DNA from: Bdellovibrionota bacterium
Lineage (GTDB): Bacteria; Bdellovibrionota; UBA2428
Assembly (NCBI GenBank): GCA_041750195.1
Contig: JBGSZX010000031.1
Coordinates: forward strand, 148,669-212,668
Direction: 5' to 3'
DNA: 64,000 nucleotides
The notes beneath the pieces were generated by a model. It was not told the origin of the DNA, did not search any database, and was given only the letters and a program-made list of their open reading frames with translations. The position numbers and the translations under genes were made by a program. Each line of letters opens with the position of its first letter. Position 1 is the stretch's first letter. Shown here in pieces: positions 1 to 64,000 of the stretch.

Positions 1-240
1 TAAATCCACTTTCTCGAAGACGGCTGGGTGTTTACCTTTTGTGAGAGGGGCATCAGCATCAATCTTAAAGCTTTCCAAAGGCTGCTTGTATTTTTTCATC
101 AAAGCCACCACATCCATGCCCGTACAACCACAGATCGCCGCCAGTAGGAGTTGCTTAGGATTTGCGGATGTATTGTCTCCAATCGGCGTATTGGCATCCA
201 TAGAAAATTTGTGGCTATCGGCCACGACATCAAAACTCAT
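1..240 (-). CDS. OsmC/Ohr family protein (3' end runs off window start)
   Basis: Minus-strand translation from the ATG at 240 reads MSFDVVADSHKFSMDANTPIGDNTSANPKQLLLAAICGCTGMDVVALMKKYKQP..., which matches the conserved OsmC/Ohr core (NPxxLLLAA..GC..MD). There is no in-frame stop before position 1. The + strand ORF 41..262 in the track is its antisense shadow. Confidence 0.65.
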   Translation of the reverse strand, partial: MSFDVVADSHKFSMDANTPIGDNTSANPKQLLLAAICGCTGMDVVALMKKYKQPLESFKIDADAPLTKGKHPAVFEKVDL

Positions 241-404
241 TTTATTTTTCCATTGGCATTGAAGATTCATAGCCGTCATTAGTAGCATAAAATTTTAGAA
301 CTAAATACGAGTATTCGGCCATTAAAACATGCGCTTTGATGGTGTAGGTTGAGATGGCAAAAGTTTCGTTGACATGTCTTTCCAAAAGTTGTTCCCTCTG
401 CGTC

Positions 405-1316
405 ATGAGAAATTCTTCCATTAGCAACTTGAAACTATTTTCTTTGTTATTTTTCGTAGTTTTTTGCGGAGCTTCTCGCCCCACTCACGCGGCGGAAGTG
501 CGCCAAAAGGCCACTCCAGAAAATTTAGGAAGTTTTGAGCTAAAAGCGCCAGAACTTTCAGAGGAAGAATGGATCGACTATGTCCGTGGCGTCATGGCCG
601 AAATTGAAGTGGCTCGAAGTCCTGAAGCTTTGGATATTGGTGATTTAGGCGACAGTCGATTTTCAAACTCGGTTGAAACTGCCTCTGAGCGTCCAACATT
701 AGAGGTTGAGCTTTATCAATCTTCAGCAGCCATCGGTAAACAGTTTATTTTGTTTAGGGAAAATGGCGTTTTGCGATACGCTTTTGCAGTTTCTGCCGCA
801 GCAAGAGGGCGCACGACCCCAAGTGGCACTTTTCGCATTACCAAGCAATTGTGGCGCCATATGTCCGGTAGCTATCCAAGTCGAGGCGAAAACAATATGG
901 ACCATGCCTCCTTCTTTCGTCCTGCCTATGCCTTTCACGCGACAACTTTTGGGGCCTATAGGAGCCTAGGCACACGAGCTTCGCACGGTTGTGTGAGGAT
1001 GGGGCGGCCAGAAGCACGAGTAGCGTATTCGTTGATCAAAAAGCATTTGCCCAAAGTTCAATTTCGCTCTTTTGCTAGCGGTGATCCAGCTCCCTCTGAG
1101 ATGCCAACTCTACGAGAGTTTCTTGCAGACGATTTGAATTTTATTCAAGATATGCTCGATTCAAAAAATAAAGGGGATTCTCCTTTTTCCCAGAATGATT
1201 ATTTTAGATACATCCGTCGAGAGTTAGATAACGACTATGTGACTCAAAGCATGAGGGCTAAGGGCATCAAAAAGATCCTAGAGGTCGATTTTGCTAAAGA
1301 TAGAGTCCCTGAGTGA
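405..1316 (+). CDS. L,D-transpeptidase (YkuD family), secreted
   Basis: Contains the YkuD catalytic signature ...LGTRASHGCVRMG... (His-Gly-Cys). Starting at ATG 405 gives a clean signal peptide, MRNSSISNLKLFSLLFFVVFCGASRPTHA; the track ORF starts upstream at 354. Confidence 0.7.
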   Translation: MRNSSISNLKLFSLLFFVVFCGASRPTHAAEVRQKATPENLGSFELKAPELSEEEWIDYVRGVMAEIEVARSPEALDIGDLGDSRFSNSVETASERPTLEVELYQSSAAIGKQFILFRENGVLRYAFAVSAAARGRTTPSGTFRITKQLWRHMSGSYPSRGENNMDHASFFRPAYAFHATTFGAYRSLGTRASHGCVRMGRPEARVAYSLIKKHLPKVQFRSFASGDPAPSEMPTLREFLADDLNFIQDMLDSKNKGDSPFSQNDYFRYIRRELDNDYVTQSMRAKGIKKILEVDFAKDRVPE

Positions 1317-1448
1317 TTTGTAGGCCAGCTAGCAAGACCTGGAGCTGGCCGTCGCTAAATTATTCCCAAAAGACTTAAATTTTTGCCTTTTCTCTCTAAG
1401 AAAGGCATTGACGCTACTAGGGTAGTCTTGTAAAAACCACGGATTGCT

Positions 1449-1697
1449 ATGAAAGACGGAATTCATCCAAAAAACTATAACTTTGTGGTATTTCAAGATA
1501 TCTCCTGTGATCTCAAGTTCTTAACTCGCTCAACCATGAGCAGCAAAGAAAAGACTAAATGGGAAGATGGTCAAGAGTATCCCCTTATTAAGGTCGATAT
1601 TTCGAGTGCGTCGCACCCGTTCTTTACAGGTAAGCAACGTATGCTTGATACTGAAGGACGTGTTGATAAATTTAATAAAAAATACGGCCGTCGCTAA
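1449..1697 (+). CDS. rpmE: 50S ribosomal protein L31
   Basis: Full-length 82-aa match to L31: [10 protein letters not shown]...[28 protein letters not shown]. Confidence 0.95.
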
Positions 1698-1770
1698 TAC
1701 TAGAACTAAAACTAGAGCGAAAGCGAGCAACCTTGCTGGGAACTTAAGAGTCCTTGCAAGGTTTTTCTGT

Positions 1771-2508
1771 ATGGTCTCCTTAGTGGTTGGTTTGGCAGTT
1801 GGTTTTTGCGAAACAGTTGTAGCGCAAGGGATACACACTACAAACCCTGCCGAAAAACAATTCGATCAAATCAAAGCCCTCATTAAAAATTCAGTTTGTA
1901 TAAACAGGGGAGAGGGTTTTTCGTACATCTTCAAAAGTTCGATAAGCGAAGATTTTATTTTTTTGGATTACGCCTGTCCTAGAAAACTTAGAATCAAAAC
2001 GATGGGAGCTTTGATTCCTAATATGGAATTTGTGACAAATGGCAACGAAGCTTGGCGCGCCATTCCTGAATTCCCTGCTGACTTAACAAAAACAAAAGCA
2101 GTGCAAGTCGAGCATTATTGGACTTTGCAAGATTTTGACTTTGCGTTGTTGTTGGAAATTTTTCCCGCACTTACTGGTGGAATGGCACAGCCTTTTCAGC
2201 TTGATCAAAGTCGCGAAGCTAGGGAAAGGGCGATAAGTGCTCATCAGTTCAAATTTCTAGTCAAAGATGGCTATCAATGGATTGAACTAAAATTGGCTGA
2301 ACATCTTATGCCTCCTCATAAGCTTTTGTTTAAATTTTCAATTTTAAACTCAGAGCTCTTGGCGATTGATGTCGACATCCATAAGCACTTGGAGCATCTA
2401 AAATTTGAACGGACTTCGTTTGAACGCAACAAAAAATTTCCAGAAATTATTTTTAATCCCAGTATCGAGCAGGACGATAACGTTACTTATTATCCAAAAC
2501 GGAAATAA
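1771..2508 (+). CDS. hypothetical secreted protein
   Basis: The track ORF 1567..2508 overlaps rpmE in another frame. An internal ATG at 1771 gives an N-terminal signal peptide (MVSLVVGLAVGFCETVVAQG). I recognise no family. Confidence 0.45.
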   Translation: MVSLVVGLAVGFCETVVAQGIHTTNPAEKQFDQIKALIKNSVCINRGEGFSYIFKSSISEDFIFLDYACPRKLRIKTMGALIPNMEFVTNGNEAWRAIPEFPADLTKTKAVQVEHYWTLQDFDFALLLEIFPALTGGMAQPFQLDQSREARERAISAHQFKFLVKDGYQWIELKLAEHLMPPHKLLFKFSILNSELLAIDVDIHKHLEHLKFERTSFERNKKFPEIIFNPSIEQDDNVTYYPKRK

Positions 2509-3622
2509 CGTATTTTTCTGGAAGCTTAAACCCCGCCTCAACGTAAGCATCTTTTTGTATAATAGCCATCTCAGGAATTGCTAAAATCGCTTTTTGGGCA
2601 ACGTCTTTGCCTACCTTTTTAACCCAGTTATCTAAATAAATTCGAGCAAGAATTTTGGTCGGAATGTTTTTTTGATTTTTGACTTCTTCAAGAAGGTGAA
2701 AGCCTGTTAGGTCATTTTCGGCAATCAATGTTCGAGTACTGTTGAAGGTTTTATAGAGCTGATAAACACCTTCACGTCTTTCATCATTGGTTTCTGTGAT
2801 TTCCCAAAGAGTTTTTTTGTCTTGGTATGAGGCAAGAATTTTTTGAGACGGGGCTGGCCGCTTGTAGGTAGATCCTTTTTCGTCATCGGCAAATACAGCT
2901 GGAATCGCAAAGGAGTAAATGGCGTAAAGAGTCGAAAAGAAGTCTGCGTTTCTGTGGGAAGCCGTGTTTTTGCAAGTCCCGTCGTTCATTCTAAATAGCT
3001 TGGCTTTCTCTCCCATATAGCGATTGGTATTGGAAGCGTTCGAACCATTCTGCGCAAAATCGGAGTACCAGCGACCTTCGTAAAAAATTTCTACATGGCC
3101 TGCTCCATTGCCACCACCTCCTGGTCTATGGGGCATCGATTTCACATCAAAGTTTTGGTAGGTGGTTTTTGAGTCCGAGACTTGGCTGTAACAAGGAGGG
3201 GCCCAGCGGTTTAAAACGGTGGTATTCCATCTGACTCCATCCGCGCTAAATCCAACTTTTCTGGGCATTAAGATATCCAAAAGTTCACGAACGCCCGTGG
3301 CGCATAGGCCTGTGGAATAAGTCCCATTCGCCTTTTGCGCTCTAAGCTTTGCCAGCTTTTGTTCAAAGGCTGCGACATTGAGTTTTGCAACGGCTCCAGA
3401 GGGTGCCTTCATAGTTCTGTAGGAGCTACCGGAGCCAGAATTTGAAACAGTCGATTCACCAGAGGATCCACCGTGACCGCTTTTGTTGATTTTGCCGCTC
3501 CCACTCTGGCGCATAGAATCATCTAGCTTTGAGCCGCTTGCAAAGGTCCGGTGGGGGCTTGTGCCCGCAATCGAAATAGCGAGATAGCTGAATATTGCCA
3601 AAAATTTAGAATAGTTAGCCAT
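2483..3622 (-). CDS. CHAP-domain protein (putative secreted peptidoglycan amidase/peptidase)
   Basis: Conserved Cys context (GLCATGVRELL) and a downstream His context (GAGHVEIFYEG) typical of the CHAP Cys/His hydrolase fold. Signal peptide is clean if started at ATG 3622 (MANYSKFLAIFSYLAISIAG); the longest ORF starts at 3658. Confidence 0.5.
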   Translation of the reverse strand: MANYSKFLAIFSYLAISIAGTSPHRTFASGSKLDDSMRQSGSGKINKSGHGGSSGESTVSNSGSGSSYRTMKAPSGAVAKLNVAAFEQKLAKLRAQKANGTYSTGLCATGVRELLDILMPRKVGFSADGVRWNTTVLNRWAPPCYSQVSDSKTTYQNFDVKSMPHRPGGGGNGAGHVEIFYEGRWYSDFAQNGSNASNTNRYMGEKAKLFRMNDGTCKNTASHRNADFFSTLYAIYSFAIPAVFADDEKGSTYKRPAPSQKILASYQDKKTLWEITETNDERREGVYQLYKTFNSTRTLIAENDLTGFHLLEEVKNQKNIPTKILARIYLDNWVKKVGKDVAQKAILAIPEMAIIQKDAYVEAGFKLPEKYVISVLDNK

Positions 3623-3847
3623 TCCATTAAATCCTAAATGCATTGTTGATTTCCCCATTTTTCCCCCAAAATTATTCTAAGCCCCGATCAACCATAGGTC
3701 TAGCTCAGCCGCAGCTTAGTTTTGGCGCTAAATTAGCTGTGCGCTTGGAAGAGTTGCTGAGCTCAGCAAAAAAATACCTTCATTCATTAATCGTTCTTGC
3801 CGTAAAAAATCATTCACTTCGGCCTCGTTTTTGAGTAGAGAGAGCCC

Positions 3848-4747
3848 ATGAATACCCCTCAATATCCTGCGAACCCCACCATCAATCTAAAAGTAGGCCT
3901 TGCTGAGATGCTCAAAGGCGGCGTGATCATGGATGTCGTAAATGCGGATCAAGCAAAAGTTGCTGAAGACGCAGGTGCCGTTGCAGTCATGGCACTTGAG
4001 CGAGTGCCTTCTGATATTCGCAAAGATGGCGGCGTGGCTAGAATGTCGGATCCTAGAATGATTGAAGACATTGTAAAGGCCGTGAACATTCCAGTGATGG
4101 CGAAAGTTCGTATTGGCCATTTTGTGGAAGCACAAATTTTAGAAGCTATTGGCGTAGACTATATCGACGAGAGCGAAGTCCTCACGCCTGCTGACCATGC
4201 TTATCATATCAACAAGCATGCTTTTAAAGTTCCCTTCGTTTGCGGAGCTACAAATCTCGGAGAAGCACTTCGTCGTATCGGCGAGGGAGCTGCGATGATG
4301 CGTACAAAGGGTGAGGCAGGAACAGGCGATATCGTAGAAGGTGTGCGCCATTTGAGAACCATCACCGATCAAATCAAACGATTAACAGTTCTTAGCCAAG
4401 AGCAACTTATGACAGAAGCCAAAGAGCTTGGTGCTCCATTCGAAATTGTTTTGAGAGTTGCTAAGGAAGGCAGATTGCCAGTTCCAAATTTTGCAGCAGG
4501 TGGAATTGCGACTCCTGCTGACGCAGCTTTGATGATGCAGCTAGGGGCAGAATCTGTTTTTGTTGGATCCGGTATTTTTAAATCCGAGAGTCCCATGGCT
4601 TTTGCGAAAGCTATTGTAAAAGCAACAGCCATGTTTAATGACCCCAAGGCTTTGCTAGAGGCTTCTCGTGGGCTTGGACCTGCTATGCGAGGCCTTCAGG
4701 CTTCTGCACTTTTGCAGAGCGAACAGCTAGCTCCTCGCGGATGGTAA
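3848..4747 (+). CDS. pdxS: pyridoxal 5'-phosphate synthase, lyase subunit PdxS
   Basis: Full-length PdxS/Pdx1 match: [48 protein letters not shown]...[27 protein letters not shown]. Confidence 0.95.
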
Positions 4748-4757
4748 AATTTAGCGT

Positions 4758-5333
4758 ATGACTAAAATACGCATTGGTATTTTAGCGCTTCAAGGTGCGG
4801 TGCAACCGCACAAAGCACACATCGAGGCGTTGGGCTGCGAGTTTGTTCCTGTAAAATCGGCTGAGCAAATTTCTGATCCTTCACTCAATGCCATGATCCT
4901 TCCAGGTGGTGAAAGCTCCACCATGTTAAAATTGATAAGCACTTTTAATTTGGAATCAGCACTAAAGAATTTTTTTGATTCACGGCCTGTCTGGGGCGTT
5001 TGTGCTGGCAGTATTCTGATGGCTAGACACGTCCTTGAGCAACAGCAAAAATCTTTTGCCTTGATGGAATACGATGTTTTAAGAAACGCCTATGGTTCGC
5101 AATTAGAAAGTTTTGAAACGAAGCTTAGCAATGTCGAACGTGCCGTTTTTATCCGGGCTCCTCAGTTTACAAATGTGGGGCCTCAGGTTGAGGTGATGGC
5201 GTCCTGTGAAAATAAGGCAGTTTGGTTGACTCAGGGTAAGTACATGACCACAAGTTTTCACCCGGAGCTGAGCACAAGAGTGCCTTCTGAATGTCATGAT
5301 TATTTTATAAATGAAATTGTAAAAAAGAACTAA
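4758..5333 (+). CDS. pdxT: pyridoxal 5'-phosphate synthase, glutaminase subunit PdxT
   Basis: Lies 10 bp downstream of pdxS. Class I glutamine amidotransferase with IGILALQGAV...HIEAL and catalytic Cys in GVCAGSILMA; typical 191-aa size. Confidence 0.9.
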   Translation: MTKIRIGILALQGAVQPHKAHIEALGCEFVPVKSAEQISDPSLNAMILPGGESSTMLKLISTFNLESALKNFFDSRPVWGVCAGSILMARHVLEQQQKSFALMEYDVLRNAYGSQLESFETKLSNVERAVFIRAPQFTNVGPQVEVMASCENKAVWLTQGKYMTTSFHPELSTRVPSECHDYFINEIVKKN

Positions 5334-6739
5334 CGAAAGAACTTGCGAATGATCTTATCTTTAAAGGGCCACATCTCTTGCGTGGGCCTTCCTTGCTCGT
5401 CAACAATTCCATTGATTCTGAGCAAAGTAAAAGATTCATAGTTATAACGATTCAAAACATCGGCAATTTCATCGTAGCGTCTATTGTCGTTCGAAATGGC
5501 CAATGCGTTTTCACCGCTTATAGGAAGTCCAATTCGGTTTGCGATACTTGAAATTAAATTAACCAGAGTCTTGGGCGCACTATAAGAGCTGGACCATTTC
5601 TGAGAATCGTCCATTTCTAAGCAGGTAAATGTAACCTCTGCACCGGCATTTTTGATTTTTTGAAGAAGAGATTCGTAATCATAAAACCCAGCAGCGTTTT
5701 CGGCAGCATGTGGAGTTGAGGGATTGCTGTATTGCCAGTGGACACCAGCAATTTTAACGCCAAAAGGGATGCCATTAGAAAATTTGGGGGAGATGTTTTG
5801 ATGGGCGAGGCCAATCATTTTTTCCATGTGTTTTTCTAAAACACCCTGGTACCAATTTAAGAAATCCTTTCCATAAGGAGTGTTACGTCCATTTTGAAAA
5901 AAGCGATCACCATCACGCGGGGGATTGATGTCAGAAAAATCTTTTAAAATGAGCCCCCAGGAAACGTTCACACTGCCGATGTTTCCATACTTTTCTCGTG
6001 TGAATTCTTGGAAACTGCGAATGGCAGCGCCTGAATAAGCATTTAAGTATCCGCGGTGCGGGTATGTCCAGCCTCCGGTTCCAACGTAGGATGGGTAGCG
6101 CAATTCGCCTGATGGGCCCATGCTGATGTATATTTTTGTGATGATGCCGTAATATTCTTTAAAATTTTCTGCAAAGGAGGTCATCGCTTCTGCGTACTGC
6201 GAATAAATGCCTTCATAAAAGGGGGCCACATATTCTCGGTTGCCAGCGCCACGCTCATCTTTGTAATACATCTCACCAGGTGAGGCTAACGACCAAACCC
6301 ATCTTGGCAGCGGAATGTCGCAATCATCTCCAATGTTTCCTCCGCATTGGTGAAAGGATAAAATGGGAACCCATTTGAGTCCGGATTCAGCGACTACTTG
6401 CGCGTATTTTTTATAATAGCTCCATTCGAATTGATTGTTGCCTTGTGCTTCAAAGGCTCCCCACCAAACATCGGTCGTTAATGAATCTACGCCGTTTTCT
6501 TTTAACGTTTTGAGTCTTGAGGCGAAGGCATCCCAGTTTTGAATTTGAGTAAGTGGCGCCATAACACCAACGTAATTAACTTGGTGTGGTTCGAGTCCGG
6601 CAGCTTTTGAGTCTTGCGAAAGAATGAAGACAGATAAGATGGCAGAAAAAATGACAGAAACGAAAATAAACCTAAACCCATCTAAGGAAATTTTATGGCT
6701 AGCTTTGCTCAGACGCTGCGAAGGAGATAGTCTTTCCAT
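5330..6739 (-). CDS. beta-amylase, glycoside hydrolase family 14, secreted
   Basis: Strong GH14 signatures: SFHQCGGNIGDDCDIPLPRWVW, GPSGELRYPSY, GKDFLNWYQG, KIAGVHWQYSNPSTPHAAE, TFTCLEMDD, SGENAL. Signal peptide is clean from ATG 6739 (MERLSPSQRLSKASHKISLDGFRFIFVSVIFSAILSVFILS); the longest ORF to 6790 would overlap the divergent ggt start. Confidence 0.85.
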   Translation of the reverse strand: MERLSPSQRLSKASHKISLDGFRFIFVSVIFSAILSVFILSQDSKAAGLEPHQVNYVGVMAPLTQIQNWDAFASRLKTLKENGVDSLTTDVWWGAFEAQGNNQFEWSYYKKYAQVVAESGLKWVPILSFHQCGGNIGDDCDIPLPRWVWSLASPGEMYYKDERGAGNREYVAPFYEGIYSQYAEAMTSFAENFKEYYGIITKIYISMGPSGELRYPSYVGTGGWTYPHRGYLNAYSGAAIRSFQEFTREKYGNIGSVNVSWGLILKDFSDINPPRDGDRFFQNGRNTPYGKDFLNWYQGVLEKHMEKMIGLAHQNISPKFSNGIPFGVKIAGVHWQYSNPSTPHAAENAAGFYDYESLLQKIKNAGAEVTFTCLEMDDSQKWSSSYSAPKTLVNLISSIANRIGLPISGENALAISNDNRRYDEIADVLNRYNYESFTLLRINGIVDEQGRPTQEMWPFKDKIIRKFFR

Positions 6740-6805
6740 TGGCTTATGTTCTACTCGTTTTAAGGGCTGGGTCAAAAATTTTTGCTCCAAAAAGGAACTT
6801 TAAAG

Positions 6806-8584
6806 ATGATACGTAACTATTTAAATATAAAGAGTTTATTTTTAGCTATCTTATTCGGCTGTGCCTCGGGATCCCAGTATCGCTCTGTTGTTACCTATGA
6901 AAATCAAAACAAAGATACTTCGATGGTTTCGGGTAAAGCATCAATGGCCATTGCGACGCAGGGGCGACATTCATCGAGGATTGCGTCGGAAATTGAAAAG
7001 GCCGGTGGCAACGCCATCGATGTGGCCGTAGCTGTATCGTTTGCCAACGGGGTAGAGCGACCATTTTCTACTGGAATAGGCGGGGGTGGTTTTATGCTCA
7101 TTCGTATTCCTGAAACAAAAAAAGAAAAGGCTAAAATCGAAGCTTGGGATTTTAGAGAGCGCGCACCATCGGAAGCTTATTCCAAAATGTTTTTGAGCAA
7201 AGCAACTGGAAAGCCGGATCCAGATAAAAGTCGCACGGGAGCTTTGTCTGTTGGTGTCCCTGGCCTCGTGGCAGGCCTTTATGAAATCCATCAAAAATAT
7301 GGAAAGCTTCCATGGCGGCAAGTTGTCATGCCTTCATCGGACTTAGCAAGAAAAGGCTTTGAAGTTTACAAAGAGCTGGCGGAAGTCTTGGAGGACAAAA
7401 AAGTTGAGCTAGGCGCTAATGAGGCCGCAAAAGAAATATTTTTTAATCCAGATGAAAATCATGTTTGGCAAAAAGGTGACTTGTTGATTCAAAAAGATTT
7501 AGCCGAAACTCTAGAGCAAATCGCATCGGATGGAAAAAAATCTTTTTACAAAGGTTGGATTGCAAAGCGCATCGTTAGAGATATCAAAAACAATGCAGGA
7601 ATCATGACTCTTAGTGATTTGTCAGATTACAAAGTGAAGGTTCATAAACCCGTCATGGGAGACTTGAACGGATTTGCCATCGCGACAATGCCGCCTCCGA
7701 GTTCTGGTGGTGTGCATATGCTTGAGATTTTAAACACCGTTGAAAACGATCCCCTGAAAGAGTGGGGGGCGCTTAACCCCAAAACGATTCATCTAGTGAG
7801 CACGGCAATGCAAAAAGCTTTTGTGGATCGTGCTGAATATATGGGCGATCCGGCATTTGTAAAAGTTCCGGCAGATCTTTTGAGCTCAAAGGAATATGCG
7901 CTCGGGGTGCGAGCGAGAATCAATATGAATCATGCGATGAAGCCAGAGGAGTGGCATCCGGGGCCTCTCACGCCTCCATTTGATACTGACCATACGGTTC
8001 ATTTTTCGATCATAAGCAAGGATGGCTTTGCGGTGTCGTCGACACAAACTATCAATGGTTGGTTTGGTTCCAAAATGGTGGCCAAGGGAACTGGAATTGT
8101 TTTGAACAACGAAATGGATGATTTCTCGGCCGCAGTGGGGGCGAAAAATCTTTATGGAGCTACGGCTTCGAGCAGTGCCAACAGCGTGGCGCCTCAAAAA
8201 ACTCCGCTATCTAGTATGACTCCAACACTGGTGCTTAAAAATGATGAACCTATCATCGCGCTTGGAACTCCTTCGGGGACTCGAATTTTAACTTGTGTTT
8301 CGCAGGTATTGTTAAATCGTTTGGTTTTTGGAATGAAGCCATACGAAGCCGTATCTCAAATTCGTTACCATCACCAGTGGTCTCCGAATGTCATTCGAGT
8401 AGACCCTCCAGGTTTTGGGGAAGATTTAACAAAAAAATTGAAAGCCCTTGGCCATGAAATCGATGAAAGCATTTTAGGTTGCAAAGTTCAGTTTGTAGAA
8501 TTTGATTCGAAGTCAGGAACTTTTGTTTCGGTGTCCGATCCTAGCGGGGAGTCTTGGCCTGCTTTGGTCGGAGAAGGATTGTAA
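6806..8584 (+). CDS. ggt: gamma-glutamyltranspeptidase (lipoprotein-type signal)
   Basis: GGT family: PSSGG..., autoprocessing-site Thr in DTDHTVHFSIISKDGFAVSSTQTINGWFGS, and NNEMDDF. Start at ATG 6806, preceded by AAAGGA, gives a lipobox (LAILFGC). Confidence 0.88.
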   Translation: MIRNYLNIKSLFLAILFGCASGSQYRSVVTYENQNKDTSMVSGKASMAIATQGRHSSRIASEIEKAGGNAIDVAVAVSFANGVERPFSTGIGGGGFMLIRIPETKKEKAKIEAWDFRERAPSEAYSKMFLSKATGKPDPDKSRTGALSVGVPGLVAGLYEIHQKYGKLPWRQVVMPSSDLARKGFEVYKELAEVLEDKKVELGANEAAKEIFFNPDENHVWQKGDLLIQKDLAETLEQIASDGKKSFYKGWIAKRIVRDIKNNAGIMTLSDLSDYKVKVHKPVMGDLNGFAIATMPPPSSGGVHMLEILNTVENDPLKEWGALNPKTIHLVSTAMQKAFVDRAEYMGDPAFVKVPADLLSSKEYALGVRARINMNHAMKPEEWHPGPLTPPFDTDHTVHFSIISKDGFAVSSTQTINGWFGSKMVAKGTGIVLNNEMDDFSAAVGAKNLYGATASSSANSVAPQKTPLSSMTPTLVLKNDEPIIALGTPSGTRILTCVSQVLLNRLVFGMKPYEAVSQIRYHHQWSPNVIRVDPPGFGEDLTKKLKALGHEIDESILGCKVQFVEFDSKSGTFVSVSDPSGESWPALVGEGL

Positions 8585-9834
8585 TGAATCGATTTATACC
8601 ATTACTCGGGATTTTTGTTTTTATTGGAATCGCATGGATCTTGTCTGAAAATAGAAAAGTTTTTCCTAAACGAGTCGTTTTGTGGGGGCTAGGCTTGCAG
8701 TTTTTGTTTGCCTTTTTAATTCTTGGGGTGCCTTCTTTGGGGATTCCGGGAGTCTTTTCATTTGTTTTTGAATTTCTAAATTCGGCTATCTCGAAACTTC
8801 TCTCATTCTCGGACCAAGGTGCCTACTTTCTATTTGCGGATCTTATGGATTCAAAAAATGGTTATGTTTTTGCTTTTAGGGCCTTGCCTACCATTTTGTT
8901 TTTTTCGTCCTTAGTGTCGGTATTGTATTACCTGGGCGTCTTACAAAAAATTGTGGGTGTCATGGCAAAAGTTATGCAAAAAACCATGGGCACTAGCGGT
9001 GCCGAGTCTTTATCGGCATCGGCCAATATCTTTGTTGGACAAACCGAGGCGCCTTTGATGGTTCGTCCGTTTATTGCGAATATGACTCGTTCAGAAATCA
9101 TGACGGTTATGACGGCCGGAATGGCGACCATTGCGGGCGGAGTGATGGCCGCGTTTGTGGGTCTTTTACAAGATGCTGTTCCAAATATTGGAGGGCATCT
9201 TGTGACTGCAAGTGTGATGAGCGCGCCTGCCGCTTTGGCAATCGCAAAAATTATGGTTCCTGAAACGGGCGTCCCGGAAACAATGGGAACGGGAACACTT
9301 CATGTAAAAGTCGAAGAGAGCAACATTGTTGAGGCGACCGCTAAAGGCGCGACAGAAGGATTGTCGTTGGCACTAAATGTGGGAGCCATGCTCATAGTTT
9401 TTATTGCGTTGATCAGCATGTTTAATTTTGGATTTTCGTATCTTGGTGGATGGATTGGTATGGAACCGGGAACGCTGACGATGCAAAGCATTTTGGGTTT
9501 TTTGTTTAAGCCGATTGCATGGCTTATGGGCATTGATGTCGCTGACATCACAAGGGTGGGGTCTTGGCTGGGTGAGAAAGTTGTTCTTAACGAGTTTGTT
9601 GCATACATTCATTTGGCGGAAGCAAAAGCTATTCTCACCGAAAGAAGTTTGATCATCACTTCCTATGCTTTATGTGGATTCGCAAATTTTTCATCCATTG
9701 GAATTCAACTTGGAGGTATTGGAGCTATGGCTCCCAATCAAAGGCCAATTCTTGCAAAGCTTGGGATCAAAGCCATGATCGCCGGAAACTTAGCGGCCTT
9801 TATGACGGCCGCGGTTGTGGCGCTGTTGATATAG
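8584..9834 (+). CDS. concentrative nucleoside transporter (NupC/CNT family)
   Basis: Polytopic membrane protein with CNT-like segments (FLFADLMDS, GQTEAPLMVRP, MTAGMATIAGGVMAAF, SYALCGFANFSSIGIQLGG). Its ATG at 8584 overlaps the ggt stop (TAATG). Confidence 0.8.
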   Translation: MNRFIPLLGIFVFIGIAWILSENRKVFPKRVVLWGLGLQFLFAFLILGVPSLGIPGVFSFVFEFLNSAISKLLSFSDQGAYFLFADLMDSKNGYVFAFRALPTILFFSSLVSVLYYLGVLQKIVGVMAKVMQKTMGTSGAESLSASANIFVGQTEAPLMVRPFIANMTRSEIMTVMTAGMATIAGGVMAAFVGLLQDAVPNIGGHLVTASVMSAPAALAIAKIMVPETGVPETMGTGTLHVKVEESNIVEATAKGATEGLSLALNVGAMLIVFIALISMFNFGFSYLGGWIGMEPGTLTMQSILGFLFKPIAWLMGIDVADITRVGSWLGEKVVLNEFVAYIHLAEAKAILTERSLIITSYALCGFANFSSIGIQLGGIGAMAPNQRPILAKLGIKAMIAGNLAAFMTAAVVALLI

Positions 9835-9861
9835 TGGGCTATATTTGCCCGCAAAACTAGA

Positions 9862-9898
9862 CAAAAAAAAGCCCTGAAGCCATTTCGCTTCAGGGCTT
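9862..9898. terminator. bidirectional rho-independent terminator between convergent genes
   Basis: A-run, then a perfect 12-bp stem AAGCCCTGAAGC / GCTTCAGGGCTT with loop CATTTC. It is flanked by A8 on one side and T-rich sequence on the other, and sits between the NupC-like gene (+) and the subtilase gene (-). Confidence 0.8.
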
Positions 9899-9939
9899 AT
9901 GTTTCCCATTACAGGAAACACGAACACTTACTTGAGGAA

Positions 9940-11562
9940 CTATCTCAAGAATCTTTTTACTAGACTGTTAGTTTTGTGAACCTGACCACGAAGAGTCGTG
10001 TCAGCTGTTCTAACAAAACCTGGGTTCGTTCCGAAGCCGGGAAGGATGCGGTCAAATACTGAACCGGCGTTTGTTGTTGCTTCGCTTAGGCTGAATCCAG
10101 CATTCAAGGCGCTAGCCGCTTTGACGGCAGCAGCAGGGTCGACCATTCCGTTGCTAGTGACTTTACCTTCTAGAGAGCTGCGAAAGCTCGCAGTTTTTTG
10201 AAGAATTTCTTTGGCTTGAGCGGGGGTCAATTTCTCGTTTGCTGAGAACATGGCCGAAGCGACACCAGCAACATAAGGAGAGGCCATTGAAGTTCCGCTC
10301 ATTTTAACTCTGTTGTTGTTTGGCGCAAGCGATGGAACGGCTACGCCCCAAGCTCCAAGGTTTACAAAACGAGAGTTGTAGTTTGAAAAGTCAGCTAGAA
10401 CTCCTTCTTTAGTTGTTGCAGCTACGGTGATCACGTTTGCATTATCAGCTGAACAGTTTGCTGGAACAACTTCATTGATAGCGTTGTTTCCCGCATTGGG
10501 GACTTGCATTTCGCCGTCATTTCCGGCTGCAATAACAAACAATGTGTTTGGATTGCTTTTGAACAAGAAGTTCCAATTTTTTTGCGAGTTATCGTAGATA
10601 GTGAGAAGCAAGTTGTAGTTAGCTTTTTGAGTTGCGTTCATCGCCAAATCTTTTGGTAATGAGTTCTTTTTAAGATACTCAGTCCAAATGGCATCGAGTC
10701 TCATTTTCCAAGTGACTTTGGCAAAACCAAGGCTCAAGTTTGCAACGCGAGCACCTGTTGTACGTAGGTAGCGAGAGGTCAATTGTTTTTCAGTTAGGTC
10801 TTCTTTGGCGCTATCTTTTACATATTGGTTGATTCCGTCAGTATCGTCGAACACGCTAGCGGGTTTAGTGGTAGCAGCAGAGTCGTCGGATGCTATAGTT
10901 GCTGCGTTTCTATTTACCAAAGCTATGAGGCCTTTGCTAAAATTTTCGTATCCAGAATTGAGTGAAGCTGGCGCAGACATGGAGCCTGCATCATTGGATT
11001 CTTCTTCTTCTTCTTTAGATGAAGTGAAAATATTGGCACTTGCTACAAGAGCATTTTTGTTTCCGTAGGTTGAGATAATTCCAGCAACGTGAGTTCCGTG
11101 TGATTTTCCAAGAACCCAGCTCATGGCACTTGCCGTATCTGGATTTCCGTAGACGAGTTCAATGGCTTCTTTGTCGCCCTCTTCGATTTTATTGTAGAGC
11201 TCAAGAAGTTGAGAAACGGTCGCATTGTTCTTTTCAAAAACAGAGCTAACATGTGCTGGGAAAAATTCTGAGTCGTTAGAGATTAAATTCCAGCCAGAAA
11301 CATCATCAACAAATCCGTTTCTGTCGTCATCATAATTTTTGTTGCCGGAAGACTCTAGTGGATTCACAAGTGAACGATTTTTGAGTTCAAAATGCGAAAG
11401 GTCAACACCCTCGTCAATCACTATCACGTGATCTTTGCTGGCAGCCATGGCAGCCGTGCTAAGCAAAAATGAAATTGCTACCACGCTGGTAATTGCACTG
11501 GTTTTTGCAATGAGGCTAAGTGTTGATGTTCCCCCGTTTATGTTTAATTTATTTTCCACCAT
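9940..11562 (-). CDS. subtilisin-like serine protease (peptidase S8), secreted
   Basis: S8 catalytic triad contexts: VIVIDEGVD (Asp), HGTHVAGIIS (His), GTSMASPYVAGVAS (Ser). Signal peptide is clean from ATG 11562 (MVENKLNINGGTSTLSLIAKTSAITSVVAISFLLSTAAMA); the longest ORF reaches 11649. Confidence 0.85.
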   Translation of the reverse strand: MVENKLNINGGTSTLSLIAKTSAITSVVAISFLLSTAAMAASKDHVIVIDEGVDLSHFELKNRSLVNPLESSGNKNYDDDRNGFVDDVSGWNLISNDSEFFPAHVSSVFEKNNATVSQLLELYNKIEEGDKEAIELVYGNPDTASAMSWVLGKSHGTHVAGIISTYGNKNALVASANIFTSSKEEEEESNDAGSMSAPASLNSGYENFSKGLIALVNRNAATIASDDSAATTKPASVFDDTDGINQYVKDSAKEDLTEKQLTSRYLRTTGARVANLSLGFAKVTWKMRLDAIWTEYLKKNSLPKDLAMNATQKANYNLLLTIYDNSQKNWNFLFKSNPNTLFVIAAGNDGEMQVPNAGNNAINEVVPANCSADNANVITVAATTKEGVLADFSNYNSRFVNLGAWGVAVPSLAPNNNRVKMSGTSMASPYVAGVASAMFSANEKLTPAQAKEILQKTASFRSSLEGKVTSNGMVDPAAAVKAASALNAGFSLSEATTNAGSVFDRILPGFGTNPGFVRTADTTLRGQVHKTNSLVKRFLR

Positions 11563-11776
11563 GTAAGAGGTTATGGGGCATAAGCCATCAATTTGGCAGT
11601 TAAAACTTCTGTACAAGGAGGCATGAAAGTCTACGAAAGAAATAGTCACGAAAATACATGTTCTTAATGCTGGGCGTTGATAACTTGTCCACAGACGCGC
11701 AGCATCAATCAGGTGGTGAATTTACTGCGATAAACTGCTCAGATGACTTCTCCTGAGGTAGGAAGGAGGAAGCGTT

Positions 11777-12454
11777 ATGTTTGGATTATCGGAAGCTGAT
11801 ATCATCGCGTGGTTTGCAAGCAAGGCTTATGAGCCGATGTTCGTGTATAGTACGATTGTTTTTTTTATGTTTGCTAGCAGTTTTGGCTTGCCGCTTCCCG
11901 AAGAAATCACTCTTATTTCGGCCGGACTTGTAGGGCATGTGGCCATGCACCCTGAGCTTTACGATCATCCGTCTGGGCTTGGCGCTCCTGTAAATTTATA
12001 TGTTTTGGCTTCGGTATGTTTTCTCGCCGTGGTGGTTAGCGATGTTGTTATTTTTATGCTGGGAAGGCATGGCGGTCGCTGGTTATTTGATAGGCCAAGA
12101 TTTAGACATTTTCCCGAGAAAGATAGTTTTAGGCGGGTCCAACGCTGGACAATGAGATACGGATATTGGGCGAGTGGAATTTTTAGATTCACGCCTGGGC
12201 TTCGTTTCCCCGGTCACATGGCTTGTGGAATGCTAGGCGTTCCTACCTGGAAATTTTTGGCGATTGATGGCACGGCAGCGCTGATTTCTGTGCCAACTCA
12301 AATCATATTGATTGGCTATTATGGCGATGTCATTTTGGCCAACTTTCGCATTGTGAAATTTGTTATTTTGGGAATTGTTGCTGCTTTAGCAGTGTATGCC
12401 TTGTTTAAAAAATGGCCACAATGGAAATTGCGCTTTCGTTCCCGCCAAAATTAG
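11777..12454 (+). CDS. DedA/TVP38 family membrane protein
   Basis: DedA-type N-terminal segment ...FGLPLPEEITLISAGL... and overall multi-TM architecture, about 225 aa. Confidence 0.6.
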   Translation: MFGLSEADIIAWFASKAYEPMFVYSTIVFFMFASSFGLPLPEEITLISAGLVGHVAMHPELYDHPSGLGAPVNLYVLASVCFLAVVVSDVVIFMLGRHGGRWLFDRPRFRHFPEKDSFRRVQRWTMRYGYWASGIFRFTPGLRFPGHMACGMLGVPTWKFLAIDGTAALISVPTQIILIGYYGDVILANFRIVKFVILGIVAALAVYALFKKWPQWKLRFRSRQN

Positions 12455-12545
12455 TTTTTGAGTCGGCTAGGGAGTCAAAATTTTTCTGGTCTCATGGCTG
12501 TAAATTCGCAAGTAGCCTGCAAAAAATATTTTTTATACTGCTACA

Positions 12546-13490
12546 ATGAACCTTGTGAAAAAAATATTTCAGCTTCGAATATGGATTTTTGTGTTGCTAG
12601 CAATGTTTTCCCAAATTGGGCAGGCCTTAGAATGCAAAGACGCAAAGGCGGATTTCGAAAAAGCTTCCCATAGTAAAAACGATTCCGAGAGACTTTTGGA
12701 GGTAGAAGCGCTTCATAATGACATTCTTGAACTTGTAAGCATGCCCGATCAATATCAGGGTAAGCCGAAAAGTTATTGGCAAGAATGTTTGAATCAAAAA
12801 GTAGCAGCCTTGAATCAACACATCGCTTTGTCGAGTGATAAGTTGCGAGACAATCCGGACTTCCATGTTTTGTTGGCGTCGAACTTTGAAATGCGCGGTG
12901 ATTATGGCAAGGCGTATTATCATGGAAAGCAGGCCATCAAAAAACTTCCTAAAGATTACAATTTAAGATTGAGGGTTTTTCATTTGTGGTTGATGAGCCA
13001 AAAGGTTTTGCTCGATATCGAAAAGAGTCGCAATCAGGCAGGACGCACTCAAAGCATGTTAGCGCTAGGTGATAAGCGTGAATTCGAAAAGCAAGTTGAA
13101 TTTTTTCTGGGACAGATCATCCGCGACAACAAAGCCGACAATGGCGACAAGGTTGCGGCCTATAGGGTGAGAGCCGCGTACTATGAGTCGATTGCAAGAA
13201 TTGTGGATGCGGCCGAAGATTGGGAAAGTATTGTGGCGTTGGATTTAAAGGATGTCGCCTCGCTAAAAAAGATTGCAGCCTTTGAGCTTTCACGCAGCCG
13301 AAAGGTAGAAGCACAGAAGTTATTAGAAAAGGTCCTACGCGTTCTCCCCAGCGACCTAGGCGCCAACAAAAAGCTCATAGAGCTCTACCTAGACCGCCGC
13401 GAAGTCGACCGCGCCAAACAGCAACTCTCCCTAGCCATGCGCTACTACCCCGACGACCCAGATTTGATGGAACTCAAGAAGAAGATGTAG
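12546..13490 (+). CDS. TPR-repeat secreted protein
   Basis: Signal peptide (MNLVKKIFQLRIWIFVLLAMFSQIGQA) followed by helical repeat content with TPR-like periodicity (Y..G....A......A.). Confidence 0.45.
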   Translation: MNLVKKIFQLRIWIFVLLAMFSQIGQALECKDAKADFEKASHSKNDSERLLEVEALHNDILELVSMPDQYQGKPKSYWQECLNQKVAALNQHIALSSDKLRDNPDFHVLLASNFEMRGDYGKAYYHGKQAIKKLPKDYNLRLRVFHLWLMSQKVLLDIEKSRNQAGRTQSMLALGDKREFEKQVEFFLGQIIRDNKADNGDKVAAYRVRAAYYESIARIVDAAEDWESIVALDLKDVASLKKIAAFELSRSRKVEAQKLLEKVLRVLPSDLGANKKLIELYLDRREVDRAKQQLSLAMRYYPDDPDLMELKKKM

Positions 13491-14655
13491 CTAGGACTTT
13501 TTGTCGGATTGGGAGATAAAGAAAAATGTGTACGATAACAAACACTGCTGCAAGATAGTAGCACTGTTGGATGCCCAGTGTTTTGTAAATTTTTAAGCAA
13601 AGCACCTGACCGCTAAGTACACCGATGTCAATTGCAACTGATCTAAACGTCTCTACTCTGCCTTTAATGTCATTAGGTGTCTGAAAGGCGATGAAGGCAT
13701 TGTTTGCGGGGGCTAGAAAATTCATTCCGACTGAAAGAGTGGCGATTGGTATTAAAATATAAAACGTGGAGATGTTTGCGTTTAGAAAATGTGAAGCAAC
13801 CAACACGGCCGTCCCAATACAAAGTTTTGTAGCCAAAGTTAAATTGACGTTTTGTAGATAGATGCTAGCTCCAAGCGACGCAACTCTGTTTGAAATTCCT
13901 TTTAATGCCACAAATGTGTCGGATAAGTTGAGGCTAGTTTTTAACAAGGGAATGACTAACGCTTGGTGGAATCCATGTGAAACGCCAAGGATCATCTGAG
14001 CTATTACAGGCAATAAAACATTAGGATTCGCAGAACAAAATTTAGCTCCTTCATACCATTCAAAAAACAAGTTGTGTTTTTTGGGTGGTATCACAGATTT
14101 CTCTTTTTTTATTGATAGAAAAATAATCGCCCCGGAAACGATGAAGCTGAGAGCGTCCACAGAAAGTAAGACCGCATAGCTAACTTTTGATATGAAGGTG
14201 GATGCAAAGGTGCTGCCTATTATACCCCCGATAAAAATAGCAATGCTTAGACCGTTCAGTCCCTTAAAAATTTCTTTGTAAGATCCTCCGGTATGTTTTG
14301 CAGTTAAGGATCTAAGGAGTGATGTGTGGTACAGGGAAAGTGCAGCAATTGTGCCGGCTCCAGATAGAAGTAGAGTTAAGTTTTCAGTAATTGTCGCATA
14401 AATTAGTAGTGAAGAACAAAGAACTGAAAGCATTTCTATAAAAATTAGAGATTTTAATTGTGAATATCTATCAATAAAGAATGGAATCAGCATCCCGCCC
14501 ACAAAAAAACCGATAGATTCAACAATTTCTCCGGTGATCACATCTGCGGGCGAGTTGTTGATGTGTAAAATTGCAAGAGCTAGCGCCGCGTATCTAAAAG
14601 AGTTTCCAAACTCACTTATGGACCTAGCAAGAGCTAATCGATTTTTAATCTGCAT
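13474..14655 (-). CDS. MFS-type transporter (about 12 TM)
   Basis: 393 aa and highly hydrophobic, with two halves of six predicted TM helices each. No specific subfamily recognised. Confidence 0.5.
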   Translation of the reverse strand: MQIKNRLALARSISEFGNSFRYAALALAILHINNSPADVITGEIVESIGFFVGGMLIPFFIDRYSQLKSLIFIEMLSVLCSSLLIYATITENLTLLLSGAGTIAALSLYHTSLLRSLTAKHTGGSYKEIFKGLNGLSIAIFIGGIIGSTFASTFISKVSYAVLLSVDALSFIVSGAIIFLSIKKEKSVIPPKKHNLFFEWYEGAKFCSANPNVLLPVIAQMILGVSHGFHQALVIPLLKTSLNLSDTFVALKGISNRVASLGASIYLQNVNLTLATKLCIGTAVLVASHFLNANISTFYILIPIATLSVGMNFLAPANNAFIAFQTPNDIKGRVETFRSVAIDIGVLSGQVLCLKIYKTLGIQQCYYLAAVFVIVHIFLYLPIRQKVLATSSS

Positions 14656-14658
14656 TAT

Positions 14659-15414
14659 TTAGTCTTCGGTAAGTGGTGTACTAAGCATTATGTGAATGTT
14701 TCGAATTGGCATTTTTTCTGATTGCTGGTAACCCATTGTGTAATTTTCTCTTTGGATATTTTGAATCGATTCATAGATTTTCCACATTTGCGCTTCAATT
14801 TCTTTGGTTTGTGGAATTGTAAATCGATCAAGACTGACGTAGTTGAATTTTGTCTGACGCCAAACCGGATCATTGTTTCTGAAGAAGTTTTCTTGAGAGA
14901 TGTTTAGAACACTTGAGCGTATAGTTTGCGCATCTTGAGTCCCACTGCTCAGATATTTTTTTCGGGGATCAATTTGAATGTAGGATTTTAGTTTGGGGTT
15001 ATATTTTATTAACTCATTTTTCATGAGGTCAACTAGCGCACTTTCCACTTTGGACTCAGTATAATTGAGAACTTTTAACTCAGAAGATTTTATGGGTCTA
15101 ATGGCCGCACAGTAGCAGATCAGGTGCAGTGGGCTTTTGTATAGAGCTTCCTCCTGGGTTGGTGTTAATATTTCCTGTGGGGCTATTTTAGTTTCAGTTT
15201 TTTTAAGTAAGAGCGCGGGGGACACCTGAGCCATTTGACACAAGGTAAAGAATTGCTCCAGAGTCATATTTGATTTTCCTGAAAGTAGGTGAGACACGGC
15301 AGATTGTTTAATTCCTAGCGCGTCTCCAATGCTTTGCTGGGTGATTTTTTCCTCTAATAACAACATTTTAAGCTCACTGATTAGGGTTACTGCAATCTTT
15401 TTTTGATAAATCAT
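14659..15414 (-). CDS. XRE-family helix-turn-helix transcriptional regulator
   Basis: N-terminal HTH_XRE signature QQSIGDALGIKQSAVSHLLSGKSNMTLEQFFTL. The C-terminal ~170 aa is of unknown function. Confidence 0.6.
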   Translation of the reverse strand: MIYQKKIAVTLISELKMLLLEEKITQQSIGDALGIKQSAVSHLLSGKSNMTLEQFFTLCQMAQVSPALLLKKTETKIAPQEILTPTQEEALYKSPLHLICYCAAIRPIKSSELKVLNYTESKVESALVDLMKNELIKYNPKLKSYIQIDPRKKYLSSGTQDAQTIRSSVLNISQENFFRNNDPVWRQTKFNYVSLDRFTIPQTKEIEAQMWKIYESIQNIQRENYTMGYQQSEKMPIRNIHIMLSTPLTED

Positions 15415-15503
15415 TAAGATATTATACTCATTTTATTGATTGAGTTAATTGATTCAGTGAATATTATATTGACCAGATTAATGACGCCCCGTAGAAAGGC
15501 GTC

Positions 15504-15671
15504 ATGAAAAATACTTTAACAACCTTACTTTTAATACTTTCTATATTTTCAATGGCTCCTGGTGCATTCGCCGCTGGAGACGATAGCGAGAGTGCTCAAA
15601 ACGATCCCGGTAAAAATGCTGAAAAACCAGTGGTCATTTCTCATGGTGGTGAAGATTCCGGTCCCAAATAA
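15504..15671 (+). CDS. small secreted peptide (55 aa), not in the ORF track
   Basis: ATG at 15504 reads MKNTLTTLLLILSIFSMAPGAFA|AGDDSESAQNDPGKNAEKPVVISHGGEDSGPK, then stop. This is a canonical Sec signal plus a ~32-aa acidic mature peptide. It is divergent from the XRE regulator and below the 60-aa track cutoff. Confidence 0.3.
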   Translation: MKNTLTTLLLILSIFSMAPGAFAAGDDSESAQNDPGKNAEKPVVISHGGEDSGPK

Positions 15672-15894
15672 TAAATAAAAAAAGCCCTGGCCGGTGGATA
15701 CTCGAAGGTTGAAGTTCTTGGCGGAACGACCTTCAGACATCTTTAGGAGCCAGAGCTTGGAAACTGCATTGTGCCCAAGCTCTACTACCTAGGTCAAGGT
15801 TTAAATAAGTAAGTCATCCAAAAAAGTTACAAAAAAGCGCTATTTGTGGCGGATGGTTTCGGCTTGCTTAAGAACTAAAACACGGAGGTGGTGT

Positions 15895-16629
15895 ATGAAA
15901 TCTAATGACCCAAACGAGCGGTTGATGGCGGAAACCAGGCGATTTGCTCATGATCTTAGGGGCCCAGTGCTGGCCCTGCAAAGTGTCTTGAAGGCGCAAA
16001 GCTCTGGGGGTGGGGGCGCTGAATATAATGACATCTTGGAGCAATCGACAGAACGTTTGCTGCAAATGTCGCAGGATTTACTTAGGGTCTTTAAAACTCC
16101 GAGCTATCCCAATCCTAGTAACAAAAGAGAATTGATTAGTATTGTATTTTTAAGGCGAATTTTGCGGAAAAGCCTTCAAGAATTTTTACTTTTCAATTCT
16201 CATTCTCAAACAAAGATTTGCTTTAAAGATTTTACAAAAATTCAAATGCATCATGATCATTCACATAGTGGAAAACAAAGCGTCATAGTGGCCTGTAAAA
16301 CAGACCTAGAAAGAATTTTTCTAAATCTTTTAACAAATTCATTTGAGGCCTGCGAAGAACGACTGAATTCAAAAGTTTTGGTGACTTCATATATAGACGA
16401 ACAATCACTTAAAATCGAAATTCAAGATAATGGCTGTGGAATGAGTGACGATGAAATTGGCTTGGCCCTAGACGGCATTTCTTCAAAAACTAATGGTAAC
16501 GGAATTGGCCTTTCGAGCGCCATTTCAACTTTGGATGAATGGGGTGCCAGATTGGATGTTGAAAGCCAAAAGGGCATGGGCACTACGGTCATATTTTCGT
16601 TCCCGATGGAACATCAAACAATTAACTAA
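15895..16629 (+). CDS. sensor-less (soluble) histidine kinase
   Basis: H-box FAHDLRGPV near the N-terminus, and HATPase_c motifs (ERIFLNLLTNSFEA, IQDNGCGMSDDEIG, GNGIGLS). No TM or sensor domain. Start at ATG 15895 with GGAGG 6 nt upstream; the track ORF begins at 15844. Confidence 0.7.
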   Translation: MKSNDPNERLMAETRRFAHDLRGPVLALQSVLKAQSSGGGGAEYNDILEQSTERLLQMSQDLLRVFKTPSYPNPSNKRELISIVFLRRILRKSLQEFLLFNSHSQTKICFKDFTKIQMHHDHSHSGKQSVIVACKTDLERIFLNLLTNSFEACEERLNSKVLVTSYIDEQSLKIEIQDNGCGMSDDEIGLALDGISSKTNGNGIGLSSAISTLDEWGARLDVESQKGMGTTVIFSFPMEHQTIN

Positions 16630-16647
16630 TTTAAAGGGTGGATATTT

Positions 16648-17337
16648 ATGAAAACATTTAAAACAATTTTTATTTCAGCATTGGCAGTCATGAGCTTTGG
16701 AGTACAGGCAAAAACAAAAGTTTCGGTATCAAAATTTGAAAACAAGGTCGGTGATAGCAATTGCCGAGACCAACATTGGGATTATTGGGAACGAAACTTG
16801 GGCACAGCGTTTCAAGAAATGCTTATGACCAAACTTACTGAAGACGATCGCCTAGAGCTTCTAGATAGAGAAAACATCAAGAATATGTATGAGCAAGAAT
16901 TCAATCTTGTAAATTCTGAAGAAGCGACAACTCGTGAACGAGGTAAGTTTAAAAGTGCCGACATTGCTTTTGTTGGTGCCGTTACGGAATTCGAATTTTG
17001 TAATAGCAAAAATGGCGCCTCGGTGGATGTTGGCAAGATCATCGGATTTGGAAGTCTCAAACTTGGTGGAAAATCTGCTAGTGCGAAAGTTGCTGTCGAT
17101 ATTCGTGCCGTAGATGTTCGAACGGGGGCCATCCTGGCTTCGGTTAGAGGCGAGGGCAAAACAAAAGAAGGTGGACTGGATATTGGTCTTGATATTGGGG
17201 CCTTAGATTTTGATTTGAATTCTGCAAAGAAGTCTCCACTTGGGAAGGCCTCAAGAGAGGCCATTGAAGAGGCGACTGATAGGCTGATGAATAAGCTGGG
17301 CAAACGAATCAACGCCACTACTGTAAGCGCAAGGTAA
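16648..17337 (+). CDS. CsgG-family (curli secretion channel-like) lipoprotein
   Basis: Signal peptide, then a KVSVSKFENKVG...ELLDRENI...ADIAFVGAVTEF...AKVAVDIRAVDVRTGAILASV pattern. This matches the CsgG/Lpp20-like family consensus (VAV.pF.N....ERe.l......a..GAdy...G.it......v.vd.RlvdV.TGei). No CsgA/B/E/F genes are nearby. Confidence 0.5.
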   Translation: MKTFKTIFISALAVMSFGVQAKTKVSVSKFENKVGDSNCRDQHWDYWERNLGTAFQEMLMTKLTEDDRLELLDRENIKNMYEQEFNLVNSEEATTRERGKFKSADIAFVGAVTEFEFCNSKNGASVDVGKIIGFGSLKLGGKSASAKVAVDIRAVDVRTGAILASVRGEGKTKEGGLDIGLDIGALDFDLNSAKKSPLGKASREAIEEATDRLMNKLGKRINATTVSAR

Positions 17338-17378
17338 TTTGTAAACTAATCCCAAGATTCTCCTGCTTGGGTGGTGTA

Positions 17379-17414
17379 AGTAGGCTTCTCTTGCGAGGGG
17401 CCTACTTTTTTTTG
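17379..17414 (+). terminator. rho-independent terminator after the CsgG-like gene
   Basis: Stem AGTAGGC / GCCTACT with ~14-nt loop, followed by T8. Confidence 0.6.
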
Positions 17415-18073
17415 TTTTTATGCTTGGGGTTAGCAGCTAGGGTTTTGTTTGGGTCATTTGCTGCTTGCCATTTTTCTAGCAGGCCTTCTTCTTCGACTTT
17501 ATCATTTACGGCGTCACGACAGCGTTCAAAGGCCCGTTTCATTTTCTCGTAATCAATAATTAACGAGTTTGAGTCCCAACTCGTAATGCTAGATGGAAAA
17601 GTACAAAGTTCAGGCATTTCGTCTAAGCATCCATAGAATTTAATTTTATTGACCACATCTTTGTGAGCTATTCCGGGATATTCAATATGTGCATCGTTAT
17701 TGCGGCCGGATGAAAATCTAATGGTAAGATCGGCATCGGGTGCACAATTCATTTCAGATACTATGATGGCAAGATCGTTTCTAACTTTTTCTTGATCAAG
17801 GTTTGTTAAATTAGAGTAAATCCTTTTGCAAAATGAAATGGTGTCGGGTTCTTGAGCAGTTTTTTGGCTTAGATCTAAGGTAAGGTATGGTGGATCATTC
17901 GGGTTCTTGGCTTCTTTTTTTTGTAGGACATCTTTGTACTCACATTTGTGACCTTGCATAGGAACTTTAGAGAGGTCTACGGAATACATCTTGAAATTTA
18001 CTTTCATAGCATTGGCACTAATTCCCAAAAATATTGCGAGGTTGATGGCGATGGCTTTAATGAAAGTTTGCAT
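17402..18073 (-). CDS. hypothetical secreted protein
   Basis: Signal peptide (MQTFIKAIAINLAIFLGISANA). Several Cys residues. No recognisable family. Confidence 0.4.
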   Translation of the reverse strand: MQTFIKAIAINLAIFLGISANAMKVNFKMYSVDLSKVPMQGHKCEYKDVLQKKEAKNPNDPPYLTLDLSQKTAQEPDTISFCKRIYSNLTNLDQEKVRNDLAIIVSEMNCAPDADLTIRFSSGRNNDAHIEYPGIAHKDVVNKIKFYGCLDEMPELCTFPSSITSWDSNSLIIDYEKMKRAFERCRDAVNDKVEEEGLLEKWQAANDPNKTLAANPKHKNKKK

Positions 18074-18084
18074 TTTGCATTCCC

Positions 18085-20547
18085 TTACTTTTGATGCTGT
18101 TGGCTTTTTGAGTTGGTATTGTTTTTAACATTGTTGCGGCAGGCCTGAAACATGCGATCTGAAATTTGAACCAGCGTTCGATGATATCTTTCCGCGTCGC
18201 TACAAGTTTGAGAAGTTTTTTCAGCCTGGTTGCCTTTAAATTGTGCTTTGTTTTCGGCTAAGCCAAAGAAATCTGTAAAATCTTTTTCGGATGGAACAAC
18301 AGCATTTTTGTCGCCAATAATTGGCATGTTTTGGCTGCAATTACTCTCGGTTATTGGAAGTGGGGTCGAGAATTGCGCGAATGCTTTGAGTCCCTTGCCT
18401 TGAGGAAGTGAGCTTACAAATTCTTCGGCTGCTTCGTAAAAGTCTGTTTTGGGGGAATTGATTGGGTTAAAAATACTTGAGCCCTTCGAGGTTTTAAACC
18501 CTGAATAAGTACCTTCGGCATTCAGTATGTTATCGATTATATAGTCTCTGGATGCTCCCGAACATTCCCGAAAGATATAGTGTCTGAGGTCTATCTCCAT
18601 TTTTTGTACTTGTTGTGCCCATGTTCCCTGATTTCCAGTGCATTCAAAAAGCGGGTCTAAATTTACAAAGCCCTTGCCTTTCCCAGGTTTCCAATCGGCG
18701 TGAATCATAAGTTGTATGATATCTTTATCTGTCGAATCTGAAGAAATTTTATCTGCCATCTGTTTCGCATCTTGCTCGGTAAATGTAGAATCATTAACTC
18801 GATGTGCCCTGGCTAAAAGTGCTGAGTGAATTTGTGTATTCACAGCGCCCTTGACCTGATTTGTGGCTTCCTTAATCTTAAATCTTGTTTTGGCGGGATC
18901 ACCTGACTCCGGGACATATTGTCCGAGCTCACCTGAGCTTAAGGTTTTAAATGAACGTAGAATTTCTGGCGAAGATGCTCGTTTGATAAATCTAGTAAAT
19001 GCTAAAAGTTTAGAATGATTTCCGAGGGGGTTGTCATCTTTGAATTGTTCACAATGTTTTGGACAATTAATCTCAGGATTTGTTTTTTGTAACTCTCTAC
19101 ATTTGGTGATGCTCATTCCCGGCTGGCCGGCTATGTAGCATAGGGGGTCAGTATCCGTCATAAAGTGAGAGTAAAGACCGAGGCGCCTACCGATTTCTTC
19201 ATCCATCTCGGTTTGAATCATGTTCGAAAGATTTTGTTTATAGTCTCCGTCGAATTTGAAAACAGATAAGTTTTTTTTGAGCCGCGTGTTTAGATCTTCG
19301 CCATCTGTGGAGCTTCCAGCCTTATCAATATGCGCTCGTAGTGCCTTTAGCTGTTTGTTATCTGTCGGGTCATATTTTTTAATTTTAAGCTGGGTTTGAA
19401 GGTTCTCCCGACATGCTTGAAGCTCCGAATTTATAGATTTTGCAATATTAGCTTCGACAACTGTTGATCCGCTTCCCGAAGTTTTACGTCGTGAAGCAAT
19501 TGCTTCGTCAATCGCCTTTTCGTAGGTCTTTCTAAAGTCTCCACCTAGTGCCACGGAAGGATCATACTTTGGTAAAATCCCCGCACTCTGCCCCTTTTTC
19601 TTTTCCATCAATGTTGTGTTGCCCAGCGGATTGGCCTTGTCGCTGCTGCTTGAGTATGACGGCTTGTAGGAGGGCAAGACGGAGGATTTGCTTTTGTTGT
19701 TAGAGGATTTTGATCCGCCCTTGTTGAGGAGCTTGTTGGTCATGGTGGAGAGGGCGTGGGCAGCAACCGCTGATTTGTCGGTGCCGCCTGTCCCATCACC
19801 ATTTCCCACGAAAGCACGTGCGGCTGTTCCGCTATAGATACCAGATCCTCCAGAGGATCCGCCTAAATTTCCTGCCAATGGTCCCATGGCTAAAGATCCT
19901 GGGCGCGGTTTGTAGCCGCTCGCTACATTGGTCACACGACCTTCTGATTGGTAACGAACATTCGCTGGTGAATTTATAGAAGCAAAATTTAGGGAATTGC
20001 CACCATTGGAATTTGAGTTTATGCCATTGACGGCAACATTTATATTGGCGGCAAATTGATTGCTAAATCCGGGACCAAATTCAGAGGAACCCACAGCATC
20101 CGTGAGCGCATTGGCTGCTGCCGTCGGATCGGCACCGGTTAAACTTGCTAATTGTTTAAGCGCACTTTCTTTATCTGCGGCACTAGCATCCGAACTTGCC
20201 AAAGTCTTCAGTGCTTTCTCGGCTGCTTCTTTGCTTGCGCCACCCAGGCTTCCGCCTTTACCGCTAGCACCGACTAGGCGCAAAAATCTATCCAGAATTT
20301 TTTTTCGCCATGCCGCGGGCAGGTTTCCGTCTTGAATGCTGCGGTATTCATATTCAACAGAGTCGGCTAAAGCTTTGTCGCTCAAGGGGACATCTAAATG
20401 ATCACGAAGTGTTTTTTGGTTTTCGTTAAAATATCTAACACTTTGATCGGCAATTTGTTGCGAATCATTTGCCGTCGCAGAAAAGCAGATGAGAGTTGAG
20501 AAAAGTCCAATAGAAGAAGACCCAAAATATTGTCCCAATTTTCCCAT
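18085..20547 (-). CDS. large secreted protein with Gly/Ser/Asn/Ala-rich disordered central region
   Basis: 820 aa. N-terminal signal peptide, a ~250-aa low-complexity segment (GGSLGGASKEAAEKALK...SNSNGGNS...GGSSGGSG...), and a Cys-containing C-terminal globular part. No family recognised. Confidence 0.45.
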   Translation of the reverse strand: MGKLGQYFGSSSIGLFSTLICFSATANDSQQIADQSVRYFNENQKTLRDHLDVPLSDKALADSVEYEYRSIQDGNLPAAWRKKILDRFLRLVGASGKGGSLGGASKEAAEKALKTLASSDASAADKESALKQLASLTGADPTAAANALTDAVGSSEFGPGFSNQFAANINVAVNGINSNSNGGNSLNFASINSPANVRYQSEGRVTNVASGYKPRPGSLAMGPLAGNLGGSSGGSGIYSGTAARAFVGNGDGTGGTDKSAVAAHALSTMTNKLLNKGGSKSSNNKSKSSVLPSYKPSYSSSSDKANPLGNTTLMEKKKGQSAGILPKYDPSVALGGDFRKTYEKAIDEAIASRRKTSGSGSTVVEANIAKSINSELQACRENLQTQLKIKKYDPTDNKQLKALRAHIDKAGSSTDGEDLNTRLKKNLSVFKFDGDYKQNLSNMIQTEMDEEIGRRLGLYSHFMTDTDPLCYIAGQPGMSITKCRELQKTNPEINCPKHCEQFKDDNPLGNHSKLLAFTRFIKRASSPEILRSFKTLSSGELGQYVPESGDPAKTRFKIKEATNQVKGAVNTQIHSALLARAHRVNDSTFTEQDAKQMADKISSDSTDKDIIQLMIHADWKPGKGKGFVNLDPLFECTGNQGTWAQQVQKMEIDLRHYIFRECSGASRDYIIDNILNAEGTYSGFKTSKGSSIFNPINSPKTDFYEAAEEFVSSLPQGKGLKAFAQFSTPLPITESNCSQNMPIIGDKNAVVPSEKDFTDFFGLAENKAQFKGNQAEKTSQTCSDAERYHRTLVQISDRMFQACRNNVKNNTNSKSQQHQK

Positions 20548-20684
20548 ATCCCCACTAGCTATTCTCCGGGATAATAGGGGGTCAACGCAAGGCCTAAACT
20601 CAAAATTTTAACCAATAAGTCACCGCAAATTAAGACAAAATTAATCAAATCTTAACATGGCAGCTCTAAGTGTCAGATAAATGC

Positions 20685-21608
20685 CTAATGCCCCAACACC
20701 AGGGGTATGAGTAGTATTGAAATCAAGGTACTGATCACTGTCGCTATAGCAACTTTCTGCGGTTCGGCCTTTAACAGGCTAGCGAAAGCAACCACATTGG
20801 CGGCCATCGGACAAAGCGCAATCAAAATTAACACCTGTCGTACGAGTGGAGAAAATAGCCCGAGGCTGGCAAAATCATCTAGGAAAATCATTGCAAACGT
20901 AATGGCTGGCCAAACACCATACTTAATAAAAAAGGCGTAAAAGTTAAAACGCCAGTCGATCATTTTTAGCGAGCGAACATCCGCCATCGCAATTCCAAGT
21001 AACATCATTCCAAGAACTGAAAAGGCTCCCTTAATCCATACAAAAAATTCGAAGGCAGGATGACTTAGGCGTACGCCACAAAAGTTTAGTAACAAACCAG
21101 AGGCAAAAACATAGAGGACTGGAAGTCGCAATAGTTTGCGAAGACTTTGCATGGGCGAATAATGACTACGAGCTGTGATGTAGACTCCAAAAGTGGCTTC
21201 AAAAATTACAAAGCCAAAAGAAATGAGCACTATGATCGGAAAAGCGTCCGCACCCAATATGACAATTGCGGCGGGGAATCCAAAATATCCAGAATTTGCG
21301 TTTCCGCCAGCATAAGACAGAACATTGCGAGCCGGTGATTGAAATAAAAATCCACCAAGTTTCCAAGTAAGCCAACAAATAAGGGCGCAAACAAAAACAT
21401 AGAGGAAGGGAAGCATGATGAGCTGAGGGCTAAGTTCTGCATCAAGTATGCCCTTGAAAATTGTAAGTGGCGCTAAAATATAAATGAGCAACGGCGCTAT
21501 GGCTTCTCGGGTCACATTGAGCTTTCGCCCAGCAAAAAAACCTAAGATCACAAATAAAAATAGTGGGGCGAGTCTAAAGCTAAGGTCTAAGAAAGAAGTG
21601 AGACTCAT
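20685..21608 (-). CDS. AEC (auxin efflux carrier / malate permease-like) family membrane transporter
   Basis: 307 aa with about 10 TM helices in a 5+5 arrangement, typical size and hydropathy for the AEC family. Confidence 0.5.
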   Translation of the reverse strand: MSLTSFLDLSFRLAPLFLFVILGFFAGRKLNVTREAIAPLLIYILAPLTIFKGILDAELSPQLIMLPFLYVFVCALICWLTWKLGGFLFQSPARNVLSYAGGNANSGYFGFPAAIVILGADAFPIIVLISFGFVIFEATFGVYITARSHYSPMQSLRKLLRLPVLYVFASGLLLNFCGVRLSHPAFEFFVWIKGAFSVLGMMLLGIAMADVRSLKMIDWRFNFYAFFIKYGVWPAITFAMIFLDDFASLGLFSPLVRQVLILIALCPMAANVVAFASLLKAEPQKVAIATVISTLISILLIPLVLGH

Positions 21609-21752
21609 GTGAATGAGACTAGTTTTAGTGTGGGATTAGCTCTCTGTAAAGAGTGTCATGGGAAACGGTCCCCGGGAAAGGCCATTAGACAAATTGCTAT
21701 ATTTAAGTCGCGCCAAGCAGTTGCTTAAAACCTGAAGTCGCAATAGAAAATA

Positions 21753-22805
21753 GTGGTGTGGAATTGGATAAAAGCGTGGCTCTTTAAAAAGGATGCCGAA
21801 TGGGTTCACCATAGTACGCTAAAACTTGTAAAACTTTTTGCATGCCTTCCTTTTATCCTTAGGTGGGTCTCTGGGACCCCATCGCAAAAAAAGTTTTCAT
21901 CAGAGACTTCTTTAAACGCGCTAAAAACAAACTGTATGAATCTAGATTTTCAGCACCCCTTGGGATTGGCGGCTGGATTTGATAAAAATGCAGAACTCTT
22001 GGACAGCGCTCAATCACTTGGATTTGCTTTCATTGAAGTGGGGACTGTGACGCCTCGGCCTCAGCCAGGCAATGAGCGACCGCGATTGATTAGAGTTTCC
22101 CAGAATCTAGCGCTTTTTAATAGAATGGGATTTAACAACGATGGTGCCGATGTGGTGGCCGAAAGAATCAAAAAATTTCGCACTAAGATTGCTCTAAAAA
22201 ATCTGCCCAATACCTTAAAAATTGGAGTGAATATTGGTAAAAATAAAGACACCACTGCTCAGCTGGCAGCGCAAGATTATGCAATGTGCGCCGAAAAATT
22301 TGCAAAGCTCGCTGATTATTTGGTTGTTAACGTAAGTAGTCCTAACACCCCAGGATTGCGCGACTTGCAAAACATAAAATCCTTGGAAGAAATTTTTAAA
22401 GCGGTCAAAGAAGCTACTATTCGACAAGATTGTTCAAAGCTTCCCATCTTGCTAAAGCTTGCGCCCGAAATTGATCCGGAACAATTGAAAGATCTCATTG
22501 AGGCAGCCGATTCGTGGGGTGTTGATGGCTATGTGCTCACCAATACCTGGGGAGGAAAGCATAAAGGCTTTACGGGAGGTTGGAGCGGCCAGCCTGTTGC
22601 CGAGTATTCTTTGAATTCCCTTAGATACGCACGCACGGCGACTCAAAAAACGATTATAAATGTTGGCGGAATTTTGACGCCCGATGAAGCTCAGGCTCGA
22701 CTCGCTGCAGGTGCAGATTTGGTGCAAATTTATACAGGATGGATCTATGCAGGCCCTCGATTCCCCTCGGATATCGTTCGATTCCTGACACAATCAAAGA
22801 GCTGA
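21753..22805 (+). CDS. pyrD: dihydroorotate dehydrogenase (quinone), class 2
   Basis: Membrane-associated N-terminal helix plus PyrD motifs: FQHPLGLAAGFDKN, IEVGTVTPRPQPGN, NRMGFNN, NVSSPNTPGLRDLQ, TNT, GGI. Confidence 0.9.
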   Translation: MVWNWIKAWLFKKDAEWVHHSTLKLVKLFACLPFILRWVSGTPSQKKFSSETSLNALKTNCMNLDFQHPLGLAAGFDKNAELLDSAQSLGFAFIEVGTVTPRPQPGNERPRLIRVSQNLALFNRMGFNNDGADVVAERIKKFRTKIALKNLPNTLKIGVNIGKNKDTTAQLAAQDYAMCAEKFAKLADYLVVNVSSPNTPGLRDLQNIKSLEEIFKAVKEATIRQDCSKLPILLKLAPEIDPEQLKDLIEAADSWGVDGYVLTNTWGGKHKGFTGGWSGQPVAEYSLNSLRYARTATQKTIINVGGILTPDEAQARLAAGADLVQIYTGWIYAGPRFPSDIVRFLTQSKS

Positions 22806-22848
22806 CATATCTAAAAATCTATCTTCCCTGCTAAAATGATTTCTCTAT

Positions 22849-22874
22849 CATAGGGCATAGTGCATAGGGCATAG
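22849..22874. promoter_or_regulatory. tandem 12-bp direct repeat (CATAGGGCATAG-TG-CATAGGGCATAG) immediately upstream of the 22888 gene; candidate operator
   Basis: Two perfect 12-mers separated by 2 bp, ending about 14 bp before the start codon at 22888. Confidence 0.3.
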
Positions 22875-22887
22875 GGGAAAACCGTAA

Positions 22888-23952
22888 ATGAAGCCGAGTC
22901 AGTTCCGCAAAATTAAAAGCTTAAACAACGCATTCTTTTTTGCATTATTTTTAGTTTCGCTTTCTTCAAGCTATGCATGGGCTGCTGATCAAATCAATAT
23001 TCGTAATTTTGCTGGCGATGCTGTTGGTACGGAAACTGGTGGAACATTAGCGGGACATACTTCGGAATCTGGTAGCACGCAGGTGATTCGAGTGGGCGTG
23101 GATGAGATCATCGATGGCGCTGAAGAAGTTGAAATTGTTGTTTCAACAAATCTTTCAGTTTCAGAAGTAGAAGTTTTGGATGAAAATGGGGTAGCACTTA
23201 CCTTAGATGCCTTTACCTTAAGCGTGGCTAACGGATCCGAAAAAATATTACTCCTCAAGGGCGTCGACGATACTGATCAAGATGGCGATGTCACAGAAAT
23301 TGTAACGTTCACCACCGCAAGTTCGTCGGTCGCGGGTATCACCGATGGAAAAACCTACGCCCTTAGAGTGATCAATTCCGATAACGATGGCCTTAGCACG
23401 AGCACAGCTCCGTCGGAGCCAACGCTTAGGTATCCACTAGAAGGCGCAAGCTTTGCGACGGACGAAGCTTTTCTTTGGGAACATGCCTACGATCGAGAAA
23501 AAGATACTTTGACTTACCAACTTTGTGTACGCGCTGAGGAGGTCACCATTCCTAAATGCGTTTCCGTTGCAGACACGTCCATCGTTCCAGGTTCAGGCGT
23601 CGCGGTTTTAAGTTGGCCCATTGTTCTTGCCATCGCATTGAGTTTTCTTTTATATAAATTCAAAACAAGGCGGCGCAGACGAACTGCCATTCATATCGTT
23701 CAGTTTGCACCACAGGTTAAAAAACATACTCCGAGCCCAGCCATCATTGTTCTTCTTCTTTTGTTGACCGTAGCGTGCGGAAACAAGGCATTGATTGATG
23801 CCCTACAGGTGAGTCCTCGTCCATCGGTGACTGCTACATTTCCAGATCTTCAAGCGGGAAAAACTTACTTTTGGAAAGTTTATGCAGACGATGAAAACGG
23901 CAACGTTATTGCAAGTTCTCAAGAATATTCATTCGAAGCGAAGGCGCCTTAG
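22888..23952 (+). CDS. secreted/surface protein with internal TM plus Arg-rich segment
   Basis: N-terminal signal peptide. A Thr/Asp/Val-rich beta-rich region follows. Near residue 250 there is a hydrophobic helix followed by RRRRR (LSWPIVLAIALSFLLYKFKTRRRRR), then a second lipoprotein-signal-like stretch (AIIVLLLLLTVACGN) and about 60 more aa. Confidence 0.4.
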   Translation: MKPSQFRKIKSLNNAFFFALFLVSLSSSYAWAADQINIRNFAGDAVGTETGGTLAGHTSESGSTQVIRVGVDEIIDGAEEVEIVVSTNLSVSEVEVLDENGVALTLDAFTLSVANGSEKILLLKGVDDTDQDGDVTEIVTFTTASSSVAGITDGKTYALRVINSDNDGLSTSTAPSEPTLRYPLEGASFATDEAFLWEHAYDREKDTLTYQLCVRAEEVTIPKCVSVADTSIVPGSGVAVLSWPIVLAIALSFLLYKFKTRRRRRTAIHIVQFAPQVKKHTPSPAIIVLLLLLTVACGNKALIDALQVSPRPSVTATFPDLQAGKTYFWKVYADDENGNVIASSQEYSFEAKAP

Positions 23953-24809
23953 TGATGAGGGCGTTTTTGGTTTCAACCTTTATGATTCTATGTTTGCTGG
24001 CATCAATAAAAGTGGAGGCAACTAATTTGCCCCCCAAAAAACCACTGACCAAAGAAAATGCATTAGGCGAAGGTGCTGCAGTTGTAGATCCGAATAGACT
24101 GTCACAAGACTCCCCCGAAAACACAGAGACTTCAGGTGCCATAGCGCCAGTGATAATCAATTCCAAAGTCATTCAAGATCTTCGCAAAAACCAAGAAGAT
24201 AAAGTTAACATTAGTGTTGATAAGTCACTTCAGGAAATTGATTCTATTCCTGTTGCTTCGGTGGGCGAGGCAAGTACGACCCCGGAAGTTGCTACAACCG
24301 AATCTCGCTATTGGATGGTCTTCCCCAAAAAACCCGAGCTTGCCTTTATAAGCGGTTGGGCCTTTACACACAAAGATCTTGCCGCTCTAGCGGGTAGTGG
24401 CTTTGCTTTCGGAGTCATGGGCGCACAAGAAATCAATGAAAGAATGCAAATTCAATTTAGATTGAGTGCCAGTCATCACGCAGAAGACAATAGCAGTCGC
24501 CAAAATAGATTGTGGATCATTCCTATGGAAGTGCTTGTACAGTTCACTAAAAAAATAGGCAATTTTATAGCTTATGTTCAGCCGGGATTAGGAACGGCCG
24601 CTTGGTTTTCGGAAAGCACCCGTACCGTTGATTTGTATTCAGAAACTTCTCACGGGTATGATTTTATGGCTTCCGGAGGGATAGGGGTAAAATATACCAT
24701 TCCCGAAATGGCTTGGACCTTCGGCGCCGATTATAGCCTAAGCTACATCTCTGGATATTTTGATAACTATCTCTCCAGAATCATGTTATATAGTTCTTAT
24801 CAGTTTTAA
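23952..24809 (+). CDS. putative outer-membrane beta-barrel protein
   Basis: Signal peptide, alternating amphipathic beta-strand pattern in the C-terminal 180 aa, and a C-terminal aromatic residue (…LYSSYQF). Starts at GTG 23952 or ATG 23955, overlapping the upstream stop. Confidence 0.4.
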   Translation: MMRAFLVSTFMILCLLASIKVEATNLPPKKPLTKENALGEGAAVVDPNRLSQDSPENTETSGAIAPVIINSKVIQDLRKNQEDKVNISVDKSLQEIDSIPVASVGEASTTPEVATTESRYWMVFPKKPELAFISGWAFTHKDLAALAGSGFAFGVMGAQEINERMQIQFRLSASHHAEDNSSRQNRLWIIPMEVLVQFTKKIGNFIAYVQPGLGTAAWFSESTRTVDLYSETSHGYDFMASGGIGVKYTIPEMAWTFGADYSLSYISGYFDNYLSRIMLYSSYQF

Positions 24810-24866
24810 CTCCAGGCGCTTGCGGCCCTAAATTCGTAGCTATAGTATGGTGCTAAGGCAACGACC

Positions 24867-26132
24867 GTGCGAATGATCAAACAACTACTAAAAAAAGATG
24901 TGTTCTCTTGGGCCCTGTATGATTGGGCCAATAGTGCCTTCTCGACATCTATCATGGCGGGGTTTTTTCCGTTGTTCTACAAAAGTTATTGGAACTCAGG
25001 GGTCGATGCGGCCCTCAGTACCAGTCGTCTTGGTCTAACAAATTCTGTAGCGAGTTTATTCATCGCAATATCGGCACCCTTTCTTGGAGCGCTTGCAGAT
25101 GAAGCGGGAGCCAAGAAGAAATTTTTGTTTGTCGCCACATTTATTGGAGCACTCTTTACGGCCTTTCTCGCCAACATTGGAGAAGCACAATGGTTGGGTG
25201 CTTCCATTCTTTATGCGTTAGCTGTCTATTCGTTTTCTGTTTGCATGATGTACTACGATTCTTTGCTTCCCTTTGTTTCACACGATGATGATGTAGATTT
25301 TATCTCCGGTGCTGGTTTTGCCATGGGTTATCTTGGTGGCGGCATATTGTTATTTATCAACGTTCTTATGTTTAAAAATCCTGAAATGTTTGGGCTGGCC
25401 GGAAAAACGGAGGCCGTCAAAGCAACCTTTGTGAGCGTTGGTTTGTGGTGGTTTTTATTCTCGCTTCCCATGTTCAAGAACGTAAAAGAACCCATTGAGA
25501 AAAAACAGCAGCCTCTTTCTCTCATTTTTAGGAAAACTTTTTTTGAACTTAGCAAAACTGTGAAAAAAATTATCGCCAACAAAAATGTTCTCTATTTTAT
25601 GTTGGCTTACTGGCTCTATATAGATGGCGTTCATACCATTATAAAAATGGCCGTTGATTATGGGGTCAGTATTGGCTTTCAAACTTCCGATCTCATAACG
25701 GCTCTGTTGATTGTTCAATTTGTAGGATTTCCAGCTGGTTTCTTTTTTGGATGGCTCGGGCAAAAGTGGGACGTAAAAAAATCTATTCTGCTTGGTATCA
25801 GCTGCTACGTAGCCGTGGTTTTTTGGGCGCTTCGTATGACCACCGTTCAAGAGTTCTTTATAATGGCAACTATGATTGGTCTTGTCCAGGGCTGTGTACA
25901 AGCCTTGAGCCGATCATTGTTTTCTCGTTTGATTCCTAAGGAACATTCGGGAGAATTTTTTGGATTCTATAATCTGGTTGGCAAGGCAGCGTCAGTTTTA
26001 GGGCCAAGTTTAGTTGGACTAGTGACTTTATATTCTGGAAACAATCGTCTTGGAATTGCTTCGCTACTTATATTGCTTGTTGCTGGGGGAATGATCCTTG
26101 GCTTTAAAGTAAAGAATCCCGCCCGAGCATAG
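24867..26132 (+). CDS. MFS transporter, UMF1 (Atg22-like) family
   Basis: Characteristic UMF1 N-terminus (VFSWALYDWANSAFSTSIMAGFFPLFY) and about 12 TM helices. Confidence 0.7.
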   Translation: MRMIKQLLKKDVFSWALYDWANSAFSTSIMAGFFPLFYKSYWNSGVDAALSTSRLGLTNSVASLFIAISAPFLGALADEAGAKKKFLFVATFIGALFTAFLANIGEAQWLGASILYALAVYSFSVCMMYYDSLLPFVSHDDDVDFISGAGFAMGYLGGGILLFINVLMFKNPEMFGLAGKTEAVKATFVSVGLWWFLFSLPMFKNVKEPIEKKQQPLSLIFRKTFFELSKTVKKIIANKNVLYFMLAYWLYIDGVHTIIKMAVDYGVSIGFQTSDLITALLIVQFVGFPAGFFFGWLGQKWDVKKSILLGISCYVAVVFWALRMTTVQEFFIMATMIGLVQGCVQALSRSLFSRLIPKEHSGEFFGFYNLVGKAASVLGPSLVGLVTLYSGNNRLGIASLLILLVAGGMILGFKVKNPARA

Positions 26133-26898
26133 GAAAGTCTGTCACAATACCATCGGCTCCGTTCGCAACAAGTTCTTTCATGTGCGAGGGGTCGTTGATG
26201 GTCCAATAGTGGACCTCGATTCCCATGCTGTGAAGAGCATCAATGATTTTTTGATCGGCAAGGTTGTAGTTCTCGTAGCGATCAGGAATTTGAAAAGCTT
26301 GTGCGGCGCACTTATATTCATTCAACTTTCCCGCCAATAAATTTTGTAGAAAACTAAAGACTTCGCCGTAACAGGCGCTTGTAGGAATGGAGTTAGGAAG
26401 CTCCTTCCGAATGTTCGCCATGATTTTATCGTTTTCTGCTGCAATCAGTATTCTATCTAAAGCGTTGCTTGCTTTGGCGGCTTTCAATAGTTGAGCCGTC
26501 GCAATTGCTTTTGAATCTTTAATCTCTATGTTGAAATAATGATTAGGAAAAGCTTTAAAAATTTCTTCTACCCCAGGCACCTGCAAACCTTGTTCGCGGA
26601 AAGGATAGTCTTTTTTGTTTGGCGAATAGGTAAATCCAGCGTCAAATTGATTTAACTCGTCAAAGTTAATTTCGTTGATCATGACGTCGGCACCGCAAGT
26701 TCTTAACAGATTTTTATCGTGCAAAAAGACGGGAACATTGTCTTTAGTGAGCCACACGTCGGTTTCTATGTAATTGGTTGCCTTGGAGGCTGCTTCGAAC
26801 GAAGCGAAAGTGTTTTCAGGAGCAACCCCAGAAGCCCCTCTGTGTCCAAAAATTCTTGGTTTGGGTGATGCGAAAAAGGCGTACTTTTGGGCGTTCAT
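26104..26898 (-). CDS. glycerophosphodiester phosphodiesterase
   Basis: GDPD motifs: IFGHRGASGVAPENTFASFEAA and ETDVWLTKDNVPVFLHD. Confidence 0.85.
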   Translation of the reverse strand: MNAQKYAFFASPKPRIFGHRGASGVAPENTFASFEAASKATNYIETDVWLTKDNVPVFLHDKNLLRTCGADVMINEINFDELNQFDAGFTYSPNKKDYPFREQGLQVPGVEEIFKAFPNHYFNIEIKDSKAIATAQLLKAAKASNALDRILIAAENDKIMANIRKELPNSIPTSACYGEVFSFLQNLLAGKLNEYKCAAQAFQIPDRYENYNLADQKIIDALHSMGIEVHYWTINDPSHMKELVANGADGIVTDFPMLGRDSLL

Positions 26899-26992
26899 AG
26901 CAGAGAATCATATAGCCCAAAGCTACAATGCGGCCACAAAGAATTTAAATAAAATTCGTCGCTGAGTGTTGATCGAAGTTTAAACATCAATT

Positions 26993-27706
26993 TTAGGGCT
27001 CAAAGCGATAGCCGACACCGCGCACTGTAATGAAGTGTTTTGGTTTCTCCGGGTCTATCTCAAAGCTTTTTCTGATGCGGCTCATAAAAAAATCAACCGT
27101 TCTTGTTTTGGGGAGCCATTGAAATCCCCAAACGTCTTTCAAAAGATCGTCTCTGCTTAACGCAACATTTGGATTTTCGATAAATTTAGAGACCAGTTTG
27201 AATTCCAGCTGAGTTAACTGGATCCAGCCAGATTGTCCTAAAATTCTTAAATTTTTAATGTCACGACTCCATAAGGCTTCAGGCTTGTTAATTTTTAAGG
27301 GAACAAAAGGCAAAATTGTGGCTCTGGTGTATCGCCTTTGAAGTGCCTGGATGCGTGCCTCGAGTTCAGCATAGCTAAAAGGTTTGGGTAAGTAGTCGTC
27401 TGCGCCTTCCTTGAGTCCTTTGATGCGATCCTCGACCTCGCCAAGTGCCGATAAAACTAAAATCATTGGTGCATTGGAAGTGCTTTTTATTTCCTCGCAA
27501 AGCTCGAGTCCGTCGCCATCAGGGAGCATTCTATCGAGAAGACATAGGTCGAATTCTGTATTTGAAAGTCTTTCATGCGCATTCTCAATGGTGGTGCTGT
27601 GTTCTACTATTAGACCCATTTTCTCGAGCGCGACTTTCATGGTTGTTGCAAGGTGAACTTCATCTTCAACCAATAAAACTTTTCTAAATTTAATTTCTTG
27701 GCTCAT
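26993..27706 (-). CDS. OmpR-family response regulator
   Basis: Receiver domain (KVLLVEDEVHLA...DLCLLDRMLPDGDGLELC...) plus winged-helix output (LSRDDL....TVDFFMSRIRKS...FITVRGVGYRF). The ATG at 27706 overlaps the upstream kinase stop (ATGA). Confidence 0.9.
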   Translation of the reverse strand: MSQEIKFRKVLLVEDEVHLATTMKVALEKMGLIVEHSTTIENAHERLSNTEFDLCLLDRMLPDGDGLELCEEIKSTSNAPMILVLSALGEVEDRIKGLKEGADDYLPKPFSYAELEARIQALQRRYTRATILPFVPLKINKPEALWSRDIKNLRILGQSGWIQLTQLEFKLVSKFIENPNVALSRDDLLKDVWGFQWLPKTRTVDFFMSRIRKSFEIDPEKPKHFITVRGVGYRFEP

Positions 27707-28734
27707 AGAATGGTCTCGGTTTTGCCTTCGAGGATAAAAGTGGCCCCACATTCAGGGCCGGGACTTTCTGCACGCAAGTCAAAGTTCATGGCCCTTGAGG
27801 CCGTATAGGCCAAGTGCATTCCTAGCCCCGCTCCGGGAATCGCCAATGAAGATTTGGATCTAAGACGTTTGAATCGCTTAAAAATGTCAGCTGATTTTGA
27901 ATTGTCAAATCCCATTCCGTTGTCCTCGAAACGTATCGTCCATACGTCAAAGGGCGGATTATCGCTATGAACTCGTTCCGTCTTAATAACAAGCTTTGCT
28001 CCAGTCAGATTAGAAAACTTTTTAGCGTTGTCGACGATATTTCGAGCTATCAAATCCAGAAGTTTTGGATCGGCTTCAATGTCTAAGTCTAATTTTGCGC
28101 CTTCGCGCGCAACTTCGACTCGGCCGTGAAGAATTTTTTTCCATGCTTCAATTTGTTTCGTTAACCAACTTTCTAAATTTAACGTCATCAAATTCGGAGA
28201 CTCCGAGAATTGATCCCATCTTGAAGCGGTTAGAAGGCGATCAATATCTCCTTTTAGACGTTCAAGCTCACTTTGGTGGGCCCCCCATAAGTCATTTAGT
28301 TCTTTCTCGTTTAGATTGCCGTCTCTTATAAGTTGAGAGCTCAATTCTAGGCTTGCTAACGGAGTTTTAAGTTCGTGTGTGACGTTCGCAAGAAATTCTT
28401 TTTGAAGCTGATTGAGTTTCATCTCTCTTAGAACTTTAATAAAAAATAAAATAAAAATGCTGATGACGAGCAAAAATCCTAGCGATCCAAATACGACAAC
28501 AAGCCACGGATGAGCATCTGTCGGCAGATTTTGAGACTTAAATTTTGATCGAGCGAGGCTGATCATGTCATAGTAATTTTGAACAAGGACCCAATTGTAG
28601 GATGTCCCAAGGACCGCGGTAATAACTAGAACCAGCCCAAACAAGACACCCCAGGGCCAGCGTTTATGTGAATTTTTGATATGGAGCTGTCTAACGTCTC
28701 GCATTGGCATGTCGTAAAGCTTTCTTCGAATCAT
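27703..28734 (-). CDS. membrane sensor histidine kinase
   Basis: Two TM helices flank a short periplasmic loop. HisKA box FLANVTHELKTPLASL. HATPase_c motifs (IARNIVDNAKKFS, FEDNGMGFDNS, GAGLGM). Confidence 0.85.
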   Translation of the reverse strand: MIRRKLYDMPMRDVRQLHIKNSHKRWPWGVLFGLVLVITAVLGTSYNWVLVQNYYDMISLARSKFKSQNLPTDAHPWLVVVFGSLGFLLVISIFILFFIKVLREMKLNQLQKEFLANVTHELKTPLASLELSSQLIRDGNLNEKELNDLWGAHQSELERLKGDIDRLLTASRWDQFSESPNLMTLNLESWLTKQIEAWKKILHGRVEVAREGAKLDLDIEADPKLLDLIARNIVDNAKKFSNLTGAKLVIKTERVHSDNPPFDVWTIRFEDNGMGFDNSKSADIFKRFKRLRSKSSLAIPGAGLGMHLAYTASRAMNFDLRAESPGPECGATFILEGKTETIL

Positions 28735-30010
28735 GCCGTTGTGTCAACTTTGATTGTTGACGAAAAACATCTTCGAAGAAAAGGCGAGCCAAATAGGAGG
28801 ACTTGACGGTCCAAAATTTGTTATGAACTGTGACAACCCCAATGCTTAGGCGTAAATCATCGCTCGCAGCATAGCCTACAAACCAATCGGTACGTCCGCG
28901 AATATTTTTTCCATCTAGCGATCCAGTTTTTCCACCTAATTCAAGGTCTTCAAATTTGTGAGCAAATCCGCGGAACTGTTTGCGAGATGTTCCCTTGAGA
29001 ACAGTTTCTTCCATCAATAGCTTCATTTGTCGGGCGGAATAGGGAACCAAAACTGAAGAAGTTTCGGAAGGTTTGCCTGAATATAGGGATTTGCCGTTTT
29101 CGTCTCGGATATTATCAATGATGTAGGGCGTGCGCATTTCACCGTCATTCAAAATGGTGGCGGCAATCATGGCGCCGTGAACGGGGCTCATCATAGTTCG
29201 GTGTGTAAAGCCGGCAGCGCTTTCTGCGGTATCCCATCTTTTTGAGGGATCCAGAATGTATTTTGAGTCTTCGATCAAGATGTCGGTCTTGGTGCTCTTG
29301 TTGAAGCCAAACGATTCAGCGTATTTAAGGAGGTCTCTCCCACCGAGATGAAATAAACCAATTTTTCCGAACACGGTATTGATTGATTGTGCAAAGGCCT
29401 GCCGTAGCGATACGTGGCGAGTCCACTTGTTTACGTCTGTGCTGTTAACATTACTTCTGTAAAGTGTAGATTTGCGCCCATTGTAGGGAATGACAGTCTC
29501 TGCATAGGCTTTGCCTTCGTCTATGGCGGCTGATGCGGTAATGATTTTTGAAATGCTTGCCGCGGGGAAGGGAGCGCGCAGCGCCAAATGTCCCTGTTCT
29601 AATTCGGGATCAGGATTTTTAATATGACTTTCTAGGACAAGTAGCGCGCCGGTGTCAGCATTCATAACGGCAACGGCGGCAAAATCTGGATTGTATCGCT
29701 TTAAATATTTCTGAACGATGTTTTGGTAGTCCTCTACTAGCGTACTACTAACTGAGGCATGAATCATGGAGTCTAAATTTTTGTACCTTGGAATATCTAA
29801 GGAAGTGGGAACTACTCCTTCTTCATTTAGGTGTTTAGTTATGATGGGAGCAAGATATTTGGCGGAAACTCGGAACGGAAATTTAATTTGTTTATCGACG
29901 ATGAACCACGCTACAGTTATTCCCAAAAAAATAAGACCCGTTAGCGCGCTTCCAAAATACATTAGCGATTTGTGAGGGGCTAATTTAGAATTATTTGAAT
30001 AAAAGCTCAT
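28691..30010 (-). CDS. penicillin-binding protein, transpeptidase domain only (N-terminal TM anchor)
   Basis: SxxK (AASISKIITASAAI), SxN (SINTVFG) and KTG (GGKTGSLDG) motifs with correct spacing. It has a single N-terminal TM helix. Its 3' end overlaps the histidine kinase start by about 14-44 nt. Confidence 0.65.
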   Translation of the reverse strand: MSFYSNNSKLAPHKSLMYFGSALTGLIFLGITVAWFIVDKQIKFPFRVSAKYLAPIITKHLNEEGVVPTSLDIPRYKNLDSMIHASVSSTLVEDYQNIVQKYLKRYNPDFAAVAVMNADTGALLVLESHIKNPDPELEQGHLALRAPFPAASISKIITASAAIDEGKAYAETVIPYNGRKSTLYRSNVNSTDVNKWTRHVSLRQAFAQSINTVFGKIGLFHLGGRDLLKYAESFGFNKSTKTDILIEDSKYILDPSKRWDTAESAAGFTHRTMMSPVHGAMIAATILNDGEMRTPYIIDNIRDENGKSLYSGKPSETSSVLVPYSARQMKLLMEETVLKGTSRKQFRGFAHKFEDLELGGKTGSLDGKNIRGRTDWFVGYAASDDLRLSIGVVTVHNKFWTVKSSYLARLFFEDVFRQQSKLTQRHDSKKALRHANARR

Positions 30011-30018
30011 GAATCTTT

Positions 30019-30696
30019 CTAGGAGTGAAAAAATGTTGATGATGTAAAAGTTATGGCTTGATCAACAATGTGAGGCGGAATTTCGTGACCACCTGAAAAT
30101 TCATTTTGACGAACCTGAAATTTTCTCAATCGCAATTCATCGACCATTCTTCTTGAGTGACGAATCGATAGAACCGAATCCGAAACGCCATGACTCACAA
30201 AAACGGGACAGGTTTCATCGGATTTAAAGTCGGGAGTTTTTATGTAGGGCCAAGCGCCGGAAAATAAAATCATACATTGTATGTAGGAAGGACGATGACG
30301 AAGTAACAGGTCAAGAGCTAGCATGGCCCCCTGAGAAAATCCTCCAAGGCAAATTTTTGTGCCGTCCTTAGCTATGTTGTCTAAAAAGGGCAGAATTTCT
30401 TTATCCACTACTTTTTGAAGTCTCTTTAGGTGGGCTTCGTCAAACAATGGTCCATCCGGATCCGATGCTCGGCTCTCAAGCAGCGAAATATCTAGGTCAA
30501 ACCAGGCACGTCCGCCAAATGCGGCCAATGCCTTTGGCATCAAAGGAGCCTGAGGGACGTAGGCCCAGCAATCGTTGTCCTGCTTTAAAATTGGGACAAG
30601 TGGGGCTAAATCTTCGGCATTTGCACCATATCCATGCAAAAGCACTAGTGCTAGTTTCGAATTATTTCTTGCTTTAAAATCAATAGTTTGTAGCAT
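30019..30696 (-). CDS. alpha/beta hydrolase, phospholipase/carboxylesterase family
   Basis: HGYGANAEDL, nucleophile elbow GFSQGAMLA, and a C-terminal His (SHGVSD). Start is placed at ATG 30696 because the longest ORF (to 30771) would leave only 5 bp before the divergent gene. Confidence 0.65.
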   Translation of the reverse strand: MLQTIDFKARNNSKLALVLLHGYGANAEDLAPLVPILKQDNDCWAYVPQAPLMPKALAAFGGRAWFDLDISLLESRASDPDGPLFDEAHLKRLQKVVDKEILPFLDNIAKDGTKICLGGFSQGAMLALDLLLRHRPSYIQCMILFSGAWPYIKTPDFKSDETCPVFVSHGVSDSVLSIRHSRRMVDELRLRKFQVRQNEFSGGHEIPPHIVDQAITFTSSTFFHS

Positions 30697-30776
30697 AATT
30701 CCGTACTTTGTCTTTGACTTGGTATGACTCATCGCGGTAAATATCCCCAGCCCTAATTTACTGGAGTCCATATATT

Positions 30777-32033
30777 ATGCGTAGAATTTTTTTACCTCGC
30801 CCTTTAATTACTTTAACTGCATTTTTACTCTTTGCACAGTCAGTCTTGGCGCAAAAATCGGCCAATGTCCTGCCACACAAAATATGGCGAGTTCGTTGGG
30901 TTGGGGTGAGAACGGGATCCTTAACGGAATCTCTTAATGAGGATGGCACTTCCTCTCATTTGATGTCAGCCCTCGAAAAAAGCTTAACGGCAAAAGATAT
31001 GGCTGCGTTGAATCCAGAATTTAACCAGCTCTATAGCGCTCTGAATACATTTGAGTCCGGATTAGGGGATAGTTTGTTGCTTGCAGATTTTTATCCAAGC
31101 TCCGAAATGATCGCCACAAAAAACACTGTGGCAGCTGAATACGGTCTCACATCCAAAGTTTCTTTGGGAATCATTATTCCCATTACCCACATGAATGTTA
31201 AAGCAAGTTTTAATGCCGACGTACAAAATAACGTTTCTGAAATTCAAGCTAAAGTTGCGGGAAACAATGGACTCAGTGATGGTCTCACAACCTTCTCAGC
31301 TAGAATGCCAAACACAGAAAGTTTTGCCAATGATGTCTTTGTCGCAAATGGATATTCTGTGCCGGGAGATTTTTCTTGGACAGGACTCGGAGACATTGAG
31401 CTTGGCGCAAAAGTTCAACTCATAAAAAATTCAAAATTTAAAGCGACTTCGCTCACTGGCTTTAGAATGCCCACGACTACCCATCATCCAGAATTATCTA
31501 ACCTATTGGATTCTTCTTCTGGTGATGGGCAGTGGGATTTGGCCTTTGAGATTGCGACAGAGTACATGCCAATTAACAATGTTGTATTTAGTGCCGCAAC
31601 TCGCTATACCTCGCAACTTCCTAATTCTCAAAAAAATGCTCTGCTCAAAACAGGGCAGAGCGGTCTGCCCAATTTGACTGACTCAGACACAGTTCAAACG
31701 GTTAAGCGAAACTTGGGTGACCAACTAGAAACTGAAATTGGCGCCTCTTATCAAATGGGACGATTTATCGTGAACGCTGCTTACGAAAATTCGATCAAAA
31801 ACTCGGATTCATATTCGGTACCTGAGGGATTTCGCTCTGACAATTTGGAAGACGGGACCGATGCCGTTCAAAATCGTTATGCATTGGGAGTTAAGTATAC
31901 AACGGTTGCGGCTTACGTTGCTAAAAAGTCGGCTATTCCCTATGAGGCGCAAATTACTTACAACGATATTTTTTCCGGACGAAATGTGACCCGGGCTGCC
32001 TACACTAGGCTCGATTTAATTTTCTTCTTTTGA
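30777..32033 (+). CDS. putative outer-membrane beta-barrel protein
   Basis: Signal peptide (MRRIFLPRPLITLTAFLLFAQSVLA). Alternating hydrophobic beta-strand pattern. C-terminus ...RLDLIFFF ends in Phe. Confidence 0.45.
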   Translation: MRRIFLPRPLITLTAFLLFAQSVLAQKSANVLPHKIWRVRWVGVRTGSLTESLNEDGTSSHLMSALEKSLTAKDMAALNPEFNQLYSALNTFESGLGDSLLLADFYPSSEMIATKNTVAAEYGLTSKVSLGIIIPITHMNVKASFNADVQNNVSEIQAKVAGNNGLSDGLTTFSARMPNTESFANDVFVANGYSVPGDFSWTGLGDIELGAKVQLIKNSKFKATSLTGFRMPTTTHHPELSNLLDSSSGDGQWDLAFEIATEYMPINNVVFSAATRYTSQLPNSQKNALLKTGQSGLPNLTDSDTVQTVKRNLGDQLETEIGASYQMGRFIVNAAYENSIKNSDSYSVPEGFRSDNLEDGTDAVQNRYALGVKYTTVAAYVAKKSAIPYEAQITYNDIFSGRNVTRAAYTRLDLIFFF

Positions 32034-32054
32034 TAACAGAGATTGGTGATTGAT

Positions 32055-33794
32055 ATGAAAAATTTAATTTTATCATTTTTAGCTTTTGGATTTATAAGTT
32101 GTCAGGGAATTGAGTTCAAAGAAACTCCCCGTAACACTTTAAAACCTGTCGATAACACAGGAATCAGCGACATTGATTCTGGCACAAGGCGTGAAATTGA
32201 AAACGGGTTGAGTCCAGCAGAGTTTTTCGCTGATGATTCATCATTCTCTTCTTCACCCACGGAACCAAGTCCTATTGGCGCCTGTGACTATATTCGTGAA
32301 TTGAGAGATGAATACAAAGCTCGTCCAAGAGATTACAAAAAATTTCAGCTTTTCTCCTTCATTCAGGATCAAGAGGTGGACGGGAAAACTCAGTTGACTG
32401 GAATTATGAATTTGTCGGCCAATCCTCAAGTTCTTTATAAAACGAGTGCTGAGGCGAATAAAGGAGCCAGCCGCTTTGATATGCCGGACTTCGAAGAGTT
32501 TATGGCTAAGGCCAAAAAAGCTTATGAAGATGGTGAGCTTAGCTGGACCAAATATACGGCACTTAAAAAAATGTATGATTGGGGCTGGACTGAGATGTTG
32601 GCCGAAAAAAGAAACGAAGCTGTATTGGATAAATTTGATGAAGGGGCTTCTGGAAGTGTGACCGGCCGGCCGCGTTTGTTATCCAAATCTGAGCTTGTTA
32701 AAGTGTTTTTTGAAAATTCAAGACACTATTCTAATATTGACGATGTTAACGAATCTGATGTCGCAAGTTTTGGGTGGTGGCTACATTCGCTCCCTTTGTT
32801 TTCTAAAAATATCAGTTTGGCAAATGATTGGGCTCGAGCGATACGCGTGGTAAATAATGCGTCAACTGCAAATGCCACTGACGTTTCATTTGCCGAAGAA
32901 GCCTGTTTGTTTGTGCTTGTTCAGCGTATGAGCGCTCAAGTTCTTAGCCAAAAAGGCTTTGAGGGTTCTGCAGCCTTAAATTCTCAAGGACTGTTGTTTA
33001 ACAATTTTCCGAATGAAGAAATCGTGAAATACCCGGTCAAAACATACGAGGGGTCATGGAAAGTTCCGCTTTCAGGAGCTGTTATCACTCAATACTTAGG
33101 TCAGATGGCTGTTTTATCAAAACGTCTTGAAGAAAATAGTGATGACAAAGAGGCTCAAAAAGAAATGGCGGCCTTGCTTAAGACAATGAGATCAAAGCAC
33201 GCGCAGAGTACAGGTGATTTTTTGAATAGTTTTAGAGCCTGGGCTATTTTGCTTTCTGCTCGTCGAACGACCGGAATTTGGGAAACGCTAAACGCCACTC
33301 CCAAAATGCCTCGTTTAAGTTCAGAGTTGCTTAAGCTTGCTGTGGGGATCTATGCCATGCATGCACCGATATTAGCAGCCGAAGAGCTAACCGTTTCACC
33401 AAGCAAGCGCTTATCTTTTGAAAAAGATGATTCTACTTTTAATCTATTGAGGCTAGGGCATTTGGCTCTTGCGACCGTTTGGGGGCTTGAGGGTCTTATT
33501 GATAGTCCAAGCGATCTAGATAAAGCTGTCCTTTCCGATGCACAGCGAGAGATGTTGGCCAAAAAAGATCCCACTAGCGCGAAGGGCAAACTTCGAATGC
33601 TTACTGATGGGTTGATGCTCGAGTTTTACAGTCGGGTAGCCGAAGGCAAAATTACTCGTGGAACTCCAGAATTTGGATATATGATCCAATATTTTAGGAA
33701 AACAGCTTATGTTCTTCGTGCACCGAATTTATTGGCACGAATTGAAAGACTAGAATCCGGCTTAGCTCTTAATGGAGAAGATATTCCCCGGTAA
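32055..33794 (+). CDS. hypothetical lipoprotein
   Basis: Lipobox LAFGFISC at the N-terminus if started at ATG 32055. Otherwise mostly alpha-helical. No family recognised. Confidence 0.4.
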   Translation: MKNLILSFLAFGFISCQGIEFKETPRNTLKPVDNTGISDIDSGTRREIENGLSPAEFFADDSSFSSSPTEPSPIGACDYIRELRDEYKARPRDYKKFQLFSFIQDQEVDGKTQLTGIMNLSANPQVLYKTSAEANKGASRFDMPDFEEFMAKAKKAYEDGELSWTKYTALKKMYDWGWTEMLAEKRNEAVLDKFDEGASGSVTGRPRLLSKSELVKVFFENSRHYSNIDDVNESDVASFGWWLHSLPLFSKNISLANDWARAIRVVNNASTANATDVSFAEEACLFVLVQRMSAQVLSQKGFEGSAALNSQGLLFNNFPNEEIVKYPVKTYEGSWKVPLSGAVITQYLGQMAVLSKRLEENSDDKEAQKEMAALLKTMRSKHAQSTGDFLNSFRAWAILLSARRTTGIWETLNATPKMPRLSSELLKLAVGIYAMHAPILAAEELTVSPSKRLSFEKDDSTFNLLRLGHLALATVWGLEGLIDSPSDLDKAVLSDAQREMLAKKDPTSAKGKLRMLTDGLMLEFYSRVAEGKITRGTPEFGYMIQYFRKTAYVLRAPNLLARIERLESGLALNGEDIPR

Positions 33795-33811
33795 TTGAGA
33801 CGCGAAATTTT

Positions 33812-33969
33812 ACTGTGCGCGGGGAAGAGGTGTTGGACGCTGAATAAGCCTCCTAGGGTGCTGATTAAATTCAGGAAAACTCCTAGACTGGCGCCAACTC
33901 TACTATTTCCGTTTATAGGTTTGAAATTGTTGGACAATTATTCGTGTACCACCTCTTCCCCGCGCACAG
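33812..33969. repeat. 21-bp perfect inverted repeat (ACTGTGCGCGGGGAAGAGGTG ... CACCTCTTCCCCGCGCACAGT) bracketing a 116-bp spacer
   Basis: Read directly: left arm 33812..33832, right arm 33949..33969, exact reverse complements. The arms are GC-rich in an AT-rich intergenic region between two + strand genes. Confidence 0.7.
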
Positions 33970-34004
33970 TTATACTTAAATATTCTTTATGTTATCCATA
34001 AGTA

Positions 34005-34739
34005 TTGCTTATTGCTCAAATGCGTAATAAACCGAATATGGCCCCCCGAGTGGCCGGAAGGGACATAACAGTGCGCAAACATTCGTTTTTTTACCCGTTT
34101 TTTCAGCTATTTTTGCTAGTTACGCTTTCATTATCTCAATTCTCGAAGGCAGATAACTATTTTAATGAACTTAGGTGGGACGCTTACCTTCCTAACGATT
34201 GCCATGAAATTACCCTTGAAGACTTTCAAGGGGTGGAAGCATGGCCCGTTTACGGAATTGAAGGCAGTTCTAGACGCGGATTTGATTATGAATACCCTTT
34301 GAGGCGTGACGATGCGGCATGGCTTTGGGACGCTTTTCGCGGTGGGAAAGAGCCAACAAGATGGCCTTCACGCTTAGACAAAGAAGTGCAGACCATCAAA
34401 GAACATAAAAAAGCAATGGGCTTTGATTTTGGAGCCGAGGGTGAAGTTCTCGAATTGTTGGCTTTGGTTGATTTGCATAGAAACTTTGATCCCGAAAGAT
34501 ACTTTTTCACAGGCGGCATTGAGTACCGCGAAAGCCCAGATGCCCGAACTATCGGGGAGCTTGATGTCTTGGTTGGCGATCGATCAAATTGCAATATTGT
34601 TTTGGTCGGAGAAGCCAAGCTAGGAAATGGTTCGCTAACAAAAGCCCATCACCAGTTGGCGCGGTTTAAGGAATTCCTAAATCGACACAACATTAGTGTG
34701 AGCTGGAATGCTTTTGAGCTGCTTTACCATATTCAATAA
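34005..34739 (+). CDS. hypothetical secreted protein with PD-(D/E)xK nuclease-like motif
   Basis: Candidate signal peptide (…VRKHSFFYPFFQLFLLVTLSLSQFSKA). Core motif IGELDVLVGDRSNCNIVLVGEAKLG (D…13 aa…ExK) resembles restriction-endonuclease-fold or NERD-type active sites. Confidence 0.35.
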   Translation: MLIAQMRNKPNMAPRVAGRDITVRKHSFFYPFFQLFLLVTLSLSQFSKADNYFNELRWDAYLPNDCHEITLEDFQGVEAWPVYGIEGSSRRGFDYEYPLRRDDAAWLWDAFRGGKEPTRWPSRLDKEVQTIKEHKKAMGFDFGAEGEVLELLALVDLHRNFDPERYFFTGGIEYRESPDARTIGELDVLVGDRSNCNIVLVGEAKLGNGSLTKAHHQLARFKEFLNRHNISVSWNAFELLYHIQ

Positions 34740-34821
34740 ATTTGATTTTGAGTCTGTCCGTGTGAGCTAAAAACTCAGATTTTTCTGGCAACCAACGGTA
34801 CTTTGGGACTATCAAGTTCTT

Positions 34822-36216
34822 ATGGGCGTTGTGGCTATTTTAATTTCTTTGGCACTTCTAATGTATGGTGCCTATCGGGGCATAAGTGTTCTGATCTTGG
34901 CTCCCCTTTTGGCGGCCTTTGCTGTTTTATTGTCTGGCGATGTGCCTTGGATGGGAACCTACACTCAAATTTTTATGGCCGCTTTGGGAAAATTTGCGGT
35001 TAAATATTTCCCAATATTTTTGATGGGCTCCATTTTTGGCAAGCTCATGGAAGTCAGCGGTTTCGCAAGATCCATTTCGCAAGGTCTTTTAAAAATGTTT
35101 GGACATACAAAAGCAATCTTGTCGATTGTCTTGGCTTGTGGATTGCTGACCTATGGCGGAGTGTCTGCCTTCGTTGTGGTCTTTACAATTTACCCTTTGG
35201 CATCAGCCTTATTTTGGGAGCTTAAGATTCCTAAGAGATTGGTCCCGGGGACGATTGCTCTTGGAGCGTTTACTTTTTCGATGACGGCGTTGCCTGGAAG
35301 TTCTCAAATTCATAATTTAATTCCCATGACTTATTTTGGAACCACGGCCTTTGCAGCTCCTTTGCTTGGAAGCATCGCGGGGCTGGCGATGTTCGTCTTG
35401 GGTGGTTTTTGGCTTCAACGAAGAGCAAGGCAAGCAAGAGAGCTAGGAGAGGGCTACGGTTACGAAGACGAATTTTCAGGTGTTGAAGAAAGGAGCTCTC
35501 TGCCTTTTGTGTTGGCGGTGCTTCCAATAGTGTTAGTGATTTCGTCAAACTATTTGTTTTCGGAATATTTCATTCCAGGATGGCAAACCGATTATTTGTC
35601 GAGCGAAAAATTTGGGGCAGTTGGGTTGCCTAAAGTGCTAGGAATTTGGTCTATGTTATTGGCTTTGGTGATTGGTATTTCATCATTGCTGATTTACATG
35701 TTTGTAAATTCGGGCATGAGAAAGCGAATCGCTAGGACAGTAAACGAAGGCGCTATGGGATCATTGCTTCCGACCTTCAATACCGCCTCTGAAGTGGGTT
35801 ATGGTGCAACGATTGCGACGCTTGCAGGGTTTGCTCTTATTCGTGATGGAATATTTAGCGTGAGTCCAGGGAGTCCTTTATTGGCGGAAGTTCTGTCGAT
35901 CAACGTATTGGCGGGAATTACTGGTTCAGCCTCGGGGGGATTGAGTATCGCTCTCGAAGCTTTGGGAAAACAATTTATTACTTTAGGGCAAAGTGCAGGA
36001 ATTAGTAACGAGATCATGCACCGAGTGGCATCATTGTCCTCCGGTGGCTTGGATACTTTTCCGCACAATGGCGCTGTGATCACCTTGTTAACCGTTTGTG
36101 GCCTGTCTCATCGAGAATCGTACAAAGATATTGCAGTAGTTTCTTTGGTTGTTCCTTTGCTTGTAACTGTGACTTTAGTTGGTTTGGGATCGCTTTTGGG
36201 AGTGTTTGCTTCATGA
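34822..36216 (+). CDS. GntP-family (gluconate:H+ symporter-like) permease
   Basis: 464 aa, about 12-13 TM helices. N-terminus MGVVAILISLALLMYGAYRGISVLILAPLLAAF and overall spacing resemble GntP/CitM-type ion transporters. Confidence 0.5.
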   Translation: MGVVAILISLALLMYGAYRGISVLILAPLLAAFAVLLSGDVPWMGTYTQIFMAALGKFAVKYFPIFLMGSIFGKLMEVSGFARSISQGLLKMFGHTKAILSIVLACGLLTYGGVSAFVVVFTIYPLASALFWELKIPKRLVPGTIALGAFTFSMTALPGSSQIHNLIPMTYFGTTAFAAPLLGSIAGLAMFVLGGFWLQRRARQARELGEGYGYEDEFSGVEERSSLPFVLAVLPIVLVISSNYLFSEYFIPGWQTDYLSSEKFGAVGLPKVLGIWSMLLALVIGISSLLIYMFVNSGMRKRIARTVNEGAMGSLLPTFNTASEVGYGATIATLAGFALIRDGIFSVSPGSPLLAEVLSINVLAGITGSASGGLSIALEALGKQFITLGQSAGISNEIMHRVASLSSGGLDTFPHNGAVITLLTVCGLSHRESYKDIAVVSLVVPLLVTVTLVGLGSLLGVFAS

Positions 36217-37340
36217 GTAAAATTGTCGTTGGTATGTCGGGCGGTGTGGATTCATCTGTCACGGCGGCTCTTCTCAAAGAGCAGGGCCACGAAGTCATTG
36301 GCCTCTTCATGAAGAACTGGGAAGAAACTGCCGGCGGTCCTTGCACTTCCGAACAAGATTTTGAGGATGTTGTTAAGGTTTGTGAAAAAATAGATATTCC
36401 TTATTATTCGGTAGAGTTTGTAAAACAATATCGAGATCAAGTGTTTGCCTATTTTTTGGAGCAATACAAAAAAGGATTTACTCCAAATCCAGATATCTTG
36501 TGTAACCGAGAAATTAAATTCGATATTTTTATGAAACATGCCTTGGAGCTGGGTGCAGACTATTTAGCAACAGGACACTACGCGAGAGTCATTAAATCAC
36601 AGGACGGAAAAAGTTTGCTTGGGCGTGGCTTGGATTCAGGAAAAGATCAGAGCTACTTTTTGAACGCCATCAGCTCAAACATTTTAGACAAGGTCATGTT
36701 TCCTATTGGCGATTTACAAAAATTTGAAGTGAGACAGTTAGCTGAAAAATATGATTTGGCCACCAAAAACAAAAAAGATAGCACCGGCATCTGCTTTATT
36801 GGTGAGAGAGATTTTAGAGAATTTTTGTCGAACTATATGCCCGCAAAACCAGGACTATTTTGCTCTCTGAGCGGAGAGGTCATTGGCGAGCATATTGGGA
36901 CATCTTTCTATACTCTCGGTCAACGAAAGGGCTTGGGACTAGGTGGGGCAGGTGAGCCATGGTTTGTTGTTGCAAAAGATGGCGACAAGAACATTGTTTA
37001 TGTTGAGCGCGGATTGGAACATCCGGCTTTATTTACTCGGGAGCTCTGGGCCTCTGAGGAAAGTTGGATTTCAGAAAGTCCCTTAAAAGACAAAGGTGTT
37101 TGGGTTGGCACTGCAAAGACGCGCTATCGGCAGCCAGATCAAATCTGTGAAGTGACGCTGACAGAAGATGGTTCGTTGTATGTAAAATTTGAAGTTGAGC
37201 AACGATCGATAACGCCGGGCCAATTTATAGTATTCTATGAAGGTGACATTTGCTTGGGAGGAGCCGTCATGCAAAAAACGGGGCCAACCCTTTGGGAGCG
37301 AGAAGGGCAAACGTGGCCACTTTTGAGTCAGGGAGTTTGA
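36213..37340 (+). CDS. mnmA: tRNA-specific 2-thiouridylase MnmA
   Basis: PP-loop IVVGMSGGVDSSV plus other MnmA motifs (GLFMKNWEE, NPDILCNREIKF, YLATGHYAR, DQSYFL, GICFIGE). ATG at 36213 overlaps the upstream stop (ATGA). Confidence 0.9.
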   Translation: MSKIVVGMSGGVDSSVTAALLKEQGHEVIGLFMKNWEETAGGPCTSEQDFEDVVKVCEKIDIPYYSVEFVKQYRDQVFAYFLEQYKKGFTPNPDILCNREIKFDIFMKHALELGADYLATGHYARVIKSQDGKSLLGRGLDSGKDQSYFLNAISSNILDKVMFPIGDLQKFEVRQLAEKYDLATKNKKDSTGICFIGERDFREFLSNYMPAKPGLFCSLSGEVIGEHIGTSFYTLGQRKGLGLGGAGEPWFVVAKDGDKNIVYVERGLEHPALFTRELWASEESWISESPLKDKGVWVGTAKTRYRQPDQICEVTLTEDGSLYVKFEVEQRSITPGQFIVFYEGDICLGGAVMQKTGPTLWEREGQTWPLLSQGV

Positions 37341-37341
37341 T

Positions 37342-38655
37342 ATGAAGAACAATAATGATCGATTGCTTATTGTCATTTGCGGAAGCATCGCTGCCTACAA
37401 GAGTGTTGATTTTATCCGAAAGCTAAAAGATAAATCTCTTGAGCTCGAAGTTATTTTAACTGAGTCGGCAAAAAAGTTTGTAGCTCCAAAAACTTTGGAA
37501 ACTTTTTTGGGAAAAAAAGTGATATCCAATGATCATTTCGATGATAGCCATTTAGGAACAGAGCACATTGATTTTGCAAGAAAGTTTGATGCTGTTCTTG
37601 TTTATGGGGCAACGGCAGAATTCATGGCCTCCTATAAAAATGGGAATGCCAATGATTTTTCGCACGCTCAACTTCTTGCATTCAAGGGGCCAGTTTTTAT
37701 AATGCCTGCCATGAATCCTTCCATGTGGGCTCATCCAGCAACCGTAGAAAATGTGCGAGTGTTAAAAAGCTGGGGCGTAACATTTTTTGGTCCCAGTGTG
37801 GGCGCTGTTGCGTGTGGTGAATTTGGTGAAGGGCGTTTGGTCGAAGAAGATATTGCTATCGAGGGTATTCTGAGCGCCTTGAGTGAATCGAGTGAAAATC
37901 AAAAAAAGTCGGGGGTCTTTAGCACCAAAAAAGTTCTTTTAAGCTTAGGGGCGATGGCAGCTAATTTGGATGACGTTAGGACTTTGCAAAATAATTCATC
38001 TGGTGAGATGGGTTTTTGCTTAGCAAAAGAATTGATAGACAACGGCGCTCAGCTAAAAATCATGAAGGGTTTGTTAAGTTCTTCGGTGGAGTCTGAATTT
38101 GGTGAATGGTGTCGACTAAACAATATAGAGAGTTTCGATACCCAGTCTCCTCAAAAATATTCTGAAGTCTTAGCGCTCAATAGCAGTTGGGCCGATGTTT
38201 TTATTTCTTCTGCTGCTGTCCTAGATTTTGAGATTGTTAAGGGGTCGCAAAAGTTGGATCGTCGAGAACTCTTTAAGGGGAATGAAACTAAGGCGACTTT
38301 GGAATTGACGATCTCAAAAGTCGAGGACTTTGCAAAGAGCTTTGGCCAATCAAAGCGTAAGGACCAAGTCTTGGTAAGTTTTTCGGCTGAGTCATTAGAA
38401 GATGAAACAAAACTTCTTGAAAGAGCTTGCCAAAAAGCTAAAGAAAAAAATTCTAATCTCTGTTTCGTCAACAGAGTTAGCCAGAATTCGGGACCAGGAC
38501 AGCCAGCGAGCGAGGCCTGGTTAATCAAAGATGCTTTAAGTGTTGAGAGGCTTGGCTTTCTTCCAAAGGGACAGCTTGCGAGGCAACTCTTAAAATCATT
38601 AGAAGCTTTGTTATCTGTTGAAAAGGTAAAACCTCATTCCCTTTTGCGGGAATGA
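37342..38655 (+). CDS. coaBC: bifunctional phosphopantothenoylcysteine decarboxylase / phosphopantothenate-cysteine ligase
   Basis: N-terminal flavoprotein domain (LLIVICGSIAAYKSVDFIRKL...PAMNPSMW). C-terminal CoaB domain (KKVLLSLGAMAANLDDVRTLQNNSSGEMGFCLA). Confidence 0.85.
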   Translation: MKNNNDRLLIVICGSIAAYKSVDFIRKLKDKSLELEVILTESAKKFVAPKTLETFLGKKVISNDHFDDSHLGTEHIDFARKFDAVLVYGATAEFMASYKNGNANDFSHAQLLAFKGPVFIMPAMNPSMWAHPATVENVRVLKSWGVTFFGPSVGAVACGEFGEGRLVEEDIAIEGILSALSESSENQKKSGVFSTKKVLLSLGAMAANLDDVRTLQNNSSGEMGFCLAKELIDNGAQLKIMKGLLSSSVESEFGEWCRLNNIESFDTQSPQKYSEVLALNSSWADVFISSAAVLDFEIVKGSQKLDRRELFKGNETKATLELTISKVEDFAKSFGQSKRKDQVLVSFSAESLEDETKLLERACQKAKEKNSNLCFVNRVSQNSGPGQPASEAWLIKDALSVERLGFLPKGQLARQLLKSLEALLSVEKVKPHSLLRE

Positions 38656-38665
38656 GGTTTTTTTT
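38632..38665 (+). terminator. rho-independent terminator at the coaBC 3' end
   Basis: Perfect 10-bp stem CCTCATTCCC / GGGAATGAGG with loop TTTTGC, followed by T8. The stop codon lies inside the stem. Confidence 0.85.
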
Positions 38666-38698
38666 ATCTAGAATTCTTTGGACAACGTATCTAATCTA

Positions 38699-40054
38699 TT
38701 AGACGTCAACATCACAGGATATAGCTGTACATCCGGGGGGCAGGTCGCCATTCGGATCATCAATCGGAGGAGTGTCGGTTCCTGGATCTACCACTACCGG
38801 CACAGTTATGACTTCAACAGGCGGTTCAACCGGCGGCTCGATGATAGTTTTAAGGCAGTAATCAATTACGATTTCTGACTTGGCCACTCCTGGATTTTCA
38901 ATTCTGACACTATTGCTAGCTAAATCAAAACTGTGATTGCCCAACTCTCCGTCCACAAAGGCTTGAATGCTATCTTCTAAGACAGGTGAGTTAGATAGTT
39001 GGAAAGAATCAAAAACTTGCATTTGCTTGGCAACTTTTTCGCCAAAACTACTGAGACCTGAAGAATAGTCTTCTTGCCAAATGTCGATGAGACCACCGTT
39101 GGTTTTTTCGACAATCTCTGCATAGCCATATCCAAATTCATCTTCATTAGTTGTCATGGGTCTTCTGGAGATTGAGCTTTTTCCAGTTTTTGAATTGATA
39201 TATTTTGATGAGACGGGCAAATAGGCTTTTGGATCTTTATCAGTGTGGATAATAGCTCCAATAGAGACCGGTTGATCACCTTTGAGTGATCGCAAATGTT
39301 GGATCATGAAATCTGTACTGAGGTATTGAGAAGCGCCAGACGAAGTTTGAATGGTGCAGTTTTCATTTTTTGCAATATCCTCTAAAGTCTTTCCTTTATA
39401 GGTATTGTAATCCTTAGCTGGAGTGATACCATCTGGATACTGCGCACAAATTTCGTTTTCATCTGAAACAAATATAATTGCTAGGCCTGCGTCGGCTCTG
39501 AACATTCCGGCTGCTTTGTTTTTGGCGAGTTGGTCCCCTGAACTGGCTTGATAGAGCGAGTAAAAGGCTGTTTCACCACCATCAGAGAAGTAATCACTTG
39601 GAGTTTTTGTAAGACGGCTTTTTAACCCATTTCGAATTGACTCTAGTGAATGGATCTCAGAATCATAGACTGCAGGCGCCGTTGGACTGTTAACATATAG
39701 TTTTCCAGACCAACTTGATCGATTACCGTGGCTAAGAACAACACCAAGCCTATAGTCAAAATCTTCCGGAAGTTTTTCTACAAAATTATCTATTCTATTT
39801 GCGATTTGAATGCGTTCGTTCTCTATTGAACCTGAAGTATCCACGACAAATAGAACATCTAATTTAGATGTTAACACTTGGTCGGGCTGAGTATAGTGTT
39901 CGCGGTAACACGAATCTGCAATTGTTTCGACTCCGTCACCTTGTTTGATCCCATCTATAACATCAATGTTTGTGGGTATTTCGCATCCCGAAAATAATGC
40001 TAACCCGGCACAGTAACTGAGTAGTTTGTAGTTTGATTTCTTGTTAATCGGCAT
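38699..40054 (-). CDS. von Willebrand factor type A (vWA) domain lipoprotein
   Basis: Lipobox (LALFSGC). vWA MIDAS motif DVLFVVDTSGSIENER. A C-terminal Pro-rich repeat PPVEPPVEV. Confidence 0.7.
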   Translation of the reverse strand: MPINKKSNYKLLSYCAGLALFSGCEIPTNIDVIDGIKQGDGVETIADSCYREHYTQPDQVLTSKLDVLFVVDTSGSIENERIQIANRIDNFVEKLPEDFDYRLGVVLSHGNRSSWSGKLYVNSPTAPAVYDSEIHSLESIRNGLKSRLTKTPSDYFSDGGETAFYSLYQASSGDQLAKNKAAGMFRADAGLAIIFVSDENEICAQYPDGITPAKDYNTYKGKTLEDIAKNENCTIQTSSGASQYLSTDFMIQHLRSLKGDQPVSIGAIIHTDKDPKAYLPVSSKYINSKTGKSSISRRPMTTNEDEFGYGYAEIVEKTNGGLIDIWQEDYSSGLSSFGEKVAKQMQVFDSFQLSNSPVLEDSIQAFVDGELGNHSFDLASNSVRIENPGVAKSEIVIDYCLKTIIEPPVEPPVEVITVPVVVDPGTDTPPIDDPNGDLPPGCTAISCDVDV

Positions 40055-40326
40055 GTGCGAATATCCTCCTTGGATAGGATTGTCTTGAACACGGTTGTTT
40101 TTGACATTGATTTGTGGGGATACTAAAAATAAATGTTAGCTCATTATCTTTAGCGTTTTCAGCTTACATGCGTAGAGTGTCTATTATTATATCTTTTATT
40201 GTTTTCTTGTGGGGGAAGAATTGTAGTATTTTATGAAAACTTAATATCGCAAATGCTAAGTCCTTAATTTGTATAAAATGTGTAGGCAAAGATTGACGAA
40301 CAAGGTAGGGCGCGTAGGATAGGGTT

Positions 40327-41220
40327 ATGGAAAAGCGTGGCGTCCCTTTTGCAAAATTAGAGGCCCTTGGAAATTCATATATTGTTGTTGATCCTAAGGA
40401 TAAAGATTTTTGGGGTGACGGTGAGGTGAAACTTTGGTGCTCCTCCGATTGGGGTTTGGGTTCCGACGGGATTTTATGGGGACCCTTTTACGATTCCGAT
40501 ATAGATCCACCTCGACTTGTGATTTTTAACAGTGATGGAAGTCAGGCTGAGAAAAGTGGAAATGGTCTAAGAATATTTGCTAGGTACCTTTGGGACAAAG
40601 GTCAAATTCATGAAAATCCGTTTACAATATATTCCGCAGCCGGACCCGTTGGCGTGAGGGTGTTTAAGGATTTCGCTATTGAGATCCAAATGGGGAAGGC
40701 AAATCTGTTGGGTGATCTTAAGGAAGACCTCACCGTATCTGTTCTTCGCCCCGATGGTGAAAAAGAAATTGTCTTAGATGTGACCAGGGTGAACGTTGGG
40801 AATCCGCATTGTTGCGTGTTCGGCGGTTTTGATTATGTGGATCATATCCGCCAATGGGGTGAGGCTATTGAGAATCACTTTATGTTTCCGAGGCGTACGA
40901 ATGTTCAGTTTGTGAAAGTGGAGTCCAGAACAGAGATTTTTTTTGAAGTATGGGAGCGAGGCTCTGGTTATACCTTGGCATCAGGCTCGAGTGCATGCGC
41001 TGTCGCTTTTAGTGCCTACAAGCGAGGTTTGGTTGATTCTTCTGTCACTCTAAAAATGCCTGGCGGAGAATTACACGTGCAAATCGAAAGCTCGGATAAC
41101 ATTATAATGCGAGGTAAGACGGATTGGATTTGTGAGGGGCAATGGCTTAAGCCTGAAGCTCCTAGAGCTCCAACAGAAAAAGATGAAGATGTGGAAGTCT
41201 TCGAAGGGGAAGACAAATGA
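40327..41220 (+). CDS. DapF-family (diaminopimelate epimerase-like) protein with Ser in place of the first catalytic Cys
   Basis: Aligns along its full length to DapF (LGNSYIVVD ~ [30 protein letters not shown] ~ [39 protein letters not shown] ~ GSGACAAAV). The first active-site Cys position reads Ser (KSGNG). It also carries an acidic C-terminal tail. Confidence 0.65.
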   Translation: [297 protein letters not shown]

Positions 41221-41642
41221 GTCAGGAAGTTTATTCAAAAGAGATTATAAATGCTTGGGAAAAGGCTAAAGAAGTTCGTCAAAGGGCTCATGCGCCTTAT
41301 TCCAAATATAAAGTGGGCGCGGCCTTAAAGATTAAAGAGTCCGCTGAATTGATCCTTGGCTGTAATGTTGAAAATGCTAGTTATGGGGCAACTGTTTGCG
41401 CTGAGCGAACCGCCTTTCAGGTGGCTGTGGCAAAATTCGGGAAGATTAGTCCCGAGTATATTATGTTGGTGACCCAAAGTGATCCGGCCGTTCCTCCATG
41501 CGCACTTTGTCTTCAGGTGTTTTCGGAGTTTTGTGGCCCCGAGTTTAGAATTTATATTGCGAATGAAAAAGAAATCCAAAGAGTGGCGAAGTTTGGTGAA
41601 CTTTTGGTTTCACCATTTGGGCCCAAAGATTTATTGAAATAA
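41217..41642 (+). CDS. cdd: cytidine deaminase
   Basis: Zinc-binding CAERTAF and PCALCLQV motifs. 141 aa, homotetrameric-type size. Overlaps the upstream stop. Confidence 0.85.
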   Translation: MSQEVYSKEIINAWEKAKEVRQRAHAPYSKYKVGAALKIKESAELILGCNVENASYGATVCAERTAFQVAVAKFGKISPEYIMLVTQSDPAVPPCALCLQVFSEFCGPEFRIYIANEKEIQRVAKFGELLVSPFGPKDLLK

Positions 41643-41677
41643 ACTTTTATAAATTTTTTATTAATTCGGCTTGATAA

Positions 41678-42157
41678 TTAACTTGGCTTAATAACAGAAG
41701 GAAGTGTTTTTATTTCGTTTCGAAAAAGAACATCAATTCTATTATCGCGTCGTTTTTGAACAACGCCTTTGCCAAAAACGTGATGAGTGAGCACTTCGCC
41801 TTCGTCGAAATATTTTTTTGGATCAAAATCTTTTACAACTTTGTCTCCCCAGTGTTTGACTCCATCAAACCAACTTTGCTCGAGTGTCGCAGAAGTTTTG
41901 ATGATTTGTGTCGAACTAGGTTTTCGACGGGTGACAGTTCGCTTTTTAGCGTCAGGTTTAGCTGTTTTTTCTTTTTTGTATTTATGAATAGTTTTAGAAA
42001 CTTTGCACTCAACTCGATCGACATAGCCGTCCTTGTCATGGTTGACCACAACATGCCAGGTGAAGGCTTTTTCTTTTGTGCTGTAACACCAAATATCTTG
42101 GGCTACAGGAGTGCGGTCAACATCAGAGTGGCTAGAGGAGTTTTTTTCACCGGTCAT
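41678..42157 (-). CDS. hypothetical protein with DUF3553-like C-terminal module
   Basis: C-terminus GEVLTHHVFGKGVVQKRRDNRIDVLFRNEIKTL resembles the HxxFGxGxV…V.F motif seen at UvrD/PcrA C-termini and in stand-alone DUF3553 proteins. Lys-rich middle. Confidence 0.35.
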   Translation of the reverse strand: MTGEKNSSSHSDVDRTPVAQDIWCYSTKEKAFTWHVVVNHDKDGYVDRVECKVSKTIHKYKKEKTAKPDAKKRTVTRRKPSSTQIIKTSATLEQSWFDGVKHWGDKVVKDFDPKKYFDEGEVLTHHVFGKGVVQKRRDNRIDVLFRNEIKTLPSVIKPS

Positions 42158-42161
42158 CGTT

Positions 42162-42695
42162 CTAGTAGTCTACTCGATCTTCCTTAAGTTTCCACAACTC
42201 AAAAACTTCGGTGTGGCCTTGCGTGACAACATGGAAGGTCGGAATTGACCTTTTTTCGATGGGCAAGGCGATTTCTTGGTAAATAAAGTCATCGTCAAAA
42301 CCCGCTAGCGCGGCATCTCTACGGGAGGCGGCAAAATAGAGGGCTTTGGGGCGTGCCCAGTAGATGGCGCCTAGGCACATGGGGCAGGGTTCACAGCTCG
42401 AAAAAATTTCGCAATCGTCTAATTGAAAGGTGGACAGTTTTTGACAGGCGTCACGAATGGCTTGAACCTCGGCATGTGCCGTGGGATCGTTGCGCGAGGT
42501 GACCGAATTAAAGCCGCTACCGACGATGGCGTCATTTTGTACAACAATGGCGCCAAAGGGGCCGCCTTGGCCATCTTGCATATGTTTTTTTGCAAGCTCT
42601 ACGGTCGCTTTTAAATATTTCTGGATTCTAGCCTCTGAATTCGACATCAAAGTATTGTGGCACAAATCGGGGAAGGCGGCAAAGCTAGGTCGCAA
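42162..42695 (-). CDS. CMP/dCMP-type zinc deaminase (TadA/GuaD-like nucleoside/nucleotide deaminase)
   Basis: HAEVQAIRDA and CEPCPMCLGAIYWAR motifs. Confidence 0.8.
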   Translation of the reverse strand: MRPSFAAFPDLCHNTLMSNSEARIQKYLKATVELAKKHMQDGQGGPFGAIVVQNDAIVGSGFNSVTSRNDPTAHAEVQAIRDACQKLSTFQLDDCEIFSSCEPCPMCLGAIYWARPKALYFAASRRDAALAGFDDDFIYQEIALPIEKRSIPTFHVVTQGHTEVFELWKLKEDRVDY

Positions 42696-43715
42696 TCATT
42701 TATGAGGGTTTGTGAGTCTCTCTAAGCTCTCATTTAAGGCTTGGATTTCTTCACGCCACCACTCCGGGCTCCCAAAATGGGGAAACAATTTAGGAAATGA
42801 GGGGTCGTCCCAGCGTCTGGCAATCCACGCATTATAATGAAGCATTCGTAGGGCTCTTAAGGCTTCAATGCTGTGAAGGGTTTCCTTTTCGAACGGATAG
42901 ATACTTTCGTAGGCCTCTAAAAATATTTCGCGCTGGCGCTCATCTTGAGCATCTCTTCCTCTTAATATCATCCATAAGTCTTGGACGGGGGGGCCGGTGA
43001 TGCAGTCGTCGAAATCGGTGAAGAAGGGACCTTGTTCATTCCATAGAACATTGCCGCAATGGCAATCTCCGTGGATGCTTATGTGTTTGAGGTTTGCAAT
43101 GGTGGCGCCGAGAAGCTCGGCAGATTCGTCTACCAATTGCAAATATCTTTCGGCCATCGGATTGTTGGCTAGGGGACTTTTGTCAAGAAAGTCGACGGAA
43201 TCCCAAAGCCAATTATCTACTGTAAAGGTTTTTCTAAATTTAAATTTTGTTTGAGAACCCACTATGTGAAGCCTTGCCAAATAGCGACCAAGAATTGTTA
43301 ACTCTTCGTTTTGTAGCTCATCCTTAAGGCGACCTCTAACTTTGGGAAAAATACAAAAATATATGTCTTCTGTGGTTTTTGAAATTTTTGAACAGGAAGT
43401 GTTGCCGCCCGGAAGATCAATAGCCTTTACGATAGGAACTTCGTAGTCATAGAGAGCAGTTAAAAAATTATGTTCTTCCTCTAGCTGTTCCAGGCTCCAA
43501 CGGCCTGGCCTATAAAATTTTGCAACATATTCTTCCCCATTTTCGAGGTCGAAGGACAAAACGCGATTTTCAATACTATTGAGAGCCATTAACCTGCCAG
43601 TGCAGCGGCGATTATCACCAGCGCTAACGCCAAGCGCAGCCTCAAGGCTGTTGAGGATATGGCTGTGATCTAGGGAATAGAAAGATTCTTTTAGGTTGCT
43701 CAACTCCCCTCGCAT
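42696..43715 (-). CDS. protein kinase-like (aminoglycoside phosphotransferase/RdoA-SrkA-type) fold protein
   Basis: Catalytic-loop-like IHGDCHCGNVLW and DFDD motifs. 339 aa, similar to YihE/RdoA-type stress kinases. Confidence 0.5.
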   Translation of the reverse strand: MRGELSNLKESFYSLDHSHILNSLEAALGVSAGDNRRCTGRLMALNSIENRVLSFDLENGEEYVAKFYRPGRWSLEQLEEEHNFLTALYDYEVPIVKAIDLPGGNTSCSKISKTTEDIYFCIFPKVRGRLKDELQNEELTILGRYLARLHIVGSQTKFKFRKTFTVDNWLWDSVDFLDKSPLANNPMAERYLQLVDESAELLGATIANLKHISIHGDCHCGNVLWNEQGPFFTDFDDCITGPPVQDLWMILRGRDAQDERQREIFLEAYESIYPFEKETLHSIEALRALRMLHYNAWIARRWDDPSFPKLFPHFGSPEWWREEIQALNESLERLTNPHK

Positions 43716-43864
43716 TCTAATCTACTTAGGGGCAGGAAGCACCGCGTGGAAGTCAAAATATAATGTTAATATATTAACATTATATCTTTTAAATGGCGAT
43801 ATTCCATGGCATGCTCATTTTTTGGCCTACTTTTAGGCTTTCGGTAATTAGGGAGATCCAACAA

Positions 43865-44488
43865 ATGAAAAATACAAAATTACTTGGACTGGGAATGCTT
43901 ATGCTTTTCGGGCTGGGCGTAGCTCAGGAAACTTTTGCAGCAAAAGCTCAGTTTAAAAAATATAATCTAGATGTCGCACATTCCGAGTTAGGATTTAAAG
44001 TTTCACATTTGGTAATTTCAAAAGTGCATGGAAGTTTCAAGAAATTCGAAGGGACATTCCAGGCTGATCCCGAGAAATTAGTCCTAAAAGATGTCAATGT
44101 TAACATAGATGTTGGCAGTATTGAGACCAACGAAAAGGACAGAGACGCGCACTTGGTTGGTCCTGATTTTTTTGATGCAAAAAAGTTTCCCAAAGCAGAA
44201 TTTAAAATTAAAGGACCCATCACCTTAAAACAAGGAAGCCCCATTGAAGCTAAGGGGACACTTAAAATAAAAGGGGTGAGCAAAAGCATTCCAGTAAATA
44301 TTACCTACAATGGATCTGCCGTGGACCCTTGGGGCAATAAAAAACATGGATTCGAAGTCACAGCCAGCGTGAATCGCAAAGAATTTGGAGTGAATTGGAA
44401 TAAAACTTTGGATCAAGGCGGTGTTATGGTCGGCGAAACTGTAGATATGTTAATTTCCGCGCAGGCTAGTCCTGACGCGGGCAAATAA
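43865..44488 (+). CDS. YceI-like periplasmic protein
   Basis: Signal peptide, then YNLDVAHSELGFKVSHLVISKVHGSFKKFEGTF...DVGSIETNEKDRDAHLVGPDFFDAKKFPKAEF, a pattern typical of the YceI polyisoprenoid-binding family. It ends 35 bp upstream of the precursor-peptide gene. Confidence 0.7.
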   Translation: MKNTKLLGLGMLMLFGLGVAQETFAAKAQFKKYNLDVAHSELGFKVSHLVISKVHGSFKKFEGTFQADPEKLVLKDVNVNIDVGSIETNEKDRDAHLVGPDFFDAKKFPKAEFKIKGPITLKQGSPIEAKGTLKIKGVSKSIPVNITYNGSAVDPWGNKKHGFEVTASVNRKEFGVNWNKTLDQGGVMVGETVDMLISAQASPDAGK

Positions 44489-44523
44489 GAAACAAGAAAG
44501 AAATAGGAGAAAAGGGCAAAAGT

Positions 44524-44841
44524 ATGAACAAAAATTTATTAACAGCAGCGGTTTTAGGTATTTCAATGGCGGCATGTGCTTCCGACGGAAAAGAAAAAAA
44601 TAACATGGCCGGTGGCGAAACAGCAACAGTTGAATGTCATGGCGTTACTTCTTGCAAAGGCACTGGCGACTGTGGTGGTGACGGGCACGCATGCGCTGGA
44701 AAAAATGCTTGCAAAGGGCATGGCTGGAAGAAAATGTCTGAGCATGATTGCACAGTTGCAAAAGAAGCAATGGCAGCTGCCGCAAAAGCAGCTGTTCCTG
44801 CAAAAAAAGCAGCGGTCAAAGCTAAAAAGGCAGTTAAATAA
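44524..44841 (+). CDS. Cys-rich Sec-signal precursor peptide, DUF2282/bufferin (BUF_6Cys)-like, with Lys/Ala-rich C-terminal tail
   Basis: MNKNLLTAAVLGISMAACA signal. Core ECHGVTSCKGTGDCGGDGHACAGKNACKGHGWKKMSEHDC has six Cys, an internally duplicated C-x-G-x-x-x-C-K/G-G unit and a conserved Trp. Tail AMAAAAKAAVPAKKAAVKAKKAVK. It sits immediately upstream of DUF692 and DUF2063 genes. Confidence 0.6.
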   Translation: MNKNLLTAAVLGISMAACASDGKEKNNMAGGETATVECHGVTSCKGTGDCGGDGHACAGKNACKGHGWKKMSEHDCTVAKEAMAAAAKAAVPAKKAAVKAKKAVK

Positions 44842-44849
44842 TAACTTAA

Positions 44850-45734
44850 ATGAGCACTCGTTCGAATTTTTATGGGGGGGTCGGTTTGCGACCTTCCCAT
44901 TATCAAGAATTTTTAAACCAGGCATCTAAGCCTTCCCTGAAATGGCTCGAAGTCATTTCGGAAAATTACTTTAGAACTCAAGGGCGTCCGATCAAGGTCT
45001 TGGAAAAATTAAGAGAGAATTATGAAGTTTCCTGTCATGGAGTATCTCTTTCAATTGCGTCTCCGGAAAAAATTGACCCTAGTTATGCTAAGGATATGAA
45101 AGAATTTTACAAACGCGTTGAGCCTTTTGTCGTGTCTGATCATATGTGCTGGACTGGATTTTCGGCACATAATGTTCACGATTTACTCCCATTCCCTTAT
45201 ACTCAGGAAAATCTAAAAAACGTTGTCGAAAAAATACAGTGGTATCAGGAATTTTTGGGCCGAGAATTGGCATTCGAAAATTTATCAGCTTACGTTCAGT
45301 TCCGTGAAAGCGATTTTACGGAAGAAGAGTTTTTTCAAGAAATTTTAAAACGCAGTGGAGCTAAAATGCTTCTTGATGTGAATAATATCTACGTGAATTC
45401 ACAAAATTTTGACTTTGATCCTCTTTTATATTTACAAAAAATTTCATTAGAAAACGTGGTTCAAATTCACTTGGCCGGTTATTCGGATATGGGAAATTTT
45501 TTGTTTGATACACATTCCAGGGCAGTGCAGCCAGGAGTGTGGGAGCTTTTTAAGAAGTTTGCAGCTCAGAAAAGTTTAAATTGCCCGGTGATGATTGAGT
45601 GGGATGACGACATTCCTAAGTTAAGCGTGGTCGTCGATGAATTGCATAAAGCTCAGGAGATCTGGGAAGGTGCAAAACAAGGCCAGGGAAAACTAACTTT
45701 GGAGCAAAAAATAGGCGAGTCTATAGATGGCTAA
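44850..45734 (+). CDS. DUF692 / MNIO (multinuclear non-heme iron oxidase, MbnB/TglH/BufB-like)
   Basis: Full-length family match: GGVGLRPSHY, LKWLEVISENY, CHGVSLSIAS, VSDHMCW, HDLLPFPYTQENL, LAFENLSAY, MLLDVNNIYVNSQNFDFDP, IHLAGYS, FDTHSRAV, VMIEWDDDIP. Starts 9 bp after the precursor stop. Confidence 0.85.
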   Translation: MSTRSNFYGGVGLRPSHYQEFLNQASKPSLKWLEVISENYFRTQGRPIKVLEKLRENYEVSCHGVSLSIASPEKIDPSYAKDMKEFYKRVEPFVVSDHMCWTGFSAHNVHDLLPFPYTQENLKNVVEKIQWYQEFLGRELAFENLSAYVQFRESDFTEEEFFQEILKRSGAKMLLDVNNIYVNSQNFDFDPLLYLQKISLENVVQIHLAGYSDMGNFLFDTHSRAVQPGVWELFKKFAAQKSLNCPVMIEWDDDIPKLSVVVDELHKAQEIWEGAKQGQGKLTLEQKIGESIDG

Positions 45735-46497
45735 GGTTAATTTTTTTGAAGATTTTCATAAATCTATTTTTTCTGACTTGGTTTATTTTCGCTGCATTCC
45801 AGGAGGCCAGCTAAGCGAATCCCAAAGTTACGGCGTCTATAGGACAGGTTATTATGCCAGAGCGACAGAAGCTTTGGGGGAAATTTATGAAACGACCTGG
45901 CGCTACTTGGGGGACGAAGATTTTTTTGCTCTCGTGGAAAAATATGTAAAGGCAAACCCCTCAATGAGCCCAAATCTGGCTGAGTGGAATTACGCTTTTA
46001 TGGATTTTTCAAAAGATTTATTCCACGATGATGAATTGCTTTCAGATCTTTTAACAATCGATGAGACTTATCATAATAAATTTCATTCTAGTGGCGAATA
46101 TTTAAAGACAATTGTTGACCCTTTGGATGAGGCGATGGCGCCCTTGTTGGGCCTTGTTGTTTGCGATGGCCAAATCCTGAAAGTTTCTTACAAAGCATTG
46201 TCGGTCTGGTGTGAATTGTTTTCAAAAGATATTTCTAAATTTGATTTGGAGGAAAATTATTCTTCTTTGCTGTTATTTAGAGCCCCTTCTTCGAGCGATC
46301 CGCATACTATGAATTTTCAAAGTTTAACTCTTGGGTCTGAAAAATTGCTGCGGATGCAAAAACATTTTTTTGGAGATTGGCGAAAAGTTTTGGAGAACTG
46401 GGAAGCTGTCAATGACTTTGGGCCTGAGTTAAATGAAAATGATTTGAGTTCTGCCGTTTCAGAGCTTCTTAGAAAAAAAGTTTTTCAAATTTTATAA
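45727..46497 (+). CDS. DUF2063-family MNIO partner protein (TglI/BufC-like)
   Basis: N-terminal DUF2063 pattern YGVYRTGYYARATEALGEIYETTWRYLGDEDFFALVEKYVKANPSMSPNLAEWNYAFMDF. Overlaps the MNIO gene by 8 bp. 256 aa. Confidence 0.75.
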   Translation: MAKVNFFEDFHKSIFSDLVYFRCIPGGQLSESQSYGVYRTGYYARATEALGEIYETTWRYLGDEDFFALVEKYVKANPSMSPNLAEWNYAFMDFSKDLFHDDELLSDLLTIDETYHNKFHSSGEYLKTIVDPLDEAMAPLLGLVVCDGQILKVSYKALSVWCELFSKDISKFDLEENYSSLLLFRAPSSSDPHTMNFQSLTLGSEKLLRMQKHFFGDWRKVLENWEAVNDFGPELNENDLSSAVSELLRKKVFQIL

Positions 46498-46511
46498 CGG
46501 AGACTCTGATA

Positions 46512-46958
46512 ATGGCACATAAAATTTCTAAAGAGGTTTCACTTTTACTTGAGATGCCTCACGTGAAAAATTGGAGACTTCTCATGGGAGCGTTTGACCG
46601 TGTACGACGTGAAATCGAAATTGAGTTGAGCGCCAATGGGCTCAGTATTTCCCGTTTTCAAGTTTTGTTTCTACTATACACCGAAGACTTTATGGCTCCC
46701 GTGGAAATTGCAAAGAGAATGCTTGTCACGAGAGCAAACATCTCGACGTTTTTAAAGCGTATGAAGACTGATGGATTAATTATAGAATGCCCAAACTCAA
46801 AGTCCTCTAAACGACCCTGTTTTAGGCTGACTCAGCAAGGTATCAAGGATTTTGAAAGCGTCTTTCCAAAACATGTTGATGTTTTAAAGAAATTTGTGCC
46901 TGCGTTTTCTCAAAAAACCAATTTAGAATTACTTGCCATAGTTGAGCGCCACCGTTGA
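46512..46958 (+). CDS. MarR-family transcriptional regulator
   Basis: Winged-helix region LSISRFQVLFLLYTEDFMAPVEIAKRMLVTRANISTFLKRMKTDGLIIEC..KRPCFRLTQQG. It is the last gene of the same co-directional run. Confidence 0.55.
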   Translation: MAHKISKEVSLLLEMPHVKNWRLLMGAFDRVRREIEIELSANGLSISRFQVLFLLYTEDFMAPVEIAKRMLVTRANISTFLKRMKTDGLIIECPNSKSSKRPCFRLTQQGIKDFESVFPKHVDVLKKFVPAFSQKTNLELLAIVERHR

Positions 46959-48152
46959 GTGAAATGACATTCCTTCAATAAAACAATCTTCGTCAACGTC
47001 AAATCGAGGGTCGTGGCACATATGGCAAATGCCTTTTTCGTCATTCCAGATTCCCAAAAACCCAAAACAAGCAGGAATTTTTTGGGAGTAGTAACCGAAA
47101 TCTTCACCTCCCATAGTGGGTGATGCGGGCATAATAATTTTATCTTTTTCAAAAATATCTTGAGCGGCCCTATAGGCAACCTCTAGAGCTTTTTGGTGAT
47201 TGAAGGTGACAGGATAGCCTTCAAGATATTCTATTTCGGCATTGGCCCCCATGGCCTCACAAGTTTTTTGTACTAATTCTTCGAAACGCCTGCGTAAAAG
47301 CTTTTGGACCTTTGGGTTGAAGCTTCTTATGGTTCCATGAAGAAATGCTTTTTCTGGGATCACATTATGAGTGCTTCCAGCATGAAATTCAGTAATGGAA
47401 AGAACGGCTTGATCGTTGGGATTTACATTTCGAGAGACAATGCTCTGAAGGTGGTTGACAATTTGCGCTCCAATAAGAATGGGGTCAACACAGAGATGGG
47501 GTTCGGCAGCATGACCGCCTTTCCCAGTTATAAATATTTTAAATTCATCCGGTTGCGCCATGGCGGGTCCATCGCAAAGCCCAAAAGTTTTGCTTTTAAG
47601 ATCGGGCCACACGTGCAGACCAAAAATCATGTCTACATTTTCCAGGACACCATCTGCGATCATTCCTGGAGCACCTCCTGGAAGATTTTCTTCGTTTGGT
47701 TGAAAGATAAATCTTACGTTGCAACGCAAGTGATCTCTGAGATCACTAAGAATCTTGGCTCCACCAATGAGCATAGCGGTATGGGCGTCGTGACCACACA
47801 TATGGGCGGCACCGGGAACCGTAGATTTGTATTCACAGCTGCCTTCTTCTTGCATGGGGAGGGCATCCATATCGGCACGCAGTGCTATTATGGGAAATTT
47901 AGGGTCAACAATCAAATCAGCAACGACACCGGTTTTTCCAACATGCTCTCTAACGGTGAGGCCTAATTTTCGACATTCATCGGCAGCAATTTTTGCCGTT
48001 CTTTGAACCTCAAATCCGATTTCCGGATTTTTGTGAATATCTCTGCGAATATCGATGATATTTTGGTGGTGAACCTTGGCTAATTCTAAAATTTTTTGCT
48101 TCAACTTAGACATCTTTTGTCTAAGTCTAGAGCTGCTTTGGGCGCTTTCCAA
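46929..48152 (-). CDS. M20D-family amidohydrolase (N-acyl-amino acid / hippurate hydrolase-like)
   Basis: HMCGHDAHTAMLIGGAKIL, the metal-binding Asp/Glu/His pattern and overall 400-aa M20D architecture. Confidence 0.8.
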   Translation of the reverse strand: MESAQSSSRLRQKMSKLKQKILELAKVHHQNIIDIRRDIHKNPEIGFEVQRTAKIAADECRKLGLTVREHVGKTGVVADLIVDPKFPIIALRADMDALPMQEEGSCEYKSTVPGAAHMCGHDAHTAMLIGGAKILSDLRDHLRCNVRFIFQPNEENLPGGAPGMIADGVLENVDMIFGLHVWPDLKSKTFGLCDGPAMAQPDEFKIFITGKGGHAAEPHLCVDPILIGAQIVNHLQSIVSRNVNPNDQAVLSITEFHAGSTHNVIPEKAFLHGTIRSFNPKVQKLLRRRFEELVQKTCEAMGANAEIEYLEGYPVTFNHQKALEVAYRAAQDIFEKDKIIMPASPTMGGEDFGYYSQKIPACFGFLGIWNDEKGICHMCHDPRFDVDEDCFIEGMSFHSTVALNYGK

Positions 48153-48219
48153 GGGCTATTCATTTAAGAATTATTTGAGAGGGTCGCCATAACTTCCCGA
48201 ATCGGTTAAGCTCAGTACC

Positions 48220-49167
48220 GTGCGTCATGTTTTCTTCTGTTTGCTTATGATTTTTCAGTTTGCACATTCGACGGAAGTTTATGCAAATGGTGCTGATATT
48301 CCTAAAGATCCCAAATTGCAGATTTTTGATGAGTCGAGCACGTCCGTTTCTATTCATGACTGTAAACTATTTGTACGTCATTTGAATTCGAACAAAAGCA
48401 CCAATGAAAATGCACCAAGAGTTATTGCAATCAATGGCGTCCCGGTGAGTTCATGGGTATATCGGGATTTTGCTATTCGAATAGCAAAAATGGGATGGTC
48501 CATCGATTTACTGGATTTGCCCGGCACAGGACATTCAACGCTAGAGGCTCCCACAAGATGGGGCAAGCAACGTGCTTGTATTGAACAATATTTGAAGGCC
48601 GTTCCTCAAAATTATATTTTAATTCTTCATGATATTTCGGGCCCGATAGTTTTACCGTTTATTGATGAGCTTCCTAAGCTAAGGGGCTTATTTGTTTTAA
48701 ATTCGGTGATCAAAACTTATGGCTTCAAGCCAATTGCCCCGATGAGTACACTTAGAAAACATTTTTTAGGAGATCTCACGATACTTTTTATGGGACGTGA
48801 AAAGTACAAAAATGAAATTAAAAAAATTGGATTAAAAAAAGATGTCGATGACTATTGGCTTGATCAAATACTGACCGACATGAGAGAAGGTGACTCCATA
48901 GGAAGGCTCACCACCATCATGCGAAGCTTCGATAGTTCCAAGTTGCTTGATTCAAAGATTGCCAAAAACATAGCGAGCTTTGAAGGGCCTAAATTTGCTG
49001 TTTGGGGACTGGCCGATCCATCTCTAGGAAATTTATCTTATTATGCAAAAGGGGTTTTTGGTGAAACTAACTATCTAGAAATTCCGGATGCCAAGCATTT
49101 CTTTATGATGGATTTTTCGAGCGAATTGGCAAAAATCTTTGACCAAGTTTTTACAAAATTGAAGTGA
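48220..49167 (+). CDS. alpha/beta-hydrolase fold protein, secreted
   Basis: Signal peptide. ~300 aa with lipase/haloalkane-dehalogenase-like alpha/beta arrangement (…LHDISGP…, C-terminal DAKHFF). Confidence 0.5.
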   Translation: MRHVFFCLLMIFQFAHSTEVYANGADIPKDPKLQIFDESSTSVSIHDCKLFVRHLNSNKSTNENAPRVIAINGVPVSSWVYRDFAIRIAKMGWSIDLLDLPGTGHSTLEAPTRWGKQRACIEQYLKAVPQNYILILHDISGPIVLPFIDELPKLRGLFVLNSVIKTYGFKPIAPMSTLRKHFLGDLTILFMGREKYKNEIKKIGLKKDVDDYWLDQILTDMREGDSIGRLTTIMRSFDSSKLLDSKIAKNIASFEGPKFAVWGLADPSLGNLSYYAKGVFGETNYLEIPDAKHFFMMDFSSELAKIFDQVFTKLK

Positions 49168-49346
49168 GTTGTGATTTTTGAGCGAATCGATTGGAAGGCA
49201 GCCTAAGTTTTCATTGCGCGAGAATGCCAAGATTGCCGCGGCTCTTGTTAAAGCCGTGAATCCCTCTTAATTAACAACATGCTACGCCAAAATTAATCGT
49301 TTCTTAACAAGTGTGGCTAGGACATTTGGGTATACTTGGTAAGCGC

Positions 49347-50672
49347 ATGAAAAGCTTCTTATCTTTGCTATGTTTTTGGCTAGTATGCGCAAGCTTTATC
49401 GGCGCAAGTTATGTGGCACATGCTGCGCCCGAAACTGGGAAATTTTATAATGTTGTCACCAAACTTTCGGGGGCTGTTCCGGCAGATTCGCTGACAACTG
49501 TGAAAGTGAATCTACTTCCAGGTGATCAGCTTAAGTTTGTTGGGTATGGGCCCACCTGGGGTAGTAATAAAACTTTAAAGGTTGAGGTTATTTCTGGGCA
49601 GGGTAGGGGAAATTTGTACTATATTTCTGGGGCGGCGGCCGTCAATGGAACGCTTGTGGCGGCAAAAGCATTGGATAGTAATTTTTCGGGCGCAGCAGCC
49701 GGAGCTCCCTCACAAAATTCTGCTCATAGTACGGACTCAAACGCTAATACTTCCAATAATAGCTCGGCCGTTAACTCCTCCGCAAAACCACAAGGAATCA
49801 CGGCTGCTAAAAATGGTGAGTTGATGAAAACTAGGTCGTACAAAGACGCACAGATGAAATTTTTTGATTTGCAATACAGGTTTAAGAGGGCAATGGCGGC
49901 TAAGGGGCTAATCATTCCTCTAAAAGATGCTACCCCAGGTCTAAGGGAAGCTGTCTTTGAAGTTATGAACAAGTTTAATCCACAGGAACAGGCGATGTTA
50001 GCAATGGTCGGAACCAGTTGGGCCGAAAGTCGCGAATCCTCTGGAAACAGGAGAGATTCGCATGACCCAATTGATAAAGCCAATAAAATATTTACCATGC
50101 ATATGCTGAAGATGAGGAGTGAAGATACTAAGAAAAAATATCTTATCGCTAAATCATATAGAGACAAGGGGACAGCGCTCGGCGTTGTTGGAGCTGTAGC
50201 GCCGGAGGGTGCATTTTCATCCTGGAATTCTGGCTCATTAAATTTTAAGAATATGGTGAATGCTCTTGGGGGATCTGTTCAGGCGGGGTCTAGGGTGTCT
50301 CTTCAGGCGACTGTGAATGCCTATCATGACTATTCAAATTTGGACGTGCAATTGAACGGGTTTTCTGGCCCGCAGGGTGAGCCGGCCCACCATATGATGA
50401 ACCGGACAGAGATTAGAAATCCGGCAGGGACAGTTTCCTGGTCGATCGAGCATGTTATGGGAAAGACATACAAACCAAAGGAACTTGAGCAAGCGATTGA
50501 TGTTGGTGTAAGAGTAAAGGGCTTTTCGATTTCTGTGAGAGATAAAAATGCTAAACTTATAAAAGTTTCGTCGCGAGATATTGATCATTGGCCCGTCTAT
50601 ATGGCATACCAAAAGGCAGGCACGAATATGGCGAATTGGAAAAAACTTAAGCAAGGGCAGGGGCGCTGGTAG
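49347..50672 (+). CDS. hypothetical secreted protein
   Basis: Signal peptide from ATG 49347 (MKSFLSLLCFWLVCASFIGASYVAHA). An Asn/Ser/Ala-rich linker then a globular C-terminal domain. No family recognised. Confidence 0.4.
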   Translation: MKSFLSLLCFWLVCASFIGASYVAHAAPETGKFYNVVTKLSGAVPADSLTTVKVNLLPGDQLKFVGYGPTWGSNKTLKVEVISGQGRGNLYYISGAAAVNGTLVAAKALDSNFSGAAAGAPSQNSAHSTDSNANTSNNSSAVNSSAKPQGITAAKNGELMKTRSYKDAQMKFFDLQYRFKRAMAAKGLIIPLKDATPGLREAVFEVMNKFNPQEQAMLAMVGTSWAESRESSGNRRDSHDPIDKANKIFTMHMLKMRSEDTKKKYLIAKSYRDKGTALGVVGAVAPEGAFSSWNSGSLNFKNMVNALGGSVQAGSRVSLQATVNAYHDYSNLDVQLNGFSGPQGEPAHHMMNRTEIRNPAGTVSWSIEHVMGKTYKPKELEQAIDVGVRVKGFSISVRDKNAKLIKVSSRDIDHWPVYMAYQKAGTNMANWKKLKQGQGRW

Positions 50673-50674
50673 AT

Positions 50675-51226
50675 ATGATTAAAAATTTATTAGCTTTGTT
50701 TGTAATTTTAATTTCGGGCTGTGCAAGTGCCGACAGCCAGAATGCACAAGAAGTACCTGTGGCAAAGGAGCAATCCGCACAAAAGCAATCCGCACAAAAG
50801 CAAACAGTACAAAAGCTTGCAGCTCCGGCATCAAAAGCTCTTAGCGATATCAATGGCTGGGAAATTAGGAGTGGTGACTCAGGTTTGCTTGCTAAGCACT
50901 CAGCTCTTGAAAATGTGGAATTTGAACTAGAAATGTATAGCGGGTTTCCAAAAATCAAAGAATGGAAGATGTTAGCTAATCCGAATTACTATTTGCTCGT
51001 TTATGAAGCTGGTGGAATGGGGACAAGTCACACGGTCATCGTTTGGAAAGCAAAGGTTATAAATATCATTACAAAGACCGAGCTTTTAGACGAGATTTGG
51101 CAATACAAAGATTTAGAGGGAAAACCTGACAAGCAAGTTACTGATCCCGAATGGACCTTCACAAAATCGAAGATATTTATTAAGAGCTCAAGCTCTTCAA
51201 AACCCGATATTTACAGTCTCAATTGA
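50675..51226 (+). CDS. hypothetical lipoprotein
   Basis: Lipobox (LISGCAS). Contains the tandem QSAQKQSAQKQTVQK repeat, then a ~120-aa domain. Starts 3 bp after the upstream stop. Confidence 0.4.
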   Translation: MIKNLLALFVILISGCASADSQNAQEVPVAKEQSAQKQSAQKQTVQKLAAPASKALSDINGWEIRSGDSGLLAKHSALENVEFELEMYSGFPKIKEWKMLANPNYYLLVYEAGGMGTSHTVIVWKAKVINIITKTELLDEIWQYKDLEGKPDKQVTDPEWTFTKSKIFIKSSSSSKPDIYSLN

Positions 51227-51354
51227 TCTCTGATCAATTGCTGCAAGGATGCAATCACCTAAGAACTCACTATGGGGCAATCATAATGAAAACTTCACAT
51301 TTGATTCCCTGAATTATATAGAGAATTTGGCATTATTTACCGAATAGTACTCGT

Positions 51355-53013
51355 ATGAGGAATGGTTCTCAGATCTCGAGATATGGAATTGTAGCTTGTT
51401 TTTTGTTTGTGGCCTTAATGATTCTTAATGCGGGCAACAATTCCCAAGTTAAAATTAATACAAATTCTTTGCCACCAATACTTACAGTGCGTGAGCCGGC
51501 GAGCGCTAACGGTCCTTCGTGCGCTGAAGATGCAAAAACAATAGTTGGCTTAAATGATAGAAACGGTGAGTTTGAGGCAAGCTTGAGACGACTCAAGGGT
51601 AGTTTAGAAAATAGCCGACTGCCCGCTGATGTAAAAAGGGCAATTTACAATGAATTTGAAACACCTCAAAGATCGACTGTTTTTGATATCTCGATTTTGG
51701 GTGATAATGGAAAAGAATTGCGCTTTCACGCTTTTAGAATATTGCACAACAACAAGCGAGGACCCGGAAAGGGGGGAATTCGCTTTGGGCCAGACGCCGA
51801 TCTTTCTGAAGTGAGCGCTCTTTCAATGGGCATGACCTTTAAAGCACCTTTGACAAATCTTCCTCTTGGCGGGGCCAAAGGCGGCGTCCAAATGAATCCC
51901 AAAGTTTTAAGCAATCAAGAAAAAGCAAAAGTTGCCAGAGCATATTTTGGCTACTTAAGCGAGCGAGGACTTGTGGGACCCAAAATTGATGTTCCAGCAC
52001 CAGACATGAATACAAATCCTCAAATAATGGAACTCATGCTTGATGAGCATTTAAGAATACAATTTCAAAAAGGATATTTTAGAGATCCCGAATTGAACGC
52101 AGCATTTGCAAAGACTGCAAATAACGGAAAAGAAAAAGATCCCGAGGCGACAAAATTTGTAGATGCCTATATCGATTGGGCTGAGCGAAGTCATAATATT
52201 GCGGAGCAGTTAGGCACTATCACTGGTAAGGCGGTCGGGCGTGGCGGGTCTAGGGGAAGAACTGAGGCAACAGGGCTTGGTGTCTATTACGTTGCCAGAG
52301 AATACGTTAAAGTAAAATTTGGAAAATCTTCTGCGATTCATCCTATGCGCGGACTTTCAGTTGCCATGCAGGGATTTGGAAATGTTGGCTCCCATGCTGC
52401 AATGTTTTTCAACGAAACAGGCGGGGCTAGCGTTGTGAGGCTTGTGGACTTTGTGGGGGGAGACAAGGCGCCATTTGCTGTCTTTGATGCTGTGGACGCT
52501 AAGTTAGGATTGCCGATCCAAGATATGTTTAGATTTTATCAAAAAAATAAAACCTTAGATGGCTTTAGTCACTTCAATGTAAGCGTTAAAAAAACGTCTG
52601 AGGCCGATGCATTAAATTCTTTTCTAAGTGCCGACGTCGATATGCTGGTACCTGCCGCACTTGGTAATCAGATAAGAAAAGAAAATCAATACCTCGTAAA
52701 AGCAAAGGCGATCATTGAAGCCGCAAACAATCCTACGTCTCCAGAAGCGGAGTCTGCTTTAATTGAGCGCAACATTGATGTGGTCCCTGACATTCTTGCG
52801 AATGCTGGTGGCGTTACTGTGAGCTATTTTGAAATGCTCCAAAACGCAACTTTGGCCCCAAACGAATATTGGAGCGTTGATAAGGTCTTCAGCGAGTTAG
52901 ATGAGCGCATGACAAAAGCTTTTAACGATGTTGCCTATAGAAAATTAGGCAACCCATCACTTACCTGGAGAAATGCGGCTCAAGTGGTTAGTCTAGAAAA
53001 ACTAGCTGAATAG
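51355..53013 (+). CDS. Glu/Leu/Phe/Val-family amino-acid dehydrogenase (glutamate dehydrogenase-like) with N-terminal hydrophobic extension
   Basis: Catalytic Lys box KAPLTNLPLGGAKGGV, NAD(P)-binding region GFGNVGSHAA and C-terminal DVVPDILANAGGVTVSYFE. About 60 extra N-terminal residues include a TM-like helix (YGIVACFLFVALMILNAG). A GTG at 51487 would be an alternative start past that helix. Confidence 0.8.
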   Translation: MRNGSQISRYGIVACFLFVALMILNAGNNSQVKINTNSLPPILTVREPASANGPSCAEDAKTIVGLNDRNGEFEASLRRLKGSLENSRLPADVKRAIYNEFETPQRSTVFDISILGDNGKELRFHAFRILHNNKRGPGKGGIRFGPDADLSEVSALSMGMTFKAPLTNLPLGGAKGGVQMNPKVLSNQEKAKVARAYFGYLSERGLVGPKIDVPAPDMNTNPQIMELMLDEHLRIQFQKGYFRDPELNAAFAKTANNGKEKDPEATKFVDAYIDWAERSHNIAEQLGTITGKAVGRGGSRGRTEATGLGVYYVAREYVKVKFGKSSAIHPMRGLSVAMQGFGNVGSHAAMFFNETGGASVVRLVDFVGGDKAPFAVFDAVDAKLGLPIQDMFRFYQKNKTLDGFSHFNVSVKKTSEADALNSFLSADVDMLVPAALGNQIRKENQYLVKAKAIIEAANNPTSPEAESALIERNIDVVPDILANAGGVTVSYFEMLQNATLAPNEYWSVDKVFSELDERMTKAFNDVAYRKLGNPSLTWRNAAQVVSLEKLAE

Positions 53014-53149
53014 ATCTAGATTTTAATGCTTATTCCAATCTTAACTTGAGTCCCTCGTGTAAATACGGGATCCTAGATTGGTCGCAAGTTCTCTCCATGT
53101 AAGATGAAATCTCTTGTGACATTAATCATTATCAGATTGAGGTTCCTTA

Positions 53150-54067
53150 ATGTATCGTTTTAAAGCCATAGTCTTTTATTCGCTCTTATTCTTTTCGACA
53201 CCTGCATTAAGCAAAGGATCAAAATCTCCCAAACCAGAGGCCGTCCCGCCTCCACCCATAAAGTTTTTAACATCAGTTAATGAGATACAATCTGGAATTT
53301 TAAGGGGCTCCGGCGCGGATGATCTAAGATTTGAATATTTATTAGAGGAACAATTTTCTCATGCACTAGCCGTTTCTAAGGGCTTTGTGGTCTCGCCAAA
53401 AAACTTGATGGACTCGCAATTTGTCATGGATGCGACCATAGTTGGTTTTGAGTTGATTTCTGAAAATGGAGCAAAATTTGGTTTTTCCCCAATAGAAAGT
53501 TTTTTGCCTATAGGAGTAGATTTTGATGTTCATGTAAAGACTGTCTTGCTGACTCTTAAGATGGAGGCCATTGATCCACTCTCAGGAAGAATCATCGCAA
53601 GTGTGATGTCAAAGGCGCAGTACAAAGATAATAAGGCTTCATTTGGACTTAAGTATTTAAATTTTGTGCAGGCATCCTTTGTGTCATCTAGTCAGACGCC
53701 GCTATCTCTTGTGACAGGGACGGCACTTAATAATGGAGCGAATATGCTTTCAGATAAATTGCGAGCTTTGAGATGGCAGGGCCTTGTGACAGATAACTTT
53801 AGGGAAAATGAATGGCAGCTGTTAGAAATCAATGGTGGAGTCGATGTGGGAATAAAGAAGGGAATGTTTTTTGAGGTCTTAGGTGCTGGTGGGTCGTCGC
53901 AGGGTAGAGTGAAGGCGACAGTAGAAGTCTATAGGGTCGATATGACTCGTTCCTGGGCGCGTGTGATAGAGCTAAATCCTGAATGGATGCTCGAGCCTAT
54001 TTCTAATTTTGATTTGGTTTACTATGCGCCAGAAGCTCGGCCAAGTAGTTTATTGGTGACCAGATAG
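53150..54067 (+). CDS. hypothetical secreted protein
   Basis: Signal peptide (MYRFKAIVFYSLLFFSTPALS) and a Pro-rich linker. Weak resemblance to CsgG/LpoB-like periplasmic lipoprotein folds; not assignable. Confidence 0.35.
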   Translation: MYRFKAIVFYSLLFFSTPALSKGSKSPKPEAVPPPPIKFLTSVNEIQSGILRGSGADDLRFEYLLEEQFSHALAVSKGFVVSPKNLMDSQFVMDATIVGFELISENGAKFGFSPIESFLPIGVDFDVHVKTVLLTLKMEAIDPLSGRIIASVMSKAQYKDNKASFGLKYLNFVQASFVSSSQTPLSLVTGTALNNGANMLSDKLRALRWQGLVTDNFRENEWQLLEINGGVDVGIKKGMFFEVLGAGGSSQGRVKATVEVYRVDMTRSWARVIELNPEWMLEPISNFDLVYYAPEARPSSLLVTR

Positions 54068-55426
54068 CTTGACGTTATTATTTTTTATTCCGATATAACA
54101 AAGACATCCAAATAGAGAAAATACGATGGCGAAATATGATGTAAGCCTAATGCCCAAATCGTTTCCAACGCCCTTTCCATAAAGTAAAAGGGAAGGAAAA
54201 ATAAGGTTGGCCAGGGAGATGCCAAGTTTCATGCTTAGTGTTCTTGTTCCGTAGTACATGGCCGTTCTGCTTAGACCTGTTGAGCTTGCAGAGGCATCCG
54301 AAAAGTCGGCAATAATAGCGTTTGGCAATATTCCAAAAATTGCAATGGGGAGGGCCGCAAGCACGACGATGGCATAAGCTTGAGCAATCGGTGAAAACGG
54401 CAAGTTTCCTAATTGGCTGATTAATAAAAAAACAACTGCAAAAATTAAGAAGGCAATAATAAGGGGAGTTTTTTTGCCAATTTTTTTAGCCAAGAAATTG
54501 ATGGGGGCATAAAATACAAAACTGAATGCAAACATTATGAGCATCAATTTCGATAGGAAATCAGCCGGCAGATTAAGCAAGACCAAAATATAGTAACTCA
54601 TCCCAAGTTGAATGAACGTAAGGGAGATCCAGTAAAACAGATCAGAAAACAAGAATAGGCGAAAGGATTTGTCGGCCCAAGTGGCATTTAAAGAACTAAA
54701 AAGTTTCTCCGAGCTTGGAGTAAATGTTGCATACTTTTTTTCATTAATAAAAATAACGGGTAGGAGCATGAAAATCCATGCTGCAATAGAAAACGAAATG
54801 AGGACATATTGAAAGGATTGTGTGGAAGTAAAGCTGAATGATTCTTGTGCCCATGACTGTAAGCTGTAAATTTGGTTACCAATGGCGAATCCCAGAGCCC
54901 AAGTCACTGAAATCCAGGTGCTAATATTAAGTCGCTCTTCTGAATTATGGCCATACTCAGCAATCAGAGCGTTAAAAGGGGTGACGTACAAAGAAAATGA
55001 AACGTAGAAAGCAAAAAGGGTCATTCCAAGCCAAACAATGTTTAGATTTGTGATGCCCGAATCTGGAGGTAAAAATACTAAAAACGATAGTGCTGCTAAG
55101 GGAGTCGCTCCAAGTAGCATAAAGAATTTTCGTCGTCCGATTTTTGATTTGTTTTGGTCCGATAAAAACGCAATGAATGGATCTTTAAAGGCATCAAATA
55201 ATCGTGTGGAAAATGTCAAGAGCCCTAAGATTGTCAAGGAAAAGAAAACGGCTCCTTGGGGAATAAAAGAGGGGAAAATTCCAATGCCCTTTGAATTCTC
55301 AGGAGAATAGTAAAAGTAGGTCAGCAAATTAGCGACTGAAAACGAGGCAATGGACCAGCCCATTTGCCCTAGAGCAAATATGGCCACTAGGTGGAAGGGT
55401 AGTTTTGTTGGAGTAGATGGCGTCAT
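54050..55426 (-). CDS. MFS/GPH-type cation symporter-like transporter
   Basis: 458 aa, 12 TM helices. Long central loop and overall spacing resemble glycoside-pentoside-hexuronide (MelB-like) and MFS_2 transporters. Confidence 0.5.
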   Translation of the reverse strand: MTPSTPTKLPFHLVAIFALGQMGWSIASFSVANLLTYFYYSPENSKGIGIFPSFIPQGAVFFSLTILGLLTFSTRLFDAFKDPFIAFLSDQNKSKIGRRKFFMLLGATPLAALSFLVFLPPDSGITNLNIVWLGMTLFAFYVSFSLYVTPFNALIAEYGHNSEERLNISTWISVTWALGFAIGNQIYSLQSWAQESFSFTSTQSFQYVLISFSIAAWIFMLLPVIFINEKKYATFTPSSEKLFSSLNATWADKSFRLFLFSDLFYWISLTFIQLGMSYYILVLLNLPADFLSKLMLIMFAFSFVFYAPINFLAKKIGKKTPLIIAFLIFAVVFLLISQLGNLPFSPIAQAYAIVVLAALPIAIFGILPNAIIADFSDASASSTGLSRTAMYYGTRTLSMKLGISLANLIFPSLLLYGKGVGNDLGIRLTSYFAIVFSLFGCLCYIGIKNNNVKLSGHQ

Positions 55427-55479
55427 TTATTTAATCTTAATTCGACTGAAAATAGCATACGAAATACAATAAAAAAAGA

Positions 55480-56199
55480 ATGAATAAAAGACCTTGGCAA
55501 CTATATGTATTGAGTTTGTCCTTTTTGATTTTGCTGATAGTGCCATTTTTAAGAAATATATATTGGGATTCAGCCAGCACGCAGTTTTATATGCGCGCCA
55601 ATTCCATGCTGCTTTATGATATTTTGGTTTATTCTGTGTCTGGATTATTTGGTATGGCTCTGACCTTAAACGCCTCACGAGAGAGCCTAATATTTTTGCC
55701 TATGTTTTGGGCTTTGGCGACATGGGAGATACTTCAAAATTTTCAGGCTCAGAAGCTTCCGGTAGTTTTTTCAATTGCTCTGGTCGCAGCAGGGGCATTT
55801 CTTATTCTTCAGCTTTTATGGCTCACGGGGAGCGCTAGGCGGGCTGTGCTGAACCCCGGCTATTGCTGGTGGAAGCAGCCTCTTAGAAAAATAGTCAATG
55901 CGCCAGCTCAGGTTAGAACACAATATGGCAAAAGTTTCGTGTCTAAAGTATTAAATCTGTCAAAAAATGGCGCTCTCGTAGACGTTAAATGTTCGGGAAG
56001 AAGAGCTGGGAATTTTAGACTAGGGCAACTTATTGATCTTCGTTTTTTGGTGGGACCCCTTAAGGTTGTCAAGTGCAGGGCAGAGGTCGTCAGGCAGGAA
56101 TCGATAGAATCAGGAGAACGCTATGGCGTTCGAATTGTTGATATGGCACCTGATTCTAAGAAGAAACTTTGGGGCTTCTTAAACCATGGTTGTTCATAA
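55480..56199 (+). CDS. membrane-anchored PilZ-domain-like protein
   Basis: Four N-terminal TM helices. The C-terminal ~110 aa has an Arg-rich stretch then NLSKNGALV (D/NxSxxG-like) and a closing GVRIVDM…LWGFL, reminiscent of the c-di-GMP-binding PilZ fold. Confidence 0.35.
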   Translation: MNKRPWQLYVLSLSFLILLIVPFLRNIYWDSASTQFYMRANSMLLYDILVYSVSGLFGMALTLNASRESLIFLPMFWALATWEILQNFQAQKLPVVFSIALVAAGAFLILQLLWLTGSARRAVLNPGYCWWKQPLRKIVNAPAQVRTQYGKSFVSKVLNLSKNGALVDVKCSGRRAGNFRLGQLIDLRFLVGPLKVVKCRAEVVRQESIESGERYGVRIVDMAPDSKKKLWGFLNHGCS

Positions 56200-56227
56200 T
56201 TTTGTGATAATTAGTTTAGACTATTAT

Positions 56228-56731
56228 TTATCTAACTGAGCTTAGCGGAGCCTTAATGACCAATTCAAATTCGTCTTCGACTCCGACTCCTAGGTAGCTG
56301 GCTTCTGGAAGTTTAAAATCAGACATCTTTAATTTAAAACTACCCACTAAATTTTTTCCTTCAGTTTTGTAGACTCCATGAATCTTTTTTTTCATGTTTT
56401 TTACCTTTAGGATGCCTGTAAACTTTCCTTTGGTGGCAATGGCTTTAAGGAGGATTACGTTTGGAAATTTATTAGCTTCGAGTCTTTTATAAATGTGTTG
56501 ATCTCTAAGCTCAATTCCACTCTTAAGGGAGGTGATAGGCACATTTATGTTTTCGGCCATGTAGCCGCCTTTGTATTTTTTAACAGATCCCAATATGGTG
56601 TTGGATTTTACGCTAAAATCACCCGCAGGATTTAACTCGAAATTAAGCTTTAACTCCTGAGTGTTTCCATTGTAGGCAAATAGGCAAATTGTGGCAAAAA
56701 CTGTGGATTTTAATGTAAATTTTAAATGCAT
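56228..56731 (-). CDS. YceI-like protein (second paralog)
   Basis: Signal peptide, then ...NVPITSLKSGIELRDQHIYKRLEANKFPNVIL... and ~165-aa length, typical of the YceI family. Confidence 0.55.
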   Translation of the reverse strand: MHLKFTLKSTVFATICLFAYNGNTQELKLNFELNPAGDFSVKSNTILGSVKKYKGGYMAENINVPITSLKSGIELRDQHIYKRLEANKFPNVILLKAIATKGKFTGILKVKNMKKKIHGVYKTEGKNLVGSFKLKMSDFKLPEASYLGVGVEDEFELVIKAPLSSVR

Positions 56732-56940
56732 CGCTTAGTGATAATTATAGTAGATATCTAGAAGATCTTCATAGTTAAGTTTCTGTATTTTATTCAGAAA
56801 ATTATGAGGTTATGCGCTGAAGCTTAGTGACTTTGAATGTCTAAAGATTGGACAGGTGATAGCCAATGCTTTGCCATTTTTGAGCTGAGTGCAAAAATGG
56901 CCCTATAAGTAATTGAAATAAGGTAAATTTTATTGGTCTT

Positions 56941-57933
56941 TTGTTTGCTCTTATAGATATGGGAAATATGCCTCAGATGCCACGTGGACCAAAAAGAGTT
57001 TTTTTGAATCTATTACTTTTGGCAACGCTGGGAGCTAGTCATTGGACTTTTGGAGCAAGCCCTTGCGCTCGAGACTTAATGGCCTTGAATGCGCCATCAC
57101 CCGTTGAACTAAGAGTCGGAATTGCAGATGTTCACACCTACAAAGTTGGCCGCCAAAGATTTCCCCATTTGGTGAGTGTGTATACTCCAGCTTCTTTGGA
57201 TCCAAGCACGAAGATTTGGGATTTTCAGATTTTAAATTTTAGCGCTCGATTACCAAAACAATTTGTCATGAGTGATGGCGGAGTTTTTGGCGCATTTTAC
57301 TATTTCGACCTAAGACCAGGATCGGCACTTAGGCTACGTGGAAGAAAATATTTAAAGGCCCTGCGGACTGAGTTTTCTCGGGGAAATAGTGGCGATAACT
57401 TTGAAGAATTTGTTATTCAGTCATTGCGCCAAGAACATTTATTCCAAGAAAAACTTTTTTTCAAAGATTCCTTAGCTTCTGAAATGCGAAGCAATGCTAG
57501 GGTCGGAGCCGATGCCGAAAAGATTTTAAAAGATTTTCTAAATAGACCCTTTACCGGACCCAATCCGATTATAAGCAAAAACAGTCGCGCGTCGCTGTCT
57601 TTTTTGGCGGTTTTTGACCCAGTAAGAGAACTCAAATGTTTTGAGAAGTCCTGGATTGCAAGTCTTATTCTGGAGGAAGCAAAAATTCCTCATCGATTAC
57701 GGTTTGGCCAATCGTCGTTATTCGATCCAAGCTCTCCCTTAGCTAATATAGGCCATGTTATTGTGGAATTGGGTGATGGCCGGTTGCTCGATGTGGAATG
57801 GAATACGGTGACAAGTGGAACCATACATCCGCGATATAGAGACTGGCGTCTTATTGATGCTCCAGATCCAGATAGCCCCTCGCTTTGGTGGTCGCCCTAT
57901 CAACATTACCCCGGCCTTATTATTGAGCCTTAG
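56941..57933 (+). CDS. secreted transglutaminase-like (Cys-His-Asp) domain protein
   Basis: Signal peptide. C-terminal core LKCFEKSWIASLILEEAKIPHRLRFG......GHVIVELGDGRLLDVEWN fits the transglutaminase-like superfamily pattern (Cys…His…Asp). Confidence 0.45.
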   Translation: MFALIDMGNMPQMPRGPKRVFLNLLLLATLGASHWTFGASPCARDLMALNAPSPVELRVGIADVHTYKVGRQRFPHLVSVYTPASLDPSTKIWDFQILNFSARLPKQFVMSDGGVFGAFYYFDLRPGSALRLRGRKYLKALRTEFSRGNSGDNFEEFVIQSLRQEHLFQEKLFFKDSLASEMRSNARVGADAEKILKDFLNRPFTGPNPIISKNSRASLSFLAVFDPVRELKCFEKSWIASLILEEAKIPHRLRFGQSSLFDPSSPLANIGHVIVELGDGRLLDVEWNTVTSGTIHPRYRDWRLIDAPDPDSPSLWWSPYQHYPGLIIEP

Positions 57934-57980
57934 CTCGCTAGGATCTTGCCTTGAGGACGGTCTCATCTTAAAACAACAAT

Positions 57981-60437
57981 GTGCTTAAGCTTCCTATTGA
58001 TTCTTATTTAGACGAGATTGCTCGCGTTCTATTTGAGTCCGGCCGACTTGTTTTGACGGCTGAGGCGGGCGCGGGAAAAAGTACGCGAGTTCCATGGCAT
58101 CTTGCAAAAAAGTTAAACCAAAAAACTTTGGTTCTCCAGCCTCGTAGGATCGCGGCGCAGCTATTGGCGGAGCGAGTGGCGAGTGAAAACACTTTATCAC
58201 TTGGTAAAGAAGTGGGCTATCACATTAGGTACGATCGGCGTTTTAATGATCAGAGCAAACTAGTATTTATCACCGAGGCCCTTTTAAAAAAGTATGTTCA
58301 AGGTGACCCGTTTTTGGAGAATACGGATCTTGTTATTTTAGATGAGTTTCATGAGAGATCGATTCATTCAGATATTGCTCTTATGATGTTAAAAAGAATT
58401 CAAAAAGAAATTAGGCCAGAGCTTAAAATTCTTGTGATGTCGGCAAGTATGGATTCTCATAAAGTTTCGAGGTATCTGTTTGATGCGCCAGTTATCGAGG
58501 TTGAGGGGCGAACTTTTCCGGTTGAATGTCACTATAGCAAATATAAGTTAGAGGATTCCCGTGATATTTATGAGTTAGGCAATCGGCTTTTGCCTGTGCT
58601 AGAGGAGGCATTGGCTGTTTGTTCTAAGGAGGATATCTTAATATTTCTTCCTGGTTCAAGAGAAATACAACACTGTCAAAATCTTTTTAGCTCACAGTTT
58701 AGTAAGCTTCATTTTTATCCGCTCTACGCCTCACTTGGGGCCGATGGGATTCGACAGGCACTGAGTCCAAGTGCTCATCAAAAAATCATACTCTCTACAA
58801 ATATTGCAGAAACGTCGCTGACTCTTTCAAATTTAGGTGTGGTCATTGATTCGGGACTGGTTAAAGAAGCCTCGGTTTCTTTGCCGCATTTGATTCCTCA
58901 GCTGCGCACCGTGCGAATCAGTCAAGCGTCGGCCAAACAAAGGATGGGACGCGCAGGACGTATTCAAAAAGGAAATTGTTTTAGATTATGGGCATCGCAC
59001 GACCATAATTTTTTGCGAGAATACGACATTCCAGAAATCATGCGTAGCGATCTTTCGGAAGAATTTCCGTATTTATATGATATGGGATTTTCGGGTGATC
59101 CGCTTAAGTTTCCATGGTTCGAGGCGCCTCCTGCTGCACTTGTAGAAGCTTCGATGCAAAGACTAGAGGGCTTGGGGCTAGTCGATAAAACGTTTTGTCT
59201 TTCTCCAGTTGCACGTGGAGCGCTTGCATCGCCTCTTGGAATGAGAGCGGCTTGTTTCTTAGAAACTTTGCTTAAGTTGAATCAGTCGATAGACCGTCGA
59301 ACATTACTGTGGGCAACAGCTCTTGAGGAAATGCCGCTTAGCTTTAGAACAGGCGATTTTGAATCGAGTATTGAAAAAAATCTCAAACGCCTTGTGGAAT
59401 CAAAAATTTACAAGCGCATTCATGATTTTTACAAAGAAAAAGTAGAATTTTCCAAGGAAGTCTCAAGGATTCATCTTGAAGAAGGCATATGCCGGGCCTT
59501 TGCGGATAGAATATGCCGATTCCGAAATTCGAAAGTTGACCAGAAAGCTAATCGTAATGAAAGGCTTATCATGAACGGAGGAAGAGGGGTCAGGTTAAAT
59601 TTTGGAATTAGCAAAATGCACTTGCCGGAATATTTAGTATCACTTGAGTTAAGAGATGCTGAAACACAAAGCAAAGATTCCTTTGTCAGCTGGTTTTTTC
59701 CCTTAAGCAAAGAGTCCTTGAATAAAATATTTTCAGACGAAATCGAAATCAAAAAGTGGAGCGAGGAGACGCCTAAGGGACTACGATTTTGGGAGGCCAA
59801 GCATCTGCAAAATTTGCCTTTGGAAGAGGCTAGGGTGTCTAGCGGCAATCAAGATGATCTCAGAGATCACTTGATTCAAAAAGCAGTTGCCGATTGGGAT
59901 GCATTTGTAAGTCTTGATTTATCATTGGAGCAACTTTGGAGACGCCTTCGACTTTATTCTGAAGAAATGAAAATTGCTAGGATGCCTCCCTCGGTTCAAT
60001 TTTTAAATGATGGATTGTTGAGTTCTATGGACTCTGGATTAAAAGGCCCCTTTAAAGATCTAATAGCATTGGCTTCGTCCGAAGTTCTAAAATCGATTCT
60101 AGTCTTAGATCTGACTTATCAAGATCAGCAAAACTTTAAAAAATTATTTCCGAAAGAAATTGTTTTGCCCGGGGGACGCGTTAGGCCACTTGACTATTCG
60201 AGTGATGGAAAAGTTACCTTGTCTCTTCGCTTACAGGATGCATTTGAGTGGAAGGCACATCCTTGCATCAATAACGGTAAAGTTCCCCTACGTTTGGAGT
60301 TGCTTTCGCCGGCAGGACGTCCCATACAAATTACAGAAGATATCATTGGTTTTTGGAAAGGGTCGTATTTTCAGGTTCGCAAGGAAATGCGTGCTCGCTA
60401 TCCTAAGCACAAGTGGCCTGAAGATCCTTTGGCTTGA
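57981..60437 (+). CDS. hrpB: ATP-dependent RNA helicase HrpB (DEAH-box)
   Basis: Walker A LVLTAEAGAGKSTRVP and DEAH box ILDEFHERS. 818 aa with the HrpB-specific C-terminal domain. Confidence 0.9.
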   Translation: MLKLPIDSYLDEIARVLFESGRLVLTAEAGAGKSTRVPWHLAKKLNQKTLVLQPRRIAAQLLAERVASENTLSLGKEVGYHIRYDRRFNDQSKLVFITEALLKKYVQGDPFLENTDLVILDEFHERSIHSDIALMMLKRIQKEIRPELKILVMSASMDSHKVSRYLFDAPVIEVEGRTFPVECHYSKYKLEDSRDIYELGNRLLPVLEEALAVCSKEDILIFLPGSREIQHCQNLFSSQFSKLHFYPLYASLGADGIRQALSPSAHQKIILSTNIAETSLTLSNLGVVIDSGLVKEASVSLPHLIPQLRTVRISQASAKQRMGRAGRIQKGNCFRLWASHDHNFLREYDIPEIMRSDLSEEFPYLYDMGFSGDPLKFPWFEAPPAALVEASMQRLEGLGLVDKTFCLSPVARGALASPLGMRAACFLETLLKLNQSIDRRTLLWATALEEMPLSFRTGDFESSIEKNLKRLVESKIYKRIHDFYKEKVEFSKEVSRIHLEEGICRAFADRICRFRNSKVDQKANRNERLIMNGGRGVRLNFGISKMHLPEYLVSLELRDAETQSKDSFVSWFFPLSKESLNKIFSDEIEIKKWSEETPKGLRFWEAKHLQNLPLEEARVSSGNQDDLRDHLIQKAVADWDAFVSLDLSLEQLWRRLRLYSEEMKIARMPPSVQFLNDGLLSSMDSGLKGPFKDLIALASSEVLKSILVLDLTYQDQQNFKKLFPKEIVLPGGRVRPLDYSSDGKVTLSLRLQDAFEWKAHPCINNGKVPLRLELLSPAGRPIQITEDIIGFWKGSYFQVRKEMRARYPKHKWPEDPLA

Positions 60438-60438
60438 T

Positions 60439-61908
60439 TTACTGTGCCACACAAGTGCCCGAAGTGTTACATGTGATTGAACCATAGACCGTACCAAGGT
60501 CTGAACTATCTACGTTAAATATAGCATTCCCGTCTACTATTCCTTCGTTGGTACTGTTTCCATTGAAAGTTGCATCGCCATAAATTTCTGATCCATTTGC
60601 AGTGTTCGAGCTGAAGTCGTTAAAGATTGCGCTACCGGCCCATCCTGAATCATTTTGGCTGGAGTCGTAGAAAGTTGCCTGACCATCAACTTGCGCGTTG
60701 TTGACGCTTGTTCCGTGAAAAATCCCTACACCAACAGAACTATTTGGATTACTGCTGCTACCATAAAATTCTCCAGTCCCGATTACGTAGCCGTAGGGAT
60801 TGCTTGTGCTGTCATAGAAAGTCGCGTCGCCATTGATTTGCCCAGAGTTATAGCTGTCGTTATGAAAAAAGGCAGAACCCCAGACCACGGCGTATGTTGT
60901 CCAATTGGCTCCTCCATTGTAACTTGAATCATAAAATGTAGCATTCCCTTCGACGACCGAAGGGGGGCCCGCCGAAGCGGCTCCGTCATCGTTAAAGCTA
61001 AAATTATAAAAGGTCGCATTGCCTTTGACAGTGGCTCCTTCATTATTACTGGAGTAGTTATAAAAATTAGCATTACCTTCGACTGTTGCAAGGTTTCTAC
61101 TGTCTCCGTCAAATCTTGCATCACCACTTACTATGGCGAGGTTTTCTGAAGTTCCGCAAGTATCAGTATTGAAAATTGTAGTCGCGGTAGCATCACTTGC
61201 TCCATACCACTTGCCACAGGTCACAGTGAGGACCCCGTTAGCTGCTATTGAAATGTTTTGAGTTTCGTTTGCGCCATTTGTAGGCAATTCTCCGATTAAA
61301 GTTAATAGCGAAATCGTAGCTGGTTGGTCGGTGAAGGTGCCCGTTGAAATAACAACACTATCTTCGGCGAGTGGAATTCTATTAGCTGGAGTTGTCGAAC
61401 AATCATCGCTTAGGTACCAATTCACGGTGGAAGCCCAGAGCGAATCGCCTTTATCGCAAAAATATAGCACAGTTTGGTTCACGGCAATTGCGACCGTGGC
61501 TTCGCCTGAATCAACGGTGCCATCATTTACTTTGAAAGTGAATGAATCACTCCCAATATAACCTGGATTCGGAGTATAGGTGATGTTGGGGACAGTCCCG
61601 ATAATTGTCCCATTGGGAGGTTGAGAGATAATCACATATGTTAAGGGATCGCTGTCAGCATCGGTAGCAGTAAGAGAAATTGGAAGCGCTATGTTTTTAA
61701 AGGCAGATAATGCTTGTGAACTGGCATCGGGAGCGTGATTTATATTGCCGCTATCGCCAGAGCCGTCATCACCTGTGACAGGTGTCGTTCCTTGCTCTTC
61801 ACCAGTGATAAAATTACAGGCTGAAAGGCTAAATATTAAAATCAAAGATGCTAGAAATAGAGATGACTTGTTTGATAACAAAGCTATTTTGTTCAAAATT
61901 TTTTTCAT
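60439..61908 (-). CDS. lipoprotein with Ig/cadherin-like domain and C-terminal Pmp-like (FxxN / GNATFY) beta-helix repeats
   Basis: Start at ATG 61908, AGGAG 6 nt upstream. Lipobox (IFSLSAC). Ig-like domain (TATDADSDPLTYVIISQPPNGTI…SFTFKVNDGT). Then at least 8 degenerate ~20-aa repeats (GNATFYNFSFN, GDATFYDSTSN, GQATFYDSSQN, GNAIFNVDSS…). Confidence 0.5.
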   Translation of the reverse strand: MKKILNKIALLSNKSSLFLASLILIFSLSACNFITGEEQGTTPVTGDDGSGDSGNINHAPDASSQALSAFKNIALPISLTATDADSDPLTYVIISQPPNGTIIGTVPNITYTPNPGYIGSDSFTFKVNDGTVDSGEATVAIAVNQTVLYFCDKGDSLWASTVNWYLSDDCSTTPANRIPLAEDSVVISTGTFTDQPATISLLTLIGELPTNGANETQNISIAANGVLTVTCGKWYGASDATATTIFNTDTCGTSENLAIVSGDARFDGDSRNLATVEGNANFYNYSSNNEGATVKGNATFYNFSFNDDGAASAGPPSVVEGNATFYDSSYNGGANWTTYAVVWGSAFFHNDSYNSGQINGDATFYDSTSNPYGYVIGTGEFYGSSSNPNSSVGVGIFHGTSVNNAQVDGQATFYDSSQNDSGWAGSAIFNDFSSNTANGSEIYGDATFNGNSTNEGIVDGNAIFNVDSSDLGTVYGSITCNTSGTCVAQ

Positions 61909-62190
61909 ATAAGGCTCCTGCAGTTCGAATACGTACAACATTTCACTTTTGGTAGATTTAAGCTTATTCTTAGTTCTATGATAACAAGAGCCTACGTTAA
62001 AAATGGTAAAGATTGTGTGAGGCGCTTTGGTGTCTTTAGGGTTTGATAGATAAGATAATGGTTAAAGCCCTTTAGAGACACTATTAATTTTGTGTGAAGC
62101 TACTAAAAGTCTCAAAAAATATTGAAATTCTGAGCTTGGACGATTGTGGAAGCTCAAATCATTGAAGATGCCGCTTCCGGCCAGACCTAA

Positions 62191-63693
62191 TTAGTGATCT
62201 TTAATCTTAAATCTTGTTTTGGGACCAAGACCACTTTTTTCTAATAGTCCGGCACCTAATCCCTCGTTGAGATTTCTTGTGGCGGTTCTTTGGGCGATTG
62301 CGAGCTCGCGGGAGGCCTCAGAGCTTGCGAACCAATTGTTTCCGAAAGCCTTGTGGAGTTCCTTTTGGAATAATTGAAGGTGGAGGGGAATGCTTTTTTG
62401 CGTGGATACGACGACTGCAATAGGCGATAGCGATCGCAAGGTATAAATTTCTTTTTTACTTTCTGCAATCAAGGGAACTCCCGCTTCGAGAAACCACTGG
62501 TTAAGTCGATAGGTAATCTGGGTGACTCTCTTGGGGGAGCTGACAAGATTAAAGTAATGCTCATTAAAAAGTTCATCGTGAATTTGAAAAACACCAAGTG
62601 GGCGATAAAAATCTTTTACCAAAAGTCCCAAAAGCTTATGTATCAGACTATCGGGATTTATACGAAGATCAGAAAAAGAGTGAGTACCGTCAAACATCGA
62701 AAGATGGCCCATTTGGACTAAATTTTCTTGTGAATTAGGGTTGGGTAAATATTCAAAATTCTTTGGTATGATGAGTTCTTCTTTGTAAAGATTTTTGTAG
62801 TTTACTTTAATTTTATTTTTGTAACTGCTTTGAGGTGTTCCAAAATAAACATAATGCAAAAGTGTAAAATCTTTGGTGTAAAGAGCAACATGATAATCAA
62901 TATCTCTAATGGCTTCAAAATTGCCAAGTTCAGTGGCGCTCAGCTTTAGTTTTTCGAATGAGGCTAAGACTTCCTTACTTGATCCCTTCTCGTGGAGTTC
63001 TAAAACCAAATTAGACTTTTGAGCCAAAAGCTGGTCATTCGAACTGATCGAAGCAGTTTTTGAAATAATTCTGCTTAGAATTTTTCGTGACTGGGAGTAT
63101 TGACCTTGTGCTAAAAATATTTGAGATTCCAAATAAAGAATATTTCTATTTAGTCTCGAAAATTCCGGTTTATCGGTTTTTTCTAACAATTCGAGAACCA
63201 AAGACATGCCTTCTTCAAACTTTTCAAGAAAAATATAACATGAGAGCAAATTAACTTTGGCTGTTAAGCGCGAATACTCATCTACCTTTAAATGTGAGAT
63301 GTACGTTTCCAGCTGAGTGGCGGCCTTGTTGTAGTCCCATCTTGTAATGTGGGCGAATGATAAATAAAGATGTTTGTTGGGGGTATCCGTCCCATCTACC
63401 GATTCTAAGAGTCGTATTCCTTCGTTTATGGTCCCTAGTTTAATAAGAGCCATAGCGTATTCTACTTTGTCTTCTGCGCTTGCACTTGAAACCTTTTTCC
63501 CAGATGGACGGATTGTTTTTCGCAAGCTGTTAATCGCTAATTCTGTTTGTCCCGTTCTCCTGTATAGATTCGCGAGTTTAGCTAGATAGGGCTTTTGTAC
63601 TTTTTTCGAGTTTATCTTAAGTAATTCCAAGCGGGCGCTGGCCAAATCGCCTGCCCTAATCAATCTATCAACATTTGCCAACGTCTCTTCCAC
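62191..63693 (-). CDS. TPR-repeat protein with C-terminal domain of unknown function
   Basis: The N-terminal ~300 aa show TPR-like helical repeats. C-terminal 180 aa are unassigned. 500 aa. Confidence 0.45.
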   Translation of the reverse strand: MEETLANVDRLIRAGDLASARLELLKINSKKVQKPYLAKLANLYRRTGQTELAINSLRKTIRPSGKKVSSASAEDKVEYAMALIKLGTINEGIRLLESVDGTDTPNKHLYLSFAHITRWDYNKAATQLETYISHLKVDEYSRLTAKVNLLSCYIFLEKFEEGMSLVLELLEKTDKPEFSRLNRNILYLESQIFLAQGQYSQSRKILSRIISKTASISSNDQLLAQKSNLVLELHEKGSSKEVLASFEKLKLSATELGNFEAIRDIDYHVALYTKDFTLLHYVYFGTPQSSYKNKIKVNYKNLYKEELIIPKNFEYLPNPNSQENLVQMGHLSMFDGTHSFSDLRINPDSLIHKLLGLLVKDFYRPLGVFQIHDELFNEHYFNLVSSPKRVTQITYRLNQWFLEAGVPLIAESKKEIYTLRSLSPIAVVVSTQKSIPLHLQLFQKELHKAFGNNWFASSEASRELAIAQRTATRNLNEGLGAGLLEKSGLGPKTRFKIKDH

Positions 63694-63719
63694 GACAAAT
63701 AATATTACACCAGGGTATT

Positions 63720-63974
63720 CTATTTAAGAGAAGGGTAATCCAAAGAAATTTCATTCCAAATTGTGGAAAAGACTCCAGGGCTCAGCGGAGTGGTGCTGGC
63801 CTGCTGGAGATCAGACGCTATTGCTGTGCTAGTACAACCGCCTGTGCTTGGTTCCCAACCTACACATTTGGTGGTCCCACCGCTAAGCCATTTAGAATTT
63901 ACAATAGAAAGCGTTGAGGTTGATTGGACGCCCACCAGTCCGCCAATATCCGTTCCAGAATTTAAGCTAACCAT
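63720..63974 (-). CDS. hypothetical Ser/Thr/Gly-rich ORF, possibly 3' part of a gene continuing beyond the window end
   Basis: 84-aa ORF. The reading frame stays open upstream to position 64000, with no convincing ribosome-binding site at the ATG at 63974. Confidence 0.25.
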   Translation of the reverse strand: MVSLNSGTDIGGLVGVQSTSTLSIVNSKWLSGGTTKCVGWEPSTGGCTSTAIASDLQQASTTPLSPGVFSTIWNEISLDYPSLK

Positions 63975-64000
63975 GGAAGCACTAAAGGAGTTTCTAATGT

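What the first reader, a model, noticed from the sequence alone, without database searches (positions are those of the whole stretch)
44524..46958. Compact MNIO (DUF692) + DUF2063 + Cys-rich signal-peptide precursor operon: a bufferin-like RiPP system
Seen in sequence. Four co-directional genes are tightly packed, with a 9-bp gap then an 8-bp overlap. The first is a 105-aa Sec-signal peptide with a six-Cys core. The second is a textbook DUF692/MNIO enzyme (GGVGLRPSHY…HGVSLSIAS…DHMCW…LLPFPYT…LLDVNNIYVNS…IHLAGY…IEWDDDIP). The third is a DUF2063 partner, and the fourth is a MarR regulator. Established knowledge: DUF692 enzymes are multinuclear non-heme iron oxidases (MNIOs) that oxidatively rearrange Cys residues of RiPP precursors. 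Known examples are MbnB in methanobactin, TglH in 3-thiaglutamate, ChrH, and BufB in the copper-binding thiooxazole bufferins. TglH and BufB use DUF2063 partners. Sec-exported DUF2282 / BUF_6/12Cys precursors are the bufferin substrates. Inference: this locus makes a periplasmic, Cys-derived heterocycle-bearing metal-binding peptide. It lacks the DoxX (BufD) gene and the ECF-sigma context of the studied Caulobacter operons, and has a MarR regulator and a YceI-like gene next door instead, so the product and its metal specificity are probably uncharacterised.
Basis: partly seen in the sequence, partly recalled or inferred. Interest (0 to 1): 0.85.

Follow-up and report, generated by a model that had tools for sequence, protein, structure and literature searches.

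The report
Bufferin-2 copper-peptide operon with YceI
This is a real but fairly ordinary member of the recently described "bufferin 2" family, in which an iron enzyme converts cysteines of a small exported peptide into copper-binding rings. Its local peculiarities are a co-transcribed YceI gene and its position behind the promoter of a resident MarR regulator.

Summary
The peptide matches NCBIfam BufA2 (58.0 bits; cutoff 60; E 8e-16) and keeps the six core Cys. The enzyme passes the MNIO_BufB equivalog (320.7 > 310) and keeps all nine MbnB iron ligands. The partner carries DUF2063 and is 256 aa.

The claimed differences are not differences. The studied Caulobacter buf2ABC operon also lacks DoxX, Buf2 clusters are reported to lack sigma/anti-sigma genes, and about 16% of Buf2 peptides have lipoprotein signals, as this one does.

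New here:
- YceI is probably the first gene of the operon. A yceI gene lies next to the precursor in 7 of 57 metagenome loci and in three other, independently retrieved relatives.
- A syntenic relative (L012) has marR directly behind the same conserved palindrome, with no yceI-bufABC. The 2.7-kb module therefore sits between a resident marR promoter/operator and marR.

Verdict: a new member of a known kind. Interest is modest (0.3).

The parts
43755..43788 (.). 34-nt palindrome (AAAATATAATGTTAATA/TATTAACATTATATCTT). Its core, GTTAATATATTAACATT (43765-43781), is the candidate MarR operator.
   Evidence: Inverted repeat I1, 17-nt arms, 94% complementary. The 16-mer core TTAATRTATWAACATT is invariant upstream of the marR homologues in L012 (4460-4475) and L014 (165-180), within otherwise diverged intergenic DNA, and the preceding G is shared too, giving the 17-mer GTTAATRTATWAACATT. 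The 16-mer occurs at only this one site in the 64-kb window (two overlapping hits, 0.26 expected by chance). Its function as an operator is inferred.
43774..43803 (+). Sigma-70-like promoter candidate (TTAACA, 18-nt spacer, GATATT). Its -35 box lies inside the palindrome.
   Evidence: 9 of 12 matches. The scan found no more sites than in shuffled sequence, so this is weak on its own. The position is homologous to the region upstream of marR in L012.
43865..44488 (+). yceI: a periplasmic YceI-like lipocalin-fold protein and the probable first gene of the operon. The longest ORF starts at 43793. The ATG at 43865 follows an AGGGAG Shine-Dalgarno sequence and gives a normal signal peptide, MKNTKLLGLGMLMLFGLGVAQETFA.
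   Evidence: Pfam PF04264, 1.9e-43. The sequence is read. The gap to bufA is 35 nt with no promoter or terminator hit in it. A YceI gene directly adjoins the precursor in L007, L015-17, L020-21, L023, L027, L032, L033, L036, L050 and L060.
44524..44841 (+). bufA: Buf2-type (BUF_6/12Cys) bufferin precursor. It has a signal peptide with a lipobox (Cys18), a six-Cys core (C38, 44, 50, 57, 63, 76) and a 28-aa Ala/Lys-rich C-terminal tail (residues 78-105).
   Evidence: NCBIfam NF050166, 58.0 bits, E 8e-16. C38, 44, 50, 57 and 63 are invariant among 29 homologues. The library holds 743 cluster representatives at E<=1e-3. Lipobox patterns are met. The AF2 model gives strands 35-39 and 68-72 and a helix 73-104.
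44850..45734 (+). bufB: multinuclear non-heme iron oxidase (MNIO), the bufferin maturase.
   Evidence: NCBIfam MNIO_BufB, 320.7 bits against a cutoff of 310. Pfam PF05114, 3.1e-95. H63, H98, E143, D176, N179, H207, D220, H222 and E250 align with MbnB ligands H54, H90, E133, D163, N166, H192, D208, H210 and E239 and are invariant in 18 homologues.
45727..46497 (+). bufC: DUF2063 partner protein (PME-type 1), which presumably presents the precursor to BufB.
   Evidence: Pfam PF09836, 2.4e-14, on residues 8-94. At 256 aa it falls in the 250-260-aa PME-type 1 size class. An 8-nt overlap with bufB suggests translational coupling. The C-terminal RRE-like domain was not verified.
46512..46958 (+). 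marR: MarR-family winged-helix regulator. It is a resident gene of this chromosomal neighbourhood, now the last gene behind the module.
   Evidence: Pfam MarR/MarR_2. It is 59% identical to P0029, which lies in a syntenic contig without the buf module. Its 3' end overlaps the convergent M20 peptidase gene (46929-48152, - strand) by 30 nt.

Best explanation
The locus is a five-gene operon, yceI-bufA-bufB-bufC-marR, that makes a Buf2-type bufferin (a 'captophorin').

Proposed pathway, by analogy with Caulobacter Buf2:
1. In the cytoplasm, the MNIO BufB and its DUF2063 partner BufC oxidise the four central cysteines of BufA (C44, C50, C57, C63) to 5-thiooxazoles. Each conversion is a 4-electron oxidation (-4 Da).
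2. The peptide is exported by Sec.
3. C38 and C76 form a disulfide.
4. The signal peptide ends in a lipobox, so the mature peptide is probably diacylglycerol-modified at Cys18 and tethered to a membrane. There it chelates Cu(I)/Cu(II) in the periplasm.

The periplasmic YceI protein is co-expressed as an accessory; its role is unknown. Transcription probably starts at the promoter that drives marR alone in a relative. The conserved palindrome over its -35 box would let MarR repress the whole operon, itself included.

Shown here: the gene content, the family matches, the conserved Cys and Fe ligands, the recurrence of YceI, and the synteny and indel.

Inferred: the chemistry, copper as the ligand, lipidation, co-transcription and MarR control.
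For: Family assignment:
- Family scores.
- All 29 aligned precursor homologues hit the BufA2 model.
- The core Cys are conserved.
- All nine iron ligands are conserved.
- A-B-C order recurs in L001-L011 and most of the 80 metagenome loci.

Chemistry, from the literature:
- In Buf2, Cys I and VI are unmodified and likely disulfide-bonded, while the central Cys carry -4.03 Da. buf2ABC has no DoxX. Both bufferin operons are copper-induced and protective (PMC11626156).
- 5-thiooxazole is the general product of MNIO-PME1 pairs (PMC13097082).

Lipoprotein signal:
- PROSITE-type and G+LPP-type lipobox patterns are met.
- About 16% of Buf2 peptides are predicted lipoproteins.
- Relatives L004, L005, L008, L011, L028, L069 and L074, P0023 and P0035 also have a signal-peptide Cys.

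YceI:
- It lies next to the precursor in 7 of 57 metagenome loci with enough flank, and in L007, L015 and L020.
- These loci fall in at least five BufB lineages.

Regulation:
- The window aligns with L012 through the palindrome (43788 = L012 4483) and again only from inside marR (46656 = L012 4681). That leaves about 2.67 kb extra in the window.
- The motif is invariant upstream of marR in L012 and L014.
Against: - The precursor is 2 bits under the curated BufA2 cutoff. It lacks the near-invariant 'GGxLT' C-terminal segment, which is replaced by an Ala/Lys tail.
- The C-terminal RRE-like domain of BufC could not be confirmed. The AF2 model has pLDDT 42.9, and a family profile finds no PDB relative.
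- No copper-resistance gene, DoxX or ECF sigma gene was seen among the 36 Pfam-scanned window ORFs or with ad hoc HMMs. The link to copper therefore rests on homology only.
- The lipobox has Met at -3. Cleavage by signal peptidase I at SMA/A is also possible, and no SignalP or LipoP run was available.
- A weak promoter-like site lies just before marR (46484-46513), so marR may also be transcribed on its own.
- Whether the module was inserted here or deleted in L012 cannot be decided from two or three genomes.
Confidence: 0.8

Rival explanations
1. The enzymology is the same, but the biological role differs. The YceI-linked Buf2 peptides would handle another stress, such as mercury or other soft metals, or quinone, lipid or redox stress. 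YceI, an isoprenoid/quinone-binding lipocalin, would be the functional counterpart of DoxX.
For: - YceI recurs next to Buf2 precursors.
- In L036 the bufB-bufC-bufA-yceI block adjoins merR-merT-merP-like genes.
- The literature notes MerC-bufferin fusions, and one Legionella bufferin cluster with YceI plus a cytochrome b.
- No copper gene lies near the window's cluster.
Against: - All characterised MNIO-PME1 products are copper-associated.
- L020 carries both YceI and DoxX, so the two are not simple substitutes.
- The ligand of YceI in this setting is unknown.
Confidence: 0.15
2. MarR is only a neighbour. The yceI-bufABC module has its own regulation, and its position next to marR has no regulatory meaning.
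For: - MarR lies next to none of about 100 other Buf2 loci.
- marR exists without the module in L012/L013 and L014.
- A promoter-like site lies immediately upstream of marR.
Against: - The only conserved intergenic element, the palindrome with its downstream CATGGCA stretch, lies upstream of yceI, exactly where it lies upstream of marR in the relatives.
- All five genes are co-directional, with gaps of 35, 8, -8 and 14 nt. The only terminator-like match on the + strand lies inside the marR coding sequence (46729-46745), and the scan found fewer terminator-like sites than in shuffles.
Confidence: 0.25
3. The peptide is a soluble periplasmic bufferin released by signal peptidase I, and Cys18 is removed with, or left next to, the cleavage site. 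It is not a lipoprotein.
For: - Met at lipobox position -3 is atypical, and the strict [LVI][ASTVI][GAS]C pattern is not met.
- An S-M-A/A site for signal peptidase I is available.
- The studied Caulobacter bufferins have ordinary Sec signal peptides.
Against: - The broader PROSITE-like and G+LPP-like patterns are met.
- An extra Cys at the end of the h-region recurs in relatives with canonical lipoboxes, such as LAAGC in L004 and L028 and ISGC in L074.
- The literature predicts lipidated bufferins.
Confidence: 0.3
4. The cluster is a decaying or non-functional copy.
For: - The precursor scores under the curated cutoff.
- BufC is highly diverged. Its nearest relative found is 37% identical over about half its length.
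Against: - All ORFs are intact.
- Every catalytic ligand and every core Cys is retained.
- The genes are tightly coupled.
Confidence: 0.04

Closest known systems
Bufferin 2 of Caulobacter vibrioides (buf2ABC, CCNA_02999-03001; BUF_6/12Cys family; NCBIfam NF050166/NF050167)
   Same: - A three-gene core of precursor, MNIO and DUF2063 partner, with no DoxX.
- A Sec signal peptide.
- A six-Cys core with the same spacing logic.
- The MNIO passes the BufB equivalog cutoff.
- Expected product: four 5-thiooxazoles and one disulfide.
   Different: - A lipobox signal peptide in place of a plain one.
- The conserved C-terminal GGxLT segment is replaced by a 28-aa Ala/Lys helix.
- A yceI gene lies in front.
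- No SigF-type control; probably a MarR-controlled promoter instead.
- At most 57% identity to any precursor representative.
Bufferin 1 (DUF2282, bufABCD) of Caulobacter vibrioides
   Same: Same enzyme pair, same 5-thiooxazole chemistry, and a role in periplasmic copper chelation.
   Different: Buf1 has four Cys (two modified), a DoxX gene, and sigF/nrsF nearby. The window peptide gives no Pfam DUF2282 hit at E<=0.1.
Oxazolin (HvfABC), fontiphorin, gonophorin and bulbicupramide: the other 'captophorins'
   Same: An MNIO plus PME-type 1 pair that installs 5-thiooxazoles on an exported Cys-rich peptide. 3BWW, the structure of an MNIO of this PME1-linked group, is the nearest PDB structure (PMC13097082).
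   Different: Those precursors carry EGKCG or other repeat motifs. The HvfB model scores far below its cutoff here (221.5 against 360).
Methanobactin MbnABC
   Same: Same MNIO fold, and all nine iron ligands are conserved.
   Different: The partner is different (MbnC), the product is an oxazolone/thioamide, and the peptide is a secreted chalkophore with a leader peptide. The MbnB model scores 58 against a cutoff of 325.
Lipidated MNIO RiPPs (DybA / chryseobasin-like; PMC13056109)
   Same: The precursor signal peptide ends in a lipobox, so a RiPP enters the lipoprotein pathway. That paper also predicts lipidated bufferins.
   Different: The enzymes are ChrH-type and form a macrocycle and a hydantoin. 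They have no DUF2063 partner. Lipidation of a bufferin has not been shown experimentally in any paper read here.

Membership tests
Buf2 / BUF_6/12Cys bufferin precursor (NCBIfam NF050166 BufA2) | Score at or above the curated equivalog cutoff of the BufA2 model | tested here: inconclusive
   58.0 bits against a cutoff of 60, E 8e-16. The match covers model positions 7-75 of 79. The shortfall comes from the replaced C-terminal segment. All 29 aligned homologues hit the same model.
Buf2 / BUF_6/12Cys bufferin precursor (NCBIfam NF050166 BufA2) | Six conserved Cys in the core | tested here: met
   C38, C44, C50, C57 and C63 are invariant columns. C76 aligns with Cys VI in nearly all of the 29 sequences.
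Buf2 / BUF_6/12Cys bufferin precursor (NCBIfam NF050166 BufA2) | N-terminal Sec-type signal peptide | tested here: met
   The n-region is MNK, the h-region is residues 4-17, and the lipobox is SMAAC. Pattern tests were run. No SignalP or LipoP run was available.
Buf2 / BUF_6/12Cys bufferin precursor (NCBIfam NF050166 BufA2) | Encoded directly upstream of MNIO and DUF2063 genes | tested here: met
   The same order is seen in related loci.
Buf2 / BUF_6/12Cys bufferin precursor (NCBIfam NF050166 BufA2) | Central Cys converted to 5-thiooxazoles (-4 Da each), and Cu(I)/Cu(II) binding | not testable with these tools
   This needs LC-MS, UV, NMR and metal titration.
MNIO bufferin maturase BufB (NCBIfam NF050167; Pfam PF05114) | Score above the curated cutoff | tested here: met
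   320.7 bits against 310, and PF05114 at 3.1e-95.
MNIO bufferin maturase BufB (NCBIfam NF050167; Pfam PF05114) | Complete set of iron ligands (MbnB H54, H90, E133, D163, N166, H192, D208, H210, E239) | tested here: met
   H63, H98, E143, D176, N179, H207, D220, H222 and E250 align with them (ligand list from PMC9060507). All are invariant in 18 homologues.
PME-type 1 partner (DUF2063 + RRE-fold; BufC/HvfC/NGO1945) | N-terminal DUF2063 domain | tested here: met
   PF09836, 2.4e-14, residues 8-94. All 23 aligned homologues hit it.
PME-type 1 partner (DUF2063 + RRE-fold; BufC/HvfC/NGO1945) | C-terminal RRE-type domain; total length about 250-260 aa | tested here: inconclusive
   The length of 256 aa fits. 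The AF2 model is too poor to use (pLDDT 42.9), and the profile search of the PDB found nothing, not even 3DEE.
Four-gene bufferin 'core' including DoxX (BufD) | DoxX gene in the cluster | tested here: not met
   The ad hoc HMM found no DoxX in the 64-kb window. DoxX is not defining: Caulobacter buf2 lacks it and Buf1 does not need it.
YceI-like periplasmic lipocalin (PF04264) | Pfam domain above the gathering score, with a signal peptide | tested here: met
   148.9 bits against 23.7. The signal peptide starts from the ATG at 43865. The protein is below the E. coli YceI equivalog cutoff (127.9 against 232).
MarR-family autoregulator | Winged-helix MarR domain, and a palindromic operator overlapping its own promoter | tested here: inconclusive
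   The domain is met. A conserved palindrome lies upstream of three homologous loci. Binding was not tested.

The most novel reading that the evidence does not exclude
YceI is an unrecognised accessory component of a sub-class of Buf2 bufferin systems, present in about one locus in eight. One possible role is supplying or sequestering an isoprenoid quinone or lipid for redox handling of the membrane-tethered thiooxazole peptide. In this genome the yceI-bufABC module was captured behind a resident MarR-controlled promoter. A metallophore operon would then answer to a MarR-type signal rather than to an ECF sigma factor.
Probability: 0.3. Interest if true: 0.45.

Novelty: new member of a known kind. 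Interest (0 to 1): 0.3.

Why it matters
Bufferins (captophorins) are a recently recognised and very widespread bacterial defence against copper, so one more cluster adds little by itself. Four things may be useful.
1. It is a concrete example of a precursor that a curated model misses by 2 bits, so automatic annotation would probably call it 'hypothetical'.
2. YceI is linked to Buf2 precursors far more often than chance across several lineages. The main texts of the papers read here do not discuss this.
3. A natural 'with and without' pair of syntenic loci shows a RiPP module sitting between a regulator's operator and the regulator gene. This gives a clean, testable case of regulatory capture.
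4. It is a candidate lipid-anchored bufferin with a cationic helical tail, which could be used to test whether such peptides act at the membrane surface.

Tried and rejected
- **Source look-up.** Exact look-up of BufB and BufA in the contig index found nothing. Cluster look-up shows that all four proteins are singletons at 90% identity, on one unnamed NCBI contig of 229,529 nt. The nearest BufB relatives are Bdellovibrionales, Myxococcales and Leptospira sequences at 43-52% identity.
- **BufC structure.** AF2 with a two-sequence alignment gave pLDDT 42.9, so no fold search was run. A 23-sequence family profile against the PDB gave only chance hits. Word-index homologue search found a single relative.
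- **BufA structure.** The model has mean pLDDT 62.8 and a poorly defined core, so it was used only for the helical tail.
- **Is the Ala/Lys tail unique?** No. Other Buf2 representatives carry A/P/K/E-rich C-terminal extensions (P0086, P0094, P0118, P0128). The tail's amphipathicity is modest (muH 0.38; 87 of 5000 shuffles reach it).
- **Horizontal transfer by composition.** The module has GC 0.397 against 0.425 for the window, with similar GC3. This is not informative.
- **Structured RNA.** No Rfam hit at E<=1 in 42.5-48.5 kb.
- **Other copies in the window.** Ad hoc HMMs found no DoxX, ECF sigma or second buf gene.
- **MarR as a dedicated bufferin regulator.** Rejected on synteny.
- **Cysteines of MarR as a sensor.** C93 and C103 are conserved in L012 but absent in L014, so this is not pursued.
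Full report
**Observation.**
The ORF list shows four co-directional + strand genes at exactly the reported coordinates:
- 44524-44841 (105 aa)
- 44850-45734 (294 aa)
- 45727-46497 (256 aa)
- 46512-46958 (148 aa)

The small protein has seven Cys. C18 closes a signal peptide (MNKNLLTAAVLGISMAAC). C38, C44, C50, C57, C63 and C76 form the core. A fifth co-directional gene, yceI, ends 35 nt upstream of the small ORF. Its most plausible start is the ATG at 43865, behind an AGGGAG Shine-Dalgarno sequence, which gives a standard signal peptide.

**Family tests.**

| Protein | Model | Result |
|---|---|---|
| Enzyme | Pfam PF05114 (MbnB_TglH_ChrH) | 3.1e-95 |
| Enzyme | NCBIfam MNIO_BufB equivalog | 320.7 bits; cutoff 310 (passes) |
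| Enzyme | HvfB / MbnB / ChrH / ApyH models | far below their cutoffs |
| Partner | Pfam PF09836 (DUF2063) | 2.4e-14, residues 8-94 |
| Last gene | MarR / MarR_2 | about 1e-7 |
| Upstream gene | PF04264 (YceI) | 1.9e-43 |
| Small protein | any Pfam model | no hit at E<=0.1 |
| Small protein | NCBIfam Cu_RiPP_BufA2 | 58.0 bits; cutoff 60; E 8e-16; model positions 7-75 of 79 |

- Homologues of the small protein share the motif C-x-G-x-N-x-C-K-G-x-G-x-C-G-G-x-G-H-x-C-A-G-K-N-x-C-K-G.
- In a 29-sequence alignment C38, 44, 50, 57 and 63 are invariant, and all 29 members hit the BufA2 model.
- A filter-free search of 1.84 billion cluster representatives found 743 relatives at E<=1e-3, none above 57% identity.
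- The small protein is therefore a somewhat diverged member of a large family.
- The 2-bit shortfall is explained by its C-terminus. The near-invariant 'GGxLT' segment after Cys VI is replaced by VAKEAMAAAAKAAVPAKKAAVKAKKAVK.

**Catalytic competence of the MNIO.**
The MbnB iron ligands are His54, His90, Glu133, Asp163, Asn166, His192, Asp208, His210 and Glu239 (PMC9060507). HMMER alignments to PDB 7TCR map them to H63, H98, E143, D176, N179, H207, D220, H222 and E250 of the window protein. One alignment used the single sequence and one used an 18-sequence profile that reaches His54. All nine positions are invariant in the 18 homologues. The nearest solved structure is 3BWW, an MNIO that PMC13097082 lists among those encoded next to a PME1 partner.

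**What the literature already says.**
- Bufferins were defined in Caulobacter (PMC11626156). The buf2 operon (buf2ABC) lacks a DoxX gene, and DoxX is dispensable for Buf1.
- In Buf2, Cys I and VI stay unmodified and probably form a disulfide. The central Cys carry -4.03 Da each, giving a mature product at -18 Da.
- Both bufferin operons are copper-induced and protective.
- The 2025 landscape paper (PMC12452194) reports thousands of Buf1 and Buf2 members. It reports sigma/anti-sigma genes in Buf1 but not in Buf2 clusters. It also reports that about 16% of Buf2 peptides have lipoprotein signal peptides.
- PMC13097082 unifies the MNIO plus DUF2063-partner systems as 5-thiooxazole 'captophorins'.
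- PMC13056109 predicts lipidated bufferins.

**Signal peptide.**
The N-terminus satisfies a PROSITE-type and a G+LPP-type lipobox pattern. I wrote both from memory and ran them. It does not satisfy the strictest [LVI][ASTVI][GAS]C form, because Met is at -3. Relatives with canonical lipoboxes exist: LAAGC in L004 and L028, ISGC in L074, and SSSC in P0035, the closest representative. Lipidation is likely but unproven, and cleavage by signal peptidase I remains a rival.

**C-terminal tail.**
AF2 with 25 homologues gives a mean pLDDT of 62.8. It predicts two short strands and one long helix (residues 73-104, pLDDT about 80) that continues the helix carrying Cys VI. The tail has pI 10.5 and is modestly amphipathic. 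It is not unique, because other Buf2 representatives carry A/P/K/E-rich extensions. I treat it as a family-typical variable appendage, possibly contacting a membrane or the cell envelope. That last point is inference.

**Related loci.**
Eleven genome loci and 80 metagenome loci were ORF-called and scanned with ad hoc HMMs. The order precursor-MNIO-DUF2063 is the rule. DoxX is present in a minority of loci. An ECF sigma gene flanks several of them; in Leptospira it comes with an NrsF homologue.

A YceI gene directly adjoins the precursor in:
- 7 of the 57 metagenome loci that have enough flank (L023, L027, L032, L033, L036, L050, L060);
- genome locus L007;
- the loci of the close precursor homologues P0003 (L015-L017) and P0012 (L020-L021).

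In most of these the order is yceI then bufA, with gaps from -4 to about 60 nt. An NJ tree of BufB places these loci in at least five lineages. Most genomes carry only a few YceI genes (my own knowledge), so this frequency is far above chance adjacency. In the papers read, YceI appears only once, in a supplementary legend for a Legionella cluster. In L036 the buf-yceI block adjoins merR, merT and an HMA-domain (MerP-like) gene. This keeps the metal-stress theme but hints at metals other than copper.

**MarR and the promoter.**
Only two relatives of the MarR protein were found. P0029 (59% identity) lies on contig L012, whose gene order matches the window: DapF, cytidine deaminase, a 159-aa protein, a deaminase, an APH-type kinase (- strand), marR (+), an M20 peptidase (-) and an alpha/beta hydrolase. 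Amino-acid identities are 59-79%. L012 has no yceI-bufABC.

- blastn aligns window 42739-43788 with L012 3430-4483.
- It resumes only at window 46656 = L012 4681, inside marR.
- The window therefore holds about 2.67 kb extra.
- The left alignment runs through a 34-nt palindrome (43755-43788).
- The palindrome core GTTAATRTATWAACATT is invariant upstream of marR in L012 and in a third, non-syntenic locus, L014.
- The core is unique in the window.
- A sigma-70-like site has its -35 box inside the palindrome.

The simplest reading is that the palindrome is the MarR autoregulatory operator and that the yceI-bufABC module lies between it and marR. All five genes would then form one MarR-controlled operon. 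Two of the three marR loci lack the module, which favours insertion here over deletion there, but the direction is not proven. Base composition gives no signal. A weak promoter-like site just before marR means marR could also be transcribed separately.

**Surroundings.**
Pfam scans of 36 ORFs between 32 and 64 kb show housekeeping and miscellaneous genes. These include MnmA, CoaBC, DapF, deaminases, glutamate dehydrogenase, an MFS transporter, a PilZ protein and HrpB. There is also a second, divergent YceI-like gene at 56228-56731. No copper or other metal-resistance genes were seen. No Rfam family matches around the locus.

**Mechanism, with the status of each step.**
1. BufC binds the precursor and presents it to BufB. 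This is inferred from family membership, and the RRE domain of BufC is unverified.
2. BufB, with a complete iron site (shown), oxidises C44, C50, C57 and C63 to 5-thiooxazoles. This is inferred from Caulobacter Buf2.
3. The peptide is exported by Sec and probably lipidated at C18 (pattern-based inference).
4. C38 and C76 form a disulfide (inferred).
5. The peptide chelates copper in the periplasm (inferred from the family).
6. YceI is co-expressed as an accessory. The linkage is shown; the role is unknown.
7. MarR represses the operon through the palindrome. The comparative evidence is shown; binding is inferred.

**Verdict.**
The finding is real and correctly identified in kind, but it is a new member of a known, curated and very large family. 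Its modest points of interest are the YceI linkage, the regulatory capture by a resident MarR locus, and the likely lipid anchoring. Interest 0.3.

Noticed in passing
window 43755-43788: A perfect-looking 34-nt palindrome lies in the divergent intergenic region between the APH-type kinase gene and yceI. Its core is conserved upstream of marR homologues in two other contigs (L012 4459-4475, L014 164-180).
   Followed up: yes
window 56228-56731 (-): A second, divergent YceI-like gene (PF04264, 7.3e-9; 25% identical to the operon's YceI) lies about 10 kb downstream, next to a PilZ-domain gene.
   Followed up: partly
window 40327-49167 vs L012 1037-7291: The window is collinear with metagenome contig L012 (ENA ERZ23491123) at 59-79% amino-acid identity, apart from the yceI-bufABC block. 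Collinearity ends after the alpha/beta hydrolase: the window's 453-aa ORF (49311-50672) has no counterpart, and L012 has a PilZ-like 412-aa protein there.
   Followed up: partly
window 49311-50672, 50675-51226, 38699-40054, 32043-33794, 56941-57933, 41678-42157: Several sizeable ORFs have no Pfam hit at E<=0.001. Two of them, adjacent to each other, look secreted or lipoprotein-like: 453 aa with a Ser/Asn/Ala-rich linker, and 183 aa with a 'SGCASAD' lipobox and QKQSA repeats.
   Followed up: no
window 46929-46958: The 3' ends of marR (+) and the convergent M20/amidohydrolase gene (-) overlap by 30 nt if the listed TTG start and the stops are used. No terminator-like site lies between them.
   Followed up: no
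L036 911-5407: A high-GC metagenome locus carries bufB-bufC-bufA-yceI next to divergent merR, merT and an HMA-domain (MerP-like) gene. This suggests that some YceI-linked Buf2 systems belong to mercury or heavy-metal islands.
   Followed up: partly
L005 4393-5971, L008 594-1533, L011 4383-5971 (Leptospira): Six-Cys Buf2-type lipoprotein precursors in Leptospira lie directly downstream of a divergent ECF sigma gene; in L005 both that gene and an adjacent NrsF homologue were confirmed by Pfam. The published survey found such regulators only in Buf1 clusters.
   Followed up: partly
L014 633-1499 (-): The third marR homologue (51% identity) is convergent with a cation-diffusion-facilitator gene (Cation_efflux + ZT_dimer). 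This is a faint hint that this MarR subfamily may be metal-related.
   Followed up: no
L022, L077, L085, L087, L091, L093: These loci have tandem precursor genes, or duplicated whole bufABC units (L093). MNIO-DUF2063 fusion proteins occur in L009, L010, L020, L027, L078, L094 and L100.
   Followed up: no
L018/L019 4442-5264: A precursor homologue (P0005) lies next to a DoxX gene with no MNIO nearby, an 'orphan' arrangement. It sits on a contig of a Candidatus Limnocylindrales MAG.
   Followed up: no

What the first reader, a model, noticed from the sequence alone, without database searches (positions are those of the whole stretch)
44524..44841. Precursor peptide has a duplicated CxGxxxCKG unit and a histone-H1-like Lys/Ala tail
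Seen in sequence. The mature region reads ECHGVTSCKGTGDCGG-DGHACAGKNACKGHGW…HDC. Two related C…C-K/G-G units suggest an internal duplication that gives six Cys. A C-terminal AMAAAAKAAVPAKKAAVKAKKAVK tail follows; such KA-rich tails are typical of polyanion-binding (DNA/LPS/alginate, AlgP-like) proteins. Studied bufferin precursors end shortly after the Cys core. A cationic tail could anchor the modified peptide to the outer membrane or LPS, or to prey-cell surfaces if the host is predatory. This is inference. Three shadow ORFs overlap this stretch in other frames because of the repetitive GCN/AAR coding.
Basis: partly seen in the sequence, partly recalled or inferred. Interest (0 to 1): 0.6.

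Follow-up and report, generated by a model that had tools for sequence, protein, structure and literature searches.

The report
Bufferin precursor with lysine-alanine tail
This small gene encodes the precursor of a known kind of copper-chelating modified peptide (a Buf2 "bufferin"); it is probably lipid-anchored and has an unusually long, positively charged helical tail, which makes it a slightly unusual member of a described family, not something new.

Summary
It is a Buf2 (BUF_6/12Cys) bufferin precursor. It matches NCBIfam BufA2 at E 8e-16 (58 bits, 2 below the cut-off). All six family Cys are in register. It sits in a tight yceI-bufA2-bufB(MNIO)-bufC(DUF2063)-marR operon.

The "duplicated" C-x-G-x-N-x-C-K-G-x-G unit is genuine, but it is the signature of the whole family, not a feature of this locus.

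The SMAAC end of the signal peptide fits lipoprotein patterns. So do 27% of the nearest relatives, and the literature already predicts lipoprotein signals for about 16% of Buf2.

The tail (29 residues after Cys VI; 13 Ala, 8 Lys, net +7) is in frame, coding-like, and ends 8 nt before bufB. AlphaFold predicts one helix, and the Lys residues lie on one face. Among 159 relatives the median tail is 13 residues and net +2. This tail is the most K/A-rich and ties for the highest charge. However, 8% have tails of 25 residues or more, and basic C-terminal ends recur across the family.

No relative closer than about 57% identity exists, so conservation of this exact tail cannot be tested. Its function is inferred only. 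A histone-H1/AlgP-type DNA-binding role is unlikely for an exported peptide.

The parts
43793..44488 (+). yceI-like gene, first gene of the same-strand cluster. The true start is probably the internal Met that begins MKNTKLLGLG..., which gives a signal peptide.
   Evidence: Pfam YceI PF04264, E 1.9e-43. A YceI gene sits directly upstream of the Buf2 precursor in 4 of 22 related loci as well: L007, L012, L015, L017.
44524..44841 (+). bufA2: Buf2 (BUF_6/12Cys) bufferin precursor, 105 aa.
   Evidence: ORF listed. NCBIfam NF050166 BufA2, E 8e-16, 58 bits (cut-off 60), residues 7-80. 743 relatives at E<=1e-3 in the exhaustive search.
44524..44577 (+). Signal peptide MNKNLLTAAVLGISMAA plus Cys18: a probable lipobox (S-M-A-A-C). 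The alternative is a signal peptidase I site A-C-A|S after Ala19.
   Evidence: Fits the PROSITE PS51257-type pattern, as do 47 of 173 relatives. P0109 has LLASC|ASDG, and P0032 and P0034 have LGAC|AS. The literature predicts lipoprotein signals for about 16% of Buf2.
44635..44751 (+). Six-Cys core, Cys38 to Cys76 (Cys I-VI).
   Evidence: C38, C44, C50, C57 and C63 are invariant and C76 is conserved in alignment A1. Coordinates checked by translation.
44635..44667 (+). Motif unit 1, CHGVTSCKGTG (Cys I and Cys II).
44692..44724 (+). Motif unit 2, CAGKNACKGHG (Cys IV and Cys V).
44752..44838 (+). C-terminal tail TVAKEAMAAAAKAAVPAKKAAVKAKKAVK: 29 aa, net +7. The last 14 aa, PAKKAAVKAKKAVK (44797..44838), hold 6 of the 8 Lys.
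   Evidence: Composition. Predicted helix 73-104 at pLDDT 79-87. Helical hydrophobic moment 0.369 against 0.167 +/- 0.085 for shuffles. Codon log-likelihood +0.495 bits/codon in frame +1.
44839..44844 (+). Double in-frame stop TAA TAA, 5 nt before the bufB ATG.
44850..45734 (+). bufB: MNIO-family bufferin maturase.
   Evidence: NCBIfam NF050167 MNIO_BufB, 320.7 bits (cut-off 310). Pfam PF05114, E 3.1e-95.
45727..46497 (+). bufC: DUF2063 partner protein. It overlaps bufB by 8 nt.
   Evidence: Pfam PF09836, 53.8 bits (cut-off 27.2). Coordinates.
46512..46958 (+). MarR-family regulator, last gene of the cluster, 14 nt after bufC.
   Evidence: Pfam MarR_2 and MarR, E about 1e-7. Not conserved in the related loci.

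Best explanation
The ORF is the precursor gene (bufA2) of a Buf2-type bufferin. Bufferins are ribosomal peptides that are modified and exported to the periplasm, where they chelate excess copper.

By analogy with the studied Caulobacter system, the adjacent MNIO enzyme BufB and its DUF2063 partner BufC would oxidise the four central cysteines (Cys44, 50, 57, 63) to 5-thiooxazoles in the cytoplasm. The outer pair (Cys38 and Cys76) would form a disulfide after Sec export. The twice-repeated C-x-G-x-N-x-C-K-G-x-G motif is the family's substrate and metal-site signature.

Here the signal peptide most likely ends in a lipobox. The mature product would then be an approximately 88-residue lipoprotein starting at acylated Cys18.

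The K/A-rich tail lengthens the short C-terminal helix that the family already has. The result is an approximately 30-residue helix with a lysine face and a strongly basic end, and it raises the calculated pI from about 7 to about 9.

My best guess for the tail's role is inference only. It may hold the chelator against anionic envelope surfaces (phospholipid head groups or peptidoglycan), it may shield the C-terminus from proteolysis, or both. It does not take part in copper binding.

The confidence given (0.75) is for the identity of the gene and operon. The lipoprotein reading alone I put at about 0.6, and the proposed role of the tail at about 0.3.
For: Shown here:
- BufA2 HMM match at E 8e-16 over residues 7-80.
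- Six Cys in register with 23 homologues, then with 150 more.
- BufB above its equivalog cut-off and a DUF2063 partner immediately downstream, with gaps of 8 and -8 nt.
- No terminator-like site between the genes.
- Lipobox pattern fit, with 47 of 173 relatives carrying a Cys at the same place.
- Tail in frame with coding-like codon use. No DNA tandem repeat, so it is not a recent slippage product.
- AlphaFold helix 73-104.
- Tail hydrophobic moment reached by 1.7% of shuffles; the Lys residues fall within a 160-degree arc.
- pI 9.0 with the tail and 7.0 without residues 81-105.
- In relatives with tails of 15 aa or more, basic residues concentrate in the last six positions: 0.32 against 0.20, reached by 0 of 5000 shuffles. 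Also, 57% of relatives have K or R in the last three residues.

From the literature:
- Buf2 chemistry, Sec export and the copper-protection phenotype (PMC11626156).
- About 16% of Buf2 have predicted lipoprotein signals (PMC12452194).
- Lipidation has been shown experimentally for another MNIO RiPP family and predicted for bufferins (PMC13056109).
Against: - The BufA2 score is 2 bits under NCBI's curated cut-off.
- Position -3 of the lipobox is Met, which is non-canonical. An A-x-A signal peptidase I site (A17-C18-A19|S20) overlaps it, so a soluble periplasmic product is a real alternative.
- Only this sequence carries this tail. No relative above about 57% precursor identity or 52% BufB identity was found in any collection, so there is no evidence of purifying selection on the tail.
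- The AlphaFold helix rests on a single sequence in that part of the alignment, and the Cys core is modelled at only pLDDT 55-63.
- The non-Lys face is Ala, which is too weakly hydrophobic for strong membrane insertion.
- No copper-related gene lies nearby.
- Nothing here tests modification, export, lipidation or binding.
Confidence: 0.75

Rival explanations
1. The tail has no specific function. It is a low-complexity C-terminal extension that drifts freely in length and composition, in a part of the protein that is under little constraint.
For: Tail length after Cys VI ranges from under 10 to 46 residues among relatives, with very different compositions (AP-rich, KE-rich, KA-rich, Met/His-containing). 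This exact tail is found in one sequence only.
Against: There is no DNA-level repeat, and synonymous codons vary (GCA/GCT/GCC/GCG, AAA/AAG). The Lys residues are phased on one helical face more than in 98% of shuffles. Long tails across the family share a basic end that shuffling does not reproduce.
Confidence: 0.3
2. The product is a soluble periplasmic peptide cleaved by signal peptidase I after Ala19 (A-C-A|S), not a lipoprotein. The tail is then the only element that could keep it at a surface.
For: An A-x-A motif overlaps the putative lipobox, and position -3 of the lipobox is Met, not Leu/Val/Ile. The studied Caulobacter bufferins are cleaved by signal peptidase I (PMC11626156). 73% of relatives have no lipobox.
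Against: The sequence satisfies the PS51257-type lipoprotein pattern. Close contexts (LLASC|ASDG, LGAC|AS, ILMAAC|E, GAAC|AS) recur in relatives, and a Cys at that spot would have no other reason to be conserved. No dedicated predictor could be run.
Confidence: 0.35
3. The basic end mainly protects the exposed Ala-rich C-terminal helix from periplasmic tail-specific protease, which prefers small apolar C-terminal residues. More generally, it stabilises or solubilises the small protein. This rests on my own knowledge of Prc/Tsp specificity.
For: 24% of relatives end in Lys, against 12% overall Lys content, and 57% have K or R in the last three residues. Acidic residues are depleted in the last six positions of long tails: 0.04 against 0.19.
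Against: One or two terminal charges would be enough for this. It does not explain eight Lys phased on one helical face, nor the extra 15 residues.
Confidence: 0.15
4. The tail acts during biosynthesis as a follower-type recognition element for BufB/BufC (the RRE-like domain), not in the periplasm.
For: In Buf1 the signal peptide is dispensable for modification, so recognition lies at least partly in the core peptide (PMC11626156).
Against: Most family members are modified without any such tail. Tails are not conserved even among loci whose BufB proteins are about 50% identical.
Confidence: 0.08
5. The tail is a histone-H1/AlgP-like polyanion (DNA or alginate) binding module.
For: Compositional resemblance only: AKKA and KAAV repeats, net +7.
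Against: There is no match to any H1-, Hc1- or AlgP-type family in Pfam or NCBIfam at E<=1. The protein has an N-terminal export signal aligned with those of its relatives, so it does not meet DNA. Low-complexity similarity is not homology.
Confidence: 0.03
6. The tail is not translated: the real ORF ends earlier, or there is a frameshift or sequencing error.
For: Alternative frames are open across the region. A 25-codon open stretch alone is not improbable in this composition.
Against: There is no in-frame stop before 44839. First codon positions are purine in 28 of 29 codons, with a strict G/A-C/A-N periodicity. Codon log-likelihood is +0.495 bits/codon in frame +1 against -0.42 and -0.89 in the other + frames. 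A double stop lies just before the bufB start. Relatives P0043, P0059 and P0102 align into the first half of the tail (C..EILKAAAEKGM).
Confidence: 0.02

Closest known systems
Buf2 / BUF_6/12Cys bufferins (BufA2 of Caulobacter vibrioides, CCNA_03001; NCBIfam NF050166)
   Same: N-terminal Sec-type signal. Six Cys in the same register, with the C-x-G-x-N-x-C-K-G motif twice. Precursor, then MNIO BufB, then DUF2063 BufC gene order, with no DoxX gene. A predicted two-strand sheet plus C-terminal helix.
   Different: 29 residues follow Cys VI, against 11 in Caulobacter and a median of 13 in 159 relatives. Highest K+A fraction (0.72) and joint highest net charge (+7) in that set. Thr replaces the 98%-conserved Asn in unit 1. 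Probable lipobox. The operon also holds yceI and marR. The HMM score is 2 bits under the curated cut-off.
Predicted lipoprotein-type bufferins and experimentally lipidated MNIO RiPPs (DybA / chryseobasin-like; PMC13056109)
   Same: An MNIO-modified precursor whose signal peptide ends in a lipobox Cys, implying Lgt/LspA processing after cytoplasmic modification.
   Different: Lipidation is only predicted here. The lipobox is non-canonical (Met at -3). None of the other 46 lipobox-bearing relatives whose tails could be scored has a tail of 25 residues or more.
Buf1 / DUF2282 bufferins (PF10048)
   Same: Same maturase and partner types, the same kind of exported Cys-containing small protein, and the first motif C-[HY]-G-[VI] is shared. 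Several close homologues of this protein carry a precomputed PF10048 label.
   Different: This protein gives no PF10048 match at E<=1. It has six, not four, conserved Cys, and there is no DoxX, sigma or anti-sigma gene.
Braun lipoprotein Lpp (a resemblance recalled from my own knowledge; a lead, not a test)
   Same: A small protein with an N-terminal lipid anchor, an Ala-rich helical C-terminal part, and a C-terminal Lys.
   Different: No sequence relation. There is a Cys-rich metal-binding domain in between. There is no evidence of coiled-coil trimerisation or of peptidoglycan cross-linking.

Membership tests
Buf2 / BufA2 bufferin precursors (NF050166; BUF_6/12Cys) | Match to the family HMM at or above the curated score | tested here: inconclusive
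   58.0 bits, E 8e-16, profile positions 7-75 of 79. The curated equivalog cut-off is 60. The match is highly significant but 2 bits short.
Buf2 / BufA2 bufferin precursors (NF050166; BUF_6/12Cys) | Six conserved Cys in the family register | tested here: met
   C38, C44, C50, C57 and C63 are invariant and C76 aligned in A1. The motif logos from 121 relatives agree.
Buf2 / BufA2 bufferin precursors (NF050166; BUF_6/12Cys) | N-terminal Sec-type signal peptide | tested here: met
   Basic n-region (K3) and a 13-residue hydrophobic stretch, aligned with the signal peptides of all relatives. This is a pattern-based test only; no dedicated predictor was available.
Buf2 / BufA2 bufferin precursors (NF050166; BUF_6/12Cys) | Adjacent MNIO maturase of the BufB type and a DUF2063 partner | tested here: met
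   NF050167, 320.7 bits, above the 310 cut-off. PF09836, 53.8 bits, above the 27.2 cut-off. The gaps are 8 and -8 nt.
Buf2 / BufA2 bufferin precursors (NF050166; BUF_6/12Cys) | Central Cys converted to 5-thiooxazoles; copper binding | not testable with these tools
   Needs mass spectrometry, NMR or UV spectroscopy and metal-binding assays. Known only for the Caulobacter homologue.
Buf1 / DUF2282 (PF10048) | Match to PF10048 | tested here: not met
   No PF10048 hit at E<=1 for this protein.
Bacterial lipoproteins (signal peptidase II substrates) | Lipobox ending in Cys at position 15-35, after an uncharged h-region, with K or R in the n-region | tested here: met
   AAVLGI-SM-A-A-C18 fits the PS51257-type pattern. 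47 of 173 relatives also fit, and 11 of those are canonical. Position -3 is Met, which is non-canonical.
Bacterial lipoproteins (signal peptidase II substrates) | Actual diacylglyceryl modification and LspA cleavage | not testable with these tools
   Needs labelling, globomycin treatment or mass spectrometry.
Histone-H1 / Hc1 / AlgP-like K/A-rich polyanion-binding proteins | Sequence-family match and a cytoplasmic location with access to DNA | tested here: not met
   No such family at E<=1 in Pfam or NCBIfam. The only Pfam line is DUF2486 at E 0.3, below its cut-off. The protein carries an export signal.
Lpp-type peptidoglycan-linked lipoproteins | C-terminal Lys cross-linked to peptidoglycan; trimeric coiled coil | not tested
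   Only the superficial features (lipobox, helical Ala-rich C-terminal part, terminal Lys) can be read from the sequence.

The most novel reading that the evidence does not exclude
The peptide is a two-point-anchored envelope copper buffer. It would be lipid-anchored at Cys18. A lysine-faced C-terminal helix would either bind, or be cross-linked through its terminal Lys to, anionic envelope polymers (peptidoglycan or phospholipid), in the manner of Lpp. Alternatively, the helix would act as a membrane-active cationic segment that carries chelated copper to another cell's surface. More broadly, the basic C-terminal end that recurs in long-tailed Buf2 peptides would be a functional targeting module that the bufferin literature has not described.
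Probability: 0.08. Interest if true: 0.55.

Novelty: new member of a known kind. Interest (0 to 1): 0.25.

Why it matters
Bufferins are a recently described and very large class of periplasmic copper-chelating peptides. Where they sit in the envelope is not known, and neither is what the variable regions outside the Cys core do.

This locus offers a natural extreme case: a probable lipid anchor combined with the most cationic tail seen among about 160 relatives. It could be used to test whether C-terminal tails position or stabilise these chelators.

The family-wide enrichment of basic residues at the very C-terminus, and the recurrent yceI gene upstream, are small observations that I did not find discussed in the bufferin papers I searched. 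As it stands, though, the finding is an ordinary member of a known family with an unusual appendage.

Tried and rejected
- Exact look-ups.
- Scans with BufB. Genome and metagenome scans gave 11 loci each, none above 52% identity. A close-range test of tail conservation or dN/dS was therefore impossible.
- Taxonomy. The nearest BufB loci come from Bdellovibrionales and "Myxococcales" MAGs, Leptospira and Elusimicrobiota. That is too scattered to call the host predatory.
- Tandem Repeats Finder found no DNA repeat in the tail.
- Promoter and terminator scans were no better than shuffles.
- Rfam found nothing in 42500..47500.
- PDB sequence searches with the precursor and with BufC found nothing.
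- I did not run a fold search on the AlphaFold model, because the Cys core is modelled at only pLDDT 55-63.
- I considered and rejected three readings: a local, recent internal duplication (the motif pair is family-wide); kinship with DNA-binding H1/AlgP proteins; and an untranslated tail.
- The bufferin papers I searched do not discuss C-terminal tails or the internal motif repeat.

Full report
**1. The observation**

The ORF 44524..44841 (+) exists, is 105 codons long, and translates exactly as quoted. It starts 35 nt after the stop of a YceI-family gene, behind a purine-rich stretch (AGGAG...AAGGG). It ends with two in-frame TAA codons 5 nt before the ATG of the next gene.

The two units CHGVTSCKGTG (44635..44667) and CAGKNACKGHG (44692..44724) are present. 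So is the tail TVAKEAMAAAAKAAVPAKKAAVKAKKAVK (44752..44838; 13 Ala, 8 Lys, 4 Val, net +7).

Four ORFs of at least 40 aa overlap the tail in other frames. The three longest match no Pfam family.

**2. What it is**

NCBIfam places residues 7-80 in the BufA2 family, "periplasmic bufferin-type metallophore". The match is E 8e-16 at 58 bits, against a curated cut-off of 60.

The neighbouring genes fit the same system:
- 44850..45734 is a BufB-type MNIO maturase: NF050167 at 320.7 bits (cut-off 310), and PF05114 at E 3e-95.
- 45727..46497 is its DUF2063 partner.
- A MarR-family regulator follows at 46512..46958.
- A YceI protein precedes the precursor at 43793..44488.

All five genes are on the + strand, with gaps of 35, 8, -8 and 14 nt. 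No terminator-like site lies between them. No Rfam element is present.

The surrounding genes are housekeeping: DapF, deaminases, an M20 peptidase, MnmA, CoaBC and GDH. None is copper-related.

According to PMC11626156, Caulobacter BufA2 has a Sec signal peptide and a 61-residue core with six Cys. Cys I and Cys VI stay unmodified and probably form a disulfide. Cys II-V each lose 4 Da, which is the conversion to 5-thiooxazole. The peptide protects against copper stress. That mechanism is transferred here by homology; it is not shown here.

**3. The "duplicated unit"**

A word-indexed search of 5.8 billion protein clusters gave 23 homologues. An exhaustive HMMER search of 1.84 billion representatives gave 743 at E<=1e-3.

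In the alignment, C38, G40, C44, G46, C50, C57, G59 and C63 are invariant. N42, K45, G48, N61, K64, G65 and G67 are nearly so.

Logos from 121 relatives show the same C-x-G-x-N-x-C-K-G-x-G pattern in both halves. In-register similarity of the non-fixed columns is reached by only 0.8% of column permutations.

The repeat is therefore real, but it is the family signature. It says nothing specific about this locus. The only local peculiarity is Thr in place of the 98%-conserved Asn in unit 1.

The two units are also not functionally symmetric in the studied homologue. The first Cys of unit 1 is a disulfide partner, whereas the first Cys of unit 2 is modified.

Domain-level duplication (the 12-Cys proteins) is already described (PMC12452194). 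Such proteins appear among the hits as entries of 160-215 aa with two matched stretches.

**4. The signal peptide**

MNKNLLTAAVLGISMAAC18 fits the PROSITE-type lipoprotein pattern. So do 47 of the 173 nearest relatives (27%), and 11 of those have the canonical [LVI][ASTVI][GAS]C. Several have very similar contexts, for example LLASC|ASDG and LGAC|AS.

Lipobox-bearing precursors also sit next to BufB relatives in Leptospira, an Elusimicrobiota MAG and several metagenome contigs.

The literature already predicts lipoprotein signals for about 16% of Buf2. It also reports experimental lipidation of another MNIO RiPP family.

An overlapping A-C-A|S signal peptidase I site and the Met at position -3 keep the soluble alternative alive. 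I put the lipoprotein reading at roughly 0.6.

**5. The tail: is it translated?**

The evidence says yes, as far as sequence can show:
- There is no in-frame stop before 44839.
- First codon positions are purine in 28 of 29 codons, while third positions vary among synonymous codons.
- Tandem Repeats Finder sees no DNA repeat.
- Against long ORFs of the same window, the tail scores +0.495 bits per codon in frame +1. The other + frames score -0.42 and -0.89, and bufB itself scores +0.20.
- Relatives P0043, P0059 and P0102 have a similar helix-like C..EILKAAAEKGM segment after Cys VI, which aligns with the first half of the tail.

**6. The tail: how unusual is it?**

In 159 relatives whose core could be delimited, the tail after Cys VI has a median of 13 residues (IQR 10-16.5) and a median net charge of +2. 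108 are net positive and 23 net negative.

This tail (29 residues, net +7, K+A fraction 0.72) has the highest K+A fraction and ties for the highest charge.

It is not unique in kind, however. 13 tails of the 159, this one included (8%), have 25 residues or more. These are rich in A, P, K and E, and almost all end in a basic patch (...PAKKK...PAKK...APKKG...STKK). A Bdellovibrionales MAG locus (L003) has a 33-residue Lys-rich tail.

In tails of 15 residues or more (n = 50), K/R frequency is 0.32 in the last six positions against 0.20 in the middle. No shuffle out of 5000 reaches that. One caveat is that the sequences are related, although each represents a separate 50%-identity cluster.

24% of relatives end in Lys, against a 12% overall Lys content.

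This is the only scored relative that combines a lipobox with a long tail. No other K/A-rich stretch occurs anywhere in the 64-kb window in any frame.

**7. Structure**

AlphaFold2, with the 24-sequence alignment, gives strands 35-39 and 68-72 and one helix 73-104. pLDDT is 79-87 in the helix but only 55-63 in the Cys core.

This agrees with the published description of a two-stranded sheet plus a short helix carrying the disulfide. The tail prolongs that helix. Pro92 may kink it.

As a helix the tail is amphipathic. Its hydrophobic moment is 0.369 against 0.167 +/- 0.085 for shuffles, and 1.7% of shuffles reach it. All eight Lys fall within a 160-degree arc.

The tail shifts the calculated pI of the mature peptide from 7.0 to 9.0.

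**8. Mechanism**

- Shown: family identity, operon structure, motif conservation, a coding-like tail, and the relative extremeness of the tail.
- Inferred from the studied homologue: thiooxazole formation on Cys44, 50, 57 and 63, the Cys38-Cys76 disulfide, Sec export and copper chelation.
- Inferred from patterns: lipidation at Cys18.
- Speculative: the role of the tail.

I favour an electrostatic association with anionic envelope components, possibly combined with protection of the C-terminus. Neutral drift remains a serious rival at about 0.3.

A DNA- or alginate-binding H1/AlgP-type role is disfavoured. The protein is exported, and no such family is matched.

The "predatory host" idea cannot be assessed. 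The organism has no close relative in any collection searched.

**9. Comparison, novelty and verdict**

This is a new member of the Buf2 bufferin family, with an unusually long cationic helical tail and a probable lipobox.

Both the family and the lipoprotein subclass are published. In the bufferin papers I searched I found no discussion of C-terminal tails or of the within-domain motif repeat. These are modest additions.

Interest is low to moderate (0.25).

Noticed in passing
window 43793..44488; L007 2966..3601; L012 1649..2191; L015 1548..2060; L017 1468..2100: A YceI-family gene lies directly upstream of the Buf2 precursor here and in 4 of 22 related loci from other lineages (36-42% identity, E 1e-35 to 1e-43). 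In each case it ends a few tens of nt before the precursor start. It may be a recurrent accessory gene of this Buf2 sub-clade. The published BGC survey required intergenic gaps of 10 bp or less and would have missed it.
   Followed up: partly
relatives P0035, P0049, P0054, P0064; L003 3567..3932; L006 3681..3995: Several Buf2 tails carry Met/His clusters (GMMH, MHMKM, LKMDM) just before a basic end. These resemble Met-rich Cu(I) motifs. The window's own tail has only one Met and no His.
   Followed up: no
159-173 Buf2 relatives (P0001-P0174): There is a family-wide bias towards a basic C-terminus. 57% have K or R in the last three residues and 24% end in Lys. In tails of 15 aa or more, basic residues concentrate in the last six positions (0 of 5000 shuffles reach the observed value).
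   Followed up: partly
window 46512..46958 (+) and 46929..48152 (-): A MarR-family regulator with two Cys (…IIECPNSKSSKRPCF…) closes the bufferin operon. It is not conserved in the related loci. Its 3' end overlaps the 3' end of a convergent M20 peptidase gene by about 30 nt. It could be the local, possibly redox- or copper-sensing, regulator.
   Followed up: no
window 38699..40054 (-): A 451-aa ORF with a lipoprotein-like N-terminus (…LALFSGC), a DxSGS motif reminiscent of a von Willebrand A metal site, and a C-terminal PPVEPPVE/Pro-rich region. It has no Pfam match at E<=1e-5.
   Followed up: no
window 18085..20547 (-), 32043..33794 (+), 34822..36216 (+), 49311..50672 (+), 48220..49167 (+), 41678..42157 (-): Several long ORFs (159-820 aa) have no Pfam family at E<=1e-5. 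Even the glutamate dehydrogenase has no relative above 62% identity. The genome seems to belong to a poorly sampled lineage (GC 42.5%).
   Followed up: no
window 51355..53013 (+): The glutamate dehydrogenase is 552 aa, about 100-130 residues longer at the N-terminus than most of its 400-440-aa homologues. Only six relatives share the long form.
   Followed up: no
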